From the NCBI GenBank assembly GCA_963721685.1, contig CAVRJJ010000005.1, forward strand, positions 396,980-460,979: a stretch of DNA of 64,000 nucleotides, written 5' to 3'. Below, in pieces: positions 1-64,000 of the stretch; within the stretch, counting starts at the first letter, position 1, and each line of letters opens with the position of its first letter. Position numbers and translations under genes: made by a program. This DNA comes from an uncultured bacterium. Lineage in GTDB: Bacteria > Patescibacteriota > Saccharimonadia > UBA4664 > SCTI01. Below the pieces are notes generated by a model. That model saw only the letters and a program-made list of their open reading frames with translations. It was not told the DNA's origin and ran no database searches.

Positions 1-17
1 GCTATGTAAAGAAATCG

Positions 18-872
18 ATGGGAGTATTGTCGTTTAACTTTGAAACCCTCAAAGTCCCCAACCGCATTAAAAACACGACTGTCGCGGTGGATGTTGACAG
101 CGATTTTATACTTGAAGGTAAACGTTCAAAGGTTAATTACGCTACTCCCGCTACGACCGAGCTTAGCAAAGGCGACTCGCTTGCCGCCGGAGCCAGTGCC
201 AGCAGCTTGCGGGCTTTTTCTGATTCCATCGGAACAGACGGGGCTTTAATTAAGGAAGCCAAAAACCTTTCGGCGAATGAAACCTTCACGGTGAAGGGCC
301 GCTATGCCGAGTCGGCCTGGCGCCTCAATCTTGGAAGAATGGTAGTCTCACTCGTAGTTTTGGCCGCGGTAGTTACCGTGCTGATTTGGTTACTGCGCCG
401 TTACCGCCGCAAGCACGCGGGTGGTGTAAGACCGCAGGCAGCGACAACCACTGCCAGTACTGCAAGTACAACCCCTAGTACCCAGAACCATCCGCCACTC
501 AGCCTCACAAATCCCGCCTATATCCTGGCCGGGTTTGTTTCAGCAGCGCTGGTAATGGCCGGTACCGTTGGGCTGAGTATTTATATCAAATCCAGCGAGA
601 GCAATTACAATTACGATCCTGATCCCATGTCCGTCATCATATTTTCGCTACTAGCCATTATCTTCTACGTGCTTTCCATCTTGGGCCCAGCGATATGGAT
701 GGCCTCGGCCAAGCGTGATTGGCGAATTTTCATTTATGTTATCGTGTGGGAGTTTGGGTGGCTACTTCTATTCATGCTGTTTTACCAGTTTGGCTACAAA
801 GGACTTATTGATGATGGGTCATCGGTGTCTCCCGGCCAACCTATTCCCCTGAATGATTGCCTTAACTGCTAA
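18..872 (+). CDS. hypothetical multi-pass membrane protein (Ser/Thr-rich linker, several TM helices)
   Basis: 284-aa ORF from the track with hydrophobic segments (LVVLAAVVTVLIWLL, LAGFVSAALVMAGTV, IIFSLLAIIFYVLSILG). No recognisable family and a weak RBS. Confidence 0.4.
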   Translation: MGVLSFNFETLKVPNRIKNTTVAVDVDSDFILEGKRSKVNYATPATTELSKGDSLAAGASASSLRAFSDSIGTDGALIKEAKNLSANETFTVKGRYAESAWRLNLGRMVVSLVVLAAVVTVLIWLLRRYRRKHAGGVRPQAATTTASTASTTPSTQNHPPLSLTNPAYILAGFVSAALVMAGTVGLSIYIKSSESNYNYDPDPMSVIIFSLLAIIFYVLSILGPAIWMASAKRDWRIFIYVIVWEFGWLLLFMLFYQFGYKGLIDDGSSVSPGQPIPLNDCLNC

Positions 873-913
873 ATAGCGGAGTATACTTAGAAGTAAACTA
901 AGGAGGCAATTAT

Positions 914-1291
914 ATGTTAGAAGGTAGCCACGCGTTTAGCAGCTTTTCAGTTAATGATCTGGCGGCGGCCAAAGAATTTTACGGCCAGACATTGGGGATT
1001 GAAGTAAGTGAGGATGAGATGGGTCTCACCTTAAAAATTGCCGGGGGAAACAATATCTTTATATACCCCAAGGACGACCATGCTCCCGCCACGTTCACCG
1101 TTTTGAATTTTCCGGTTGATGATATTGACGCGGCGGTTAACGGGTTAAAAAGTAAGGGTGTTACGTTAGAGCACAATGAGATGACCAATGAAGACGGAAT
1201 TGCCCGCGGCATCGCGGCGAACATGGGTCCGGACATCGCTTGGTTTAAAGACCCGGCCGGCAATTTTCTTTCGGTATTGCACGGAGCGTAA
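914..1291 (+). CDS. VOC/glyoxalase-bleomycin resistance family protein
   Basis: 125-aa ORF with a strong RBS (aaggaggc) 8 nt upstream. Size and the motifs [10 protein letters not shown] ... FKDPAGN are typical of the glyoxalase/VOC fold. Confidence 0.65.
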
Positions 1292-1341
1292 GGAGCTTAG
1301 AAACGGAGGGCTGTTGATAAGGCCACACCTTAGTGCTTAAT

Positions 1342-1593
1342 CTACTGTTGGTTATTAAGGCGATTAGGTAAGTTGCATGGGCTATTACGGCATTCTGTGG
1401 GATAGTCGGCATCATTACTTTTATCTAACTGTTCTTGCTCCTCTTGCGTAAGCTGCTTTTGCTGCCCTGAGTTCGTGCCCTTCTGCGCTACTTGTTGCTG
1501 ATAGATAAATAGCCCCGCCCCAATTGCCACTAGCAAAGCTAAGGCTATGCAAATTGAAATAATTATTGGTAACTGCTTGTTTGCTGTGCTCAT
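1342..1593 (-). CDS. small membrane-anchored hypothetical protein
   Basis: 83-aa ORF with a single N-terminal TM (LPIIISICIALALLVAIGAGLFIY), a Gln-rich tail, and C-terminal Cys residues. Confidence 0.35.
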   Translation of the reverse strand: MSTANKQLPIIISICIALALLVAIGAGLFIYQQQVAQKGTNSGQQKQLTQEEQEQLDKSNDADYPTECRNSPCNLPNRLNNQQ

Positions 1594-1755
1594 TACAGCC
1601 TATCATTATACAATTTGATTAAAATTATAGTCTAGGGCAAATGCCCGTGGAAGTCATCTGCATTTACCTGGTATTATGCTTAGCATGACATTCAAAGGAT
1701 TCTAATTTTCTCCAGTAGTGACCTAACCACGCCTAAGCTGGCGTTTATCTAATCT

Positions 1756-2265
1756 ATGGAGAAAATTATGGACCATAATATATTATACCCGATGGTAAGA
1801 ACCACGCTTGATGAAATAGGAATTGAATACGAAGTCCTTGAATGTGACCCTAAACTTGCCGATACCACGGCGTTCTGCGAGCACTACGGTTTCGCTTTAG
1901 CGCAGGCTGCTAATACCATAGTGGTAGCGTCGAGAAAGATTGAGCCGACCAAGTATGCCGTTTGTGTGGCTCTCGCCACAACGCGGCTTGATGTTAATAA
2001 GAAAGTCTCTGAACTATTGGGCGTAAAGCGGCTGTCGTTTGCAGATAGCGAAACAACTCAGCGCCTGACCGGCATGATGATAGGAGGCGTTACCGCTATT
2101 GGCATTAAAGATTTGCCTATTTACGTGGACGCGGCAGTGATGGAGCAAAAGAAGGTAGTGATGGGCGGTGGCAATCGGTCGAGCAAAGTTTTGCTTGATC
2201 CGCGGGAGCTTTTGAAATTGAAAGAGCTAGAGGTGGTGGAAAGGCTAGCTAAGGCAAAAGAGTAA
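1756..2265 (+). CDS. ybaK: YbaK/ProX-type aminoacyl-tRNA deacylase
   Basis: 169 aa. The middle region (AVCVALATTRLDVNKK ... MIGGVTAIG ... VMGGG) matches YbaK/ProX trans-editing domain architecture as I recall it. Confidence 0.7.
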   Translation: MEKIMDHNILYPMVRTTLDEIGIEYEVLECDPKLADTTAFCEHYGFALAQAANTIVVASRKIEPTKYAVCVALATTRLDVNKKVSELLGVKRLSFADSETTQRLTGMMIGGVTAIGIKDLPIYVDAAVMEQKKVVMGGGNRSSKVLLDPRELLKLKELEVVERLAKAKE

Positions 2266-2284
2266 TACGAAGGTTTTAGTATGC

Positions 2285-2470
2285 ATGGGGTCGAGGTGCC
2301 CGGGGAGCCACTTGACCCCCCGGGTCCTCAAGCGCGCTAGGCGCTAGTTGCTGGAGCTGAGGATGCTCAGCTCCGCTTGGGGCTGGGTCGGACGCATTCG
2401 AACAGCGCGGTCCAACATCTCGCGGGCGCCCTGATCCTGATCCTTCTGGGTGGCGGAAGCCATGTGGCTC
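2285..2470. other. short high-GC patch (about 65% GC) in AT-rich intergenic DNA, carrying hairpins and a 39-codon minus-strand ORF (2344..2463)
   Basis: The hairpin CCCGGGG-N11-CCCCGGG lies at about 2300-2326, and AGCGCGCT is palindromic. The minus-strand ORF has RBS+ATG (reverse complement of catgtggctcctcct) and encodes MASATQKDQDQGAREMLDRAVRMRPTQPQAELSILSSSN. The GC contrast with the flanks is clear by eye. Confidence 0.2.
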
Positions 2471-2734
2471 CTCCTCGTTGTTTACTGCGCCAAAATTAGC
2501 ACAGAGTCTAAAAGGCTACCACTTTCGAGAGGGCTTATATGCTAGTAGAGCTCATGAAAATCCGATTTAATAACGTAAACGTTTTGTAATATGTATCTGG
2601 TAAGCATCAGTTGAGTATAGAGTATAAGGTTAAAATAAGCGCCAAGTAGCTACAGGCGACAGTAGAACCATATTTGCCGGTGCTTATTTATTGGAAATCC
2701 TGTAAACTGGCCTCTTAATACTAAGGAGAAGGCC

Positions 2735-3277
2735 GTGGCAAATCAATCAGCTCAGCTCAATAGCTTTGCCATCGATACAAGGGAAGACCTCGTAATTAAT
2801 GCCATCGAAATATTTGACACAATAAAACATTCGCTAGTGGTGCTGAATAAAGACTTAAACGTGGTAATGGCAAATGCCGCCTTTTACAAAACTTTCCAGG
2901 TTACCCGCGAAGAAACTGAGGGTAATCGTATTTACAATATTGGTAACGGCCAATGGAATATAGACAAATTAAAAATACTCCTTGAGAAAATTATTCCCCA
3001 AAATAAGGCTGTAGATGATTACGAGGTTAGCCATAATTTTAATACCATCGGCGAAAAGGTGATGCTCTTAAACGCGCGGGAAATAGTTCGCCAAGATAAC
3101 CGGCAAGAAGTGATATTGCTTGCGATCGAGGATATTACCTATAGCAAAATGTTAGAGCAACAGGCGAAAGACGCTGAGTCTCACATTAATACCATTCTTG
3201 AAAAGCTTGTTGGATCCGCCGTGCGGTACACTGGTGGAACTGCCCCGCAAACTTCTCCCAAGAAAAAGAAAGCATAG
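2735..3277 (+). CDS. PAS-domain protein (sensor fold only, no output domain)
   Basis: 180 aa with a GTG start and RBS aaggag at 2724-2729. The region VVLNKDLNVVMANAAFYKTFQVTREE ... NGQWNIDKL ... LLAIEDIT fits the PAS fold pattern, and the C-terminus is Lys-rich. Confidence 0.55.
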   Translation: MANQSAQLNSFAIDTREDLVINAIEIFDTIKHSLVVLNKDLNVVMANAAFYKTFQVTREETEGNRIYNIGNGQWNIDKLKILLEKIIPQNKAVDDYEVSHNFNTIGEKVMLLNAREIVRQDNRQEVILLAIEDITYSKMLEQQAKDAESHINTILEKLVGSAVRYTGGTAPQTSPKKKKA

Positions 3278-3462
3278 TTTTGCAAGCCTAAGCCCACTCA
3301 CTTGACTTATTAATGGATCTATGATATAAATAACAGATTCGGCGTGACAAAGTATGGTCATGCCGGTAGCACGGCGCAGCTAGGTTTTTAGTGCGTTTCA
3401 GTTTCGCAATCGTCCTAGTCAACCTCTTTCCTCGTGGAAAGAAACCAAGCAAGGGGGCTGGT

Positions 3463-3744
3463 ATGCAGTGCAGTGAGACGGGAAAGGCATTCGAGGACAC
3501 GAACGCCGTCTTCGCGGTTGTTGATTCCGCGGGGAGGACCATCGCGATGGTCTCCAAGGAGGTGGTGCTCGCAATCCCATCGGATAGGCGAGAATGGGAA
3601 GACAGATGTACTGAAGGAAGCTCGGGCGCGAACATCCATAGGACGGTCTATGACGCGGGGCACTTCCATGTCGATGACTTCGTCTTCTCGATTACTCGGC
3701 GCGTGCTCGAAAGGCATTTGCCGAATGTCGCCAGCATCTCCTGA
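3463..3744 (+). CDS. hypothetical protein encoded in a high-GC patch
   Basis: 93-aa ORF in a roughly 57% GC segment (3400-3850) flanked by 42-45% GC DNA. RBS aagggggctgg, and the hairpin+T-run terminator lies downstream at 3811-3846. The overlapping minus-strand and Arg-rich ORFs look like frame artefacts of the GC-rich DNA. Confidence 0.25.
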   Translation: MQCSETGKAFEDTNAVFAVVDSAGRTIAMVSKEVVLAIPSDRREWEDRCTEGSSGANIHRTVYDAGHFHVDDFVFSITRRVLERHLPNVASIS

Positions 3745-3810
3745 AGTGGCACACCACCAGGGCAGACTCGTATCTGGCGAGTACAAATGGCATTTTCCGC
3801 CATCTGCCCC

Positions 3811-3846
3811 AGCCCCATGAGGCGCAAAACCCTATGGGGCTTTTTG
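3811..3846 (+). terminator. rho-independent terminator (AGCCCCAT-loop-ATGGGGCT followed by TTTTT)
   Basis: An 8-bp perfect stem read directly (3811-3818 / 3834-3841), followed by a T5 run. Confidence 0.4.
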
Positions 3847-3891
3847 CTACCAATTTTTAACACGAGGAAGCTGGTCTGTTAAGCTTGCTAC

Positions 3892-4278
3892 ATGGATCTA
3901 ACTGAAATTATAGGCAAAGTTGCAGGCGTAGTTGCCGTGTTGGCGTTTGTCCCCTACATCTGGAGTGTACTTAAGGGCAGCACTCAACCAAGCCGCGCAA
4001 GTTGGTTAATATGGTCTGTCTTAGGTGTAAGTATTCTTGCCGACCTATTTGCTGGTATTCCTACCTTAATTAAAGCGTGGAAATTTCCGGATACCCAGAG
4101 TACTAATGTTTATCGCAACGGCGCATTGAGCGCGATAATCACTCTGCTTATTATTGATAACTGGACGTATGCTGCGTATGGATTTCCCGTATACATATTG
4201 GTTATTTGCGCACTACTTTATGTCTTCATCAAGTTCAGAGTCGGAATAAGGCTCAAGCCTGTAAAGACCGTGGCTTAA
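3892..4278 (+). CDS. small 3-4 TM membrane protein (possibly PQ-loop/SemiSWEET-like)
   Basis: 128 aa with hydrophobic helices. The PQ-loop resemblance is weak and unverified. Confidence 0.4.
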   Translation: MDLTEIIGKVAGVVAVLAFVPYIWSVLKGSTQPSRASWLIWSVLGVSILADLFAGIPTLIKAWKFPDTQSTNVYRNGALSAIITLLIIDNWTYAAYGFPVYILVICALLYVFIKFRVGIRLKPVKTVA

Positions 4279-4376
4279 AAATGATCATTATCTATTTCGA
4301 AGCTCATTTAGCGGCCGGGGGGGGGCTGTAACTGCCTCATGGAAATGGCAACCTGGGTGGATCTATAAATTGACAT

Positions 4377-4798
4377 CTATTTCCAGGCCTGGAGGCCTTT
4401 AGTCGCTGCTTGCAGCACTTCGCGATTGCCATAAAGTCCTATCCCTAAATACTCAATTTCGCCAGCGTTTTTTTGTGACAAAGCATTTTGTAGCTCTTCA
4501 TCATCCAACAGTTCGACCATCTCGCGAGTAAATCCCATCCATTGTATATCAGCTGCTTGGCTTTGCGCGTAACCCTGCGCAGGTCTTTTGCGTCTGCCCT
4601 TAAGATGGCGATACCGTATTGAGTGTTACGAGGAATTTCAATTCCATCTGCAGTGATAAAAGAGGGGCCAGTCGAAAAATTATTGCCGAGTGAATTACAA
4701 AAGTAACCAGCGATGTGGGCAGCAGTATTGAGTAGCTGCCACTCGGGCAGATCTTTACGCATACAGATGGTGATTTTATTGGTAAAGTCTTGTGCCAT
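4377..4798 (-). pseudogene. DUF2000-like protein interrupted by a frameshift near 4585-4600
   Basis: The N-terminal part is the track ORF 4445..4798. A second frame continues as PAQGYAQSQAADIQWMGFTREMVELLDDEELQNALSQKNAGEIEYLGIGLYGNREVLQAATKGLQAWK and ends at TAG (4377-4379). Joined, the two give about 140 aa, the typical DUF2000 size. Confidence 0.35.
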
Positions 4799-4852
4799 GC
4801 ATCGATATTACCAGATAGGATTCCAAATCAGAACGATGGTTATGTTTTTTGT

Positions 4853-4952
4853 GGCTTCGCAAAGCCAATAATTGCATGGTGAACTACCGTGTATCGAATT
4901 GGAACCAAATCAAGAGAGAACTGGTCGCCTGGTATAAAGTTTTAGATGGAAG
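4853..4952 (-). repeat. degenerate tRNA-Glu-like element plus conserved 3' flank (copy A)
   Basis: It aligns along its full length with the intact tRNA-Glu at 10485..10559 and with copy B (about 85% identical to B over about 95 bp). It begins TGGTGA.., contains ATCGAAT, and ends ..TAGATGG. Confidence 0.55.
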
Positions 4953-4966
4953 TGAGCTTCAAGCAA

Positions 4967-6214
4967 TTACGAGAGGGTAGTGGAACCTCCTTTCTTTACA
5001 GCTAGGTACCTAAGCACTAGCAGGCCTAGCACCGCACTTATGGCAGAGGCGGCAAAGATACTTAGTTTGGAAATAGTTGCAAGCTGCTCTCCAGTAAAGG
5101 CAAGCTCTGTTACAAATATAGATACGGTAAAGCCTATTCCTGCCAGTAGTCCGGCTCCAAGTATGTGCATCCAGTTTGTGCTTGTTGGTAATGACGAAAA
5201 CCCTAACTTTATTATTAACCAGGATCCTAGTAATACGCCTATGGTCTTGCCAGCAACTAAGCCTAGAATAATGCCTCCAGTCAGCGGCAGGGCAGCGTCA
5301 TGCGGGAACGCATCAAATGATAGGGGGATGCCAGTATTGGCAAAGGCGAAGAGGGGGACGACTACAAGGGTGGAGGCTGGTATAGTAAATCGTTCTAAGC
5401 GTTCGGCTAAAGGCTCGCCACTTTTTCTTCTTTTTACCGGGGCAAGCAATCCAAGTAAGGCTCCAGCTATGCTAGGATGAATCCCCGAAGCCTGCAAGGT
5501 CAACCAAAGCAAGATTCCGGCAATAATAAAGACGGGCATGTTGAGTAACTTCATCTTGGCGAGCAATAATACCAAGCCCGAAAGTAGCGCTGCCGCTAAT
5601 AACATGGCGAAATTCGCATCTACTGAATAAAAAAGACCTATTACAATGACCGTTCCCACATCATCTACAATGGCCAGGGTTAAAAGAAAAAGTCGTAGGG
5701 AGGTTGGTATGCGATCACCCAGTAAGGCTAAGAAGCCTATCGCGATAGCAATGTCGGTGGCAGTTGGAATTGCCCATCCTCGGGCTGTCTCCAGTCCAGC
5801 ATTTATTGCGAGGAAGATTATCGCCGGAACAATCATGCCCCCAATGGCCGCGGCGATCGGTAGTAGTGCAGTACCACGATCACGTAACTTGCCCTTAACA
5901 AGCTCGCGCTTTAATTCCAGCCCAACTACCAGAAAGAAAATTGCCATGAGGCCTTCATTGATCCAATGACGCAGGTCTAGCGAAAGAACCCAATCCCCAA
6001 AACCGATAGGCAGGTTGGTGTGCCAAAGGGCATCATATACCGGCTTCATGCTGGTATTAGCGATCAAAAGTGCTAAGGCTGTTGTTGCCAGTATGAGCTT
6101 GCCGCTAATCGCTTCATCTTTAAGTAAGTATGAAGTAAGTTCGGATACTCGGGTTTTATGGAGTATTTTTACAATGTGTATGATTTTGTTTTTCAGGATA
6201 TATCCAGCCGCCAT
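4967..6214 (-). CDS. nhaA: Na+/H+ antiporter NhaA
   Basis: 415 aa with about 11-12 TM helices and the NhaA-characteristic segment GWAIPTATDIA plus ALAIVDD. Confidence 0.85.
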   Translation of the reverse strand: MAAGYILKNKIIHIVKILHKTRVSELTSYLLKDEAISGKLILATTALALLIANTSMKPVYDALWHTNLPIGFGDWVLSLDLRHWINEGLMAIFFLVVGLELKRELVKGKLRDRGTALLPIAAAIGGMIVPAIIFLAINAGLETARGWAIPTATDIAIAIGFLALLGDRIPTSLRLFLLTLAIVDDVGTVIVIGLFYSVDANFAMLLAAALLSGLVLLLAKMKLLNMPVFIIAGILLWLTLQASGIHPSIAGALLGLLAPVKRRKSGEPLAERLERFTIPASTLVVVPLFAFANTGIPLSFDAFPHDAALPLTGGIILGLVAGKTIGVLLGSWLIIKLGFSSLPTSTNWMHILGAGLLAGIGFTVSIFVTELAFTGEQLATISKLSIFAASAISAVLGLLVLRYLAVKKGGSTTLS

Positions 6215-6327
6215 TAATAGTATTTGCTGACCAGACTTCCCAGCACGCCTCCTCCATACTAATTGAGACGGTGTCTTAAAGCCAATTCACAGATATGGTG
6301 TCCTGGTGCAGGTTAAAGTGAAATTAC

Positions 6328-7056
6328 TCAGTGGGGGAGGCTTTGCTCAAAATTGGATATAGGGTCATACCAGCCCTGCTCGAGCACGCAAGCTTGAAAG
6401 TCGTGATCAAGACCAAAAATGACGGCAATACCTACCAGCAAAAAAAGCACACCTATACCACGCATAAACCAACCATCTGAATCACTAGTTCTTGCCAAAC
6501 GGTTAGCTAATGGCTGCCCGATAAGCGTTATAAGCAGCAAAACGCTAGCGAGCCCAGTAGCATAGGCAATTAAGTAGATTAAGCCTGTGGTAAATGACTG
6601 AGGAATAACGGTTGCTACGATGAGGGCATAGGTAGGGCTACAGCTACTAAAGACTGGCCCAAGGGCAGCTCCAGTAAGTATATCGCGCTGAATGCCCCGC
6701 TGACTAGAAGCGCTGCTAAGCAAGCTATTTGCTCGTATATTTAAGCGCAGCTTAGTTGCCAACTTCTCCCAGCTTTTCGGGAATGCAAGGCTGACGCCAA
6801 GAGCGATTACAATAATGCCGGAAAGAATCTTCCAAACCTCTACCGGTACACCCAATAGAGCAGTGCTAACTTTAAGAAGTAGCGTGAATAGAACGATAGA
6901 TACTGCCAGGCTGGCAACAATGACAAGAGGACGATACCAGCTCTTCTGCTGACCGAGAGCTATTGAACCCCCAACAATTACCGGAATGAGCGGTAAAATA
7001 CAAGGAGCCATGACCGTTAAGACTCCTGCTAAAAACGAAACTACCAGAAGTGTCAT
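6328..7056 (-). CDS. ccdA: cytochrome c-type biogenesis / disulfide-reductant transfer protein CcdA (DsbD family)
   Basis: 242 aa with 6 TM helices. Conserved Cys sit in TM1 (MAPCILPL) and TM4 (SSCSPT), as in CcdA. The start ATG overlaps the stop of the upstream thioredoxin-like gene (ATGA). Confidence 0.75.
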   Translation of the reverse strand: MTLLVVSFLAGVLTVMAPCILPLIPVIVGGSIALGQQKSWYRPLVIVASLAVSIVLFTLLLKVSTALLGVPVEVWKILSGIIVIALGVSLAFPKSWEKLATKLRLNIRANSLLSSASSQRGIQRDILTGAALGPVFSSCSPTYALIVATVIPQSFTTGLIYLIAYATGLASVLLLITLIGQPLANRLARTSDSDGWFMRGIGVLFLLVGIAVIFGLDHDFQACVLEQGWYDPISNFEQSLPH

Positions 7057-7520
7057 TGGAGAATATTGGGAGTAATGGCTTGCAGTGTCGGATCGTCGTA
7101 AGCGACATATTTTTTAATCAAGTCGCCGTTATCATCGACCCGGACAAAGATAGTTTGAATTGTTACGCCGTACTTTTGGCGTAATTGCTGGTTTGAATCA
7201 TAGTCTACCTTAAAGATTGTGACATCATTTGGAACCTGGCCGGCCTTAATGCTCGCATCAAGCTGTCTGCACTGGGGACACCAAGGTGCATGGAAGAAAA
7301 GTACTTTGGTGCCTTAAGTAGAAGCAACGCTGTTCTCGGTGTAGTCGGTGTATGCACCAGGTGACGATGAGACACCCTTGGGTGTTTGGGTCTGCTGGCT
7401 GGACGGGGGAGGTTGCTTATGGACTTGGCCGTCTTCTGGATTGGCGAGGTAGATATAGGCAAAGGCGCCAGTAATTATAACAGCAATGCCAAGTGCAATT
7501 AATAAGGGTTTGCCTTTCAT
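7053..7520 (-). pseudogene. membrane-anchored thioredoxin-like (TlpA/ResA-type) protein with an in-frame TAA at 7314-7316
   Basis: The N-terminal 68-aa ORF (TM anchor MKGKPLLIALGIAVIITGAFAYIYL plus linker) continues in the same frame after the TAA as GTKVLFFHAPWCPQCRQLDASIKAGQVPNDVTIFKVDYDSNQQLRQKYGVTIQTIFVRVDDNGDLIKKYVAYDDPTLQAITPNILQ. This part carries the WCPQC thioredoxin motif and no internal start codon, and ends at a TGA that overlaps the ccdA ATG. Confidence 0.6.
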
Positions 7521-7619
7521 ATGCCAATTTTACGAGAATTACTGTCATATAGCGAATGGCTCGAACCGCTAAGCAAGCCTGTATGTTGGATCCAAAACTT
7601 GCTATGTAATTAAGATAAT

Positions 7620-7716
7620 GGCTTCGCAAAGCCAATAAATGCTGGTGAACTATCAGATTTTGGATTGGCACCAAATCAAGAAGGAACTGATTGCCTGGTA
7701 TAAGGTTTTGGGGGAA
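7620..7716 (-). repeat. degenerate tRNA-Glu-like element plus 3' flank (copy B)
   Basis: The sequence ggcttcgcaaagccaataaatgctggtgaactatcag..ggattggcaccaaatcaagaaggaactgattgcctggtataaggtttt aligns with copy A and with the tRNA-Glu gene. Confidence 0.55.
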
Positions 7717-8044
7717 TACAGGTATTAGATATTACGAGCGTGTAGTGGAATCATTTGTTATAAAGTGAGCGATATGGCAACTCAATCTATTATAAAGTAC
7801 TAAAAAGCGGTACCGATCAATATCGGGCTAATTAACCCTCTTATTCGTTGGCTGCTTTGTATAAGGTTCTTATGCTTTCACAATTTGCTTAAAAGTGATA
7901 AAACTATAGCGGCCCGAGTGTTTGCGGAAATCAGCTCATGATCAAAGGAGTCGAAGTGACAGGAACTGCGACAACTGCTGAACCCCTTGTGCTGACGGCT
8001 GTCAGGTTCTGGTCGGCGCGACCTTATCGGGGTAAGATAAGGGT

Positions 8045-8730
8045 ATGCGTATATTAGTTGTTGAAGACGAGCATAAGATTGCCAGATGCGATAAAAAGGG
8101 GGCTGGAGCAAGAATCATTTGCTGTCGATGTAGCCTACACCAGTGACGAGGGGGTGTCGATGGCTGACAACTGAAGATCTATGATGCAGTCGTTCGTAGA
8201 TCGTATGTTGCCAGGATTACTTGACGGCGTAGATATTGTTAAAGAAATGCGGCGCGAGCAGATTCATACTCCTGTACTCTTGTTGACTGCAAAAGATGGT
8301 ATAAGAAGATCGGGTAATCGGCCTGAATGCTGGCGCAGATGATTACCTGGTTAAGCCATTTGCATTTGCAGAACTTCTTGCGAGAGTTCGAGCATTACTT
8401 CGTCGCCCTCACGATTCTTTAGGAACTGTTTTGAAAATCGATGATCTTACGCTCGACACTAACAGTTTTGAGGTACAGCGAGCTGGGAATAAGATCGACT
8501 TAACAAGTAAAGAATTCGCTCTTTTAGAGTATTTGATGCGAAATCAAAATCAGACACTAACAAAGAGCAACATAATGAATCATGTTTGGGATTATGATGC
8601 AGATATCCTTCCAAATACAGTAGAGGTTTACATAGGGTATCTTCGCAATAAGATCGATAAGCCTTTTACGAGCCCATCGTTGATTCAGACTTCCAGAGGT
8701 TTTGGATATAAAATGGCAGTTGCTAAATAA
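8045..8730 (+). pseudogene. OmpR/PhoB-family response regulator disrupted by several frameshifts
   Basis: It begins MRILVVEDEHKIA (receiver). The receiver motifs (..AVDVAYTSDEG.., ..HTPVLLLTAKDG.., ..GADDYLVKPFAFAELLARV..) can be read only by switching frame at least 3 times, once at an a5g5 homopolymer. The intact C-terminal winged-helix is track ORF 8431..8730. Confidence 0.6.
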
Positions 8731-9738
8731 TGTTCAAAAGTTCAGTAATAAAGCTCTCGGCTGCATATTTAGCTATATTGATGCTAATCTGTATTTTTTT
8801 CAGCATTATGGTTTACAGGGTGTCAACTGATTCGCTCGAGGAAAGTTTTCAGCGCCGAACACGGGCGCCTACAGCCTAGGTTCGGGCCTTTGCCTAGGGA
8901 GGAGTTTGAGCAGCTTCGAAATGAGCAGCTAGCCGAGGGGAGGTCGCGTATCATTATGAATCTGTTCGGTACTAATGTACTCATTTTAGTACTAGGGGGA
9001 CGCAGGTAGTTATTTATTGGCACAGCGAACCTTGCGTCCTATAGAGGAAGCGCTCGATGCTCAGAGTCGGTTTACGGCTGATGCCTCCCATGAATTGCGT
9101 ACTCCTCTCACTGCTATGCGAACTGAGATAGAGGTCAGCCTTACAGAGACAAGAAATTAAAAGTTGGGGAGGCGAGGGAATTACTTGATTCCAACTTAGA
9201 AGAAATCGACAAACTCCGAGAGCTTGCGAGTGGGCTATTAACATTATCCAGGCAGCAAAATGGGGATGCAATACCCTTTAGTGAACTACAGCTTAATACG
9301 ATTGCCAGAGAAGCACAGGAGCGACTATCTGGTGTTATAGCTAAGACGAATACAGTCATTAAGACCGAATCTGACGTGGAATATCCAGTCACAGGCGACC
9401 GTGAAAGCTTAATTAGGTTATTCGTGATACTTCTGGACAATGCAATTAAATACAGTAAAGAGACTCCTAATATCCTTATCTCCATCAAGCAGGATTCCCG
9501 AAAAGCAGTGGTCCAAATAAAGGATGAGGGCATAGGCATTAAAGCTTCTGATCTACCGCATATATTTAACAGGTTTTATCGTGCAGACACCTCTCGATCA
9601 AAGTCCACTGAAGGATACGGGTTGGGGCTTTCTATCGCTAAACAAATCGTAGATAGACATAAAGGCTCAATTAATGTTTCAAGTACTCCAGGGGAGGGTT
9701 CGTTAATTACTGTTAGTCTGCCTATAAAACCAGCTTAG
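8730..9738 (+). pseudogene. sensor histidine kinase (HisKA + HATPase_c) with frameshifts and stops
   Basis: The ATG overlaps the stop of the response regulator (TAATG). There is an N-terminal TM and an H-box (ASHELRTPLTAMRTEIEV) in one frame. An intact HATPase_c domain is track ORF 9376..9738 (N/G1/G2 boxes: LLDNAIKYS, DEGIGI, GYGLGLSI). The middle is broken by frame changes and a TAA. Confidence 0.55.
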
Positions 9739-9821
9739 AATTCTAAGTCTAGGATCTTAAGCATTTTCTCAGACAAGTTTTTATGCTTGGAGAGTCATAA
9801 AGACGAAAGGAATAAAAAAGT

Positions 9822-10454
9822 ATGCAGGTAAGAAAAAACATTGCGATTGCGGGAGCAGCTACCGCAATCGGGCTTGCTTGGCTGATAGTGGGTGTCGCAT
9901 CAGCAGAAACGAGCAGCAGCTCAAGTTCGCTAGTCGATAAAGTGGCCGAAAAATTTAATCTAAATAAAGATGAAGTTCGAAACGGTTTTGATGAAAACCG
10001 CACAGAGCGTCAAGCTGAGCATGAGCAGCATTACGAAGAGCGCTTAACGCAAGCGGTAAAAGATGGGAAGCTAACTGAGGATCAGAAGTCCAAAGTTCTT
10101 GCTAAGCATAAGGAAGCTACAGGCTGAGATGGAAAAAAAGCGGGAGAGCATGGAAGCAGAACGCGATGCCATGGAAAGTAAATCAGAGGAAGAGCGTCAG
10201 GCGTTACGGGATCAGCGGCGCGATGAGATGAATAAGCAGCGAGCTGAACTTGAGAAGTGGGAGAGGACAATAATATTCCCACGGGCTACTTAGGACTAGG
10301 GGGTAAAGGTGGCCCAGGAGGCCGAGGGCATGGTCCTGGAGGCTTTCAGCAGTCAGTGAGTGTACATGAAAGTGGCGCCGAAAGGCGTCACTTTCATGTG
10401 AAGTATAGCCCCATGGTTAACCTGTTGGTTCCAAAATCCTACTTTGGGTTGTAA
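9822..10454 (+). pseudogene. secreted coiled-coil (Glu/Arg/Lys-rich) protein split over three frames
   Basis: Three consecutive overlapping track ORFs (9822..10127, 10099..10293, 10257..10454) read as one continuous signal peptide, coiled-coil and Gly-rich tail if two frameshifts are allowed. Confidence 0.35.
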
Positions 10455-10484
10455 AAATAATGGCTTTGCGAAGGTATAATTGCA

Positions 10485-10559
10485 TGGTGATCCCACGGGG
10501 ATTCGAACCCCGGTTGCCAGGATGAAAACCTGGTGTCCTAACCCCTAGACGATGGGACC
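10485..10559 (-). tRNA. tRNA-Glu (anticodon TTC), CCA encoded
   Basis: The reverse complement GGTCCCATCGTCTAGGGGTTAGGACACCAGGTTTTCATCCTGGCAACCGGGGTTCGAATCCCCGTGGGATCACCA folds as a cloverleaf with anticodon loop TTTTCAT. Confidence 0.9.
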
Positions 10560-10646
10560 AAGCCGTGTTTTAACCATGTTATGGTACCGTGCGCAACAGC
10601 TTTGCGCAAGGATTGTAGTATGCTTGAAATGAAGAGAAGGGACATC

Positions 10647-12059
10647 ATGCCAGCCAAGCCCAGTTTAAAGCGCACTAAAATATTAGCGACCATCGGGCCC
10701 GCTACCAGTAGCTATGAAATGATGTTCGCCCTTTGCAAGGCCGGGGCAAATGGGGTGCGGGTAAACATGTCGCATGGCAGCCATGAAGGCCACGCCAAAG
10801 TGATTGCCCTGGCTCGCAAGATTAGTGGGGAGCAAAATAAGCCAGTTTCGGTGGTGGTCGATTTGCAAGGCCCTAAAATTCGCCTAGGCGAACTGCCGGA
10901 GGATGGGCTGGAGCTGCAAGAGGGGAACGAGGTCGAGTTTGTGTTGGCTGATTCCTATGAGAGCGGTGGGCCGATCCCCATCCAGTATGACCTCAGCAAG
11001 TATGTGAAGGTTGGCGACCCGGTGTTTCTGCGCGACGGTATGGTGCAGGTGGAGGTTACGGGCAAGAAAGGGGAGTCGTTTACCGCGCGGGTGCTCAATA
11101 GCGGCACGGTGTTTAGTAAGCAGGGGATTAATTTGCCGGAAACCGATTTTGGCGGAGAGATCTTGACCCCCAAAGACTTAGAAGACTTGCAGTTCGCGCA
11201 TGACCAACAGGCTGATTATGTAGCGCTGTCGTTCGTGCAAGCGGCGAGCGATATCGAGAGCCTGCGCCAACGCTTGAAGGATATGAAATCCGATTGCGGA
11301 ATCCTCGCAAAAATTGAAACCAAGGCCGCGGCGGAGGAGGTTGAGGAAATCGTGAAGGCGGCCGATGGGGCAATTGTGGCGCGGGGTGACTTGGCGGTAG
11401 AAACCTTGCCAGAGCAAGTGCCGGTCATCCAAAAGCGGGTGATTGAAAGCGCCCGCCAGTATCAGAAAATCGCGATTGTGGCTACCCAAATGCTGGAGTC
11501 GATGATCCATTCACCCCAGCCAACGCGGGCTGAGGTGCAGGATGTGGCCACGGCGGTAGCCCAAGGCGCCGACGCGGTGATGCTTTCGGGTGAGTCGGCG
11601 GTGGGGGAGTATCCGGTGGAAACAGTGGCCTTAATGCGGCGGATTATTGTGTACACCGAAAACCATCGTTGGCAAAATATCACCGCCAAGGCCTTTGGCA
11701 GTGATACCCAAACCAATGCCATTTCGGCGGCGGCCATTACCTTGGGGCAAAAAATGAAAGCCAAGTTTATTTTAGCTGAAACGGTTTCGGGCCGGACCGT
11801 GCGCAATCTGTGCTCCTTTCGCCCGGAAGAGCTGGTAATTGCCGTTACTCCCAGGCAGCGGGTGTATCAGCGGCTGGGGTTGGTATGGGGCGCGCGCTGC
11901 TATCTTATTAGCGACCCGGTCAAAGCGGCCGAGGAGAGCATGAACTTACTGCGTAAAGAGCACAATGTGGTAAAGGGGGATATTGTGGTGCGGGCTTCCG
12001 GACAACGCCCGGGCGTTGAAGGTGGTACCGACACTATTCAGGTGCAAGTAGTTTCGTGA
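10647..12059 (+). CDS. pyk: pyruvate kinase
   Basis: Motifs TKILATIGPAT, MSHGSHE, and a barrel/A-domain pattern. The start was chosen at MPAKP (RBS gaaggga) rather than the track start, which abuts the tRNA. Confidence 0.9.
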   Translation: MPAKPSLKRTKILATIGPATSSYEMMFALCKAGANGVRVNMSHGSHEGHAKVIALARKISGEQNKPVSVVVDLQGPKIRLGELPEDGLELQEGNEVEFVLADSYESGGPIPIQYDLSKYVKVGDPVFLRDGMVQVEVTGKKGESFTARVLNSGTVFSKQGINLPETDFGGEILTPKDLEDLQFAHDQQADYVALSFVQAASDIESLRQRLKDMKSDCGILAKIETKAAAEEVEEIVKAADGAIVARGDLAVETLPEQVPVIQKRVIESARQYQKIAIVATQMLESMIHSPQPTRAEVQDVATAVAQGADAVMLSGESAVGEYPVETVALMRRIIVYTENHRWQNITAKAFGSDTQTNAISAAAITLGQKMKAKFILAETVSGRTVRNLCSFRPEELVIAVTPRQRVYQRLGLVWGARCYLISDPVKAAEESMNLLRKEHNVVKGDIVVRASGQRPGVEGGTDTIQVQVVS

Positions 12060-12119
12060 TATGAACGCCGTCGCACAATATACTTGGCGACAGCATAAGC
12101 TTTTTGCTAAACTAGCGGT

Positions 12120-13334
12120 ATGAAGTTTCGAACCCTCCGCGACCTAAGCCTCAAAAATAAAAAGGTGCTGCTCAGGGTTGACTATAACGTGCCGGTTTCC
12201 GGCGGTATAGTTGGTGACCCCCTGCGGATTGAGGCATCTTTTGACACCATCCGCTATTTGCTTGACCGTAGCTGCAGCATTATATTAGTGAGCCATCTGG
12301 GCCGCCCGGAGGGCAAGAAGGTGCCGGAGTTAAGCCTGAAGCCGGTGGCCAAGCGGGCTAGCGAAATGCTTGGCCAGGATATTACGTTTGTGCCTGACTG
12401 CGTGGGGCCGAAAGCCGCAGCGGCGGCCGCGGCATTAAGGCCCGGTGAGATTATTTTGCTGGAAAATACCCGGTTCCACAAGGAGGAAGATACTAACGAT
12501 CCGGTCTTCGCAAAAGCGTTGGCGAGCCTGGCTGAAGTGTATGTTGACGACGCTTTTGCCAACATCCACCGCAAGCACGCTTCCATTGTGGGGGTTACCC
12601 ATTTTTTGGACGGCGCCGCGGGAATATTGGTTGAAAAAGAGGTTAAGTATGTGAGCGGCGCGTTGCTGCATCCGGCAAAACCGCGGGTGGCAATTGTCGG
12701 CGGAGCCAAGGTCTCTACAAAACTTGGCGTGCTGGAGCATTTAATTAAGCATGTCGACCGTTTGGCGATAGGCGGGGCGATGGCCAACACCTTTCTCGCC
12801 GAGGCTGGTCACGAGGTAGGCATGAGTAAGCAGGAACCGGAATTATTTGGCGAGGTCCGCCGGATCCGGGATGAAGCCGAAGCGGCCGGAGTGGAAATTG
12901 TGCTGCCGGAAGACGGAGTTGTCGTTTCAAAGTCGCTTAGCGAGGGCCCGGCCCGGTTTGTGCACTTAAATGAGGTGGCCAAAGACGATTACATCGTTGA
13001 TTTTGGACCAAAGACGGTAGCGGATATTATTCACCCGCTTAATTTTCACGGCAGTGTGCTCTGGAACGGCCCGTTAGGCATCACCGAAGTGCCGGCTTTT
13101 GCCCATGGCTCGCGTATGCTGGCTGATAATATTATAGAGTCGGGCGTTTCTTGCATAATTGGAGGCGGAGAGACGGCCGCCTTTGTGAATGAGCAAGGTT
13201 TGCATGACGAGTTTAGCTGGGTGTCAACCGGGGGAGGGGCAAGTTTAGCCCTGATGTCGGGGAGTGAGCTTCCAGGATTAACGGCGTTGCGCAAAGAGGG
13301 TTCTCGGACGCTGGCGTCGCTTGGACGCCGTTAA
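12120..13334 (+). CDS. pgk: phosphoglycerate kinase
   Basis: 404 aa with motifs LLRVDYNVP, VSHLGRP, and GGGASL. Confidence 0.95.
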   Translation: MKFRTLRDLSLKNKKVLLRVDYNVPVSGGIVGDPLRIEASFDTIRYLLDRSCSIILVSHLGRPEGKKVPELSLKPVAKRASEMLGQDITFVPDCVGPKAAAAAAALRPGEIILLENTRFHKEEDTNDPVFAKALASLAEVYVDDAFANIHRKHASIVGVTHFLDGAAGILVEKEVKYVSGALLHPAKPRVAIVGGAKVSTKLGVLEHLIKHVDRLAIGGAMANTFLAEAGHEVGMSKQEPELFGEVRRIRDEAEAAGVEIVLPEDGVVVSKSLSEGPARFVHLNEVAKDDYIVDFGPKTVADIIHPLNFHGSVLWNGPLGITEVPAFAHGSRMLADNIIESGVSCIIGGGETAAFVNEQGLHDEFSWVSTGGGASLALMSGSELPGLTALRKEGSRTLASLGRR

Positions 13335-13366
13335 GAAACCTACCATAAGCGTGTTATTATAACGGT

Positions 13367-14137
13367 ATGAAACACTTTACTATTGTTGGTAACTGGAAAA
13401 TGCACCAATCGCCGGAGCAGGCGGAGCGGCTGGTACGAAAACTCCAGGAGAAGGCTAAGCCCCAAACCCATGTGACAGCGGTGCTGTGCCCCCCGTTTAT
13501 TTCAATCCCCGCCGTTAAGAAAATGGCGGAAGACGACTTGTTTAAACTGGGAGCCCAAAACCTCAACGAGAATGATGAGGGGCCGAATACCGGTGAAGTG
13601 TCGGGTGCCATGCTTAAAGACCTGGTTGAATATGTGATAGTTGGCCATTCTGAGCGGCGTCAGCTGGAACATGAAAGCGACAAGCGGATTGCTAAAAAAG
13701 TAGCGGCGGCGCTGCGCCACGGGCTAACGCCGATTTTGTGTGTGGGGGAGAAGCTGAACGACCGCCAGGATGGCCATGCCCGCCGGGTGGTGGTAGACCA
13801 ACTCCATACCGGCTTAAGCCAGATCACCGCTGAAGAAGTTAGTAAGTTAATCGTTGCCTACGAGCCGGTGTGGGCGATCGGCACCGGCGAGTTTGCCGCT
13901 CCCGACCAAGTGGAACCGGTGGTGGGGGTTATCCGCCAAACGGTGGAAGAGATGTTTGGCGAAGGTGCCAGCGGATCACTTGAAATCCTTTACGGCGGCA
14001 GCGCTACACCCGATAATGTGAAAGCCTACCTGTCACTGCGCCATATCAGCGGTCTGCTGGTTGGTGGTGCCAGTCTTAATTACGAGCAATTTTCCGAGAT
14101 GTTGGCAACGGCTGCCAGTCTTTCCCATGGCCGCTAA
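13367..14137 (+). CDS. tpiA: triosephosphate isomerase
   Basis: Motifs VGNWKM, VGHSERR, AYEPVWAIGTG, and GGASL. Confidence 0.95.
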   Translation: MKHFTIVGNWKMHQSPEQAERLVRKLQEKAKPQTHVTAVLCPPFISIPAVKKMAEDDLFKLGAQNLNENDEGPNTGEVSGAMLKDLVEYVIVGHSERRQLEHESDKRIAKKVAAALRHGLTPILCVGEKLNDRQDGHARRVVVDQLHTGLSQITAEEVSKLIVAYEPVWAIGTGEFAAPDQVEPVVGVIRQTVEEMFGEGASGSLEILYGGSATPDNVKAYLSLRHISGLLVGGASLNYEQFSEMLATAASLSHGR

Positions 14138-15512
14138 AAGCCTGTTTTTTCTTGGCATCACCGGCCATACCATGCGCGGCTTGGCGTTGGCCGCCAAACA
14201 GCTGGGATATGAAGTTAGCGGCAGCGATGAATATTCCTATTCCGTACCCGGCGAGGACGCCCTGGATACAACGGGCATCGCGTGGGGTAAACAAGCGGAC
14301 CCCTCTTTATTGAAAGGCGTTGATACCTTAATTATTAGCGGGGGCACCGCGGCGGATGATGCCATGGTGGCAGCGGCCCGGCAGCAGAACATAGCGGTTA
14401 AATCATACGCCGAGTTTGTGGGCGAGTTAACTAAGAGTAAGCGCCGCATTGTCATCGCCGGTACCCATGGCAAAACCACCACGAGTTCATTGGTTGCCTG
14501 GCTGTTGGAATCGGCGGGCCGCCAGCCCGATTATTTAATTGGCGTCCGGCCCCATAATTTTCCTTCCAGCGTACGGCTCAGCGACAGCCGCGTAATGGTG
14601 TTGGAAGGGGATGAATACAAAGCCTCCGCGCTTGACGGCCATTCCAAATTTTGGTTCTACCGTCCGGATGTCCTGGTGGTGACCTCTTTGGAGATGGACC
14701 ACCCCGATATGTTTGAAAACCTGGCCGCGATCCAAGGCCGTTTTCGCGAGCTGCTGCAGGCAATGCCAATAGACGGGATGTTGGTGTATTGGAAAGGCTC
14801 TGAAGCGCTGCGCGACGTGGCCGACGGTTTAGGCATAGCGGCCCAGTCGTACGGCGAGGGCGGCGATATACAGGTTGACCATGTCAGCTTTAGCGCTACC
14901 GGGATTTCCTTCGATCTTTACAATAATGAAAAATATATTGGGCATTTCGCGGCACCCCTCTATGGCCGCCACAACGTGAATAATAGTATGGCCGCGGTGG
15001 TCGTGGCACTTGGCGAAGGACTGGCCATTGAAGAAATCCAGGAAGGCTTGCAGACATTTCGCGGCGCCGCCCGGCGATTTGATGTGGTTTCACCGCCACA
15101 AGCCGAGATACGGGTAGTGGATGATTACGCCCATCACCCCAGTGAAATCGCGACAACTATTGAGGCGGCACGGTTGCATTTTAGCGGGCGGGTAGTCGCA
15201 GTGGTACGACCTCATACCTATTCCCGGGTTAAAGAATTGTTACCGGGTTACCGCGAGGCGGTCCAAGGGGCGGACATATCCTTTGTAACCGACATTGAAA
15301 GTGCTCGTGAATCCGAAGGAACAACCGATATCTCCGGAGCGGACATTACCCGCGATAATGGGGCTCATGTTTATTACGAACCGGACCGGACAAAGCTGGT
15401 AGAGCGCATACGTGAAGCGGCCCGGCCGGGTGACGTGGTGCTATCGATGACGGTTGGCGGCTATGACGGTTTGGCGGCGGAACTTGCCGCCCAGCTTAAC
15501 CGCCAGGACTAA
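14127..15512 (+). CDS. murC: Mur ligase, MurC/Mpl-like (UDP-N-acetylmuramate--L-alanine ligase family)
   Basis: The N-terminus LFFLGITGHTMRGLALAAKQLGYEVSGSD and GTHGKTTTSSL are Mur ligase signatures, and the N-terminus resembles Mpl more than MurC. The start ATG at 14127 overlaps the tpiA end by 11 nt. Confidence 0.75.
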   Translation: MAAKSLFFLGITGHTMRGLALAAKQLGYEVSGSDEYSYSVPGEDALDTTGIAWGKQADPSLLKGVDTLIISGGTAADDAMVAAARQQNIAVKSYAEFVGELTKSKRRIVIAGTHGKTTTSSLVAWLLESAGRQPDYLIGVRPHNFPSSVRLSDSRVMVLEGDEYKASALDGHSKFWFYRPDVLVVTSLEMDHPDMFENLAAIQGRFRELLQAMPIDGMLVYWKGSEALRDVADGLGIAAQSYGEGGDIQVDHVSFSATGISFDLYNNEKYIGHFAAPLYGRHNVNNSMAAVVVALGEGLAIEEIQEGLQTFRGAARRFDVVSPPQAEIRVVDDYAHHPSEIATTIEAARLHFSGRVVAVVRPHTYSRVKELLPGYREAVQGADISFVTDIESARESEGTTDISGADITRDNGAHVYYEPDRTKLVERIREAARPGDVVLSMTVGGYDGLAAELAAQLNRQD

Positions 15513-16558
15513 AAAGCAATCAGCTCCGGTTCTTGCAGCAGGGTAATGCCAAACTTTTGTTCGACGGCACTTATAACTCTGTCGCGGAACGCCAAAATCT
15601 CTTCGGGCCCTTTACGCCCAGGGTTGATGAGGGTAATGGCTTGCTTGTCGTAGATGCCAACCCCGTTTTCCATAACACCTTTAAAACCGCACTGCTCTAC
15701 CAGCCAGGCGGCGGCTAGCTTAACGCTGCCGTAGGGCATTGGCCATCCGGGCAGATCGGGATGCGCGGCTTGAAGGCCAGCCGCTATTTCAGCCGGGACA
15801 AGGGGGTTGCTGAAAAAAGACCCAACGGTAGGGATTTGAGCTGGATCGGGCAACCGCGCTTGGCGAATGGCAATTACGGTATCACGAATATCGGCAACAC
15901 TGGGACTGCTAATGCCCTTTGCTGTTAACTGGGCTTGAAGCCTGGGGTAATTGGCGGGTTGACTCCCGGAGGCAGGGGATAAACGCAGGCTGACACTGGT
16001 AATAATGTAACGGCCGCGGCCGGCGTGCTTAAACAGGCTATCGCGATAGCCAAATTGGCAATCGACGTTGGTGAGTACCACCATTTTTTCGGTTTCCAGG
16101 TCATACGCCTCTAGCTGGGTTAAGGTTTCTGCAAGTTCCTGCCCGTAGGCACCGATATTCTGAACCGGTGCCCCCCCGACCGTCCCGGGAATGAGCGATA
16201 GGGCTTCTATACCATGGAGGTTTTGTTCAACCGACCACGCGACCAGTTGGTCCCAGTTTTCTCCGGCACCCACGGTGACTTCGGTATAGCCGTCGGTTTG
16301 GCTGGTAATAGCGCGGCCGGGAATTTCGATTTTTAATGCTACGCAACGCAAATGGGTTTGGCTTATTACAATGTTGGATCCGCCCCCTAAGACGAATATC
16401 GGCAACGCTTGTTGACGGGATAAAGCAATGGCATTCGGTAATTGATTAAGGTCTGTTATATGAATCAGGTAGTCGGCGGAAGCGGCGATTGCCAGTGTAT
16501 TAAGGGGACCAAGGTCTGCGTTGGAAACAGTGGAAAGCGACATAGCTGCATTATACAC
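15509..16558 (-). CDS. murB: UDP-N-acetylenolpyruvoylglucosamine reductase
   Basis: Motifs LGGGSNIV, GAGENW, and IPGTVGGAPVQNIGAYG. Confidence 0.9.
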   Translation of the reverse strand: MYNAAMSLSTVSNADLGPLNTLAIAASADYLIHITDLNQLPNAIALSRQQALPIFVLGGGSNIVISQTHLRCVALKIEIPGRAITSQTDGYTEVTVGAGENWDQLVAWSVEQNLHGIEALSLIPGTVGGAPVQNIGAYGQELAETLTQLEAYDLETEKMVVLTNVDCQFGYRDSLFKHAGRGRYIITSVSLRLSPASGSQPANYPRLQAQLTAKGISSPSVADIRDTVIAIRQARLPDPAQIPTVGSFFSNPLVPAEIAAGLQAAHPDLPGWPMPYGSVKLAAAWLVEQCGFKGVMENGVGIYDKQAITLINPGRKGPEEILAFRDRVISAVEQKFGITLLQEPELIAF

Positions 16559-16614
16559 CCGATAATGAGGTCATTTTATTGCTTTTCAAAACGTTTATGC
16601 TTAAAGTAGGAAGC

Positions 16615-17868
16615 ATGAATTGTCCCAATTGCGGCTCTGCTATGTCCGCGTCAAAGATTAGCTGGTTGTGCCTTGACTGCGGCCACATTGAGCAGAGCAC
16701 TGAAGCGATACCTGAAGAAACGAAAAGTCCAGCGCAGCCAGTGTCTGAACCAGCCGCGATATCAAGTGAACCGGCCGCCCCTCAACCTGAAGCGCTGCCA
16801 GGCCCTCAAGAACTTGCCGCTGACGTGCAGGGTAATGTGTCCGATGGAATTAATCCGGCAACACCGATGACCCCCAGTGTAGCGGTGCCCCCGGTAAGCG
16901 CCACGCCCTCGCCCACAAGTTCCGTTTCGTCAGTCGCGCCTGACTTAGGGCAAAACCGCCGGAAGCCATTGCTTATTGGCGGAGCAGCACTGCTTGCAGT
17001 GCTTTTAGTGGCCGCGACCGGCTTAAAATTGTTTTGGTATGATCCACAAAATGCCCCGATGGCGTATTTTTCCAAGGTGGCCGCGGCTAAGACCGGCTCT
17101 TTTCAGGCTAATGTTAATTACAAGACCGACAACAAAGGCAACGACTTGTTTGGCATAGGCAACAACGCGACCCTAAAAGCCAGCGGAGCATATGATCTCG
17201 CGGATGAAAAGAACCCTAAGACCGATATCAAGCTAAATTTTAAGGCCAGCCAGTTTGAGATTGGTGGGCGCCTCATCACCATGCCCAAAACGCTTTATTT
17301 CCAGCTTTCAGATGCCGGTTTTCTATCGATGTTAGGTATTAAGGGGGGCAACGAATGGTACAAGTTCCCGCTTGAAAAAAGCAAGGAAGATGAGAAAGAA
17401 TGTGTTGATCCCAAAAACGCCAAGGTAAACAGCTATTTTGGCGCTACCATCCCAGCCCAAATTCCGGTTAATAAAGCCCGACGCGTGGGACTCTATGAAA
17501 AAGTTGCCGGTCATACCACGACGCACTATACCGGGACGATTGATTTTAATAAGCTCCAAAAAATTGTGGACACAGCCAACAAAGGGATGAGCGCTGACTG
17601 CAAGATAGAATTATCAAAAGAGGACTATAAAGATTTAACCATTTCCTATGACCTCTGGACTAGTAAATCATTTGACCGCATAGTGCTTAAAATGGTAAGT
17701 ACCGGCAAGGATACTAAGGGGACGAGCATTGTCACCGTAGACTCCTCCGGCTACAACAAAGCGGTTAAAATCGAGGCCCCCAAAGGCGCCAAAGACTTTT
17801 CATTATTTAATGACCTAGAAGGCAGCTTTAATACTGAGTTTGAAAGTCCCGAACCAGTCCTTAACTAA
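16615..17868 (+). CDS. hypothetical protein: N-terminal zinc ribbon (CPNCGS..CLDCGH), Pro-rich linker, TM, extracytoplasmic domain
   Basis: The start was chosen at MNCPNCGS (RBS aggaag). There is a TM (LLIGGAALLAVLLVAATGL). No recognised family. Confidence 0.45.
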   Translation: MNCPNCGSAMSASKISWLCLDCGHIEQSTEAIPEETKSPAQPVSEPAAISSEPAAPQPEALPGPQELAADVQGNVSDGINPATPMTPSVAVPPVSATPSPTSSVSSVAPDLGQNRRKPLLIGGAALLAVLLVAATGLKLFWYDPQNAPMAYFSKVAAAKTGSFQANVNYKTDNKGNDLFGIGNNATLKASGAYDLADEKNPKTDIKLNFKASQFEIGGRLITMPKTLYFQLSDAGFLSMLGIKGGNEWYKFPLEKSKEDEKECVDPKNAKVNSYFGATIPAQIPVNKARRVGLYEKVAGHTTTHYTGTIDFNKLQKIVDTANKGMSADCKIELSKEDYKDLTISYDLWTSKSFDRIVLKMVSTGKDTKGTSIVTVDSSGYNKAVKIEAPKGAKDFSLFNDLEGSFNTEFESPEPVLN

Positions 17869-17892
17869 AGCGCCGCCTGTTAAAATAGAAGA

Positions 17893-20094
17893 GTGACTGA
17901 TTTATTAAGCAGCTTGAATGAGCCCCAGCGTGAAGCAGTGCTTACGACCGAGGGGCCCGTATTAATGTTGGCCGGAGCCGGCAGCGGCAAAACCAAGGCT
18001 CTTACCCATCGTATTGCCTATCTGGTAGCGGAAAAGCAAGTACGGCCATCTAACATCTTGGCTGTGACCTTCACCAATAAAGCGGCAGGCGGAATGCGCC
18101 AGCGGGTATTAAGTTTGCTTGGCCGCGGGGTGGAAGACCGCCAGTACTTTCCCTACATTGGGACGTTCCACGCGATTTCCTGCCGGATGCTGCGCCGGGA
18201 TTATAAAGCCGCCGGCTTAAGCTCTACTTTTACCATTTTTGATATGGCCGATAGTTTAAGCGCCATCAAGCAGGCAATGCGCCAAATTGGGGTGGATGAA
18301 AAGCGGTTTACTCCAAGCCTGATGGCTAATTTAATTTCAAGCGCCAAGAACCAGCTAATTGGTCCCGACCGCTACGCAAGTTATGTGAAAGGTGAGGCCG
18401 GGGAAACCGCGGCCCAGATATACCCCCGCTATCAGCGCATCTTAACCGAAGCCAACGCCGTCGATTTTGATGACATTATTATGAAAACCGTCCAATTATT
18501 GCGTGACCCGGAATTATTGAAGCGTTGGCAGGAGCAATTCCATTATATTTTAATTGACGAGTATCAAGATACCAACCAGGCCCAGTACCAACTTACCCGC
18601 CTGCTTGCCGCCAAACATCACAATATTTGCGTAGTTGGTGACGACTGGCAAGCCATTTATTCCTGGCGGGGCGCTAACTTCCAAAACATTTTAGATTTTG
18701 AGAAAGACTATCCTCAGGCGAAGGTGATTAAGCTGGAGCAAAATTACCGATCCAGTAAAAACATTTTGGACGGCGCCCACGCCATTATTAGCAAAAACCA
18801 TGTCCGTTCGGATAAAAAGCTGTGGACAGATGCCGACGGAGGTTCCGGCATAAAGGTCTTAACAACCTACGACCAACAGCAGGAAGGTGATACGATTGCC
18901 ATGACCATTGAACGAACCATGCGTGAAAGCCACACCTTACAGCGGGGGTCTAGCACTATCAAGCGGAGCGCGCAGCTTAAGGATTTCGCGGTGCTTTATC
19001 GCATGACCGCCCAATCACGGGCTTTGGAAGAGGCATTCTTGCGCCATAACATCCCCTATAAAATTGTTGGCGGAACGCGTTTTTACGAGCGGAAGGAAAT
19101 CAAGGACGTGCTGGCCTATTTGCGGTTTATCAATAATCCCGATGATATTATTAGCTTTGGCCGCGTGGTAAATGTACCCGCCCGAGGATTGGGAGAGCGC
19201 AGCATGGAGCGGCTGTTGGCTTATGGCCGCGAGCACCAGCTGTCAATCCTGGATACCCTGCAGGCGGCTGGATCAATTGAAGCGCTTACGCCGCGTGCGC
19301 GCAAAGCGCTTACTGATTTCTCAACCGTAATAGTAAGTCTTCGCGGTCAAGTGGATGCCCTGCCCGTGGCGGAGCTGCTTCAGCAAACGGTTAAGCAAAC
19401 CGGCTACCTGGCATCATTGGAAGATGGCAGCGTGCTCGCGGGTGACCGCATCGAAAATGTGAAAGAGCTGTTGAGCGTCACGGCCGCTTACGACGGCATG
19501 GGGTTAAACGAATTCCTCGAAGAAATCGCGCTGATCACCGACCTTGATAATTACTCCACTGAAACCAACGCGGTTACTTTAATGACCCTGCACGCGGCGA
19601 AGGGTTTGGAATTTCCGGTGATTTTCATGCCCGGTATGGAGGAAGGCATTTTCCCCCACAACCGCAGCCTTGGTGATGGTGCCCAAATGGAGGAGGAACG
19701 CCGTCTCTGTTATGTCGGGATGACCCGCGCCAAGCAAGAGCTTTATTTGCTCCATGCCCAATCCCGGCTGCTCCATGGCCAGGTTCAGCACAACCCCCCG
19801 TCGCGCTTTCTTCTAGATGTGCCGCTGGAGGTACAGGACGCTGCTAACGCGGTGCGGCCATCGGGAAGGCTTGAGGTTAGCCCGGCGGGCTGGGGCCAGG
19901 TTCAAGCGGCACCAGAGCTGGCACCAGAGCTGGCACCGGAAAAAGCCGATTTAGCACCGGGAGATAAGATCCGCCACGCTAAGTTTGGCGAAGGAATTGT
20001 TATTGGCGCTAAGGGGGATGACTTAACCGCCGCCTTTGAAGGAATCGGCACCAAGCATTTAAGCTTATCCTTTGCTCCGGTTGAAAAACTATAA
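17893..20094 (+). CDS. pcrA: ATP-dependent DNA helicase PcrA/UvrD
   Basis: 733 aa with Walker A AGAGSGKT, motif TFTNKAA, ILIDEYQDTN, and LEQNYRS. Confidence 0.9.
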   Translation: MTDLLSSLNEPQREAVLTTEGPVLMLAGAGSGKTKALTHRIAYLVAEKQVRPSNILAVTFTNKAAGGMRQRVLSLLGRGVEDRQYFPYIGTFHAISCRMLRRDYKAAGLSSTFTIFDMADSLSAIKQAMRQIGVDEKRFTPSLMANLISSAKNQLIGPDRYASYVKGEAGETAAQIYPRYQRILTEANAVDFDDIIMKTVQLLRDPELLKRWQEQFHYILIDEYQDTNQAQYQLTRLLAAKHHNICVVGDDWQAIYSWRGANFQNILDFEKDYPQAKVIKLEQNYRSSKNILDGAHAIISKNHVRSDKKLWTDADGGSGIKVLTTYDQQQEGDTIAMTIERTMRESHTLQRGSSTIKRSAQLKDFAVLYRMTAQSRALEEAFLRHNIPYKIVGGTRFYERKEIKDVLAYLRFINNPDDIISFGRVVNVPARGLGERSMERLLAYGREHQLSILDTLQAAGSIEALTPRARKALTDFSTVIVSLRGQVDALPVAELLQQTVKQTGYLASLEDGSVLAGDRIENVKELLSVTAAYDGMGLNEFLEEIALITDLDNYSTETNAVTLMTLHAAKGLEFPVIFMPGMEEGIFPHNRSLGDGAQMEEERRLCYVGMTRAKQELYLLHAQSRLLHGQVQHNPPSRFLLDVPLEVQDAANAVRPSGRLEVSPAGWGQVQAAPELAPELAPEKADLAPGDKIRHAKFGEGIVIGAKGDDLTAAFEGIGTKHLSLSFAPVEKL

Positions 20095-21075
20095 GGAGGG
20101 TGTGTCAAAATTGGTGAGCAGGGTTGAAAGGTCAATAATATTAACGACCCCGTCTTCATTAAGATCGCCTGGTATACGCGGGCCAGCCTGGCCATAATTA
20201 TTAACGAGTACGCTAAGATCGGACACGCTTACCGAGACACCACCATCGGCAGACAACGTTTTTGCTCTCTCCGCGGACCGAAGCGTTTCCGACGGCTTGG
20301 ATACATTACCCTGGGCGTCAAAGGCAACTACATGATAGGAATACCCCTTCTTAGGCTCCACACCGGTGTCTGTATAGGTTGCGTCGGGGCTGCTGGCAAC
20401 TTGAACGCCGTTCCGGAAAACGCGGTAACCGCGCACTGAAACATTATCAACCGAGGGGCTCCAGCTAAGCGTGTTAGAGGCAGCGTCGGAGCGCGGGAGT
20501 GTCAGGCTTTCCGGAGCGCTCGGAGGGCTTTGGTCGGTGATTGTGTAGCTGCCAACATATTTCCTTATTTTTTTAACGCTGCTATCGTTTGCCCGCAAAA
20601 GCGTCGCTTCCGGCGTGAATTGAATGGAAGTTGTGCCGGAGCCGATTGTTACGAAATTGACAATGGCTATCTCTTGGACACCCGCTACCGATTTGCCTTC
20701 CTCGGCCGTCAAAGCGACGCGCACCGTGCCATCGCTTCCCTCGGCTAACGTTACCGCGGGAAAGGCGCTGGTAGCGGTGCTAATGCTGCTGAACCGCAAC
20801 TTGGTTTGGTCGTAAGTCAGCCCAGCCTGAATCGCCTTAACCGGATCGGCCCCATTATTGGTAAGGATGGTTACACTTACGGTTGATCCAAGGCTAAGGT
20901 TGGCCTGAGCCGGGTGCAGTGACAGGCTATCGCCCGCCGCCAAGCTTTTGTACACTACCATGATGCCCGCTAGCACAATTAATCCGGTCAACGTGGCCAC
21001 TAGCTTTAGGCGGGGATGCAGCTGCGTGAATACCGGAGGTTCCGCTTGTTTCCTCGTCTTTTTAGGTGCATTCAT
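20089..21075 (-). CDS. membrane-anchored surface protein: cohesin-like domain + fibronectin type III + C-terminal dockerin-like repeat
   Basis: It has an N-terminal TM and a cohesin-like segment paralogous to the upstream gene. The FN3-like region is SWSPSVDNVSVRGYRVFRNG..YSYHVVAFDAQGN. The C-terminal Ca-loop-like DLNEDGVVNIIDLSTLL is a dockerin signature. Confidence 0.5.
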   Translation of the reverse strand: MNAPKKTRKQAEPPVFTQLHPRLKLVATLTGLIVLAGIMVVYKSLAAGDSLSLHPAQANLSLGSTVSVTILTNNGADPVKAIQAGLTYDQTKLRFSSISTATSAFPAVTLAEGSDGTVRVALTAEEGKSVAGVQEIAIVNFVTIGSGTTSIQFTPEATLLRANDSSVKKIRKYVGSYTITDQSPPSAPESLTLPRSDAASNTLSWSPSVDNVSVRGYRVFRNGVQVASSPDATYTDTGVEPKKGYSYHVVAFDAQGNVSKPSETLRSAERAKTLSADGGVSVSVSDLSVLVNNYGQAGPRIPGDLNEDGVVNIIDLSTLLTNFDTPSL

Positions 21076-21959
21076 TATTTACGTCTCCGGTGTGAGGCCC
21101 ATATAAAGCTAAACAACAAAACTTCAACGCATAAGGCAGCGTACCAAACCAGGTCAGGGGAATAGCGCTTTGTTGCTAATCGTACGGTGTGGCGATGGAG
21201 GACTAATTCGGACCGAGGGTTAATAACAAAGGAACTGGCACGGGCTTGCCCATGAGCAGTTGTGGCTACTGGGTGTGCGCCTGAAGGTACATCATAAAAG
21301 CTGGCAACGCCGGTTGAGTCGGTTGTAGCGGTTGTATTGCTTACAGTAACTTTAGCGCCGGACACGGGTTTGTTATCTCTGGTAAGCACTTTTATAGCAA
21401 GTAGGTAGGAAGATGCTTTTTTCCTGTCTCCGGTGGTACTGTGGGTTGCCTGTCCGCCGGGCCGCAGGCTGAAGTTTCCGCCCGCGAGCGCTCCGTTCCA
21501 GATATTCTGATTGGGATTAGCTTGCTCGATAGCCGAGGCAGAATCAAAAGATAGGGCGGTAGCGCCAGTGCTGGCAAGCACCTTGAATGTGGCCGATCCT
21601 ACCAGTTGATTGCCGGTTAACGGAGAAGGGAGTTTAGCCCGGACAATTCGCAGTTTTCCTTGACCCCCCATTTCGACTGCCCGGATATTGAAGGCACTTG
21701 AAGCGGTGTCAATGCTTAGCAGCTCGAGGTGAAGAGGATTATAGGTCAAGCCAGCTTGGACAGCGTTGACGGCAATTGTCCCGCTGTCTTCTTTAATAGC
21801 CACTGTGAACGTACTGCCCTTTGTGTAGGTGCCGCTGGAAGGTGAAAGGGTGAAAATCCCTGTTCTTGTTGCTGCCTGACCGGGATGCGGCATACATACT
21901 ATAAGGCCCAGCGCTAAGCCCAGCGACCATCTCACCACGTTAGTTGCGAGCCTAATCAT
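21075..21959 (-). CDS. secreted cohesin-like domain protein with C-terminal hydrophobic anchor + basic tail
   Basis: It has a signal peptide. The cohesin-like region VNAVQAGLTYNPLHLELLSIDTASSAFNI is paralogous to VKAIQAGLTYDQTKLRFSSISTATSAF in the next gene. The C-terminus is LVWYAALCVEVLLFSFIWASHRRRK. Confidence 0.45.
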   Translation of the reverse strand: MIRLATNVVRWSLGLALGLIVCMPHPGQAATRTGIFTLSPSSGTYTKGSTFTVAIKEDSGTIAVNAVQAGLTYNPLHLELLSIDTASSAFNIRAVEMGGQGKLRIVRAKLPSPLTGNQLVGSATFKVLASTGATALSFDSASAIEQANPNQNIWNGALAGGNFSLRPGGQATHSTTGDRKKASSYLLAIKVLTRDNKPVSGAKVTVSNTTATTDSTGVASFYDVPSGAHPVATTAHGQARASSFVINPRSELVLHRHTVRLATKRYSPDLVWYAALCVEVLLFSFIWASHRRRK

Positions 21960-22237
21960 AATACTTCAATAGTGATCATCCATAAGCATTTTAGCAAGCC
22001 CTTCTTAACGCTTATGCTTAGACTTGACTTATTGGTGCATAGCCATTAACCTTAAGCATAAGCTCTCTAATCTGGTGGAGGCTCAAAAATAAAGATGTCA
22101 AAAAATGATCGCTTTCTTATTTAACTTCAGAGGCAGCTATTTTAGGCATATTTCATTCTGCGCTACAGGCTCCCGCCGACACTAAATTTACCCGGATTGT
22201 TACTTGGATCTCCGGCATTGCTCTTGGCATTGTTGTC

Positions 22238-23299
22238 GTGGGACTCGTTACGGGCTTTATCCCACCTCCCAAAGACGCATTTGCTGATTCGTCCAAAATT
22301 GTTAGCCTTTACTATGATGGCCAAAAGAAGGTTGTTACCACCAATGCCCCTACAGTGGCGGCCGCCTTATCTGAAGCGGGCGTTGAAATGGCCGCTGGTG
22401 ATTTGGTGGAGCCCAGCCCGACTACTCAAATTTCCGATGGTTTCTTCAATATTAATGTGTACCGTTCCCGGCCAGTGGTAGTTGTTGACGGGGTAAATCG
22501 GAAGGTGGTCCAAACCGCCCTGCAAAGCTCTCGCCTCATTGCCGAACAGGCGGGACTGAAGGTCTACCCGGAAGATACCTATGAAACAGCAGTTATTGAT
22601 GACATTGCCGGGCTAGGCAATGTGGGCCAGGTAATTACCATTAACCGCGCGGTGCCGGTAGTGCTGCTCGCGGATGGCCACGAGCAAACAGTCCGTACCC
22701 AGCAGAAAACGGTAGGCGGCTTGCTGCATGAGCGGGATGTCGCCTTTGGGCCCAAGGATACCGTTTCCGTAGACCGAGAGGCTGAGATTCAGCCCAAGAT
22801 GGTCATACAGGTTAACCGGGTAAAGGTGGTAGTGGTTAAGCAAACCGAAACGATTGGGCATGAGGTTACCACCATTAAAGACCCTAACCTTGAGAGCGGG
22901 ACGGTTGCCGTTAAAACTCCCGGCAAGCCGGGCCAAAAGGAGGTAACCTATCGAGTCCATTACCAAAATGGCAGCGAACAGGTGCGGGAAGTACTTGCCC
23001 AAACCGTTATTGAGCAGCCCGTTACCGAGGTAAAAGTTTACGGAACCAAGGCCAAGAGTGGCCCAACGCCTGAAAATTGGCTTCGTTTGCGCTTGTGTGA
23101 ATCCGGGAATAATTACGCTAATAAGCACAATAGTTTGTACCGGGGTGCCTATCAGTTCTCTTATGGAACATGGGGGTCGGTTGGCGGGAGTGGGGATCCC
23201 GCCGACGCCTCACCGGCCGAGCAGGATATGCGGGCCCAGCTTCTCTACAGTCGCAGGGGTGCATCCCCGTGGCCGGTGTGCGGTCGGTTCCTCCGCTAA
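22238..23299 (+). CDS. RpfB-like resuscitation-promoting factor (DUF348-like repeats + G5 domain + Rpf lysozyme-like domain)
   Basis: The C-terminus WLRLRLCESGNNYANKHNSLYRGAYQFSYGTWGSVGG matches the Rpf catalytic domain, including the CESG Glu. The upstream G5-like segment is VKTPGKPGQKEVTYRVHYQNGSEQ. The true start is probably upstream (the TM is truncated), and the listed start is GTG. Confidence 0.65.
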   Translation: MGLVTGFIPPPKDAFADSSKIVSLYYDGQKKVVTTNAPTVAAALSEAGVEMAAGDLVEPSPTTQISDGFFNINVYRSRPVVVVDGVNRKVVQTALQSSRLIAEQAGLKVYPEDTYETAVIDDIAGLGNVGQVITINRAVPVVLLADGHEQTVRTQQKTVGGLLHERDVAFGPKDTVSVDREAEIQPKMVIQVNRVKVVVVKQTETIGHEVTTIKDPNLESGTVAVKTPGKPGQKEVTYRVHYQNGSEQVREVLAQTVIEQPVTEVKVYGTKAKSGPTPENWLRLRLCESGNNYANKHNSLYRGAYQFSYGTWGSVGGSGDPADASPAEQDMRAQLLYSRRGASPWPVCGRFLR

Positions 23300-23309
23300 A
23301 TACCCTTGC

Positions 23310-23585
23310 TTAGGCTCGCATATTGCCGCGGCGGAAGAGGTTTACAATTGCCAACAAGACAACGGCCCCCAAGATGGCCACCAGCAGGCTGTAGAAGTTG
23401 AAGCCAGTGGCGCCGCTTCCTCCCAGCGCCTGCATAAGGTAGCCGCCAAGAATGGCCCCGATTATACCCACAATCACGTTGCCGGCAGCACCTTGCTCTT
23501 GGTTGGTGCGCATGATAATGGAAGCAATCCATCCGGCGAGCCCCCCAAATACAATCCACGCTAATATACTAAACAGATCCATCAA
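23310..23585 (-). CDS. GlsB/YeaQ/YmgE family (transglycosylase-associated) small membrane protein
   Basis: 91 aa, reading MMDLFSILAWIVFGGLAGWIA...GIIGAILGGYL...LVAILGAVVL, with Gly-zipper TM repeats typical of this family. Confidence 0.65.
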   Translation of the reverse strand: MMDLFSILAWIVFGGLAGWIASIIMRTNQEQGAAGNVIVGIIGAILGGYLMQALGGSGATGFNFYSLLVAILGAVVLLAIVNLFRRGNMRA

Positions 23586-23743
23586 CTCCTCCTTTCACTA
23601 TTGTTTCTCTTATACGCTCAAGCCTACTCCTGCTAAGCAATTGCTTCATGGGTAAAACTGCTAATTATTTAGTTCCATTGAGGCGCTAAATCCGCCTTTT
23701 TGTATAATCCGACCATTTTCCTCCTGTACGTTAGAATAGGTAT

Positions 23744-24574
23744 ATGGATTTAAGCAATATCGATGAGCTGCGCGGTGCCTTGCGGTTGGCCGGGCTGCGT
23801 CCGCATAAAAGTTTAGGGCAGCACTTCTTAGTTAACCAGGAAAGTTTAGAGGCGGTAATGGCAGCGGGCAACTTAACCGGCAGTGATACGGTGCTGGAGA
23901 TTGGGCCGGGGCTTGGGGTTATGACAGGTCCCCTTTCCAAACAAGCTAAAAAAGTAGTGGCAGTCGAAGCCGACCCAGTGCTGGCAAACATCCTTTCCCA
24001 TAGTCAGCCAGCAAATGTTGAAGTAATAAATCAAGATATTATGCGGTTCGACCTAAACCACCTCCCGGCGGGATATAAAGTAATCGCCAATATCCCTTAC
24101 TACCTGACCTCAATGATTATCCGCTTGCTCATGGAAGCCCAGAACAAGCCTACACGCGTAGCGCTGCTCATTCAAAAGGAGGTAGCCCAGCGCATTACCG
24201 CGAAGCCCGGGAAAATGAGTGTTCTGGCTCTTAGTGTCCAGTATTATGGGATGCCCGTTTTGCTTGAAACGGTGGAGCGATACAAGTTTTGGCCAGCCCC
24301 AAAGGTAGATTCGGCAATTTTGCAAATTACGTTAACCCAAAAGCCGGCATTTGAGGCAGACCGTTCTAAACTTTTTCGGCTCATCAAAGCTGGCTTTGGA
24401 GAAAAGCGTAAGATGATGAAAACCAGTTTGGCGGGTGGCTTAAATATTGAGCTTCCCTTGGCCATAGAGCTAATGGAAGCTGCTTCATTAGACCTTAGCG
24501 CCAGAGCCCAGGAACTTGACATGGAGGGGTGGGGTCGGCTTTACCGCGCGGCCGATAAGCGCGGAGTCCTGTAG
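23744..24574 (+). CDS. rsmA: 16S rRNA (adenine1518/1519-N6)-dimethyltransferase
   Basis: Motifs LGQHFLVNQ, VLEIGPGLG, and NIPY. Confidence 0.9.
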   Translation: MDLSNIDELRGALRLAGLRPHKSLGQHFLVNQESLEAVMAAGNLTGSDTVLEIGPGLGVMTGPLSKQAKKVVAVEADPVLANILSHSQPANVEVINQDIMRFDLNHLPAGYKVIANIPYYLTSMIIRLLMEAQNKPTRVALLIQKEVAQRITAKPGKMSVLALSVQYYGMPVLLETVERYKFWPAPKVDSAILQITLTQKPAFEADRSKLFRLIKAGFGEKRKMMKTSLAGGLNIELPLAIELMEAASLDLSARAQELDMEGWGRLYRAADKRGVL

Positions 24575-24616
24575 CCGCGCATAGACGCCTAACCTGATTT
24601 TCGTTACACTAGCCCT

Positions 24617-26056
24617 ATGCCAAAATTTTACCTTACAACCCCGATATACTATGTTAACGACCTGCCCCATATCGGCACCGCTTACACCACGATCGCGGCT
24701 GATGTGCTGGCCCGCTACCACCGCCAACAGGGAGATGAAGTTTTATTCGCGACAGGTTCCGATGAGAATGGCCAAAAGATCGTCAGGGCAGCCGAAAAAG
24801 CCGGTAAGACGCCAGCCGAGTATGTTAGCGGCATGGCGGAATCATGGCAAAAAACCTGGGAACAGCTGGGTATCAGCCACGACCGGTTTATTCGTACCAC
24901 CGAGAAAGACCACATCGACGGGGTAACGGCATTTATTGCCAAGGTACAGGCGTCCGAGGATCTTTATAAGGGTGTTTATGAAGGCCTCTACTGTGTCGGT
25001 TGTGAGGAATTTAAAAAAGAAGCTGATTTGGTAGATGGTCATTGTCCCGAGCACCCCAATCAGGAAATTGAGCAGTTAAAAGAAGATAATTATTTCTTTA
25101 AGTTAAGTAAGTATCAGGATAAATTATTGGCGCATATTGACGCCAATCCCGATTTTATCCAGCCGGAAAGTCGACGCAATGAGGTGGTCCAGTTCATTAA
25201 GCAGGGGTTGGAGGATTTTAGCGTTTCCCGGCCGAACAAAGGATGGGGTATACCGTGGCCTGATGACAAAAACCAGGTAGTGTACGTATGGTTTGACGCA
25301 TTAGTAAATTATCTGGTAGTCGCGGGATACCCGAAAGACTTGAGCCACTGGTGGCCCGCCGACCTGCATTTGGTGGGCAAAAATATTATTAAGTTCCACT
25401 GTGTTTATTGGCCCGCGATGTTAATGAGCGCCGGGCTGCCGCTTCCCAAGCAAGTCTTTGCCCATGGTTTTTTTACGGTTGATGGCCAGAAAATCTCGAA
25501 ATCATTAGGGAACGCCATTAATCCGGTTGAACTGGCCGGAACCTACGGGGTTGATGCCCTGCGCTTCTATTTGTTGCGCGAGATTAAGTTTGGCGGGGAC
25601 GGGGAATTTAGCCATGAGCGCTTCAGGCAAGTGTATGAATCGGAGCTGGCTAATGATTTAGGGAATGCCGTTCAACGCGTTGCAACAATGATTGCCCGCT
25701 ACATGGGCGGCACAATCAGTGAGGTCCCCAAAGCTTCCCACGACGTTGGGTTGGTCCATCAGGCGATGGCCGAACTGCGCCTCGATAAAGCCTTAGAAGA
25801 GCTATGGGTCCATGTCCGCGGGATCAACCAATATATTGAAGCTGAAAAGCCCTGGGAGCTGGCCAAGAGTGATGTTAACCAGTTAGCGATTGTTCTGCAG
25901 CAAGCGGTAGGGGATCTGCTGCATGTCGCGGAGTTATTGCTGCCATTTATTCCGGCTACCGCTCAACGGATCGCCCAAACATTCGAAGGCGGACAGGTGC
26001 ATCCCGAAGTTGGGATATTATTTCCCAAGTTTGATGAAACCCCCGCCCCAAAGTAG
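24617..26056 (+). CDS. metG: methionyl-tRNA synthetase (short form, no C-terminal tRNA-binding domain)
   Basis: HIGH-type motif HIGTAY, a Zn-knuckle remnant CVGCEE..HCPEHP, and KMSKS-type KISKSLGN. Confidence 0.9.
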   Translation: MPKFYLTTPIYYVNDLPHIGTAYTTIAADVLARYHRQQGDEVLFATGSDENGQKIVRAAEKAGKTPAEYVSGMAESWQKTWEQLGISHDRFIRTTEKDHIDGVTAFIAKVQASEDLYKGVYEGLYCVGCEEFKKEADLVDGHCPEHPNQEIEQLKEDNYFFKLSKYQDKLLAHIDANPDFIQPESRRNEVVQFIKQGLEDFSVSRPNKGWGIPWPDDKNQVVYVWFDALVNYLVVAGYPKDLSHWWPADLHLVGKNIIKFHCVYWPAMLMSAGLPLPKQVFAHGFFTVDGQKISKSLGNAINPVELAGTYGVDALRFYLLREIKFGGDGEFSHERFRQVYESELANDLGNAVQRVATMIARYMGGTISEVPKASHDVGLVHQAMAELRLDKALEELWVHVRGINQYIEAEKPWELAKSDVNQLAIVLQQAVGDLLHVAELLLPFIPATAQRIAQTFEGGQVHPEVGILFPKFDETPAPK

Positions 26057-26062
26057 CTTGAC

Positions 26063-26821
26063 ATGTCGTTAATTGACACCCACGCGCATATTCATTTTGA
26101 TAGCTTTGCGGGCCAGGTTGACGCGGTGCTGCACCGCGCCAATGAAGAGGGTGTTCAGCAAATAATTACGGTTGGGGTAACCACCGCCGACAGCCGGAAA
26201 GCCGTTGACCTGGCAAGCACTTACGAGAATGTTTGGGCTGCGGTTGGCATCCATCCTCACGAGGCCGGTGAGGCTATTCAGGGTATTGATTATCTGCGAG
26301 ACCTTACGAAACGGCGTAAGGTAATAGCGGTTGGTGAGTGCGGTTTGGACGCGGTTAAATCCAAAACCAGCCGGGAGGAGCAGGAAAAAGCTCTTCGCCT
26401 TCAAATCGAGTTGGCCCTGGAATGTCAGCTGCCCTTAATCTTCCACGTGCGGGAAGCCTTTGATGATTTTGTGGCTATTATTGCCCACTACCCCGAGGTG
26501 CGCGGAATCGTCCACAGTTTTAGCGCCGGAATCAAAGAGGCCAGCCGCATTGTTGAAAAAGGCTTGTTGCTGGGAATAAACGGCATAGTAACCTTTCCCA
26601 ACAGTCAGGCCCTTCAAGAGGCGGTCAAGCGGATGTCCTCCAGCCACATCGTGCTAGAAACCGATTGCCCTTTCCTAAGTCCGGTGCCATATCGGGGGAA
26701 GACCAACGAACCGGCCCGGGTAGTGGATATTGCAGAGCGGGTAGCGGCGTTACGGGCGGAATATCCCGCCGAGGTAAGTTCTTTTACTTCAGCTAACGCT
26801 AGGGAGCTGTTTGGCATATGA
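26063..26821 (+). CDS. tatD: TatD-family metal-dependent hydrolase
   Basis: Motifs IDTHAHIHF, AVGECGLD, and HSFSAG. Confidence 0.85.
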   Translation: MSLIDTHAHIHFDSFAGQVDAVLHRANEEGVQQIITVGVTTADSRKAVDLASTYENVWAAVGIHPHEAGEAIQGIDYLRDLTKRRKVIAVGECGLDAVKSKTSREEQEKALRLQIELALECQLPLIFHVREAFDDFVAIIAHYPEVRGIVHSFSAGIKEASRIVEKGLLLGINGIVTFPNSQALQEAVKRMSSSHIVLETDCPFLSPVPYRGKTNEPARVVDIAERVAALRAEYPAEVSSFTSANARELFGI

Positions 26822-28002
26822 ACTACTGCTATCTCGATTACGCGTCAGCTACGCCGGTGGACCCAATGGTTGCTTCGGTTATGAGGAACTATGCTGAAAA
26901 CCAGTTTGCCAACCCTTCTTCCCCGCACAGTCCAGGACAGCGAGCGCGAACCTCCTTGGAAGCTGCCCGCGCCGAGGTGGCGGGTATTCTTGGAGTGAAG
27001 TCATCCGAAATTATTTTTACCAGCGGCTCTACCGAAGGAGCGCAGATTGCCATCGCCGGCGTCTTGGAAACTTTCCCGGGTAGCGGGGTAGTGGTGTCAT
27101 CAATTGAGCATAAAGCAATTTTGCAGACAGCGGCTAATTTCTGCCATACGCTGCCCGCCTCTATCGCTTGTGATGCCCGCGGTATTGTCCAGCCGGAAGC
27201 GGTGGTGGCCAGTATTAGCGACACTACCGCGCTAGTGTGTGTCCAATACGCTAACAATGAGATAGGAACACTCCAGCCGATTGCCAAGATCGCGTTAGAA
27301 ATGGCTAAAATCCGGATTCAACGGGCCAAGCGGAACGTAAAGCTTCCCCTTTATCTCTACTGCGACGCTGCCCAGGCCGGGCTTTTAAGCCTGCAGATGA
27401 GCCGGCTGGGGGTGGACTTATTAAGTATGGGCGGATCAAAAATCTATGGCCCTGCTGGCAGCGGCTTCTTGTACATTCGCACGGGCGTAGCGCTTAAACC
27501 GTTGTTTGAGGGGGGCGGACAGGAGCGTGGCTTACGGGGCGGCTCGGAGAACGTGGCGGCGGCAGTAGGATTAGGGGCAGCCCTGGGCCTTGTGCAGCGT
27601 TCCCGGAGCATAGAGAGTAAGCGATTAAAAGGGTTGCGAGAGGATTTGCGAAAGACAATTCTGCAAACAATTGAGGGGGTGCAGCTAAATGGTTCACTTG
27701 ACCACCGCTTGCCCGGTAACCTGCACTTAAGTTTTGACAATTGCTTGGGAGAGGACTTAGTTGCCCATCTTGACGTTGCCGGATTCGCGGTAGCGACAGG
27801 CTCGGCCTGTACGGCAGCCTACCAAGACCCTTCCCATGTTCTTCTAGCTATCGGTTGCAGTCGGGAAAGGGCAGAATCAAGTTTACGTATCAGCTTGGGG
27901 CGGCTTACCACCGTAGCCGAGCTGGACCGCTTCGCGGTTTCCCTTGCTCTGGCGGTAAAAAATATCCGCCAACACGCGATAAACCGCGATGGGTTACAAT
28001 AA
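26818..28002 (+). CDS. cysteine desulfurase-like class V aminotransferase (IscS/NifS family)
   Basis: YLDYASATP, and a PLP-lysine region SMGGSKIYGPAGSGFLYIR. Its start overlaps the tatD stop (ATGA). Confidence 0.75.
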   Translation: MNYCYLDYASATPVDPMVASVMRNYAENQFANPSSPHSPGQRARTSLEAARAEVAGILGVKSSEIIFTSGSTEGAQIAIAGVLETFPGSGVVVSSIEHKAILQTAANFCHTLPASIACDARGIVQPEAVVASISDTTALVCVQYANNEIGTLQPIAKIALEMAKIRIQRAKRNVKLPLYLYCDAAQAGLLSLQMSRLGVDLLSMGGSKIYGPAGSGFLYIRTGVALKPLFEGGGQERGLRGGSENVAAAVGLGAALGLVQRSRSIESKRLKGLREDLRKTILQTIEGVQLNGSLDHRLPGNLHLSFDNCLGEDLVAHLDVAGFAVATGSACTAAYQDPSHVLLAIGCSRERAESSLRISLGRLTTVAELDRFAVSLALAVKNIRQHAINRDGLQ

Positions 28003-28609
28003 TTCCATGAAGCTGCTTATGGCTTTTTTAATAACAATTGCCGTGTTCGCCGCGCTGATTGCCTGTTGCATAGTAGGAATCGGCTTCTTCCTATCTCCAC
28101 AGAGCAAGTTACAAAACGCCGACCTAATCGTTGCAATAAGCGGGGGGGAGACCCAGCAGCGAACCGCCGAAGCCATTAAGCTGTATAACCAGGGACGTGC
28201 TGGTAAAATACTATTTTCCGGAGCGGCGGCCGACCCCACCGGGCCATCCAACGCCGCGGCTATGCGGGCCGACGCTCTGCGCGCGGGGGTGCCGGACAGC
28301 GCGATTATTATTGAAGAGAAATCAACGAGCACTCTGGAGAACGCGGAAATGGCCGCGCCGCTTATCACGGAGCTGGGGGCAAAGTCTATCATCCTGGTTA
28401 CCTCCCCTTACCATCAGCGGCGTGCCAGTATAGACTTCTCGCTTTACCTGGGAGATGACGTCGCCATCTTAAACCATTCCGCGACCGACAGTTCCTGGCG
28501 GAAGAGTAATTGGTGGCAGAAGGAAAAAACAATTAGCCTCACAATGAGCGAGCTCCAAAAAACCTTTTACGGATTGTCGGTCCAACCTAAAGATAAGGCT
28601 ACCGACTAG
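27989..28609 (+). CDS. DUF218 (YdcF/SanA/ElyC-like) membrane-anchored protein
   Basis: An N-terminal TM followed by ILFSGAA...AIIIEEKSTSTLENA...ILVTSPYHQRRA, typical of DUF218. Confidence 0.6.
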   Translation: MGYNNSMKLLMAFLITIAVFAALIACCIVGIGFFLSPQSKLQNADLIVAISGGETQQRTAEAIKLYNQGRAGKILFSGAAADPTGPSNAAAMRADALRAGVPDSAIIIEEKSTSTLENAEMAAPLITELGAKSIILVTSPYHQRRASIDFSLYLGDDVAILNHSATDSSWRKSNWWQKEKTISLTMSELQKTFYGLSVQPKDKATD

Positions 28610-28642
28610 ACTTTACCCTGTCGCTAGCGGCATAATAGAAGC

Positions 28643-29344
28643 ATGAGAAGTTTGCGGTGGCTGGTGGTGCTCGTCGTGCTCCTGGGAACCAATGAGGTTT
28701 TCGCGGAAACATTGCGCTCCCCCAACTTTACAATTGATGAAAGCTTTGTGGGCGGGGGTGGCCAGGTTGAAGGCAGTTCAACAAACTTTAAGGCCCGGGA
28801 CGCGATAGGTGAGGCGGGGGTGGGCGATTCCAGCTCTACCAATTTCCAAACCAACTCCGGATACATCACCACCAATGATCCCGCCCTGACGTTTGTGGTG
28901 AACACCACCACCATTAATTTTGGCGCCCTTTCAACCTCGGCTACCGCCACGGCCAACTCCACCTTCAGTGTCATCAATTACACCAGCTATGGGTACGCCG
29001 TCCAAACGGTGGGGCCGCCGCCCCAAACGGGCAGCTATACGCTAACCGGTATGTCTACGGCCGGCCCTTCCCAAACCGGGGTTGAGCAATATGGTATTAA
29101 TTTGCGCGCCAATACCTCTCCGGTAGCATTCGGCGGTAATCCTCTCGGAGGCTTTGGCACGGCAGCGAGCGGCTATGCCCTTCCGGATAATTTTAAATAT
29201 ATTGCCGGGGACACGATTGCCTCTGCTCCTAAAAGTTCCGGGCAAACCGATTACACAATTTCATATATCGTTAACGCTTCGAGTAATACAAGAGGTGGAA
29301 CGTACACCGGCATTCAATCATTAGTATGTACCGGCACTTATTAG
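28643..29344 (+). CDS. secreted Thr/Ser/Gly/Asn-rich paralog 1 (WxL-like candidate; C-terminus ..SYIVN..TYTGIQSLVCTGTY)
   Basis: It has a signal peptide and shares a mid-protein motif (EQYGINLRANTSP vs SQFGINLVSNTTP vs SQFGVNLRANATP) and a C-terminal Y-x-C tail with the next two ORFs. Confidence 0.5.
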   Translation: MRSLRWLVVLVVLLGTNEVFAETLRSPNFTIDESFVGGGGQVEGSSTNFKARDAIGEAGVGDSSSTNFQTNSGYITTNDPALTFVVNTTTINFGALSTSATATANSTFSVINYTSYGYAVQTVGPPPQTGSYTLTGMSTAGPSQTGVEQYGINLRANTSPVAFGGNPLGGFGTAASGYALPDNFKYIAGDTIASAPKSSGQTDYTISYIVNASSNTRGGTYTGIQSLVCTGTY

Positions 29345-29417
29345 CATAAGCACTTTCTTGACTTTCATAAATTGCTAATGCTACAATATCTCTAGAACAA
29401 AAGGGCTAACTAACTTT

Positions 29418-30482
29418 ATGAAATCAAAACTCCAGTCGCTCCTAAAAAATATCTCGCCATTCGTTATTACCGGGTTGCTATTATCATCATTTTTGCCAGG
29501 CATAGCTAACGCCGCGCAAATAACCAACCGCAAAGTTACCCTGGGAACCTCGCAGCCCAGCGTATCGACCAGCCACAACTACACCTTCACCGCTCCTTCG
29601 GCTACAACCGTACAGTCTGTTGATTTCCTTTACTGTACCGCCCCGTCGGGTACCTGTACGACTCCAGCAGGAATAACTACAACCACCGCAGCCTTAAATG
29701 GTTCGCCGGGCAACCTGGGCAGTGGCGGCACCTGGACGATTGGCGGCACCCCCACAAACGGGCGTGTACAGATTGCCAACGCTTCCAATACGGGGTCACC
29801 TAGCGCTGGCGCAACCGTTAACTTCAATACCATTACCAACCCGAGTCTCGGCGCAAACAACCAAAATAGCTTTTATGTCCGCATCGTAACCTACTCCGAT
29901 GCCGCTTGGACTACCCCCATCGATTCAGGCACGGTAGCCGGGAGCGTTACCAACCAGATCCAAGTAACCGCTTCGGTGGATGAAACGCTTAACTTCTGCG
30001 CCTTCCAAACCGGCACCACTTGCGCCAATGGCACGGGGACTACCGTAGCGCTCGGCACCCTAAGCAGCTCTACCCCAACCAGCAGTACCTCAAAAATGGT
30101 CGCTGGAACCAACGCTACCTCGGGATATGTAATTCAGTACACGGGCGCAACTTTAACCAGTGGTCCTAACACCATTGCTGCAACCGGGACGGGCGGAGCC
30201 ACTTCTGCAGCAGGGAGTTCACAATTTGGCATTAACTTAGTCTCCAATACCACACCTTCAGTTGGCTCGGCTGCCTCGGGTGGCACGGGAGCTGCTTCTA
30301 CGAACTATGCCACCGCAAATACTTTCTCTTTCGTGCCCAGCACCTTAACTCAAGTTGCTTCGGCCGCGGCGGCGACTTCGGATACCCTCTACACCGTGGC
30401 GTACCTGGCTAACATCTCGGCGGCCCAGCCGGCGGGTGCTTATTCCACAACATTGACCTATATCTGTACCGCGACCTTCTAA
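29418..30482 (+). CDS. secreted Thr/Ser/Gly-rich paralog 2 (C-terminus TLYTVAYLANIS..AYSTTLTYICTATF)
   Basis: It has a signal peptide ending ANAAQI. After processing the N-terminus is AAQITNRKVTLGTSQP, paralogous to AAQIDSRKLTLGTSSP of paralog 3. Confidence 0.5.
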   Translation: MKSKLQSLLKNISPFVITGLLLSSFLPGIANAAQITNRKVTLGTSQPSVSTSHNYTFTAPSATTVQSVDFLYCTAPSGTCTTPAGITTTTAALNGSPGNLGSGGTWTIGGTPTNGRVQIANASNTGSPSAGATVNFNTITNPSLGANNQNSFYVRIVTYSDAAWTTPIDSGTVAGSVTNQIQVTASVDETLNFCAFQTGTTCANGTGTTVALGTLSSSTPTSSTSKMVAGTNATSGYVIQYTGATLTSGPNTIAATGTGGATSAAGSSQFGINLVSNTTPSVGSAASGGTGAASTNYATANTFSFVPSTLTQVASAAAATSDTLYTVAYLANISAAQPAGAYSTTLTYICTATF

Positions 30483-30484
30483 GC

Positions 30485-31555
30485 ATGGGGGCGATGCCAC
30501 AAAATTTGACCAGGAGGCTGGCTCAAATTACGATTGGCGCCTTGCTGATCTGTCTTATAGCGCCTTTTAGTGCCAACGCTGCTCAAATTGATTCCCGTAA
30601 GCTGACGCTTGGTACATCCAGCCCGCTGGCTAGCACCACCTATACTTTTACCTTTACGGTGCCCACAACCGGAGCACCGGTTCTCAGTTGGGAGGCCCAA
30701 ATCTGCACTACTCCATCAGGGGCATGCGTAATGCCTCTTGGGTTTGTTAACTCCAGCTCAATTAACCAGCCGACGGGGCTTGGCGATGCCAGCGGATGGA
30801 CGGGAAATACCGCTACAGCTGGCAGTCTGAGGATGTCAAACGCAGGAAATGCAACTGTACCCAGCGGCAGCCAAACGGTTACTTTTAACTCTGTTACAAA
30901 CCCAAGCACACCCAACCAGACGATTTATGCCCGAATAACTACCTATGGCGGATCTACCTGGAACCCCCCGATAATTGACACTGGTACAGTCGCGGCTAGC
31001 ACGGCTAACCAGATTCAACTAAGTGGGACTATGGATGAATCGCTGGTCTTTTGTACCGGCACCAGTATCACCGGCACTAACTGTGGCACCGCGACTGGCA
31101 ATGCCGTTAACTTTGGAACATTTTCAACTTCAACAACTCGGACCGGCACCTCGGTAATGGCTGCATCAACGAATGGACAAAGCGGCTACAGTATTACCTT
31201 AAACGGCACTACCATGACTTCAGGATCAAATACTATCCCGGCGATGGGTGCGCAATCGGCAAACGGCGCGGCCGCAGCTTCAAATGTGGGGACTTCCCAG
31301 TTTGGTGTTAACTTGCGCGCTAATGCTACGCCAAGTGTCGGGGCGGACCTGACGGGTACTGGCTCTGGTACTTACGGGACAAACTACGGCATTGCTGACT
31401 CATTTCGTTTCTTTACCGGGGATTCGGTAGCGACCGCCGCAACCTCTACCGATGCCAATGCTTTTACGGTTTCATACATCGTAAACGTAGCCGGCAACCA
31501 GCCAGCGGGAACCTACGTAGCCAATATGACCTATATTTGTACCGCTACATTCTGA
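30485..31555 (+). CDS. secreted Thr/Ser/Gly-rich paralog 3 (C-terminus AFTVSYIVNVAG..TYVANMTYICTATF)
   Basis: It lies 2 nt after paralog 2 and has the same architecture and terminal motif. Confidence 0.5.
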   Translation: MGAMPQNLTRRLAQITIGALLICLIAPFSANAAQIDSRKLTLGTSSPLASTTYTFTFTVPTTGAPVLSWEAQICTTPSGACVMPLGFVNSSSINQPTGLGDASGWTGNTATAGSLRMSNAGNATVPSGSQTVTFNSVTNPSTPNQTIYARITTYGGSTWNPPIIDTGTVAASTANQIQLSGTMDESLVFCTGTSITGTNCGTATGNAVNFGTFSTSTTRTGTSVMAASTNGQSGYSITLNGTTMTSGSNTIPAMGAQSANGAAAASNVGTSQFGVNLRANATPSVGADLTGTGSGTYGTNYGIADSFRFFTGDSVATAATSTDANAFTVSYIVNVAGNQPAGTYVANMTYICTATF

Positions 31556-31559
31556 TACT

Positions 31560-32564
31560 ATGGAAGGCATGAAAGCGCTTCGCTTAGTTATGGGAATTTG
31601 GTTATTGGTGGCGGCTGCTGCTGTCACGACGGGCTTATCGGCCGAAGCCGCCACCCCTTCTGTCACCACCTCACCCGCGACCGCCCAGGGGCTGGAAATC
31701 TCACCTCCGGTAATAGAACTCAGGGCTGATCCTGGGCAAACCCTGACGGTTCAGATTCGATTACGCGATGTTTCAAGCGGGCCCCTGGTGGTGCGGGCAA
31801 CAGCTGACGACTTTGGCGCTAAAGGCGAAAATGGGGACCCGCAAATACTGCTTGATGAAAAAGAGGCTACCCGTTACTCATTAAAGTTTTGGGTAGAACC
31901 GCTCCCAAGCTTTAGCTTGGTGCCCCAGGAAGTAAAAACCATTCCGGTGAAAATTGTCGTCCCCGCCAACGCTGAACCCGGCGGGCATTATGGCGTGATT
32001 CGTTTTACCGGTACACCTCCTGAGCTGGAAGGCACCGGAGTGTCATTAACGGCAAGCCTGGGTGCGCTGGTGCTGTTACGGGTTTCCGGCGACATTACTG
32101 AAAAGCTGGCAGTTGAAGAGTTCTATACGAGCAAAACATTGGAGAATAAGAGTGTAAAAAAGACCGGGTTTTTTGAAACCGGTCCCATCGGATTTACCGA
32201 GCGCCTGAAGAATGGGGGGAGTGTTCACGTTAAACCAGTGGGTTATGTTTCTGTTTACAATATGTTTAACAAACGGATTGCCCAGCTGCCAGTCAGCAAT
32301 CCGGCGCGCAATGTACTTCCTAGCAGTATTCGCAAGTTTGACCAACAACTTGAAACAAAACGACTTTTTGGCCGCTACACCGCCAAAATGGATGTGAGCT
32401 ACGGGTCGGGGAAGCGGCTTACTGAAACGGTCAGTTTTTGGGTCATCCCATACAAGCTAATTCTCATTGCCCTTGTAGCTATCATTCTGCTTATTGTGGT
32501 ACTCCGCCAGGGACTGAGGCGCTATAACCGGTGGATTATTAGCCAAGCATCCCGCCGGCGATAG
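31560..32564 (+). CDS. DUF916/DUF3324-like (CscB-like) cell-surface protein with C-terminal TM anchor and basic tail
   Basis: After the signal peptide come two beta-rich domains (PPVIELRADPGQTLTVQIRLRDVS...VPANAEPGGHYGVIRF; VKPVGYVSVYNMF...FWVIPYK), then a TM (LILIALVAIILLIVVL) and RQGLRRYNRW. This architecture matches the DUF916+DUF3324 proteins that accompany WxL proteins in Firmicutes. Confidence 0.45.
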   Translation: MEGMKALRLVMGIWLLVAAAAVTTGLSAEAATPSVTTSPATAQGLEISPPVIELRADPGQTLTVQIRLRDVSSGPLVVRATADDFGAKGENGDPQILLDEKEATRYSLKFWVEPLPSFSLVPQEVKTIPVKIVVPANAEPGGHYGVIRFTGTPPELEGTGVSLTASLGALVLLRVSGDITEKLAVEEFYTSKTLENKSVKKTGFFETGPIGFTERLKNGGSVHVKPVGYVSVYNMFNKRIAQLPVSNPARNVLPSSIRKFDQQLETKRLFGRYTAKMDVSYGSGKRLTETVSFWVIPYKLILIALVAIILLIVVLRQGLRRYNRWIISQASRRR

Positions 32565-32606
32565 TCACTAAGCCCGGTACATAATGCTTATGCTATAATC
32601 CCAGCA

Positions 32607-33560
32607 ATGGGTATTAAAACGGGGCGGCTACACCCCCACCATCACACATCATATCCAGCCCTAGCTTTTTTACTGGTGCTGACCGCGCTGCTCTTGGCGG
32701 CGGTTAACTGGAATATTTCCGCGGCCACCCTGACGACCACGGGGAGTGTGAGTCTCAGCGGGGAAATGGCAGGACCTCCGCCCACGGCACCTCCTTCAAT
32801 CCAGTCACCAACCATGGGACAACGCTTTACTAGGACGCCGGTAAATGTTTCCGGAACATGTATAGGCGGTTTACGGGTAGTAATACTGCGCAGTAATGTG
32901 GTGGCCGGTCAAACATACTGCACCTCGGGGGGATCGTTCCAGCTTATGGTGGATCTCGTGCCTGGTGCAAACGACCTTACTGCCCGGCAGTATGATGCCC
33001 TAGACCAAGCCAGTCCCAGTTCACCGGCTGTAACGGTGTTTTATGACAAGCCCTCTGGCCCAAACGTGCTTGTTCCGGGACATCCAAATGCCCCCAAGCT
33101 AATTAATCCGGTGGTTGAAAGCCAGCCCTTCATTATTTCCAGCGCGTTCAGTGGACGCCATATCTTTCCGGAAACTGAATTCAAAATCCCGATTGATGTT
33201 GCCGGCGGGGTTGCCCCTTACGCGGTCCATATCGATTGGGGAGACGGCGGAAGCAGCTTGCTGAGCATGGCTAAAGCGGGTTCGCTGAACGCGCCCTACA
33301 CCTACGCGAGTCCTGGAATTTATAGTGTCATAATCAAGGCAACGGATGCCAATGGGGCCGCGGCCTATTTCCAGTCGGCGTTAACGGTGAATGGAAAAAC
33401 GGTTGCTCCGCCTGCAACGACTTTGCCGGACCGACAGATGATTATTTTATGGCCAATTTTCATTATTATTGGCGCGTTGGTGCTGGGTTTTTGGCTGGGG
33501 GACCGGTTTGAAAACGGACGCTGGCGCCACCGGCAGGAAAAAGCTCCCGGGCTTAGCTAA
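32607..33560 (+). CDS. membrane-anchored PKD-domain protein (signal peptide, PKD-like domain HIDWGDGGSS..YTYASPGIYSVIIKATDANG, C-terminal TM)
   Basis: The W-x-D-G-D-G ... Y-x-Y ... G-x-Y-x-V pattern of PKD domains is present, and there is a C-terminal TM (MIILWPIFIIIGALVLGFWL). Confidence 0.5.
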   Translation: MGIKTGRLHPHHHTSYPALAFLLVLTALLLAAVNWNISAATLTTTGSVSLSGEMAGPPPTAPPSIQSPTMGQRFTRTPVNVSGTCIGGLRVVILRSNVVAGQTYCTSGGSFQLMVDLVPGANDLTARQYDALDQASPSSPAVTVFYDKPSGPNVLVPGHPNAPKLINPVVESQPFIISSAFSGRHIFPETEFKIPIDVAGGVAPYAVHIDWGDGGSSLLSMAKAGSLNAPYTYASPGIYSVIIKATDANGAAAYFQSALTVNGKTVAPPATTLPDRQMIILWPIFIIIGALVLGFWLGDRFENGRWRHRQEKAPGLS

Positions 33561-33611
33561 TCCGCTTACGCTTTTCTTCTTGTTCCAACAGATCATAACT
33601 GTTATGCTTGA

Positions 33612-36449
33612 ATGGTAGAAAAGTGTGTCCGGATACTACTTAAGTTAGTTGCCAAAATGTGGAGTAACAAAATCATTAAAAAAAGCTTAATAAAGCTAAA
33701 GTTTGCAGTCCGCATATTAATGGTCGGCTTGTTTGTGGTGATTGGGGGATTTCACGTTGGCAGTTTTGCGCCGCAAGCTGAGGCCGCGGCCGGCATAAAC
33801 CAGCAAATAAATTTTCAGGCGCGCTTGCTTAATTCTCAAGGTGCGACCGTTCCTGACGGGACGTATAACGTTCAATTTAAAATTTACCAGGATGGTACCG
33901 GCTGTGTCGTTAGTGGCTCATCCCCCTGTGGCGGCACGTTGCTATGGACGGAAAGCTGGCTTAACAATACGACTCAAGGTGTAGCCGTAAAAAACGGGTA
34001 TTTTTCTGCCTATCTCGGCTCGATCAGCTCGCTTGCAGGTGTTGACTTTAATCAAGACTCCCTCTGGTTGTCTCTTAATATTGGGACAACCAACCCTAGC
34101 TGTACGCCATTTACGAATTGTGGCGGAGATGGGGAAATGCTGCCGTTTAAGCGGTTTGCCTCTAATCCCTACGCCCTCAACTCCGGCAAGCTTTCCGGCC
34201 TCACCTCCTCACAGTTCGTCCAATTAGCCCAAGGCGTACAGGTGGATACCTCTACCGCCTCCTCAATCTTCATCAACAAGACCGGAGCTACCGGAAACAT
34301 CATCCAACTCCAAGACGCCGGTACCGACGCCTTTGTGGTCGGTAACGCTGGTAACACCAGTATTAACACCAACTCCGCAACCGCTTTAACCGTCCAGAAC
34401 GGCTCTAACAACGCCTTTGGCGTCGATACCTCTAACATCAAAGTAGCTATTGGACTGTCTACCGCCTCTGCTAGCTCAAGGCTAAGTGTCGCCGGACAAG
34501 GAGCCGCCAACGGCATTACCTTAGGTGACGGGGCAACCGGATCAGCCAACCTGTATGTTAGCGCCAATGATACCCTTAAGACTGATGACGCGTTTCATAT
34601 AGACACTGATGTCGCTTTAGCCTTTCGCCTTCGTGATGCAGCCGGTACCACCACCATTTTAACGGTAGATAATTCAACAGGAAACATGAGTATAGGAGCG
34701 ACAGATACTTCCACGTATAGACTCAAGGTAGTGAGCGCCACAAATACCGGAATCCAAGTCATAAACACAGCTTCCCCCAGTGCGACTTCCGGGGCTGGCA
34801 TTGTCGGCCATCTATCCTCTCTGCCCACAGCCGCCAACCAGCGTATGGGGTACTACTTGTTTGGCACTACAACAGCCAATAGTGCTGGTCTGTTAGGCTA
34901 TTCGGAGCAGGCACATAGCGCTGCCAATAAAGGTACCTATCTTAGCTTTGAAACCACCAACCTTGATACCAATACACGCGGCGAGAAGCTTCGTATTAGT
35001 GCTAATGGTAATGTAGGGATTGGCACAACGGGCACGCCATCTGCTCTTTTGCAGTTAGGTTCAGATGCTGGTACCGCCGCCAGCGGTATTATGCTCGGCA
35101 GCGGAGCTGATTTGGTAACCCTTTACCGCTCGGCTGGAGACACCTTAAAGACGGATGATAGTTTGGTGGTCGGCACTGGGCTGACGGTATCAGGCGGAGG
35201 AACCAGTATTACCGGCAACTCCACCATATCTGGTATCTTAGGCGGTGTAACGGATTTTACCCTTTCGGGCAGTATCTCCGGCGGCACAAGTTATTCAGGG
35301 TCGGCCAACATTACCTCAACCGGCGGCTCGATTATCGCAGCAACCCATACCGGCCCAGGCGCGGTGACGGTTTCGTCTGGTGGGTCAAGCGCTCTAACCC
35401 TCACCTCAGCATCGGGGACAGCTATTTTAGGTGGCACCACCAACAGCATTCAGCGTACCAATTCAGCATTAGAGCTTGATGTCGTAAATGCCGCGGCAGC
35501 TTCAACCTTAAATGTCACAAACTCTGATGGATCGCAAGTAGCCAATCTTAACGTTGAAGGCGGACTCAACATTGGTTCGGGACAAACCTACAAGATAAAT
35601 AACGCCGACATTAATTCGGCCGGTACCCTCACTAATGTTGCTTATGAGAATCAGGCTAACGTGTTTACGGCAGCCCAGTCATTGCAGCACACCAACGCGA
35701 GCGCGTTCTTAATTCAAACAAACTCCGGGGGTGCGACACTGTTAACAGCTGATACCAGTGCCATGATAATTAAAATTGGAACGGCTAGTGCCGGAACATT
35801 ATTAGGCGTTGATCTCACGGTGAGTGAAGCTGAGGTTACGACCACGCTACGCGTTGGTACTACGAGCAATGGCATGGATTTCAGCGCATCCGGGGTTACC
35901 TATTATGGGACAGGAGCCAATCTTTCCAGGCGTCTCGTGCTTTCTCCGGAATACCCCGGCGGCACTTTAAGCCCCGATACTACCAGCAACGTAGGAACCA
36001 TGACCTCGGATAGTGAACGGGCAACCGCTAATAATTGGCGCAATTACTATAACTGGGTTTCTACCCAAGCCACCAACCAAGACTATGATATTCTTGTGCG
36101 CGTAATTTTACCGGCGGATTTTGTTAGCTGGGAAACCGGCTCCTGTCCTGGAAGCGCCTGTGCCCTTGAGATTGAATATAAAACCGGGCTGGCCGCCACC
36201 ACCAACAATGGTGTCTCAGGTTTCATCTATAACGCTTCCAGTGATACGGCGATCTGCGCGCTGGCTGAAGCTGGGAGTACGAGCTGGACCAGTTTTGGCT
36301 GCACATCGGCCACCTTAGATGATGGTGGTACCGACCTGGACACCGCTGGCCAGGTCGCGGTTATACGGATCACCCTTAAGGCCAACAGCACGGCTTCCGC
36401 GGCCGCGCGGGCTGGCGATATAGTCCTAAGGTATAAGGCGAAGTACTAG
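33612..36449 (+). CDS. large (about 930-945 aa) secreted tail-fibre-like repeat protein
   Basis: The N-terminal module is INFQARLLNSQGATVPDGTYNVQFKIYQDGTG..LWTESW. Long Gly/Thr/Ser/Ala beta-helix-like repeats with ISANGNVGIGTTGTPSALLQLGS-type motifs, common in phage tail fibres, follow. A likely internal start is MWSNK at 33657. Confidence 0.5.
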   Translation: MVEKCVRILLKLVAKMWSNKIIKKSLIKLKFAVRILMVGLFVVIGGFHVGSFAPQAEAAAGINQQINFQARLLNSQGATVPDGTYNVQFKIYQDGTGCVVSGSSPCGGTLLWTESWLNNTTQGVAVKNGYFSAYLGSISSLAGVDFNQDSLWLSLNIGTTNPSCTPFTNCGGDGEMLPFKRFASNPYALNSGKLSGLTSSQFVQLAQGVQVDTSTASSIFINKTGATGNIIQLQDAGTDAFVVGNAGNTSINTNSATALTVQNGSNNAFGVDTSNIKVAIGLSTASASSRLSVAGQGAANGITLGDGATGSANLYVSANDTLKTDDAFHIDTDVALAFRLRDAAGTTTILTVDNSTGNMSIGATDTSTYRLKVVSATNTGIQVINTASPSATSGAGIVGHLSSLPTAANQRMGYYLFGTTTANSAGLLGYSEQAHSAANKGTYLSFETTNLDTNTRGEKLRISANGNVGIGTTGTPSALLQLGSDAGTAASGIMLGSGADLVTLYRSAGDTLKTDDSLVVGTGLTVSGGGTSITGNSTISGILGGVTDFTLSGSISGGTSYSGSANITSTGGSIIAATHTGPGAVTVSSGGSSALTLTSASGTAILGGTTNSIQRTNSALELDVVNAAAASTLNVTNSDGSQVANLNVEGGLNIGSGQTYKINNADINSAGTLTNVAYENQANVFTAAQSLQHTNASAFLIQTNSGGATLLTADTSAMIIKIGTASAGTLLGVDLTVSEAEVTTTLRVGTTSNGMDFSASGVTYYGTGANLSRRLVLSPEYPGGTLSPDTTSNVGTMTSDSERATANNWRNYYNWVSTQATNQDYDILVRVILPADFVSWETGSCPGSACALEIEYKTGLAATTNNGVSGFIYNASSDTAICALAEAGSTSWTSFGCTSATLDDGGTDLDTAGQVAVIRITLKANSTASAAARAGDIVLRYKAKY

Positions 36450-38200
36450 TGCGCAGGACTAGGTTTGCACTATGGTTGAATGATTCATTAATAGCTGCGT
36501 TGTGTTTTGCGCTGGCTTTTTTCTGGCTCGGCAGTATTACCTTTTTCCCCAAAAGCGCCAACGCTGCCCCCGCCAACATGCTGCTGCTGTGGGAAAGCGC
36601 TTCGCCGCCAACTGGCTGGAGTTTTGTCAGTACCTACAATGGCCGGTTTGCCAGAGGGGAATCCGAAGCCAATGTCGGGCTAACTGGCGGTACCGCGTCG
36701 GTGGTGATTTCGGTTGCCTCAACCACGGTTGCCAGTATCTCAGATACCAGCTCCAACGGAGGCTTAAACCTTACTGCCCGTTCAGCGTCAGGCCATACCC
36801 ACGCCATTACCGGGCAGTCCACAACGGTAACTAGCACTGCTGGTACCTGGCCGCCAGCTTACCGCTCGCTTCGGGTGATAAAGCCAACCGCTAACGGTAT
36901 GAGCGGTACAGTTCCGGCCGGGGCAATTGCCATGTTTGATGATTCGCCTGGGATGCCGGGCTCTAATTGGACGCAGTACACTGACATAAATGGTAGAATG
37001 CTCATGTTAGATAGTTCGATCGCGCCAACTAATGGCGGAAATGACACAAAATCATTTACGGTTACCTGGGGAGCGTTAGGGGCTGCTTCTGGCAACCAAA
37101 ACACTGGTACCGGTGGCGGAAACTTTGGGGCAGCTACTACCCATACCCACACGGCTCCAGCCCAAACGGTAATTACCGATGCTACGCTTCCCATCCACGT
37201 CCAACCGGTTTTTGCCAAAGCAACCGTTGATACGGTAGTGCCGCCAGGCATGCTTACGTTATTTGATGGTACACTGGGTGCCGGTTGGCAGGTACAGTCG
37301 GCTAGTGGCGGCACCTATTTTCAAAATTTTCTCCGCGGGGCCGCGGCCTATAGCGCCGCGTGTGCCTCAACTTGCGCCAACACCTTTAACCAGCCAGTCG
37401 CGACGTCTGGGGCCACTGGTAACTCCGGTACCACTACCGCCCAAAGCGCAACAGATGGCAACTTGGCCGGCCCTAGCCATACTCACACCGAAAATATGAA
37501 CTTTACGGCCGGAACGGCCAACGTTCCTCAATATGTAAACTTAGTTATCGCGAAAAAGATTGGTTTCACCGCCAACAGCTACAGGTGGTGGTATGACAAT
37601 GATAACCAGAATGTGGCTACAGCTTGGGGCACGCCAGCTATTGCAGAAGCCACCCCGATCTCGACCATACCGGCTCCAAGTGACCCGCCAATTCCAACTG
37701 ATGAGTTGCGTTTGCGCACAAACATGATTGTGTCCGGCCCGCTTTTACCGGTTAGTACTATGCAGTTTAAACTGCAGTTTAAACAGGGAACCGACCAGTC
37801 CTGTGCCACAGGGAGCTGGACTGACGTAGGCGCAGGAGGAAGTGGCACGATTTGGCGTTTTGCAACATCGGGAGTTACCGATAACACCACTCTGACGGCA
37901 ACCAAGCTTTCGCCGGGCTCGGACGTGCTTGAGCTGTATTCAAAGTCAAACCCCACGGCCGTGAATCCGGCAGCTACCACCGTGAATGGCCAGACCATTG
38001 AATATGATTTTCACATTGAAGATAATGGGGCGCCTGGAGCGACCATGTATAGTTTCCGTCTAGTTGAATCAAGCGGCTTTTTGCTAGCCGCCTACAGCGT
38101 GTGTCCAACCTTGACAACCGCTCCCGATACGGGAAGCTTACTGCGCCACGGTAACTTCTTTGAGAATGAATCGGAAAGGGGGTTCTTTTGGGCAAACTAA
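36449..38200 (+). CDS. secreted protein with three phage-tail-collar-like domains
   Basis: Three repeats of a tail-collar pattern: MLLLWESASPPTGWSF..GRFARG..GHTHAITG; AIAMFDDSPGMPGSNW..GRMLM..THTHTAP; MLTLFDGTLGAGWQV..FLRG..PSHTHTEN. The start overlaps the end of the previous gene. Confidence 0.5.
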   Translation: MRRTRFALWLNDSLIAALCFALAFFWLGSITFFPKSANAAPANMLLLWESASPPTGWSFVSTYNGRFARGESEANVGLTGGTASVVISVASTTVASISDTSSNGGLNLTARSASGHTHAITGQSTTVTSTAGTWPPAYRSLRVIKPTANGMSGTVPAGAIAMFDDSPGMPGSNWTQYTDINGRMLMLDSSIAPTNGGNDTKSFTVTWGALGAASGNQNTGTGGGNFGAATTHTHTAPAQTVITDATLPIHVQPVFAKATVDTVVPPGMLTLFDGTLGAGWQVQSASGGTYFQNFLRGAAAYSAACASTCANTFNQPVATSGATGNSGTTTAQSATDGNLAGPSHTHTENMNFTAGTANVPQYVNLVIAKKIGFTANSYRWWYDNDNQNVATAWGTPAIAEATPISTIPAPSDPPIPTDELRLRTNMIVSGPLLPVSTMQFKLQFKQGTDQSCATGSWTDVGAGGSGTIWRFATSGVTDNTTLTATKLSPGSDVLELYSKSNPTAVNPAATTVNGQTIEYDFHIEDNGAPGATMYSFRLVESSGFLLAAYSVCPTLTTAPDTGSLLRHGNFFENESERGFFWAN

Positions 38201-38841
38201 GTACCATTGCTTCTTCTCGCCTATTTGGTTGGGTTGTTCCGATTGTTGTTGCTGGACTGGGTTTTGCTGCAGTCCAACCCTTGCTTACTTTTCAGGCTAA
38301 AGCGGCGGGTACCTATCGAGCTGGCGCGGATGTGGTGGCAGGGTATCAACAGGTTTATATTCAGGATACCGTGACGCTTGTAAAAACTTATATTACCAGC
38401 GGTCGACAAAATAGTTACGATCCGGAAATTGCCAATAATCAGTACGTGGCCTACAGTGTCGCTAGTAATGATGGCTCCATCCAAGTAAAGCTTTATAATA
38501 TTACGTCATCGTCCACGACTGCGATTGTGAATGACGGCACCAATTTAGACCCTAAAGTTGATCAGGGTATAGTGGTATGGAAAAAATGGGTAACCGACCG
38601 ATGGCAGATCTTTTTATATAATGGTACATCGGCTATACAGATCAGCGCCGGTAACTCATCAGCTCGGCCTGATATTGAAGGAGATCTTGTAACCTACGCT
38701 ACCAAAAATGGCTCGAATATATGGGAGTCTTATAAATACACCATCAGTAGCGGAGCAACGGTTCTGGTTAATAGCGGAAATAACTTTGCTTGGCCGCGGT
38801 TGTCGGGAATAAACGTCATATATGGCTACCGGCTCGACTAG
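38188..38841 (+). CDS. secreted beta-propeller-like repeat protein
   Basis: An N-terminal TM/signal and repeated YxxY..DGS/NGS beta-strand motifs. It overlaps the previous gene end by 13 nt (operon coupling). Confidence 0.4.
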   Translation: MGKLSTIASSRLFGWVVPIVVAGLGFAAVQPLLTFQAKAAGTYRAGADVVAGYQQVYIQDTVTLVKTYITSGRQNSYDPEIANNQYVAYSVASNDGSIQVKLYNITSSSTTAIVNDGTNLDPKVDQGIVVWKKWVTDRWQIFLYNGTSAIQISAGNSSARPDIEGDLVTYATKNGSNIWESYKYTISSGATVLVNSGNNFAWPRLSGINVIYGYRLD

Positions 38842-39668
38842 TTAAGAGTTTTGCGTTCCTCGGATAGGCGCTTACTTACGTTATCAATCTCCCGTATCAG
38901 CGCTACATAGCTTGGGTGGTAACCTTCAGCGGTTTTTATTAAGCCAACCTCGGTCGCGAGGGCTGCGGCCCGTAGCCGATTAAACTGCTCAATTGCGCTT
39001 TGGCGGGCAGACTCAGTTGCGCCTATATCTCCGCTGGAGATGGTAGTCACCAGCTGGGTGAGGCTGGTTTGGGTTTGACTAATTTGTTCCCTTAAGACGC
39101 TATCTGCGGTTTTCCCCTTGACTTGATCCAAGCCAGCTATGGCAGCCTTAGAGCGTGATGCTAAGAGCTCAAACTTTTTTGGCTTGTCGACGCGAATCAA
39201 ATCGCTGATGGGCTGGTACTCATAAAGCTTTGATACCACTTGGCTATAGGCGAGAATCGTATCAATCACGCTTTGCTGGGCTTTTATGACTTCATTTCGC
39301 GTACGTGTGAGTTTTTTAAGTTGAGGTCGAAGCGTCTCATCGACATATTGAGAAGATGGTGAACCGGAGTAAACGCGGTCTATGGTGAGTTCCGTAGGAT
39401 GCCAACTAGCTGAACTCTGAAGTGAGGAAATGATACGGCTATGTCCAGCATTAAAGTTTGACGACTGAATATCAAGACGTTGTAGTTCTTCAAGCAGCAG
39501 GCTTCGCTCTACAAGGCGCGCCCGTGTCTGCCCCAAGGTTATCTCGGTTTGCTTAAGGCTATTGCGAGCCGCAATCTGCGGATAAGGAACAAGCCAATAA
39601 TAGATACCAATAATAAGCGCCAAGATAATGACAGCCCGAAGTGCAATAAAGCTGAGCGTTCTAGCCAT
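38838..39668 (-). CDS. hypothetical N-terminally anchored, largely alpha-helical protein
   Basis: 276 aa with an N-terminal TM (LSFIALRAVIILALIIGIYYW). No recognised family. Confidence 0.4.
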   Translation of the reverse strand: MARTLSFIALRAVIILALIIGIYYWLVPYPQIAARNSLKQTEITLGQTRARLVERSLLLEELQRLDIQSSNFNAGHSRIISSLQSSASWHPTELTIDRVYSGSPSSQYVDETLRPQLKKLTRTRNEVIKAQQSVIDTILAYSQVVSKLYEYQPISDLIRVDKPKKFELLASRSKAAIAGLDQVKGKTADSVLREQISQTQTSLTQLVTTISSGDIGATESARQSAIEQFNRLRAAALATEVGLIKTAEGYHPSYVALIREIDNVSKRLSEERKTLN

Positions 39669-39742
39669 GAGTCGATTTTAGCATGAGCAATATCACTCGC
39701 TAACATCGACAATAACTACAGGAAATGGCATAATACTAAGCT

Positions 39743-40816
39743 ATGAATCGCGTATTTGTCGGTCTAAGCGGCGGGGTAGATAGCTCCGTAACCGCGGCTC
39801 TTCTTCAGCAAGAAAGCTATACCGTCACGGGTGTCTATATGAAAAACTGGTCGCAGGATTTGCCTGGCATGAAATGCCCGTGGCATGAAGACCTCCGTGA
39901 TGCCAGAGCGGTGGCGGCAAAACTGAACATCCCATTTAAAGTTTATGACTTTGAGGCTGAATACCGATCGAAGGTTGTGGATTATATGGTAGCCGAATAT
40001 CAAGCCGGCCGGACGCCTAATCCGGATATAATGTGCAACCAGGAAATTAAGTTCAAATTATTCCTGGATGCTGCCTTGGCCGACGGAGCCGACGTCATTG
40101 CCACCGGCCACTATGCCCGCGTAAAGAATGGACAGCTTTTTAAAGCTAAGGATGAACAGAAAGACCAAACCTACTTTTTATACCGGGTCAGCAAAGACGC
40201 ACTTATGAAAACTATCATGCCGATCGGGGAATACACCAAGCCGGAGGTACGAAGGTTGGCAGAAAAATTTAACTTGCCGACCGCCGCTAAAAAAGATTCC
40301 CAGGGCATTTGTTTTATTGGGGTTGTTGGGATGAAAGACTTTTTGCAGCAATATGTAAGCGCCAAATCTGGTCCGATTGTGCACAAAGGGGAAGAAATTG
40401 GCCAGCATGAAGGGGCAGTATTTTATACTACCGGGCAGCGGCAAGGGCTGGGAATTGGTGGCGGCAAGCCGTTTTACGTAACTGGTAAAAACATAGAGAC
40501 GAATACGGTATTTGTAACTAATGACCCAAACGATCTTGAGCTGGAAAGTACTGAAGTCCAGATGGAAGATGTGCACTGGATAAGCGAAATTCCCGTGGCG
40601 AGCACAAAGCTTCAAGCCCGCTTCCGTCACCGGGGAGAATTAATCGACTGTGTGTTGGTTGAGGGTAATATCCTCAAGCTTAAGAAGGCGGCAAATGCAT
40701 TGGCAATCGGCCAGTCAGTCGTGCTTTATGATGGAGGTGTATGTCTGGGCGGCGGCATTATTGCTGTTGTGGCCAGACATACGCAGAAAAGTAAAAGCCC
40801 CGCTAGGCTTACCTAG
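39743..40816 (+). CDS. mnmA: tRNA-specific 2-thiouridylase
   Basis: PP-loop VFVGLSGGVDSSV, motif ATGHYAR, and a C-terminal beta-barrel region. Confidence 0.9.
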   Translation: MNRVFVGLSGGVDSSVTAALLQQESYTVTGVYMKNWSQDLPGMKCPWHEDLRDARAVAAKLNIPFKVYDFEAEYRSKVVDYMVAEYQAGRTPNPDIMCNQEIKFKLFLDAALADGADVIATGHYARVKNGQLFKAKDEQKDQTYFLYRVSKDALMKTIMPIGEYTKPEVRRLAEKFNLPTAAKKDSQGICFIGVVGMKDFLQQYVSAKSGPIVHKGEEIGQHEGAVFYTTGQRQGLGIGGGKPFYVTGKNIETNTVFVTNDPNDLELESTEVQMEDVHWISEIPVASTKLQARFRHRGELIDCVLVEGNILKLKKAANALAIGQSVVLYDGGVCLGGGIIAVVARHTQKSKSPARLT

Positions 40817-40873
40817 CGAGACTTAGGCAATTTAAGGACGTCCGATTCGTCCACTCAATAGTTATGAGCCTGC

Positions 40874-41326
40874 CTATATTTCCACCTCTTTACTCTCAGC
40901 CTGCAGGGCTGCGACCCAGCCCATGAGGATCTCGATCATTCGATCATTCACCCGATCTTCCAGCTTGAAATTAGCTAGATTATCCGGCTGCAAAAAGTGA
41001 TTCACGAATGAAGTGAGCTCGAACTGCACCCTCTTTACTTCTGGATACAAAAGCTCCCCCCGGAACTCAATGTCCCTAGCCTGGCGTATCCGAGGCCACC
41101 TTGGGTTGAGATACCTGCAGAGGCGGCGATACAGATGGGTCATTGCACCTTTGTCGACGTCGTTCCAGAGTGCGAATTCCATCGCATCGTCAAGGTTTAC
41201 CCACTTCTTGCCTTCAGCGCTTGTCAAAGCATCGCCTCCAGATCGTTGTTTGAGCCTATTCTGCGAGTGCTCTACATAATACTGTGTTTTGCCTGCAGGT
41301 ACTAGTAAATTTAGCCGTACAAACAT
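40874..41326 (-). CDS. hypothetical protein
   Basis: The start was moved to Met49 of the track ORF (41326) so that it does not overlap alaS. No family recognised. Confidence 0.35.
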   Translation of the reverse strand: MFVRLNLLVPAGKTQYYVEHSQNRLKQRSGGDALTSAEGKKWVNLDDAMEFALWNDVDKGAMTHLYRRLCRYLNPRWPRIRQARDIEFRGELLYPEVKRVQFELTSFVNHFLQPDNLANFKLEDRVNDRMIEILMGWVAALQAESKEVEI

Positions 41327-41369
41327 TAACTTTTGATTAATCAGGTGCCTGCAGATTACAATAATCATC

Positions 41370-43256
41370 ATGACTACCGAACAAATCAGGACAAAATATC
41401 TGGAATACATGAAGTCGAATGGCCATGTGCTAATTCCGCGGGCTAACCTAGTGCCCCAAGACGATCCCACTACGTTATTTACCGGATCGGGTATGCAGCC
41501 CTTAATCCCTTATCTTCTGGGAGCGGAACATCCGTCGGGTAAGCGCTTGGTAAACAGCCAAACTTGCTTGCGGGCGCAAGATATTGAGGAAGTTGGCAAT
41601 AACCGGCACACGACGTTTTTTGAGATGCTGGGAAACTGGGGGCTGGTTGGCGAGTATTTCAAAAAAGAACAAATTCGCTGGTTCTTTGATTTTCTCATAA
41701 ATGAGATTAAGCTTGATCCCCAGAAAATCTATGTCAGCTGCTTTATTGGCAGTAAGCAGCATGCCATTCCCAAAGATACCGAGTCGGCTGAGATCTGGCA
41801 GGAAGTTTTTAAAGAAAAAGGTATAAAAGCCAAAGTTGTCGATATCGGAAGTCAGGAGGATGGCGACAAAGCCGGCATGCAGGGTGGCCGTATCTTCTTT
41901 TATGATGACGGGGAAAACTGGTGGAGTCGGGGTGGCGGCTTGGCCACTACGCCAGTAGGGGATCCTTGCGGACCTGACAGTGAAGTATTCTATGATTTTG
42001 GCGAAGACCAGCATGATTCGAGTTTCGGCGAACCCCATCCGGCCAGCGATTCGGGCCGCTTTATGGAAATTGGTAACCAGGTGTTTATGCAATATTTAAG
42101 GACAAAAGACGGTTTTGAGCCGCTCCAGAAAAATAACGTGGACTTTGGCGCGGGACTGGAACGGATCGCGGCCGCGGCTATTGATAGCCCTGATGTATTT
42201 AAAATTAGTTTGCTATGGCCGATTGTCGCGAAGTTGGAGCAGCTTTCGGGCAAGCACTATGATGATCACACCGAAGCCATGCGGGTAATCGCCGACCATT
42301 TACGCGGGGCGGTTTTTTTGGCGGTGGACGGTGTGGTCCCTAGCAATAAAGAACAAGGCTATGTGTCGCGTCGGCTGATGCGCCGGGCAATCATGCACGC
42401 CCACGACTTGGGAATTGAAAAAGAGTTTGTCCAAGAGATTGTTCCGGTGATTGCCGACCTCTACCAAGACGACTATCCTGAAGCGGCTGAGCGGCGGGCG
42501 CAAGTAATAGATGCGTTAGTCCGGGAAGAAAAGTTATTTCGGCAGACCTTGCGCAATGGCTTAAGGGAGTTTGAAAAGCGAACCGTTAAAACCACCATTC
42601 TAGATGGGGAGATGCTGTTCACGCTTTATGATACCTATGGTTTCCCGGTAGAAGTCACTAAAGAGGAAGCCCATAAGCGAAAGCTGGAAATTTCCGAAGA
42701 CGCCGATAAGGTTTTTGATACCTTGCTTGCCGAGCAGCGCCAGCGTTCGCAAACCGCCAGCAAGGGCGTCTTTAAGGGCGGTCTTGCCGACCAAAGTGAC
42801 GACACCAAAAAACACCATACTGCCACGCACTTAATGTATGAAGCATTGCGGCAGGTGCTAGGCGCCCATGTAACCCAACGCGGATCCAATGTTACGGCCG
42901 AGCGACTGCGGTTCGACTTTAACCATGACGCTAAAATGACTGACGAAGAGAAGCGAGAAGTAGAACGTATTGTGAACGAGCAAATTGATAACGATTTAGC
43001 AGTGAGCTTTACCGAGTATCCCACCGACGAAGCCTTTAAGCTCGGGGCCAAGGGTGCGTTTGGAGACAAGTACGGCGACCGCGTAAAGGTATATACCATG
43101 GGTAAGCCTGGAGAAAAGCCTTTTAGTATTGAAATTTGCGGCGGGCCGCATGTCGAACATACTGGTGCGCTAGGCGAGGGTGGTAAGCGCTTCAAAATAC
43201 AGAAAGAGGAATCGTCCAGCGCGGGGGTACGGCGTATTAAGGCGGAGCTAGTTTAA
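41370..43256 (+). CDS. alaS: alanyl-tRNA synthetase, short form (catalytic + tRNA-recognition + editing domains, no C-Ala domain)
   Basis: The N-terminus DDPTTLFTGSGMQP...TTFFEMLGNW matches the AlaRS core. The editing-domain His cluster is HHTATHLMYEAL ... CGGPHV. Confidence 0.9.
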   Translation: MTTEQIRTKYLEYMKSNGHVLIPRANLVPQDDPTTLFTGSGMQPLIPYLLGAEHPSGKRLVNSQTCLRAQDIEEVGNNRHTTFFEMLGNWGLVGEYFKKEQIRWFFDFLINEIKLDPQKIYVSCFIGSKQHAIPKDTESAEIWQEVFKEKGIKAKVVDIGSQEDGDKAGMQGGRIFFYDDGENWWSRGGGLATTPVGDPCGPDSEVFYDFGEDQHDSSFGEPHPASDSGRFMEIGNQVFMQYLRTKDGFEPLQKNNVDFGAGLERIAAAAIDSPDVFKISLLWPIVAKLEQLSGKHYDDHTEAMRVIADHLRGAVFLAVDGVVPSNKEQGYVSRRLMRRAIMHAHDLGIEKEFVQEIVPVIADLYQDDYPEAAERRAQVIDALVREEKLFRQTLRNGLREFEKRTVKTTILDGEMLFTLYDTYGFPVEVTKEEAHKRKLEISEDADKVFDTLLAEQRQRSQTASKGVFKGGLADQSDDTKKHHTATHLMYEALRQVLGAHVTQRGSNVTAERLRFDFNHDAKMTDEEKREVERIVNEQIDNDLAVSFTEYPTDEAFKLGAKGAFGDKYGDRVKVYTMGKPGEKPFSIEICGGPHVEHTGALGEGGKRFKIQKEESSSAGVRRIKAELV

Positions 43257-43275
43257 TATGACTAACTATTAATTT

Positions 43276-43314
43276 GATACACGAAGTGTACCTTAGTGAT
43301 ACATTTAATGTACC
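43276..43314. promoter_or_regulatory. two adjacent imperfect palindromes GATACAC-N3-GTGTACC and GATACAT-N3-ATGTACC (operator-like)
   Basis: Read directly. The half-sites are GrTACAy inverted around a 3-nt spacer, and the two sites are separated by 5 nt, about 105 bp upstream of small ORF 43421. Confidence 0.3.
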
Positions 43315-43420
43315 GAAAAAATAAAAAGGCTTGAAAAATACATAAAACTCTTGCCAAAGCATAAGCAGTTTGATTAACTTAAAGTAAATCTAGTACAAAA
43401 AGACAAAAAGGGAAACAAAA

Positions 43421-43576
43421 ATGCTAAACGCTAGCTCCGCCAATTCGCGCAGCACTATCATATTTGAATTAATTGTAGGGGTTACCGTAATAGCCGCTGT
43501 CGGTTTAGGTGTCTATCAGCTTCAGCACCCGGAGCTCACTCAGCAGCAGCAGATCCAAGCGGCGTTTGAGCATTAA
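43421..43576 (+). CDS. small (51 aa) single-TM protein
   Basis: ATG preceded by aaaggga, encoding MLNASSANSRSTIIFELIVGVTVIAAVGLGVYQL... It is below the track cutoff. Confidence 0.3.
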   Translation: MLNASSANSRSTIIFELIVGVTVIAAVGLGVYQLQHPELTQQQQIQAAFEH

Positions 43577-43590
43577 AATTACTTAAGAAC

Positions 43591-43638
43591 AAAAAGAGAA
43601 CCCGCATCGAAGTGAAGCGGGTTCTCTTCGATGCGGGT
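43591..43638 (-). terminator. rho-independent terminator for the minus-strand high-GC gene (AGAGAACCCG-loop-CGGGTTCTCT followed by T5 on the minus strand), with an alternative nested 12-bp stem
   Basis: A 10-bp stem lies at 43596-43605/43618-43627 and AAAAA at 43591-95 (U-run on the minus transcript). The alternative stem is CCCGCATCGAAG/CTTCGATGCGGG. Confidence 0.45.
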
Positions 43639-43706
43639 TGAGGGCTGAGCGCCGAAGGCTTGTATGGGCCTTCGGGCAGGGCTGGCGGGGATCGCCGCGG
43701 GTCGGG

Positions 43707-44105
43707 CTAGCTGAGCACCTCATCGATCGGCACGGACTTGCCGGCCGCGTCGCGGAGCGGCCCGAGAATCCGGATCGAATCAACCCCGAGGGCGATCCTG
43801 ATGAGATCGGAAATCGCCAGAACCAGCTCGCGGCCGATCATCTCCTCCGGGACGTCGACCTTCAGGTTGCAAAGCTGGTCCGCCCGGTGGAAGTAGTCGG
43901 CTCGTGTGATGCCAGCCAGAACGCCCGCCTGCTCTTCGCGAACGAGACGAGCGATACCGGTGCCGACCTCGAGTCCCATCGGTGGGAAGGTGAAACGAAG
44001 TGTCTTGGAAACGATCGTCGCCCCTTCACTGGTAGCGATGAGGATGGTGGGGGTATCGGCGTGACGTTCGGTCGTGCCTGTTGCTGCATGTGCATCCGTG
44101 GTCAT
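43707..44105 (-). CDS. hypothetical protein in a high-GC (about 62%) patch, probably horizontally acquired
   Basis: 132 aa with RBS aggaggga, sharply higher GC than its neighbours, and actinobacterial-like codon usage. Its segment ILIATSEGATIVSKTLRFTFPP resembles FAVVDSAGRTIAMVSKEVVLAIPS in the 3463 ORF. Confidence 0.5.
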   Translation of the reverse strand: MTTDAHAATGTTERHADTPTILIATSEGATIVSKTLRFTFPPMGLEVGTGIARLVREEQAGVLAGITRADYFHRADQLCNLKVDVPEEMIGRELVLAISDLIRIALGVDSIRILGPLRDAAGKSVPIDEVLS

Positions 44106-44251
44106 GGGTTCCCTCCTGGGTGGGTTGCGGATTCAGCGTTGATATATTCTAACATATAATTGCTTTTAGGTCAATGTGCAATCTCTACAACCTGCTTATG
44201 GTAAAAAAGGCATAGACACGGTACAATAACCCTGTAGGATTATATTTTTAC

Positions 44252-45515
44252 ATGGCATTGAAGCTCGTCGATAAAATTCGGAAAAAAGGTGACAGCGAAC
44301 AGTATATTGTGGCGCTGGATATTGGTACCGAATTTGTTAAAGCCCTGATTGGCAGGGTGAAAGGCGATAAGATTGAAATTATTGGAGTTGGCCGGCAACA
44401 TCAGCGCTTAACCGATATGGCATCGGGAGCGGTAACCGATATTGCCGGGGTGGTAGATAACTGTGATGCGGCCCTAAAGCAGGCTGAAGAAATGGCTGGG
44501 GTCGTTGCCAAAGATGTTGTTCTGGGGATTGCCGGAGAGCTGGTAAAAGGGACCTCAACCACCATTAAATATAAGCGCACTGACGCCCAAAGCCGCATTG
44601 AAATGAGCGAACTGCGTAAAATTTTAGACCGGGTTCAAGAGCGGGCATTTGAGCGTGCCCGGGAAACTCTTGCCTGGGAAACTGGCCAACAGGAAATTGA
44701 TGTAAAAATGGTGAACACGGCAATTGTGGATGTCCAAATTGACGGTTACCGGGTTACCAATCCCATTGGCTTCCAGGGGCGGGACGTATCGATTCAGCTT
44801 TTTAACGCGTTCGCCCCAATGGTGCACATCGGGGCCTTGCAGCAAGTAGGCAATAATTTAGACTTAAATATTATCAATATCGCCGCCGAACCATTCGCGG
44901 TGGCCAAAAGTGTTGGCGGGCGAGGATTCCAGCGACTTTAGCGCCATTTTTATTGATATTGGCGGCGGTACAACCGATATTGCGGTGGTTGATAACGGCG
45001 GCGTTGAAGGTACTAAGATGTTTGGAATTGGCGGTCGCTCGTTTACCAAGCGTATTGCCCAAATGATGGACATTAGCTTTGAAAAGGCGGAAGAGTTAAA
45101 GCTGGAATATTCAGCCGGAACGCTGGCTCATGTAGCCGATAAGCAGGCTGTAGCGGAGGCGGTTAAGGCCGATATTAACGTTTGGCTTTCGGGTGTTGAG
45201 CTAAGCTTGGCGGAGTTCACGAAGCTTGATCATCTGCCAGCCAAAATCCTCTTATGCGGCGGAGGTACCGGCCTTCCGGAAATTATGAAAGCTCTTAAGG
45301 GTGACTGGTATAAAGAACTTCCTTTTGCGCGCAAGCCGATAATCAGCCACATTCAACCTTCTATGGTTTCCCGGGTAATAGACACAACCGGGCAGCTTAC
45401 CAGTTACGCCGATATTACTCCGATGGGGCTGGCAAACCTTGGCCTTGATGTTATAAACACCGGCAGTATCAGTGAAAGTGTGCTGCAAAAACTAAGTAAG
45501 AGCTTGCAGAACTAA
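44252..45515 (+). CDS. ftsA: cell division protein FtsA, interrupted by a 1-nt frameshift in an A4 run (44906-44909)
   Basis: Two adjacent track ORFs (44252..44941, 44910..45515) together give a full actin-like FtsA (ALDIGTEF ... IAAEPFAVAK|VLAGEDSSDFSAIFIDIGGGTTDIAV ... LLCGGGTGLPEI). Only the join at aaaagtgttggcg is out of frame. Confidence 0.7.
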
Positions 45516-45516
45516 T

Positions 45517-47184
45517 ATGGCACAAGACTCCACCCAACCCACAAATGGCGTAATATACCTCGAAGCCGATGAAGATATCACCGCGGCGGTTGATAAGCTG
45601 GTTAAATCTGACGCGTCCAAAGTTCAAATAGTCACCACCAAGCGCTCAACCTTATTGCAATCAGTTATTAATTTAAAACTTTTGCAAAAGGCCGCCAAAG
45701 ATGCCCACAAGGACTTGGTGGTGGTAACTACCGACCGAGTGGCAACCAGTCTTGCCGGGCGGATTGGCGTGCCGGTCGCTAGCCAGGTGGGGGAGGCCGC
45801 TAAAATCCCCTCAGCAATGGCGGCAGCTGCCGTTACTGATGATGAAATTGACGGCGGTAGCGTGGGTGAAACGCCTGAACCAGCTTCTTCTACCGGGATG
45901 ACGACACCTTTATCGACGCCGCCGGCGGAACCATTAGCACCGGCGGCTGCAACGCAGGCGCCCCCGCCTTCATCTCCCGCCAAGCCAAAGGGGCAACGTG
46001 TTCCAAGTATAAGCGCGGTTCAAAAACGGGTTATGTGGGGGGGTATCGCGCTGTTGCTGGTGGGTACAATATTCGGCGCTTTCTATTACTTTGCCGGCGC
46101 CAAGGTTACTCTTTACGCCAACGCTTCACAAGTGAATACCCAGTTTGCTTTTACGGCTGACCCAGCCGCTAAAAGTTCCGATATCGACAGTAGTGTCCTT
46201 TCCGCCCAGCGCCTTAGCTTAACAAAGGCGGTTACCGCCAGCGTGGAAGCGACGGGAACCAAAGATCTGGGCACCAAGGCCAATGGCACCATAACGGTTT
46301 ACAATAATTATGATTCCGATGACCATCCGCTTGTATCCGGTACCCGTTTTGTATCCTCAGGAGGTCTCGTGTTCCGCTCAACTGAGGATGTGGTTGTTCC
46401 GGGCGGCAATGTTAAAAACGGAAAAATTGTGCCTGGTCAGGTGGGAGTATCGGTGCAAGCCGACCAAAATGGTGACCAGTACAACTTAGGGCCAGGTAAA
46501 TATACAATTCCCGGTTTGCCCGCCGACCAGCAAACCGGTATTTATGGTCAGGGCAATCAAATGAAAGACGGCACCACCAAGACGGCAAAAGTGGTAACTC
46601 AGGCCGATGTTGAGAAAGCCCAGGTCGCGGCCTTGGCAAGCGACAAGCCAGCTTCGGCCAAAGAATTGGCCGGGAAGGCTAGTGCCAGTCAGGCTGTTAT
46701 TGACCCTTCATTGCAGCAAAACGTAACCAGCAGCGACGTGAAGCCGGCGGTTAATAGCGAGGCCCAAACCGCCACGCTTACGATCCAGGTGGCCTACTCG
46801 CAATTGGCGGTTAAAAAATCCGAGTTAGCACGGCTGGCTCGAGCTGAAGAAAGCAAGCAGCTCGGAGGCGAAAGCCAAATCTATGATGATGGCAGCGATA
46901 AGCTTGCAATGACCCTGGTTGAAAAACCGCAGTCACCGGATTCGGCCCAAAAATTCAACGCTTCCGCCACGGCTTTCGCGGGCACACGGATTGATTCCGC
47001 TGCCTTAGCTAAGGAACTCAAAGGGAAAAAATACGGCGAAGCGCTTGAGGTCGCCTCCAAGGTGCCCGGCGTGGACCGCGCCGAAATTAACTTAAAACCC
47101 GGGTGGTTCACCCGTATGCCCGGCATTGCCAACCACATTACTATTACTATTAAAGTCGCCAACATCAGCTCCAGTGACCAATAA
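45517..47184 (+). CDS. hypothetical bitopic membrane protein (cytoplasmic N-domain, Pro/Ala-rich linker, TM, large extracytoplasmic domain)
   Basis: 555 aa with a TM (VMWGGIALLLVGTIFGAFYYF). No family recognised. It sits between ftsA and ruvX. Confidence 0.45.
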   Translation: MAQDSTQPTNGVIYLEADEDITAAVDKLVKSDASKVQIVTTKRSTLLQSVINLKLLQKAAKDAHKDLVVVTTDRVATSLAGRIGVPVASQVGEAAKIPSAMAAAAVTDDEIDGGSVGETPEPASSTGMTTPLSTPPAEPLAPAAATQAPPPSSPAKPKGQRVPSISAVQKRVMWGGIALLLVGTIFGAFYYFAGAKVTLYANASQVNTQFAFTADPAAKSSDIDSSVLSAQRLSLTKAVTASVEATGTKDLGTKANGTITVYNNYDSDDHPLVSGTRFVSSGGLVFRSTEDVVVPGGNVKNGKIVPGQVGVSVQADQNGDQYNLGPGKYTIPGLPADQQTGIYGQGNQMKDGTTKTAKVVTQADVEKAQVAALASDKPASAKELAGKASASQAVIDPSLQQNVTSSDVKPAVNSEAQTATLTIQVAYSQLAVKKSELARLARAEESKQLGGESQIYDDGSDKLAMTLVEKPQSPDSAQKFNASATAFAGTRIDSAALAKELKGKKYGEALEVASKVPGVDRAEINLKPGWFTRMPGIANHITITIKVANISSSDQ

Positions 47185-47575
47185 TATTCTGGCTATTGAT
47201 TATGGGCGTGAGCGGGTGGGGCTGGCGCTGGCAAGACATGGGAGCCCTCAACGGCTCATGACGCTTTCTCATGATGGTCATCTAATCGCAGGTTTAGCTA
47301 CCGAGATTCAGAAGCAGGGTGTTGGTATCGTAGTTCTAGGGCTGCCGCGCACCAGCGATGGAAATGATACTGCCTGGACTGCCGAGGTTCGCGAGTTTGA
47401 GAAACAGCTAACCAAAGCAATTTCTATACCGCTTGTTCTCCAGGATGAGTTTGCTACTACCGAGGAGGCCAAAGCGCGACTGGCGTCACAAAAGTATAGC
47501 CCCAAGCAGCAAAAGGAGTTGCTGGATCAAGAATCGGCGGTAATTTTACTTGAGGATTATATTCATGCTCTATAA
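47174..47575 (+). CDS. ruvX: Holliday-junction resolvase-like YqgF/RuvX
   Basis: ILAIDYGRERVGLALA ... VVLGLP matches YqgF. The start was chosen at GTG 47174 (the track ORF begins further upstream, inside the preceding gene). Confidence 0.75.
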   Translation: MTNNILAIDYGRERVGLALARHGSPQRLMTLSHDGHLIAGLATEIQKQGVGIVVLGLPRTSDGNDTAWTAEVREFEKQLTKAISIPLVLQDEFATTEEAKARLASQKYSPKQQKELLDQESAVILLEDYIHAL

Positions 47576-48566
47576 GTTTCGTTGGATAATCGCGGGATTT
47601 GTTACGGCGGTAGTTGTAGCTTTGTTTGGAGGGTTGGCCTGGTTTTTTATGGCAAACAGTCCGGTCGATCCGAAGGCGAAGCCGGTTAGCTATCAGTTGG
47701 AACCAGGAACGAGCGTTGGCGACATAGCAAATCAGCTCCAAAATCGGAAGATTATTAAAAGCGCGTCCGCTTTTAAAATTGTGGTTACTGTAAAAGGATT
47801 ACGCTCCCAACTCAAAGCAGGATCTTATGAACTAAGTCCTAGCCAAAGTACCAGTGCAATCGCGTCCCAACTTGCCGATGGCCGTATCGCTACTAATAAG
47901 CTGGTGGTTCCCGAAGGGGCCGATATTGCTAAAATTCGTGAATTGGCCGGAAATAAAGGGGTAAGCGTCGCTGAATTTAATAAAGCCCTGCAAGCCAGTT
48001 ATGCCAATAAGTACTTAGCAGCCCGACCAGCCGGGCATACCTCTTTAGAAGGTTATTTATTCCCCGACAGTTACGAAATTGCTAAATCGCCTCAAGCTCA
48101 GCCGGTTGTTCAATTAATGCTTGACACTTTCTCCCAACGACTAGAAAAAGCGAACCTCGTAGAGCTTTTCGCCGCGCAGGGCTTGAGCGTCCATGAGGGC
48201 TTGACGCTGGCTTCTATTGTGGAGAAAGAGGTTTCCCGCCCGGCAGACCGCCCAATGGTGGCAGGCGTCTTTTATAACCGGCTTAAAATTGGCCAGCGGC
48301 TAGAAACCGACCCAACCATTGAATACGCCGCTAAGCTCACGGGCAAGCCTTTCAGCCTGTCGCTCGATTCGCCTTATAATACCTACCGGAATTACGGGCT
48401 GCCGCCCGGTCCCATTTGCAGTCCGGGCGTCTCGGCTATGGAGGCGGTGTCCCATCCGCAAAAACACGATTATTTTTATTTCCTATCCGATAAGCAAGGA
48501 AAGACCCATTTTTCCAAAACACTCGATGAACATACCGCAAACATAAAGCGCTATCTCTCAAATTAA
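47550..48566 (+). CDS. mltG: endolytic murein transglycosylase MltG (YceG-like)
   Basis: An N-terminal TM, the motif LEGYLFPDSYEI, and YNTYRNYGLPPGPI. Confidence 0.85.
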   Translation: MRIIFMLYKFRWIIAGFVTAVVVALFGGLAWFFMANSPVDPKAKPVSYQLEPGTSVGDIANQLQNRKIIKSASAFKIVVTVKGLRSQLKAGSYELSPSQSTSAIASQLADGRIATNKLVVPEGADIAKIRELAGNKGVSVAEFNKALQASYANKYLAARPAGHTSLEGYLFPDSYEIAKSPQAQPVVQLMLDTFSQRLEKANLVELFAAQGLSVHEGLTLASIVEKEVSRPADRPMVAGVFYNRLKIGQRLETDPTIEYAAKLTGKPFSLSLDSPYNTYRNYGLPPGPICSPGVSAMEAVSHPQKHDYFYFLSDKQGKTHFSKTLDEHTANIKRYLSN

Positions 48567-48681
48567 GCGGTTTTGTGCTTTTTGCAGTGATTTATCCCCA
48601 TTTCTTTGGAAAATCTGTTGAATCATTTACCTTACGCTGTAAAAGGGCGTTTTATACTATAACAAAGCCATAATCCGGTGG

Positions 48682-48710
48682 TTGACAGACATAAGCAGCG
48701 TTGATACACT
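48682..48710 (+). promoter_or_regulatory. sigma70-like promoter TTGACA-17 nt-TACACT
   Basis: A perfect -35 hexamer and a TAnnnT -10 at 17-nt spacing, about 230 nt upstream of the LysM-CHAP gene. Confidence 0.35.
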
Positions 48711-48716
48711 TACCAA

Positions 48717-48941
48717 CGTACATCGATAAGCGTAAGCGCTATATATCTCTCGGTATGTCGAGGCATCATAGAAGCTGCGATTAACAATGTTGTGTTGAGC
48801 GGTCGAACGGAGGCTTAAACCTAAGGTCGAACTTCTCCCGTCCGAAATTAATCGGAGCCAAGACCGTCAGCACCCCTGTCACCCTGTTTTAATGTGACGA
48901 TGGGATGGAGATAAACCATTAGTAGAGAAGTCAGCAACTCG
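48717..48941 (+). ncRNA. long structured 5' leader, candidate riboswitch (c-di-AMP/ydaO-like elements?)
   Basis: A leader of about 225 nt contains ACGGAGG, CCGAAAUUAAUC, and GACCGUCAGC segments reminiscent of, but not proven to be, ydaO-class motifs. This class is known upstream of cell wall hydrolase/rpf genes. Confidence 0.2.
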
Positions 48942-50111
48942 TTGTCGATGCCAGCCATCGGCCAGAGTAAATCGGAAAACGCTTCAAAACTAAAGCTTTC
49001 CAAGACAGCTTTGCTGTCGCAACCTAACACTATTACCGAAGCCTCTACGCTAACCGTAGTGGGTAAGGGTGTGCAGGCGGCATCTGGGGTGATGCTGCGG
49101 CTTTATGCTGCCCCCCGGATGGTAATGCATGCCGGAGTTATTGGATTAGTGGGGATGATCGTCTTAGGCAGCTCAACCGGCCACCCTGCCAAGCTTAACC
49201 CTTTGGCAAGCCAGATTGGGTACGGCTCAGTTCTCGACCAAGCCGCCGCCGCCAGTGTTGCGGCTACCGTAGCAGACCAAACGCACTTATTAGTTACCCA
49301 GGAAATTGATACCACCGCCAAAACCTTAAACGAACAAATCAGCTTACCCACAACGGACGATGCCACCTTGGCAAAGCGCCAAGTGGTTGATACGGCCGGG
49401 CCAACCGCCCGCGGCGTCAGTACTTACACCGTAGCCGTGGGAGATACGATGAGCGGGATAGCGGCTCAATTTAATATCACGACCGACACGGTTCGTTGGG
49501 CAAACGGCTTAAGCCAGGGCGTTGAACTTAAGCCCGGTCAGGCTCTCACGATCCTTCCCGTCTCAGGTGTCCGGTATAGGGTACTGCCCGGGGAAACCGC
49601 CCAGGCGCTCGCTGAGCGTTTTCACGCCAATGCCGACCAAATAGTAGCCTTCAATAACAGCGAAGTAAGCGGCTTGCAGGCTGGCCAGGTTGTTATTATC
49701 CCTGATGGAATTGTAGAAGAGGCAGCCCCCGCTCCAGCAAGCTCAAGGGTTGCCAGCCAGGCAGCCGCGGCTAGCAGCGTCTCAACACCCGTTAAGTTTA
49801 CCCGGGGCGGCCCTAATGGTTACGCCTACGGCTACTGTACTTGGTATGTTGCCAACCGCCGGGCAGTTCCAGCCTGGTGGGGTAATGCTGCCAGCTGGTA
49901 TTCAAACGCGCGAATTAGCGGTTATAGCGTGGGCTCAGCCCCCCAGCCAGGTGCAATTGCCTGGAGCGGAGCGGGTTACTATGGCCACGTGGCTTATGTT
50001 GAGGGCGTGTCCGGTGGTATGGTTACCGTTAGCGAAATGAACTGGAATGGTAACTGGAACCGCGCGACCTCGCGAACAGTACCCGCGTCTTCCTTCCGTT
50101 ATATCTATTAA
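48942..50111 (+). CDS. secreted peptidoglycan hydrolase: 2x LysM + C-terminal CHAP domain
   Basis: LysM repeats (YTVAVGDTMSGIAAQFN; YRVLPGETAQALAERFH). The CHAP domain reads GYCTWYVANRR ... GHVAYVEGV, with the Cys/His dyad. Confidence 0.75.
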   Translation: MSMPAIGQSKSENASKLKLSKTALLSQPNTITEASTLTVVGKGVQAASGVMLRLYAAPRMVMHAGVIGLVGMIVLGSSTGHPAKLNPLASQIGYGSVLDQAAAASVAATVADQTHLLVTQEIDTTAKTLNEQISLPTTDDATLAKRQVVDTAGPTARGVSTYTVAVGDTMSGIAAQFNITTDTVRWANGLSQGVELKPGQALTILPVSGVRYRVLPGETAQALAERFHANADQIVAFNNSEVSGLQAGQVVIIPDGIVEEAAPAPASSRVASQAAAASSVSTPVKFTRGGPNGYAYGYCTWYVANRRAVPAWWGNAASWYSNARISGYSVGSAPQPGAIAWSGAGYYGHVAYVEGVSGGMVTVSEMNWNGNWNRATSRTVPASSFRYIY

Positions 50112-50165
50112 TTTCCTTTAAATGAAAGCGGTGCTTTAGCCGCGTTCCTTTATAATTAAGCCATT

Positions 50166-51428
50166 ATGTTTACCGATAAACTCGAAATTGAAGTAATGGC
50201 CGGAAAAGGCGGCGATGGCCGCCTTAGCTTTCGCCATGAGAAATATCGGGCTAAAGGCGGTCCCGACGGCGGTGACGGAGGCAATGGTGGCAGTGTTATT
50301 TTTGTTGTCGACCACAACCTTCACACCTTATCCGCTTTTCGAAAGTTACGGCGTATAAAAGCTGAGGATGGTATGGCTGGCGGGGGGGACCGCAAACATG
50401 GGCGTGCCGGGGAGGATACCATTATTAAAGTTCCTGCCGGTACCCAAATAGTACAAGAGGGGAGTATAATCGCCGACCTCACCCAGGAAGAACAGCGGTT
50501 AGTGGTAGCCAAAGGTGGCCGGGGCGGTTTTGGTAATGCCCACTTCACGTCCTCTACGCGCCAAGCACCGCGGACCACCGAGCTTGGTGAAGCCGGCCAG
50601 CGCAAGAGTCTGCTTTTAGAACTTAAGCTGGTTGCCGATGTGGGACTTATTGGTTTGCCCAACGCGGGTAAGTCAACCTTACTCGCAACCATCTCCAACG
50701 CTAAGCCCGAAATTGGAGATTATCCTTTCACGACCTTGATTCCAAACCTAGGGGTGGTTGATTTTGAGCAGTTTACCTTTTTGGTTGCAGATATACCCGG
50801 TTTGATTGAAGGGGCCAGTAAGGGCAAAGGCTTAGGTGATAAATTTTTACGGCACATAGAACGCACGGCTGTGCTCGTTCACCTTATCGACGCCTACTCT
50901 CAAGACATTGTAGCCGACTATACCACTATCCAGCATGAGCTATCATCATATCGCATAGATCTTACGAGTAAGCCTCAAATCATCGCGTTTACCAAAACCG
51001 AAGGGATGTCCGAGGTTGATTTAGCTGCCAAAAAACAAATACTCAAAAAGGTCACCAAAAATACCGTAATGGCTATTTCCGCGAATGCCGGCCAAGGCAT
51101 CACAAAACTTCTGGCCGCGATTGTACCGTTAGTAGAACGGGCTCGGACTAGGCGTGAGGCGGAGGAGTCCGAAGAGGCGATACCGGTGATTGATGAAGCC
51201 AGCCAGCCAAACCTGTGGCACGTTGAATATAAGGATGGCGTCTACCATATATCCGGACAAAAGCTCGAAGGATTTAGCCGGCGGACCGACTGGGAAAATG
51301 ACGCATCGGTTGAACGCCTACGCGACATCTTGCGCAAGAATGGCATTGATAGGGAACTCAGGCGCCTGGAAGCCGAACCAGGCTCTATCCTTCAAATTGC
51401 CGGCCACGCTCTTAAATGGTTGGGATAG
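50166..51428 (+). CDS. obg: GTPase Obg
   Basis: The Obg fold GKGGDGRLSFRHEKYRAKGGPDGGDGGNGGSV, G1 GLPNAGKST, and G3 DIPG. Confidence 0.9.
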   Translation: MFTDKLEIEVMAGKGGDGRLSFRHEKYRAKGGPDGGDGGNGGSVIFVVDHNLHTLSAFRKLRRIKAEDGMAGGGDRKHGRAGEDTIIKVPAGTQIVQEGSIIADLTQEEQRLVVAKGGRGGFGNAHFTSSTRQAPRTTELGEAGQRKSLLLELKLVADVGLIGLPNAGKSTLLATISNAKPEIGDYPFTTLIPNLGVVDFEQFTFLVADIPGLIEGASKGKGLGDKFLRHIERTAVLVHLIDAYSQDIVADYTTIQHELSSYRIDLTSKPQIIAFTKTEGMSEVDLAAKKQILKKVTKNTVMAISANAGQGITKLLAAIVPLVERARTRREAEESEEAIPVIDEASQPNLWHVEYKDGVYHISGQKLEGFSRRTDWENDASVERLRDILRKNGIDRELRRLEAEPGSILQIAGHALKWLG

Positions 51429-51491
51429 CGCGGTAATTTAACGTGGTTTTAATCCAGGTTTGTTATCTTCTGGAGGTAACAAGGAGCCGGC

Positions 51492-51692
51492 ATGAGTAAT
51501 ATATATCCTGAGTGGATTCAGGAACAGTTAGATAAAATCGCTTCGGATTCATTCAGGACATCCGATGAGCGTTTGGCTATAAGGTTGGCAGCGGTTGAGT
51601 CGCGGATTATTCACCACATAGGCCGCCGGTTTGATCGAGTTGAAGCACGCTTGGAGTACCTTATTGGCTGTTTCGATGCGCACGAATCCTAG
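51492..51692 (+). CDS. small hypothetical protein (66 aa)
   Basis: A good RBS (aaggagcc) 5 nt upstream. No family recognised. Confidence 0.4.
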   Translation: MSNIYPEWIQEQLDKIASDSFRTSDERLAIRLAAVESRIIHHIGRRFDRVEARLEYLIGCFDAHES

Positions 51693-51731
51693 CGAGCCCA
51701 AGGCAAATGCCGTACAATTATCCCGGTACGA

Positions 51732-51807
51732 GGGGATATAGCTCAGCTGATAGAGCGCTGCATTCGCATTGCAGAGGTCGGGGGTTTGAATCCCCCTATC
51801 TCCACCA
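51732..51807 (+). tRNA. tRNA-Ala (anticodon CGC), CCA encoded
   Basis: GGGGATATAGCTCAGCTGATAGAGCGCTGCATTCGCATTGCAGAGGTCGGGGGTTTGAATCCCCCTATCTCCACCA, with a G3:U70 pair. Confidence 0.9.
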
Positions 51808-51960
51808 GTAAATGCATGGAACGGAAGTCTTGCTCATTTTCTGGCGACTAGGAAAAATGAAATGACAGGGCGTTTGGTGTGAAAATAGCGAAATTGTAAA
51901 TCTGTCTGATGAAATGAGAAATTATAAGAGTATTCTAGGTAAATATAAAGAGGAACGAGT

Positions 51961-52143
51961 ATGGATCCAGATACTGCGGACAGGTTAGCGGCAGGGATGC
52001 CGGTTCCTGCACAACAGCTGCAGGATGATGCCGCGAAGAGGGCTACAGATGCCCGCGTGGCTCAACAGCAGCAGCAAAAAGCGGAGGCGGAAGCGGCGGC
52101 CCGGGCTGCTGATGCGGCCAACGCGCAACGTTACGGCAGCTGA
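51961..52143 (+). CDS. small Ala/Gln-rich hypothetical protein (60 aa)
   Basis: RBS aagaggaac. Low-complexity sequence. Confidence 0.3.
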   Translation: MDPDTADRLAAGMPVPAQQLQDDAAKRATDARVAQQQQQKAEAEAAARAADAANAQRYGS

Positions 52144-52172
52144 CCAAATAAAAATTTGTTTATTATAGAAAA

Positions 52173-52196
52173 GAAACGCCTAGGCGTTTCTTTTCT
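52173..52196. terminator. bidirectional rho-independent terminator GAAACGCCTAGGCGTTTC flanked by A-run/T-run
   Basis: A perfect 18-nt palindrome between convergent genes, followed by TTTTCTTCTT. Confidence 0.55.
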
Positions 52197-52218
52197 TCTT
52201 TCCTTAATGGTTTAAAAG

Positions 52219-52473
52219 CTAATTGTTGTTATCAATCCTGTTGCTACCGCTCGCTTCGCCCCCTTTTTTTGCGGCGTCCTGAACATCGTTTTTGTCACGG
52301 TTTGCAAAATTACCAGGGTTGTTTTCCTTGCCCTGCTTGGAGCCAATTTCCGAGAAAAACTCGCTGTCATGAGTTTGGGCGGTCTTTTGGCCACCTTTTT
52401 GTCCAGCCTTCGCGTGTCCTTCTGAGTCTCCGTACCATCCTTGCCCTCGGTTTTGGTTGTCTTGGTCTGCCAT
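52219..52473 (-). CDS. KGG-repeat general stress protein (YciG-like)
   Basis: 84 aa, hydrophilic and Gly/Lys/Asn/Gln-rich, with KGG/QKGG motifs. Confidence 0.55.
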   Translation of the reverse strand: MADQDNQNRGQGWYGDSEGHAKAGQKGGQKTAQTHDSEFFSEIGSKQGKENNPGNFANRDKNDVQDAAKKGGEASGSNRIDNNN

Positions 52474-52707
52474 ATTGCTACCCCCTTACTTATTTTCTAA
52501 CGAACACAGCATAAAACAGCTAAAAGTAATTGGCATTATAAAGAATTCCAGCATAACTTGGATTAAAGGAGTGAAATGCTTCACTCCTTGTATTGAAATG
52601 ACTGCGATTGCCTATAACAAGCGATTGGAGCGGCTCGACATAATAACGAAATAAGTCAGATAGTGGCGTATTGGTAAACCATTTACCGCTTATGTTAGAC
52701 TGCGAGT

Positions 52708-52869
52708 ATGGCAAAAAACTTTATTGATGAAGATGAGCGCCCTGCAAGTCTTGGGTATACCGATGGCTTTCGTTTTGGCTTTGGCTTCTTTATAGCTAAT
52801 TTGCTTGGGCTTACCGTGTTGGCAGGTCTAGGCCTGTTGGTTAATTACGCCATGACTCAGTTGCGCTAA
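52708..52869 (+). CDS. small (53 aa) membrane protein
   Basis: MAKNFIDEDERPASLGYTDGFRFGFGFFIANLLGLTVLAGLGLLVNYAMTQLR. It is below the track cutoff. Confidence 0.25.
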   Translation: MAKNFIDEDERPASLGYTDGFRFGFGFFIANLLGLTVLAGLGLLVNYAMTQLR

Positions 52870-52904
52870 AACACCCAGTTTGTTAAAGTTACGCTGGTAA
52901 ACAC

Positions 52905-52981
<77 letters not shown>

Positions 52982-53067
52982 ATGCAATTATATTCTTGGG
53001 AGTTTGCACAATGCACCTATTGCTTGCCTCAGTTAAGCTTTAGGCAGCTTAAATAAAGGAACGCAGT

Positions 53068-53214
53068 ATGCTTAAGACAATCCTAGTGGTGCTTGTGGTC
53101 CTATGGCTTCTAGGCTTTGTCGCCAAAATCGGCGGCGGCTTAATCCATTTACTATTAGTAATCGCGTTAATCGTATTTATTTATGACCGCCTCGCGGGCA
53201 GAAAGAAGGTTTAA
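53068..53214 (+). CDS. Lmo0937-family small membrane protein (48 aa)
   Basis: MLKTILVVLVVLWLLGFVAKIGGGLIHLLLVIALIVFIYDRLAGRKKV, with RBS aaaggaacg. It matches the remembered pattern of this small-protein family. Confidence 0.5.
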   Translation: MLKTILVVLVVLWLLGFVAKIGGGLIHLLLVIALIVFIYDRLAGRKKV

Positions 53215-53215
53215 C

Positions 53216-53518
53216 ATGGCAGACATCGTTCAAAACATTCCACCAGAACGTGAGAATACGGTAGTTGAGCGGGATAGGGGCAGTTCAGCTGGCTGGATCC
53301 TTGCTGTTCTGCTGATACTGGTCCTGCTTGTTCTGGCTTTCTTTTTTCTAGGTAATAATGATAACGACAAGGAAGCAACGCCGAACCAAAACAACAATAC
53401 GACTAATACTACGAGCGAACCCGACACTACTGAAACGGAAACAACACCTGCCGCTCCCGCACCTACCGCTCCGACCCCCGCGCCTGTTTCGCCCACACCC
53501 AACCCTATCACCCCATAA
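53216..53518 (+). CDS. single-TM protein with Thr/Pro-rich tail
   Basis: The start was chosen at MADIVQN (RBS gaaagaagg). A TM (WILAVLLILVLLVLAFFFL) is followed by an N/T/P-rich low-complexity tail. Confidence 0.45.
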   Translation: MADIVQNIPPERENTVVERDRGSSAGWILAVLLILVLLVLAFFFLGNNDNDKEATPNQNNNTTNTTSEPDTTETETTPAAPAPTAPTPAPVSPTPNPITP

Positions 53519-53578
53519 GAGGTTCGTGCCTACCAAGCAATTAGCTTTTGGCTTAAACATGGGGATATAATATGAAGC

Positions 53579-54118
53579 ATGGCTTTACAAATTATCCGGC
53601 TTGGACATCCGGCACTAAGGGCTAAGTCGCTGCCGGTTACCAAAAAAGAGCTGGCCACTTCTCAATTTCAAGCGTTTCTCGACGAATTAAGTGCTATTTG
53701 CGTAACTAATAACGGGGTGGGTATCGCGGCGCCCCAGGTTGGCGTGAATAAGCGCGTGATTGTCGTACATGTTGATCCGCTCAATCCGCGTTACCTGGGT
53801 AAAAAGCCCTTTCCCTTAACAACAGTAGTCAACCCGAAAATAAGCGTCCGTTCCACGGTTAAAGCCGATGATTGGGAGGGTGACCTTTCAATTGCAATCC
53901 GCGCATTGGTGCCGCGGGCAAAAACCTGTGAAGTCCGAGGCTTGGACCGCCAGGGGAAGCCAGTAGTATTTGAGCTTTCCTATGACTTCCACGCCAGGGT
54001 ATTTCAGCATGAAATTGACCATTTAAACGGTGTACTGTTTTTAGACAGGGTGAAGCGCAAACAAACCTTGAGTGAACCGGCCGAATGGGAGAAGTATTGG
54101 AAAGGTAAGAAAATATAA
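53579..54118 (+). CDS. def: peptide deformylase with non-canonical motif II (EGDLS instead of EGCLS)
   Basis: Motif I is GVGIAAPQVG and motif III is QHEIDHLNG. Motif II reads DWEGDLSIAIRALVPRA (codon gac), where the metal-ligand Cys is expected. Confidence 0.8.
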   Translation: MALQIIRLGHPALRAKSLPVTKKELATSQFQAFLDELSAICVTNNGVGIAAPQVGVNKRVIVVHVDPLNPRYLGKKPFPLTTVVNPKISVRSTVKADDWEGDLSIAIRALVPRAKTCEVRGLDRQGKPVVFELSYDFHARVFQHEIDHLNGVLFLDRVKRKQTLSEPAEWEKYWKGKKI

Positions 54119-54131
54119 CTACACTAGCAAC

Positions 54132-55421
54132 ATGGTAAAGCAAAGCATTTTAGTGGTAGGCGGCGGCGGCCGTGAACACGCTTTGGCCTGGAAGTTGGGT
54201 CAATCACCTCATAGCGGTAAGATTTATGTCGCCCCGGGCAACGGCGGTACCGGCGAGGTAGCTGAAAATGTGCCGATTGAAGCGAATGATATTGATGGCT
54301 TGCTAGAGTTTGCCAAAAATAAGCAAATTAACTTAACGGTGGTTGGGCCAGATGACGCTTTAGCCGATGGCATCGTCGACGCCTTTAAGGCAGCCAACTT
54401 AAGAGTGTTTGGCCCTACGCAGGGTGCGGCGAGGATTGAGTCGTCAAAGGCTTTTTCAAAGCAGGTTATGTCTAAGCGGCATATTCCTACGGCCGAATTT
54501 GTTATTATGCGTGACCAAACCGAGGCGCTAGCTTACGTTGAGGTCTCACCTTTGCCAATAGTGGTAAAGGCCAGTGGATTAGCCCTTGGGAAAGGAGTCT
54601 TTATATGCCACACCCTGGATGAAGCTCGTGAAGCGGTTCAAGCCATTATGGAAGAAAAACGGTTTGGAGAGTCGGGCAACGAAGTCGTTATTGAGCAGTA
54701 TTTGGTAGGACCAGAGGTTTCAACCCATGCCCTATCCGATGGACAGGTGGCGGTGATGTTTCCCGCCTCCCAGGACCATAAAGCGGTGTACGACGGTGAT
54801 AAGGGGCCAAATACCGGCGGTATGGGTGCGTACGCTCCCGTCCCTGGCGTGACGGATGAGGAGGTTTTATGGGTCCAAAATAATGTGGTAGTACCGGTGT
54901 TGCAGGAAATGGCAGCGGGAGGATCTCCGTTTGTTGGCTGCTTGTATCCTGGTCTGAAAATGACGCCCCACGGTCCTAAGGTGCTGGAGTTTAATGCCCG
55001 CTTCGGTGATCCGGAAACTCAAGTCTATATGCGCTTGCTTGAAAGTGACTTGGTAGAATTAATTGACGCCTGTATTGATGGCAAGGTGGCTGAGCTAAAG
55101 GTCCGCTGGAAGCCAGGATACGCGGTGAGCGTAGTGTTGGCATCGGGCGGCTATCCCGGAAGTTACCGGCGAGGCCTGCCCATTGAAGGTCTTAAAGCGG
55201 CGGCCAGCGAGGAGGATGTGGTACTATTTCATGCCGGAACCAGCTTGGAAGAGGCCGGCTGCACGACGTCCGGCGGAAGAGTGCTTAATGTTACCGCCAC
55301 CGGCAACACGTTAGCGGAAGCCCAAGCCAAGGCTTACGCGGCGGTTAAGCTGGTACACTTTGATGGGATGCATTACCGAACCGACATTGCTCAGAAAGGA
55401 ATAGATGCTGCCAATGAGTAA
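54132..55421 (+). CDS. purD: phosphoribosylamine--glycine ligase
   Basis: ILVVGGGGREHALAWKL, an ATP-grasp core, and C-terminal GGRVL. The start was chosen at MVKQSIL. Confidence 0.9.
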   Translation: MVKQSILVVGGGGREHALAWKLGQSPHSGKIYVAPGNGGTGEVAENVPIEANDIDGLLEFAKNKQINLTVVGPDDALADGIVDAFKAANLRVFGPTQGAARIESSKAFSKQVMSKRHIPTAEFVIMRDQTEALAYVEVSPLPIVVKASGLALGKGVFICHTLDEAREAVQAIMEEKRFGESGNEVVIEQYLVGPEVSTHALSDGQVAVMFPASQDHKAVYDGDKGPNTGGMGAYAPVPGVTDEEVLWVQNNVVVPVLQEMAAGGSPFVGCLYPGLKMTPHGPKVLEFNARFGDPETQVYMRLLESDLVELIDACIDGKVAELKVRWKPGYAVSVVLASGGYPGSYRRGLPIEGLKAAASEEDVVLFHAGTSLEEAGCTTSGGRVLNVTATGNTLAEAQAKAYAAVKLVHFDGMHYRTDIAQKGIDAANE

Positions 55422-55998
55422 GATTGCATTGATCTCAGTTTATGAAAAAGAGGGTATCGTCGAGTTTGCTAAAGGTTTGGCCGACCAGGGATGGGAGTTG
55501 CTAGCTTCCGGTGGTACCGCCAAGGCGCTCACCGATGCCGGCTTAAAAGTGCGGGATGTTGCTGATTTAGTCGGCGGCAAAGCCATCCTGGGGCATAAAG
55601 TAGTTACCTTATCGCGTGAAATCCATGCTGGTTTACTTGCTGATTACAAGACTGAAAGTCAAGAAATGGAACGCTTAGGACTTTCGTATATTGATCTGGT
55701 GTGTGTTGATTTATATCCATTGGAAGAAGAGCTGAATAACCCCAGCCGGACGCTGGCCAGTATCCGTCAGAAAACCGATGTTGGCGGACCTACCATGCTG
55801 CACGCCGCAGCAAAGGGAGGGCGTTTAATTGTCTGTGACCCTGACGACCGGCAAGGAGTAGTCGATTGGTTATCCAGCGGTTCACCCAACGAAAGCAAAA
55901 AGCGTTTAGCGATGGCAATTAAGGCCGAAATGGTCGCAGCGCACCATATAGAGCTTTCGCAGCAGCTGCTGACCGAGGAACTTACTAGGCAACAATAA
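55414..55998 (+). CDS. stand-alone PurH N-terminal (MGS-like, IMP cyclohydrolase) domain protein
   Basis: ALISVYEKEGIVEFAKGLADQGWELLASGGTAKAL ... DVGGPTMLHAAAK aligns with the E. coli PurH N-domain. No AICAR-transformylase domain follows. Confidence 0.65.
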   Translation: MSKIALISVYEKEGIVEFAKGLADQGWELLASGGTAKALTDAGLKVRDVADLVGGKAILGHKVVTLSREIHAGLLADYKTESQEMERLGLSYIDLVCVDLYPLEEELNNPSRTLASIRQKTDVGGPTMLHAAAKGGRLIVCDPDDRQGVVDWLSSGSPNESKKRLAMAIKAEMVAAHHIELSQQLLTEELTRQQ

Positions 55999-56032
55999 GC
56001 GATATGACCTGTTACGGTGCTACAATAAGATC

Positions 56033-57304
56033 ATGATTCAGAAGATAAAGCAAAAGTTGTATTTCCCTGTAGCTGCTTATTTTCGCTTCTGGGCCAAGAT
56101 CCAACTTACCCGCTGGCATCCCCGAGTGGTGTTGGTCACTGGGTCTAGCGGTAAAACAACCTTACTGCATTTGCTGGAAGCGCAGCTGGGCGAACTGGCG
56201 CTCTATTCCCATCACGCCAATAGTGCCTTTGGCATACCGTTCCATATCTTGGGGTTTCCTACCCGCACCAACGCCAAGTCGGAATGGGTGAACTTAGTTT
56301 TAACGGCACCTTTCCGGGCATTCAAAAAACCGTTTAAGCAGCGAGTGTATGTGGTGGAGGCTGATTCTGACCGGCCGGGCGAAGCCGCTTTTATACGTTC
56401 GCTGGTAAGCCCTGAGGTTTGCATTTGGTTAAGTACCGATAAGAGCCACAGCCAAAACTTCGACGCCCAGGTTGACGTCGGCACCTTCTCCAACGTAAGT
56501 GAAGCAATCGCCTATGAATTTGGCAGCTATGTGGCATCAGCTTCAAAATTAGTTATCATCAATGATGCTGAAGCCTTGATTATTAGCCAAGGCGACCGTA
56601 TTAGAGCGGAAGTTAAGGCGGTGAATCCAAGTGCTATTAGTGGGTATAACATAGGGGCCGCTCATACGTCCTTCACTATTGACGGCACCACCTACCAGCT
56701 CCCCGGCCTGGCGCCTGTTGAGGTTGGTCTTTCAATCGCCGCGGTTATCCAAGCCTGTCATTATTTAAAAGCAGAAGTTGATCCAAGTTTTAAGAACTTT
56801 GTGTCCCCGCCAGGACGCAGCTCGGTGTTTAAGGGAATAAAGAATACCGTACTAATTGATAGCACCTATAACGCTATTCCCGGCGCGGTACGGGCGGTGC
56901 TGGGTTTATTCGGCAAATATCCGGGAAAGCCTAAGTGGCTGGTGATCAGCGATATGCTTGAGCAGGGCAAATCGGAAGCTGAGGAACACCAGGCAATTGC
57001 CGAATCAATCGCCCGGCTTGATCTCGACCGGATTATTGTAATGGGTCCGCGCATGTCTAAGTATACCGCCCCCAAGCTAAAGGAGCTGGTAGGCACGAGC
57101 ACGCCGGTAGAAGTTTTCTTAAAGCCCCGGCCGGTGCTGGACTATCTGGAAAGTAATATTAAGGGGGAAGAAATTATCTTATTTAAAGGATCGCGTTTTT
57201 TAGATGGGGTGGTAGAGCATTTATTGGCCGACCCGAAGGACGCCGATAAGTTATGCCGGCGGGGCCCTGTTTGGCAACGGAGGCGGGAGCAGTGGGGGCT
57301 ATGA
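56033..57304 (+). CDS. Mur ligase family protein, MurF-like
   Basis: P-loop VVLVTGSSGKTT, DSTYNAIPGAVRAVL (compare DDSYNANP of MurE/F), and C-terminal LFKGSRF. Confidence 0.55.
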   Translation: MIQKIKQKLYFPVAAYFRFWAKIQLTRWHPRVVLVTGSSGKTTLLHLLEAQLGELALYSHHANSAFGIPFHILGFPTRTNAKSEWVNLVLTAPFRAFKKPFKQRVYVVEADSDRPGEAAFIRSLVSPEVCIWLSTDKSHSQNFDAQVDVGTFSNVSEAIAYEFGSYVASASKLVIINDAEALIISQGDRIRAEVKAVNPSAISGYNIGAAHTSFTIDGTTYQLPGLAPVEVGLSIAAVIQACHYLKAEVDPSFKNFVSPPGRSSVFKGIKNTVLIDSTYNAIPGAVRAVLGLFGKYPGKPKWLVISDMLEQGKSEAEEHQAIAESIARLDLDRIIVMGPRMSKYTAPKLKELVGTSTPVEVFLKPRPVLDYLESNIKGEEIILFKGSRFLDGVVEHLLADPKDADKLCRRGPVWQRRREQWGL

Positions 57305-57990
57305 CTAAAGTTTATATTCTTCACGGCTGGGCGTACTCAACCGAAAAATGGCAGCCCTTTATTGACGCGCTTAAAAGCGGCGGTTGCGATCCGGTGATGC
57401 TAAAAGTACCAGGGCTAACAACTGAAAGTGACGCTATCTGGGACGTACCCAAATATGTTGACTGGATCAATAAGCAGACCATAAAGGAAACCCGCCCTTT
57501 TGTGCTGATGGGCCATTCTAATGGCGGCCGATTGGGAATTGCCTTCGCGGCGAAGTATCCTAAGCGGTTGCAGCACCTTATATTGCTCGACAGTGCCGGC
57601 ATTTATCACGATGAACCGCTTTTGCAGTTAAAGCGAATGTTGTTGGGAAAGGTCGCCAAGGCCGGAAAAAAATTAACTTCATCGGCGAAGTTACGGGCTG
57701 CTTTGTATAAGATTGCGCGGGCCCAGGACTACCACCAAGCTTCTCCCAATATGCGTGAAACCATGATTAACATGCATGAAGCTGATAAGCAGCTTCCCGT
57801 TGAGTCGGTGAAGACACCTACTACCATTATTTGGGGGAGGGAAGATAAAATTACTCCGCAAGCCGACGGGGAACTGCTATTAAAGCGTATCCCAACCAGC
57901 CGCCTGCACATAGTGGAAGGGGCCAGACACACACCGGTTTACACCCATCCGGAAGAGGTTGGGCGAATTGTGTTGGGGGCGCTGCGGTGA
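57301..57990 (+). CDS. alpha/beta-hydrolase fold protein
   Basis: The start is MTKVYILHGW, the nucleophile elbow is GHSNGG, and there is a C-terminal His region. Confidence 0.6.
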   Translation: MTKVYILHGWAYSTEKWQPFIDALKSGGCDPVMLKVPGLTTESDAIWDVPKYVDWINKQTIKETRPFVLMGHSNGGRLGIAFAAKYPKRLQHLILLDSAGIYHDEPLLQLKRMLLGKVAKAGKKLTSSAKLRAALYKIARAQDYHQASPNMRETMINMHEADKQLPVESVKTPTTIIWGREDKITPQADGELLLKRIPTSRLHIVEGARHTPVYTHPEEVGRIVLGALR

Positions 57991-58005
57991 GCATTTTTAA
58001 CTCTC

Positions 58006-59187
58006 TTGGGTCCAAGCTATAGGCCCTCAACCGTGTGGCGGGCACTGTTCGGATGGGGGAGCGGTAGGGCTGCGCGGGAGCTTACCGCCGTCCTCGAAGA
58101 ACGCTACAGTGGTAAAGCGACGCTGGTGTATAAGGGCCGCGAAGCTCTGCGCCTTGCCCTAGACGCTCTCAACCTGCCGAAAGGCTCAGCAATAGCAATC
58201 AGTGGCTTTACCTGCTTCGCTGTATACAAAGCGGTTGCCAGTGCCGGACACGAAGTCGTCTATATCGATATAGACCCTGAGCAGCTTAACTTTTCGGGCG
58301 CGGCCTTAGAGGCGGCAATTCAATCCAATCCCCGCATTGAAGCGGTAATTATTCAAAATACTCTTGGTTACGCCTGTGATATCGTGACAATTGCCGAGGT
58401 GTGCCGTCGCAACAATATCGTACTGATTGAGGATTTGGCTCACGGTATCGGGACATACTATGCCGATGGCAGTGAGGTTGGCACGGTAGGCGACATGATA
58501 ATGCTTTCGTTCGGACGCGATAAATTAATTGACGCGGTTTCCGGGGGCGCGCTGATTGTCCGTAACCCCAAATATCAACCACGCAAAGCCAGTAAGCTGC
58601 TAAAGCCGCCAATTGCTTCGCGCATGCGCGACCGCCTCTATCCGGCATTGACCGCTAAGATTCGGCTCGGCTACAAACTAGGCATTGGTAAGTTTGTGCA
58701 CGCTGTTTTTAAAGGGCTCGGTTTACTTTCTAAGTCAGTTGACGGCGAGTTTTATAGCGGCCACAGCTTGCCACAATGGTACTGCACGCTGACCCTTAAA
58801 AACATTACGGAACTTGAGACCAATTTAGCTCATCGGCAAGCTATCGCCCAAGTATATGCCCAAACCATTCAACGGAACGCGCAGTTCCTTGCTCTTCCGA
58901 GTCAAACCCCCCAAGCCTCCAACTTACGCTTTCCCATCCGGGTTAAGCGCCGGCAGGACTTAATAGCCTACTTAGCTAAGTCTAGCGTCTACATCGCTGA
59001 TACTTGGTATGATGTTCCCATTGCCCCACCGCGCTATTTCGGCCAAACTACCTATATGCGCGGGCAATGCCCCGGATCGGAACAAGTCGTATCACAAATA
59101 CTCAACCTGCCAACCCACCGGGGTGTTTCAGAACATGACGCGAAAAAGATAAGCGAGCACATCAATACGTGGCTAAAATCGAAGTAA
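58006..59187 (+). CDS. DegT/DnrJ/EryC1/StrS-family PLP-dependent aminotransferase
   Basis: A fold-type I pattern, a Lys region LSFGRDKLIDAVSGGALIV, and family-typical length. Confidence 0.55.
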   Translation: MGPSYRPSTVWRALFGWGSGRAARELTAVLEERYSGKATLVYKGREALRLALDALNLPKGSAIAISGFTCFAVYKAVASAGHEVVYIDIDPEQLNFSGAALEAAIQSNPRIEAVIIQNTLGYACDIVTIAEVCRRNNIVLIEDLAHGIGTYYADGSEVGTVGDMIMLSFGRDKLIDAVSGGALIVRNPKYQPRKASKLLKPPIASRMRDRLYPALTAKIRLGYKLGIGKFVHAVFKGLGLLSKSVDGEFYSGHSLPQWYCTLTLKNITELETNLAHRQAIAQVYAQTIQRNAQFLALPSQTPQASNLRFPIRVKRRQDLIAYLAKSSVYIADTWYDVPIAPPRYFGQTTYMRGQCPGSEQVVSQILNLPTHRGVSEHDAKKISEHINTWLKSK

Positions 59188-60194
59188 AACCAGTTACCAA
59201 CCAGGATGAGTGGGCAGCTTTCTTGGCCGCCCATCCTGAATCTAATTTTTTGCAATCATGGCAGTGGGGCGAGTTCCACGCTGCCCTTGGTAAGACTATT
59301 TTCCGGCAGGGATTTTATCAATCCGGAAAGTTAGCAGGGGTCATGCTTTCGGTGGTAGAGCCCGCCCGTCGCGGCCGTTACATTACCGTTCCCGGCGGTC
59401 CGATACTTGATTGGCATAATCAGTCTGTAGTCCAGGCGTTCACTCAAGAGATTCGCATCCAGGCCAAAGCCGAAAAGTGCGTGTTTGTGCGGGTTCGCCC
59501 CCAACTGCTCTCCGATGATTTTTCGATCAGCCTTTTTGCCTCTCTGGGTTTTCGGGGCGCGCCCTCACACCTCCATGCCGAGCTGACCCAGCAGCTAGAT
59601 ATTAGCTTGCCGGAAGAAGAAATCCTTACCAAGATGCGTAAAGGCACCAAGTACGAGGTAAAAAACAGCTTGAAAACGGGGGTTGAGGTGACAAGTTCAA
59701 CTGACACCGCCGACATGCAAAAGTTTTATGAGCTGCAAATTGAAACCGCCAAGCGTCAAGGCTTCGTACCGTTTTCCTATAATTTCCTGGAAAAGCAGTT
59801 TGAGGTTTTCACCCAGGACAAGCAAGCGCTGCTGTACACGGCGAAATATCATAATCGAGTGTTAGCCCAAGCCTTCATTATTTTTCAAGGACAGGAGGCG
59901 GTGTACCACTACGGTGCCAGCACCGAAGCGGGGCGGAAATATCCCGGCGCATATGCTATACAGTGGGAAGCTATTAAGGAGGCGAAGCGTAGGGGTATGA
60001 GCCGCTACAACTTTTGGGGAATTGCTCCGCCCGATCAACCAAACCACCGATTTGCTGGTATTACGACCTTTAAACGCGGCTTTGGCGGCGAGGCGGTGGA
60101 ATATCTGCATGCTAGGGATTTAGTTATCAATCAGCCACATTACTTAATAAATCTTTTAATTGAAGAAACACGAAGGAGGATACGGCGCGTTTAG
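59169..60194 (+). CDS. FemAB-family peptidoglycan-interpeptide aminoacyltransferase
   Basis: The N-terminal region (NFLQSWQWGEF) and the duplicated GNAT-like organisation fit FemX/FemAB. Confidence 0.65.
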   Translation: MAKIEVKPVTNQDEWAAFLAAHPESNFLQSWQWGEFHAALGKTIFRQGFYQSGKLAGVMLSVVEPARRGRYITVPGGPILDWHNQSVVQAFTQEIRIQAKAEKCVFVRVRPQLLSDDFSISLFASLGFRGAPSHLHAELTQQLDISLPEEEILTKMRKGTKYEVKNSLKTGVEVTSSTDTADMQKFYELQIETAKRQGFVPFSYNFLEKQFEVFTQDKQALLYTAKYHNRVLAQAFIIFQGQEAVYHYGASTEAGRKYPGAYAIQWEAIKEAKRRGMSRYNFWGIAPPDQPNHRFAGITTFKRGFGGEAVEYLHARDLVINQPHYLINLLIEETRRRIRRV

Positions 60195-61282
60195 GGGATT
60201 TGCGAGGATTGCTTGCCACTGAAGTATTCCTTGATCCGCTTCAACCCCTCTTCAATCTGATCGATATCCAACGCGTAGGAAAGCCGGAGGCGGGTAGGAT
60301 CGCCGAACCACGCGCCGTCATAAGTAATGACGTTATGGTCGTAAAACAACTCGCTAACTACCTGTGAGGCATTTTTGACCTTGGGAAAAACGTAAAAAGC
60401 GCCTTCCGGTTTCCAAAGGTCAAAGCCCATTTGGATTAAGCCGTTATAAATGAGGTCGCGGCGCTCTTCCCATATAGCGGTTTGCTTTTCCACATAATCA
60501 GCCGGGACGTTTAACGCCTGCAACGCCATTTGCTGGCCGATAATACTGGTATTCATAGAAGTGTGGGTTTTCATTTCAAAGACTTGGTCAAGCAAGCGAT
60601 GGTCGGGCGTGCATAAATAGCCAATCCGTAGGCCGCACATAGCGTATGTCTTAGAAAAAGAATTAATAGTAATAACATGCTTGCCTCTGATGTAGTAATT
60701 TTCGCGGGTATAAATTAAATCCTTATAAACCTCGTCAGAAACGACATAGATATCTTGCTCGGCGGCTAGCGCTTCAATTGCTTTGAGCGTAGCAATATCT
60801 TCAATCCGGCCGGTAGGGTTAGACGGAGAATTTATTAAGATAACTTTCACTTCAGTCAACTTGGTTTTGAAATCCTCCATATCTATCCGTCCGTCAATAA
60901 GGTCGGCATACACCGGCACCAATCCGGCCAACTTGATGATAGGCGGGTAAGAATAATAGTAGGGCCGGCAGACGAGTACTTTAACCGGGCCGTGCAGTTC
61001 ATGAATGGCGCGGAAGGTAAGATCGAGTGCTTCTGAAGCACCATTGGTAATAACGTAGTTATCGGGATGCGTGCCAGGGTAATCGCGGCTTAAGCGTTCG
61101 CGCAGTTCAATCTCACCTTGGATCAAACCGTATTGGAAAACCCGTAGTGTTTCCAGGCCTTCGAAAATACCCGGCGGCGGCGGTAGGTCCGGCTGGCCAG
61201 ACCCAAACGAAATCATGCCTTCTCCTTGGCGGCCAATGAAGCTGGCAGGGCTGGAAAACCGTTTGGGGTTTGCGTCTGACAT
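60191..61282 (-). CDS. class I/II PLP-dependent aminotransferase
   Basis: The start was moved to MSDANPK (61282) so it is divergent from leuS. The Lys region is SFSKTYAMCGLRIGY. Confidence 0.7.
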   Translation of the reverse strand: MSDANPKRFSSPASFIGRQGEGMISFGSGQPDLPPPPGIFEGLETLRVFQYGLIQGEIELRERLSRDYPGTHPDNYVITNGASEALDLTFRAIHELHGPVKVLVCRPYYYSYPPIIKLAGLVPVYADLIDGRIDMEDFKTKLTEVKVILINSPSNPTGRIEDIATLKAIEALAAEQDIYVVSDEVYKDLIYTRENYYIRGKHVITINSFSKTYAMCGLRIGYLCTPDHRLLDQVFEMKTHTSMNTSIIGQQMALQALNVPADYVEKQTAIWEERRDLIYNGLIQMGFDLWKPEGAFYVFPKVKNASQVVSELFYDHNVITYDGAWFGDPTRLRLSYALDIDQIEEGLKRIKEYFSGKQSSQIP

Positions 61283-61338
61283 AAGCTTAATTATGACATA
61301 TCCATGCCCGGGCGGTAACAGATTTGCTACAATAAGCC

Positions 61339-63867
61339 ATGATGAAGCGTTACGAACCGAAACAACTTGAACCCAAATGGCAGCGGATTTGGGAAGACAC
61401 CAAGCTGTATGAAGCCCATGATGACGACCCGCGCCCAAAACACTACCAGTTAGAGTACTTTCCGTATCCATCAGGCGTGACGATGCACGTTGGCCATGTG
61501 CGCAATTATGTAATTTCTGACGCGTTTGTCCGCTACCAACGGATGAGGGGGCGCAATGTACTGCACCCGATGGGCTGGGACGCCTTTGGTCTGCCAGCTG
61601 AAAACCAAGCCATTAAAACCGGTAAGCCGCCTCGGGAATCAACTGAGGAAAACATCGCCATATTTAAGCGCCAGCTTTCGCAGGTCGGCTTGTCTTACGA
61701 CTGGTCGCGCGAAATTAATTCTTCAGAGCCAGACTATTACCGGTGGACCCAGTGGCTGTTTTTGTTAATGCACAAGCGTGGTTTGGCCTACAAGGCTGAG
61801 GCGGCGGTCAACTGGTGCCCGGTGGATAAGACGGTGCTGGCTAATGAGCAGGTAATCAAGAAAGATGGGCAGAATGTCTGTGAACGCTGTGGCAGCTTAG
61901 TAGAAAAGCGCCAGTTGTTGCAGTGGTTCTTAAAGATTACCGAGTATGCCGACCGCTTGCTTGATGACCTCGATAACCTGGATTGGCCGCAAAATATTAA
62001 AGCAATGCAGCGTAACTGGATTGGCCGAAGTCACGGGATTGATATTGACTATGAGGTTTATGGCCTTAAGCCGGGCATTAAGATTACTACTTTCACGACC
62101 CGTCCTGACACTAACTTTGGGGCTACCTTCGTGGTTTTGGCACCGGAACATCCTTTTGCGCAGCAGGTGGCAAACGGCGAAATCACGCCCGCTGATGGTA
62201 AGCCTCATACGAAAGAAGTCGCGGACTATGTGGCAAAGTCCCTGCAAAAAACCGTGCTTCAGCGTCAGGAAGAAGGAAAAGGGAAAACCGGAACTTTCAC
62301 AGGCTTTTATGTGATAAACCGGCTAAATGGTGAGAAGTTGCCGGTGTGGGTTTCAGACTTTGTGTTAGCTGGGTTCGGAACCGGTGCTGTGGTTGGGGTA
62401 CCTGGGCACGACAAGCGGGATTTTGAGTTTGCCCAAACTTTCAAGTTGCCTATTAAACGCGTAGTGGTTGGAGCTGACGGGGATATCTCGGAAATCACCA
62501 AGATCTCCCAAGTCCAGGAATCAACTGGGGTTATGATGAACTCTGGTTTTGTGGATGGCATCCCGATTATGGAAGCGATTGAGAAAATTAAGACCCACAT
62601 TGAAGGGAAAGGCTATGGCCGTCGGCTTACTAATTACAAAATGCACGACTGGTTGATTGGCCGTCAGCGCTACTGGGGCACACCCATCCCCATGGTGCAC
62701 TGTCCCAAGTGCGGTGCTGTGCCGGTGCCGGAGGATCAGTTGCCCATTGAGTTACCGGAGCTAAAGGATTACCATCCCAGTGATGATGGACGTTCACCGC
62801 TAGCGCGAGCTACCGAATGGGTTAAAACATCCTGCCCCAAGTGCGATGGCACAGCAGAGCGGGAAACCGATACCATGGATACATTCCTTGATTCTAGTTG
62901 GTATTTTTTGCGGTTTGCCGATGCCCACAACGCCCACGAGCCGTTTGATAAACAAAAAGTTGGCTATTGGTTGCCCGTGGACACTTATGTGGGCGGAGCC
63001 GAACATGCAGTTGCTCACTTGCTCTACGCGCGGTTTTGGACCAAGGTTATGCAAGACGCGGGTTTGCTGGACTTTAGTGAACCATTTAAGACCTTACGCA
63101 ACCAGGGTATGATTGGCGGCTCTGATGGTCGAAAAATGGGTAAACGGTACGGTAACGTGGTGACGCCTGATGACATAATTAACCAAGGGTACGGAGCGGA
63201 TTCGCTTAGGCTGTATGAAATGTTCATTGGGCCTTACGATCAAGGGATTCCGTGGAATCCAACTGGCATTGATGGCACCAAACGTTTTTTAAATAGAGTC
63301 TGGGCATTGGTGCAGGAGCATTTAGAAGCAAGGGGTGCGGTTGTTCACGATAATACCGGTACTGATCAAGCTCTCGAGACAGCGCTGGCTGCGGCGGTTC
63401 ATAAAGCGATTAAGAAAGTTTCAACTGATCTTGAAAAGTTTAGTTTCAATACCGCCATTGCGGCCCAAATGGAGTTGGTTAATGAGCTTTACCAGCTCAA
63501 AACCAAGCTGCCGCTGGGAAGTGAGATCTGGCAGCAGCATCTCCAGTTAGTAGTCGCGATGCTCGCCCCGTTTGCGCCGCATATCACTGAGGAAATGTGG
63601 GAGCAGGTAGGTGGCGAAACCAGTGTGCATGTGGCTGGGTGGCCATCTTATGATCCTGAGCTGGTAAAGGAAGAGTTAATCACGATTGTCTTGCAGGTAA
63701 ATGGCAAAACCCGCGGGCAGATTGAGATAAACTCAAATACCGCGGATGATGGAGTCAAACGCTTGGCGGCTGAACAGCAAAATGTTGCTCGCCATATCAA
63801 GGATACGCAAGTTATCAAAACCATTTATGTGCCAGGTAAGCTCGTCAACTTCGTCATCAAGCCGTAG
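61339..63867 (+). CDS. leuS: leucyl-tRNA synthetase
   Basis: 842 aa with HIGH-type PYPSGVTMHVGH, an editing domain, and KMSKS-type KMGKR. Confidence 0.95.
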   Translation: MMKRYEPKQLEPKWQRIWEDTKLYEAHDDDPRPKHYQLEYFPYPSGVTMHVGHVRNYVISDAFVRYQRMRGRNVLHPMGWDAFGLPAENQAIKTGKPPRESTEENIAIFKRQLSQVGLSYDWSREINSSEPDYYRWTQWLFLLMHKRGLAYKAEAAVNWCPVDKTVLANEQVIKKDGQNVCERCGSLVEKRQLLQWFLKITEYADRLLDDLDNLDWPQNIKAMQRNWIGRSHGIDIDYEVYGLKPGIKITTFTTRPDTNFGATFVVLAPEHPFAQQVANGEITPADGKPHTKEVADYVAKSLQKTVLQRQEEGKGKTGTFTGFYVINRLNGEKLPVWVSDFVLAGFGTGAVVGVPGHDKRDFEFAQTFKLPIKRVVVGADGDISEITKISQVQESTGVMMNSGFVDGIPIMEAIEKIKTHIEGKGYGRRLTNYKMHDWLIGRQRYWGTPIPMVHCPKCGAVPVPEDQLPIELPELKDYHPSDDGRSPLARATEWVKTSCPKCDGTAERETDTMDTFLDSSWYFLRFADAHNAHEPFDKQKVGYWLPVDTYVGGAEHAVAHLLYARFWTKVMQDAGLLDFSEPFKTLRNQGMIGGSDGRKMGKRYGNVVTPDDIINQGYGADSLRLYEMFIGPYDQGIPWNPTGIDGTKRFLNRVWALVQEHLEARGAVVHDNTGTDQALETALAAAVHKAIKKVSTDLEKFSFNTAIAAQMELVNELYQLKTKLPLGSEIWQQHLQLVVAMLAPFAPHITEEMWEQVGGETSVHVAGWPSYDPELVKEELITIVLQVNGKTRGQIEINSNTADDGVKRLAAEQQNVARHIKDTQVIKTIYVPGKLVNFVIKP

Positions 63868-63913
63868 TCTTGCCAAAGAGCCTCTTTATAGGTATACTAT
63901 GCGCCTAAGCGTA

Positions 63914-64000
63914 TGCAAGTAGACGTAAGCAACATCTTAAGGCAAGGCGAAGGCGCCCAGGAAGAGTTCATCATTGATGGTGAAACTCCGGAGCTTGAGG
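63914..64000 (+). CDS. 5' end of an ORF running off the window (possibly YceD/DUF177-like)
   Basis: MQVDVSNILRQGEGAQEEFIIDGETPELE. It is too short to assign. Confidence 0.15.

Follow-up and report, generated by a model that had tools for sequence, protein, structure and literature searches.

Among the closest described counterparts of the locus analysed here is the Pam pilus of CPR bacteria, a donor-strand-exchange pilus modelled with PamT forming the tip and PamR the base (Troman et al., 2026, bioRxiv 10.64898/2026.03.03.709456). A "tail fibre-like protein" was consistently found co-localised with pamA and is left uncharacterised in that study, while the head-stalk protein, phage homology, C-terminal tail and small partner described below are unmentioned in it (Troman et al., 2026). 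Fibres of a comparable kind are the mosaic adhesive trimer (MAT) fibres of Bdellovibrio bacteriovorus, a many-membered, secreted, phage-tail-fibre-like family whose members share an invariant N-terminal domain, differ in their distal parts and belong to a bacterium living on other bacteria (Caulton et al., 2024, PMC10769870; NF053851). Among phages, the Actinoplanes phage phiAsp2 (AY576796) carries the distal tail proteins Pas28 and Pas29 (phrog_5795, "tail protein"), which contain a triple-repeat module that recurs in the present locus.

The window, a stretch of 64,000 nucleotides from a Saccharimonadia (CPR/Patescibacteria) genome, is in our judgement rather probably explained as harboring the distal half of a Pam-pilus gene cluster followed by a three-gene surface-adhesin cassette, with the following genes:

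28643-29344, + strand: PamT, tip pilin of the CPR Pam pilus (NCBIfam NF058579, 1.4e-81, 273 bits, cutoff 240)
29418-30482 and 30485-31555, + strand: two paralogous Pam pilins (Pam pilin C-domain NF058581, 1.2e-40 and 1.3e-48)
31560-32564, + strand: candidate PamC/PamD-type chaperone with a C-terminal transmembrane helix (hydrophobic C-terminal stretch in the translation)
32607-33560, + strand: PamR, 317 aa, RbmA-like, proposed pilus terminator and membrane anchor (NF058578, 1.2e-77, 260.8 bits, below the cutoff of 300)
33612-36449, + strand: fibre protein fib945, 945 aa (alternative starts 33657 and 33720; >634 homologues)
36449-38200, + strand: tri583, 583 aa, GTG start
38188-38841, + strand: p217, small, putatively propeller-like secreted protein, 217 aa, TTG start (13-nt overlap, Shine-Dalgarno-like run)

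The last four frames are as first described (317, 945, 583 and 217 aa, all on the + strand), and the eight genes from 28643 to 38841 are spaced by overlaps or gaps of 2-73 nt, with no terminator-like sites in the intergenic gaps of this run. The overlapping stop/start junctions noticed earlier at 36449 and 38188 are confirmed, as the TAG stop of fib945 (36447-36449) shares 1 base with the GTG start of tri583, while the TTG start of p217 lies 13 nt before the end of tri583 and is preceded by a Shine-Dalgarno-like run, GGAAAGGGGG, at 38173-38182. The 13-nt overlap is also present in seven of 13 related loci, and p217 is predicted to be translationally coupled to tri583. All proteins of the run have N-terminal hydrophobic or signal segments and, in their mature form, an even number of cysteines, which argues for an extracytoplasmic location, and they would be displayed on the cell surface. 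The proposal of co-directional, tightly packed surface-protein genes coupled to an upstream locus is hence supported.

The nature of that upstream locus had to be revised, since the sequence-only reading had taken it to be WxL-like, while its profile matches identify it as a CPR Pam pilus operon comprising PamT, two pilins (44-45% identical to each other), a membrane-anchored chaperone and PamR. This order mirrors the one implied by accession numbers for M. amalyticus, in which, by the same accession-number order, PamB and PamC apparently follow PamR, whereas the window instead has the cassette of fibre, head-stalk and propeller-like proteins at this point. The chaperone candidate has a weak match to Pfam WxLIP_PGBD (0.034) and homologues in the related loci L007, L008 and L068, and agrees with the published architecture of PamC/D (Troman et al., 2026). 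The 317-aa product had been described as a membrane-anchored PKD protein; its C-terminal transmembrane helix is evident in the translation, while its PKD matches lie below the Pfam thresholds. It is PamR, with an orthologue of 34% identity in L068, and hence belongs to the pilus rather than to the fibre set.

The first cassette protein, fib945, is divided into three parts:

33783-34406, + strand: conserved N-terminal module, aa 58-265 (homologues, pLDDT, MAT_N match)
34407-35711, + strand: shaft rich in Gly, Ser, Thr and Ala, internally duplicated and with two GN[MV][SG]IG[AT]T motifs (composition and duplication)
35712-36446, + strand: C-terminal beta-sandwich module, aa 701-945 (triad-linked fibres, CBM-like fold matches)

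The full frame has the 945 aa first given, while the ATG at 33657 yields 930 aa, corrected from the 935 first given; in the public annotation the gene begins at 33720 (909 aa), and from M37 on the protein is identical to P0001. Its fibre-like character and the INFQARLL..DGTYNVQFKIY..LWTESW motif are both borne out. GNVGIGTTGTPSALLQLGS is also found, and motifs of this type lie at aa 357 and aa 466, both within the internal duplication (approximately aa 280-360 against 460-540). All of the 118 listed homologues cover the N-terminal module, with 50-65% identity, while the middle of the protein is variable, and AlphaFold2 models the N-terminal module with a pLDDT of about 90. Like the MAT fibres, the fib945 family is many-membered, secreted and phage-tail-fibre-like, has an invariant N-terminal domain with variable distal parts, and occurs in a bacterium living on other bacteria. 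The two N-terminal domains are similar only below threshold, as Bdello_MAT_N matches fib945 at 0.0011 with 19 bits, far below the NCBIfam cutoff of 60, and 11 of 49 family members in all (best 1e-10). In contrast to the MAT fibres, fib945 lacks an S74 chaperone domain, sits in a pilus cluster where it is paired with two further conserved proteins, and has a trimeric beta-prism architecture that is putative; its cell is a CPR bacterium without an outer membrane (Troman et al., 2026). By extension of the proposal made for the MAT fibres, the N-terminal domain of fib945 probably docks the fibre on the epibiont surface.

The shaft has 29% identity (tblastn, E = 2e-5) to the "tail fiber protein" of cyanopodovirus P-SSP2/P-SSP3 and is poorly predicted as a monomer (AlphaFold2 pLDDT < 50); it would be beta-rich and presumably trimeric. 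The structure prediction suggested earlier for fib945 gave, for the whole-protein model, Foldseek matches to CBM86, CBM61, CBM29 and CBM4 (5e-4 to 5e-3, probability ~1.0, ~175 aligned columns), and weak tailspike/tail-fibre matches that include the tailspike depolymerase CBA120 TSP4 (5e-4). As Foldseek gives no aligned region, the CBM match was assigned by domain size to the C-terminal beta-sandwich, which is probably the CBM-like fold and would likely form a glycan-binding tip. This module is common to the triad-linked fibres of several CPR lineages at 30-37% identity, and such conservation is more in keeping with a constant function than with a host-specific tip.

The second cassette protein, tri583, combines a head with a stalk and a short tail:

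36449-36565, + strand: signal peptide or N-terminal hydrophobic helix, aa 1-39, ANA|AP (translation; helix 2-31 in the model)
36566-37564, + strand: head of three tandem HxH repeats, aa 40-148, 153-262 and 263-372 (repeat statistics, invariant His, phage homology)
36794-36802, 37142-37150 and 37478-37486, + strand: invariant HxH motifs (H116/118, H232/234, H344/346)
37565-38113, + strand: C-module, conserved beta-sandwich with invariant C452 and C552 (position kept in 14 related loci)
38114-38197, + strand: C-terminal tail, CPTLxTxP..[ML]RHGxFF..E[RK]GFxWA[DN] (motif across loci)

The three repeats are recovered with pairwise z = 4.0-4.8, the observed score being reached by 0 of 300 shuffles, and each has one HxH motif that is invariant among 10 orthologues. 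When the AlphaFold2 model of tri583 (pLDDT 76.7, pTM 0.70) is compared with viral structures, Foldseek returns phiAsp2 Pas28 at 5e-11 and Pas29 at 6.4e-11, and the family profile scores 82.6 bits against Pas28, spanning all three repeats. The CPR orthologue P0275 (with P0235) bridges the two groups with 38.7% identity to Pas28 over 426 aa (1e-70) and 28.8% identity to tri583 over the full length (2e-49), and itself lies within the same triad of fibre, C-module protein and p217-type protein. The head of tri583 is truly homologous to a tail-protein module of phages infecting actinobacteria. In both, the repeat starts with W-P-G..IP.GW and HxH motifs are conserved, one per repeat in tri583 as against four in the phage; only the module is common to both, as tri583 lacks what the phage proteins have N-terminally of it and, over a short stretch, C-terminally, and the phages have no counterpart of the CPR C-module, tail or partner genes. 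The head module was found on 53 IMG/VR viral contigs, ~30 of which are syntenic phiAsp2-like phages, and none of the 53 has the CPR C-module, fibre or p217. The sequence-only reading of these proteins as domesticated presupposes a move from phage to cell, a direction that is putative here; the cellular family of tri583-type proteins is far larger (3005 representatives) than this phage set. Pas29, encoded two genes after the 978-aa Pas27, is labelled in GenBank as a possible receptor-recognising protein, which makes the homologous head of tri583 a strong candidate for host recognition.

The earlier description of the repeats as tail-collar-like stands as to their number and their phage tail-module homology, while the Pfam search proposed for PF07484 found no match in tri583 or in 84 (28 + 56) family members. 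The third repeat of Pas28 matches phrog_1800 "tail collar fiber protein" (1.2e-6), and one collar-annotated BFVD protein matches tri583 at 2.2e-4 (Foldseek); the link to the tail collar is only remote and transitive. The repeats resemble collar proteins (T4 gp12-type, MdpB-like) in strand pattern and HxH logic. No PDB match was obtained by sequence or by fold. In T4 fibres, metal is held by three HxH motifs from three chains. The tri583 head may form a single-chain pseudo-trimer in which the six histidines bind metal.

In 14 related loci spread over several CPR lineages, the C-module occupies this same gene position; it also occurs in tandem with up to 13 copies in giant proteins, one of them from a Chloroflexota MAG, and has weak RhoGDI-like Ig-fold matches in the PDB. 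All 13 of 13 loci have a recognisable tail, with or without an overlap of the next gene, and the RHG motif occurs 72 times in 169 family proteins, each time among the last 30 residues and nowhere else. The stalk would be a conserved beta-sandwich with a disulfide, and it terminates in the RHG..FF..GFxWA[DN] tail, which is strictly C-terminal and for which p217 is a candidate partner or anchor. A p217-sized gene comes next in 13 of 13 related loci, with detectable similarity in 12. The term "propeller-like" that had been applied to it traces back to weak internal blade repeats and to two sub-threshold matches, a TolB propeller at E 0.003 and a beta-propeller repeat at E 0.005, and should be read as a putative label. 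The p217 gene is absent from L068, hence the proposed partnership of tail and propeller cannot be universal.

Comparison with CPR homologues, as had been recommended, revealed that the order of fibre, C-module/tail protein and small propeller-like protein recurs across CPR lineages (Saccharibacteria, WWE3, Chisholmbacteria and others), and that in L007, L008, L012 and L068 the cassette directly follows Pam-like chaperone and pilin genes. No Pam genes are present within 10 kb upstream of the triad in L001, L011 and L014, which indicates that coupling to the pilus is frequent and not obligatory. At the orthologous locus the head before the C-module is swapped between lineages, being a triple HxH head (two subtypes), a propeller-repeat head in L068 or, elsewhere, one with no HxH motif, while stalk, tail and usually the partner are retained, a pattern characteristic of a specificity determinant carried by an attachment module that stays constant.

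We therefore favor, with somewhat better than even confidence, a host-attachment adhesin cassette coupled to the Pam pilus of an ultrasmall episymbiotic (CPR/Saccharimonadia) bacterium: an accessory set of secreted surface proteins after PamR that most likely serves attachment to a bacterial host, presumably by binding its envelope and in cooperation with the pilus. If so, the cassette is a candidate route by which these episymbionts recognise their hosts. The same proteins could instead be parts of the Pam pilus itself, such as a tip or base adhesin complex joined by donor-strand exchange. In the chaperone-usher tip adhesins FimH and PapG a lectin domain is joined to a pilin domain, and tri583 would likewise be a two-domain adhesin, with a phage-like head on an Ig-like C-module. 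The likeness, in that a donor-strand-exchange pilus operon encodes a binding head mounted on an Ig-like domain, is an analogy only, since the head is phage-type and the C-module is not detectably related to Pam pilin domains (the tri583 family against Pam pilins and PamT-like proteins gives an hhalign probability of 0.4%, and tri583 matches no Pam NCBIfam model at E ≤ 1). Contiguity and shared direction with the pam genes in the window, the arrangement in L007, L008, L012 and L068, the build of tri583 as a binding head with a beta-sandwich behind it, and the central place of the tail fibre-like protein in the published pamA-neighbourhood network would suit a pilus component, whereas the triads without adjacent pam genes and a published model in which tip and base are already occupied by PamT and PamR do not (Troman et al., 2026), and we consider this account unlikely.

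A somewhat smaller chance is given to general envelope or matrix components that play no part in host recognition (an S-layer-like scaffold, cell-wall-binding proteins or polysaccharide depolymerases). The tandem C-module arrays, the resemblance of fib945 to CBA120 TSP4 and CBMs, and a fib945 C-module that is conserved rather than variable point in this direction; head swapping at a fixed locus, and a head homologous to a distal-tail module with a possible receptor-recognising annotation, argue for specificity instead, and no catalytic domain was found in the window proteins (Pfam, NCBIfam, PHROGs). A prophage, ordinary or in decay, or a tailocin tail-fibre region, to which two proteins with phage-type modules might have pointed, is effectively refuted and was rejected: capsid, terminase and integrase genes, as the sequence-only reading had held, and portal genes are absent within ~15 kb on either side, and tape measure, sheath and tube genes are likewise absent among the flanking genes, which are housekeeping (UvrD/PcrA, RpfB-like protein, KsgA, MetRS, TatD, cysteine-desulfurase-like protein, DUF218, MnmA, AlaRS, MltG, Obg, Def and PurD). 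A second Saccharimonadia contig keeps the same locus between DUF218 and mnmA-alaS, GC content is unremarkable, no relative of the whole protein was found in IMG/VR, and the viral contigs with the head module lack the rest of the cassette.

A convergent gene travels with the cassette:

38838-39668, - strand: m276, membrane-anchored helical protein (homologues at the equivalent position)

Homologues of m276 with 27-30% identity are found at the same position in L004 and L009, and genes of similar size and strand occupy it in L001, L002, L011 and L068.

The string of co-directional genes considered here lies on the + strand and is followed by a convergent gene, and its four reading frames are those that had first been placed by the sequence-only reading:

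32607-33560, + strand, 317-aa protein
33612-36449, + strand, 945-aa fibre protein (fib945)
36449-38200, + strand, 583-aa head-stalk protein (tri583), GTG start
38188-38841, + strand, 217-aa secreted protein (p217), TTG start
38838-39668, - strand, 276-aa protein (m276)

The string is tightly packed with translational-coupling signals, and secretion signals and paired cysteines are found in the translations of the encoded proteins. Both of the proposed overlapping junctions are present, as at 36449 the TAG stop of the 945-aa ORF (36447-36449) and the GTG start have one base in common, and at 38188 the TTG start lies 13 nt within the 583-aa ORF, preceded by a GGAAAGGGGG run. Promoter and terminator scans found no intergenic terminator in the string and were otherwise uninformative, and tRNA and Rfam scans of the cassette region gave no match. 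The motifs quoted for the 945-aa protein occur in its translation, where GN[MV][SG]IG[AT]T is found twice, both times in the internal duplication of the shaft; the product from ATG 33657 is 930 aa long rather than 935 aa. The start of the fibre gene is ambiguous (33612-33722), and an obvious Shine-Dalgarno sequence precedes none of the three candidate starts. With the public gene call (33720, 909 aa), the signal peptide lacks the basic n-region that the homologues possess and that the in-frame ATGs at 33657 and 33612 provide, hence a start at either of these two ATGs is no less plausible.

A prophage or tailocin tail region is excluded by the housekeeping flanks, by synteny with the related locus L068 and by the lack of structural, packaging and integration genes. 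Upstream lie UvrD/PcrA, a G5-transglycosylase protein, KsgA, MetRS, TatD, a class-V aminotransferase and DUF218, and downstream MnmA, AlaRS, an FtsA-like gene, MltG, Obg, Def and PurD. The earlier impression that no other phage genes are nearby was borne out, since Pfam scans of 20 flanking ORFs returned housekeeping functions only, with no capsid, portal, terminase, tape-measure, sheath or integrase gene among them, and the GC content indicates no island. The synteny with L068 extends over the pam operon, the fibre gene, the gene at the tri583 position, the convergent gene, mnmA and alaS.

The upstream region, previously taken for a WxL-like locus, is the pam operon, as its genes match the NCBIfam models for the Pam pilus, a recently described, CPR-specific pilus (Troman et al., bioRxiv 10.64898/2026.03.03.709456). 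The tip protein PamT (28643-29344) matches above cutoff (1.4e-81), two pilins carry the Pam pilin C-domain (1e-40 and 1e-48), and the 334-aa protein encoded between the pilins and the 317-aa gene has a C-terminal transmembrane helix, as described for the PamC/PamD chaperones. The only trace of a WxL domain or of DUF916/DUF3324 partners is a WxLIP_PGBD match in the chaperone-like gene (E = 0.034, 14.6 bits against a cutoff of 27.3). The 317-aa gene is likewise a pilus gene, so that the "PKD protein", which had been counted as the first member of the adhesin set, belongs to the pilus as its proposed terminator PamR. It aligns with NF058578 (PamR) over profile positions 4-296 of 297 (260.8 bits, E = 1.2e-77), which is below the curated equivalog cutoff of 300 bits, although homology is clear. 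Its translation has an N-terminal hydrophobic segment, corresponding to a signal sequence, and a hydrophobic C-terminal segment, MIILWPIFIIIGALVLGFWLG, corresponding to a transmembrane helix; the gene directly follows the chaperone-like gene (31560-32564) in the pam operon, downstream of PamT and the two pilins, and the only Pfam matches, PKD and Glucodextran_B, are both sub-threshold. For the pilus of Ca. Mycosynbacter amalyticus, the PamA and PamB filaments were solved, and the pilus was proposed to assemble by donor-strand exchange, PamT forming the tip and PamR serving as terminator and anchor (Troman et al., bioRxiv 10.64898/2026.03.03.709456). The pilus part of the locus is already known. 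In passing, the same study places "a tail fibre-like protein" centrally in the pamA-neighbourhood network. Neither its supplement nor the M. amalyticus cryo-ET paper deals with this protein, and none of the essential adhesins mentioned in the Southlakia Tn-seq paper could be mapped onto this cassette.

The fibre protein has more than 634 relatives, nearly all of 1000-1600 aa, and those with a named source come from Saccharimonadia/CPR metagenome-assembled genomes; a paralogue (P0004) is listed among them. Residues 55-260 are covered by all 118 listed homologues at 50-65% identity, the middle by 1-5 of them, and the last ~200-250 aa, which constitute the C-module, by 16-26. The AlphaFold2 monomer model has a pLDDT of about 90 in the N-domain, 70-85 in the C-terminal beta-sandwich and below 50 in the shaft, which is rich in Gly, Ser, Thr and Ala and whose poor modelling is to be expected of a fibre that needs oligomerisation. 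The N-domain matches NF053851 (Bdellovibrio MAT) over 43 residues at 18.8-19.1 bits (E about 1e-3), below the 60-bit cutoff, and the MAT N-domain is matched at E <= 0.01 by 11 of 49 relatives (best 1e-10). An invariant N-domain, variable C-terminal parts and membership of a multi-member family are common to the MAT fibres and fib945, and the MAT paper calls the MAT N-domain invariant and places it, probably, on the side of the predator surface. The fibre protein is new and distantly related to predator fibres of the MAT kind. Foldseek searches with its model returned CBM86, CBM61, CBM29 and CBM4 (5e-4 to 5e-3, probability about 1.0, about 175 columns), besides weak matches to a tailspike and a tail fibre, and the size of the aligned stretch would place the carbohydrate-binding-module (CBM) fold in the C-terminal domain. 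Cyanopodoviruses P-SSP2 and P-SSP3 have a "tail fiber protein" to which the shaft is 29% identical (E = 2e-5), a similarity that may partly reflect composition. No tail fibre or tail collar family of Pfam or PHROGs matches the 945-, 583- or 217-aa protein.

The head of tri583 consists of three repeats of roughly 110 aa (Smith-Waterman z = 4.0-4.8, with the score attained by 0 of 300 shuffles), each with one HxH that is invariant in ten orthologues. Sequence searches of Pfam, NCBIfam, PHROGs and the PDB with tri583 gave no match, nor did tblastn in the 50,697 phage genomes of INPHARED, and PDB sequence and profile searches returned chance matches only (Fab light chain, Ets-1). With the AlphaFold2 model (pLDDT 76.7, pTM 0.70), Foldseek found nothing in the PDB at E <= 1e-3, only RhoGDI-like Ig folds. 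Among predicted viral structures, the best matches were the tail proteins Pas28 (5e-11) and Pas29 (6.4e-11) of the Actinoplanes phage phiAsp2, over more than 500 aligned columns, followed by a tail-collar-annotated protein (2.2e-4). In phiAsp2, the 978-aa Pas27 is directly followed by pas28 and pas29, and Pas29 is annotated as "possible receptor recognizing protein; contains HXHY motifs" (GenBank).

At the sequence level, homology to Pas28 is confirmed through the protein family. A tri583 family profile of 56 sequences reaches Pas28 with 82.6 bits over all three repeats, and two family proteins, P0235 and P0275, match it at 1e-72 and 1e-71. P0275, a CPR orthologue, shares 38.7% identity with Pas28 over 426 aa and 28.8% with tri583 over the full length. 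It is encoded at 10001-11959 of L014 within the same triad of fibre, tri583-type and p217-like genes, and its head has 12 HxH motifs. The 506-kb contig is of CPR type, and the ATP synthase operon follows P0275 at a distance of a few genes, which matches the pam/ATP-synthase neighbourhood that Troman et al. describe (bioRxiv 10.64898/2026.03.03.709456). Pas28 and Pas29 are members of phrog_5795 ("tail protein"), to which one tri583-family member matches at 6e-33, and the third repeat of Pas28 matches phrog_1800 ("tail collar fiber protein") at 1.2e-6. In phage genomes, phiAsp2 was found only with a closer bridging module as query. An IMG/VR scan recovered the complete head module on 53 viral contigs, about 30 of which are syntenic phiAsp2-like phages, with the CPR C-module, fibre and p217 on none of the 53; the tri583 repeats also match IMG/VR phage proteins directly (e.g., 33% over 174 aa, 3e-10 within that small set). 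On the ~23 putatively viral contigs that are not phiAsp2-like (among L015-L067), the triple HxH module is N-terminal in proteins of 423-2022 aa, and on many of them it is a stand-alone protein of ~425 aa.

By profile and fold, tri583 has a module of the phiAsp2 type, with three tandem repeats, W-P-G..IP.GW starts and HxH. Outside this module no similarity to Pas28 or Pas29 was detected, and IMG/VR contains no relative that matches tri583 as a whole. Membership of tri583 in the phage protein family was rejected, as similarity limited to the module and a lack of phage neighbours indicate a module common to both. The tail-collar-like repeats of the sequence-only reading thus stand as a phage-type tail module, but not as the Pfam tail collar, to which the relation is only remote: PF07484 has no match in tri583 (E <= 0.1), in 28 relatives (E <= 1) or in 56 relatives (E <= 0.1), and none in Pas28 and Pas29.

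An exhaustive profile search yielded 3005 representatives of the tri583 family, in which the repeat module and the C-module occur independently of each other, the proteins being as long as 6800 aa and the C-module forming arrays of up to 13 copies. P0149 (2536 aa, MFC1925596.1), from a Chloroflexota bacterium, has 13 matched stretches, mostly tandem C-module copies, hence the C-module extends beyond CPR bacteria. That the tri583 C-module is of the Pam pilin type was rejected on sequence (hhalign probability 0.4%). Related loci were found with an alignment of 10 orthologues as query, and the same gene order recurs in 12 GTDB loci, L014 and L068, drawn from Saccharibacteria, WWE3, Chisholmbacteria and other lineages. 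It comprises a fibre gene with the fib945 N-module and/or C-module, a gene for a C-module-ending protein, a p217-like gene, missing solely in L068, and in many cases a convergent gene whose product is membrane-anchored and presumably helical. The tail CPTLxTxP..[ML]RHGxFF..E[RK]GFxWA[DN] is recognisable in 13 of 13 loci, with or without overlap with the next gene, and all 72 occurrences of the RHG motif in 169 family proteins lie in the last 30 residues.

The region before the C-module varies by lineage. Saccharibacteria have the triple HxH head in two subtypes, the reduced one of the window and a phiAsp2-like one. In L068, the protein at the tri583 position (14548-16557) has, instead of the HxH head, about eight W-R-x-E-K-R..D-G-x-L repeats, which we read as putatively propeller-type, and retains the C-module and tail, with no p217 gene after it; the other loci examined have unrelated regions there, without the HxH motif. 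Pam-like chaperone and PamT-like genes lie directly upstream of the fibre gene in L007, L008, L012 and L068, and none were found within 10 kb upstream in L001, L011 and L014.

For p217, the matches to beta-propeller models (TolB-like and the TIGR04275 repeat), TIGR02800 (0.0032) and TIGR04275 (0.0049), are both far below their cutoffs, and its blade-like units align with each other at z = 2.3-4.0. The convergent m276 has an N-terminal transmembrane segment and no family match, and the rest is expected to be helical. Its position after the cassette is occupied by homologues (27-30% identity) or same-size genes in L004, L009, L001, L002, L011 and L068, and m276 may belong to the cassette system.

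Most likely, we infer, these genes would form a host-attachment cassette that acts alongside the Pam pilus. The fibre would be docked by its invariant N-domain and present a lectin-like tip, while in tri583 a constant stalk would carry a phage-type binding head that can be exchanged, with the strictly C-terminal tail of the stalk bound or anchored by the co-translated, propeller-like p217. In T4 gp12, a zinc site is fed by three chains. In T4 gp37, the corresponding combination is HxH and iron, again with three chains feeding the metal site, as summarised in PMC11705849. The three HxH motifs in one chain of tri583 amount to six histidines, the number that three chains give each T4 fibre metal site, and an attractive hypothesis is therefore that the head could be a single-chain pseudo-trimer. 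Cultivated Saccharibacteria grow on Actinobacteria (PMC10633639), and the host of phiAsp2 is an actinobacterium (host field of the phage record); a receptor class common to Saccharibacteria and phiAsp2 would be plausible. More speculatively, and rather doubtful in our estimation, the head may be a host-receptor-binding module that is shared and exchanged by Saccharibacteria epibionts and actinophages on account of the actinobacterial hosts that both attack, such that head swaps on a constant stalk and tail (usually with p217), at a fixed locus beside the Pam pilus, would set host range, and the HxH repeats would mimic a trimeric, metal-clamped phage fibre tip in one chain. If so, hosts of uncultured CPR bacteria would be predictable from likeness to phage receptor-binding proteins.

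By what means CPR/Patescibacteria epibionts locate and hold on to specific hosts is a central open question; the structures implicated so far are type IV pili and, very recently, Pam pili, and a specificity determinant is known for neither. The locus offers as candidates a fibre, probably with a lectin-like tip, and a head-stalk protein whose actinophage-homologous head is swapped between lineages at a fixed position, which makes host-range determination directly testable; we infer all functional steps by which these candidates would confer host specificity. The locus also suggests a genomic route to CPR host prediction, points to module sharing between phages and episymbiotic bacteria, and gives content to the uncharacterised "tail fibre-like protein" beside pam operons. 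Its kin are phage-fibre-like adhesins of bacteria living on other bacteria, and in this case the adhesins adjoin a donor-strand-exchange pilus cluster. The literature searched contains no description of the head-stalk-tail protein and its coupled partner, of the homology of tri583 to actinophage tail modules or of head swapping at a fixed locus.

Elsewhere in the window, the FtsA/PilM-like gene (44252-45515) consists of two overlapping ORFs (229 aa and 201 aa), both spanned by one 422-aa L068 orthologue, to which they are 75% and 69% identical; the frame changes near 44917-44922, which reflects either a frameshift from sequencing or assembly error or a pseudogene. At 20089-21959 (- strand), ~7 kb upstream of the pam operon, two neighbouring genes encode putative secreted proteins that have hydrophobic segments at their N-termini. 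Cohesin and fibronectin type III domains are present in one and a CarboxypepD_reg-like domain in the other, and the pair forms a second putative surface-protein set. The GC content rises from 0.43-0.48 in window positions 1-10000 to 0.54-0.55 in 10000-16000, and a tRNA-Glu gene (10485-10559, - strand) lies at this step at about 10 kb.
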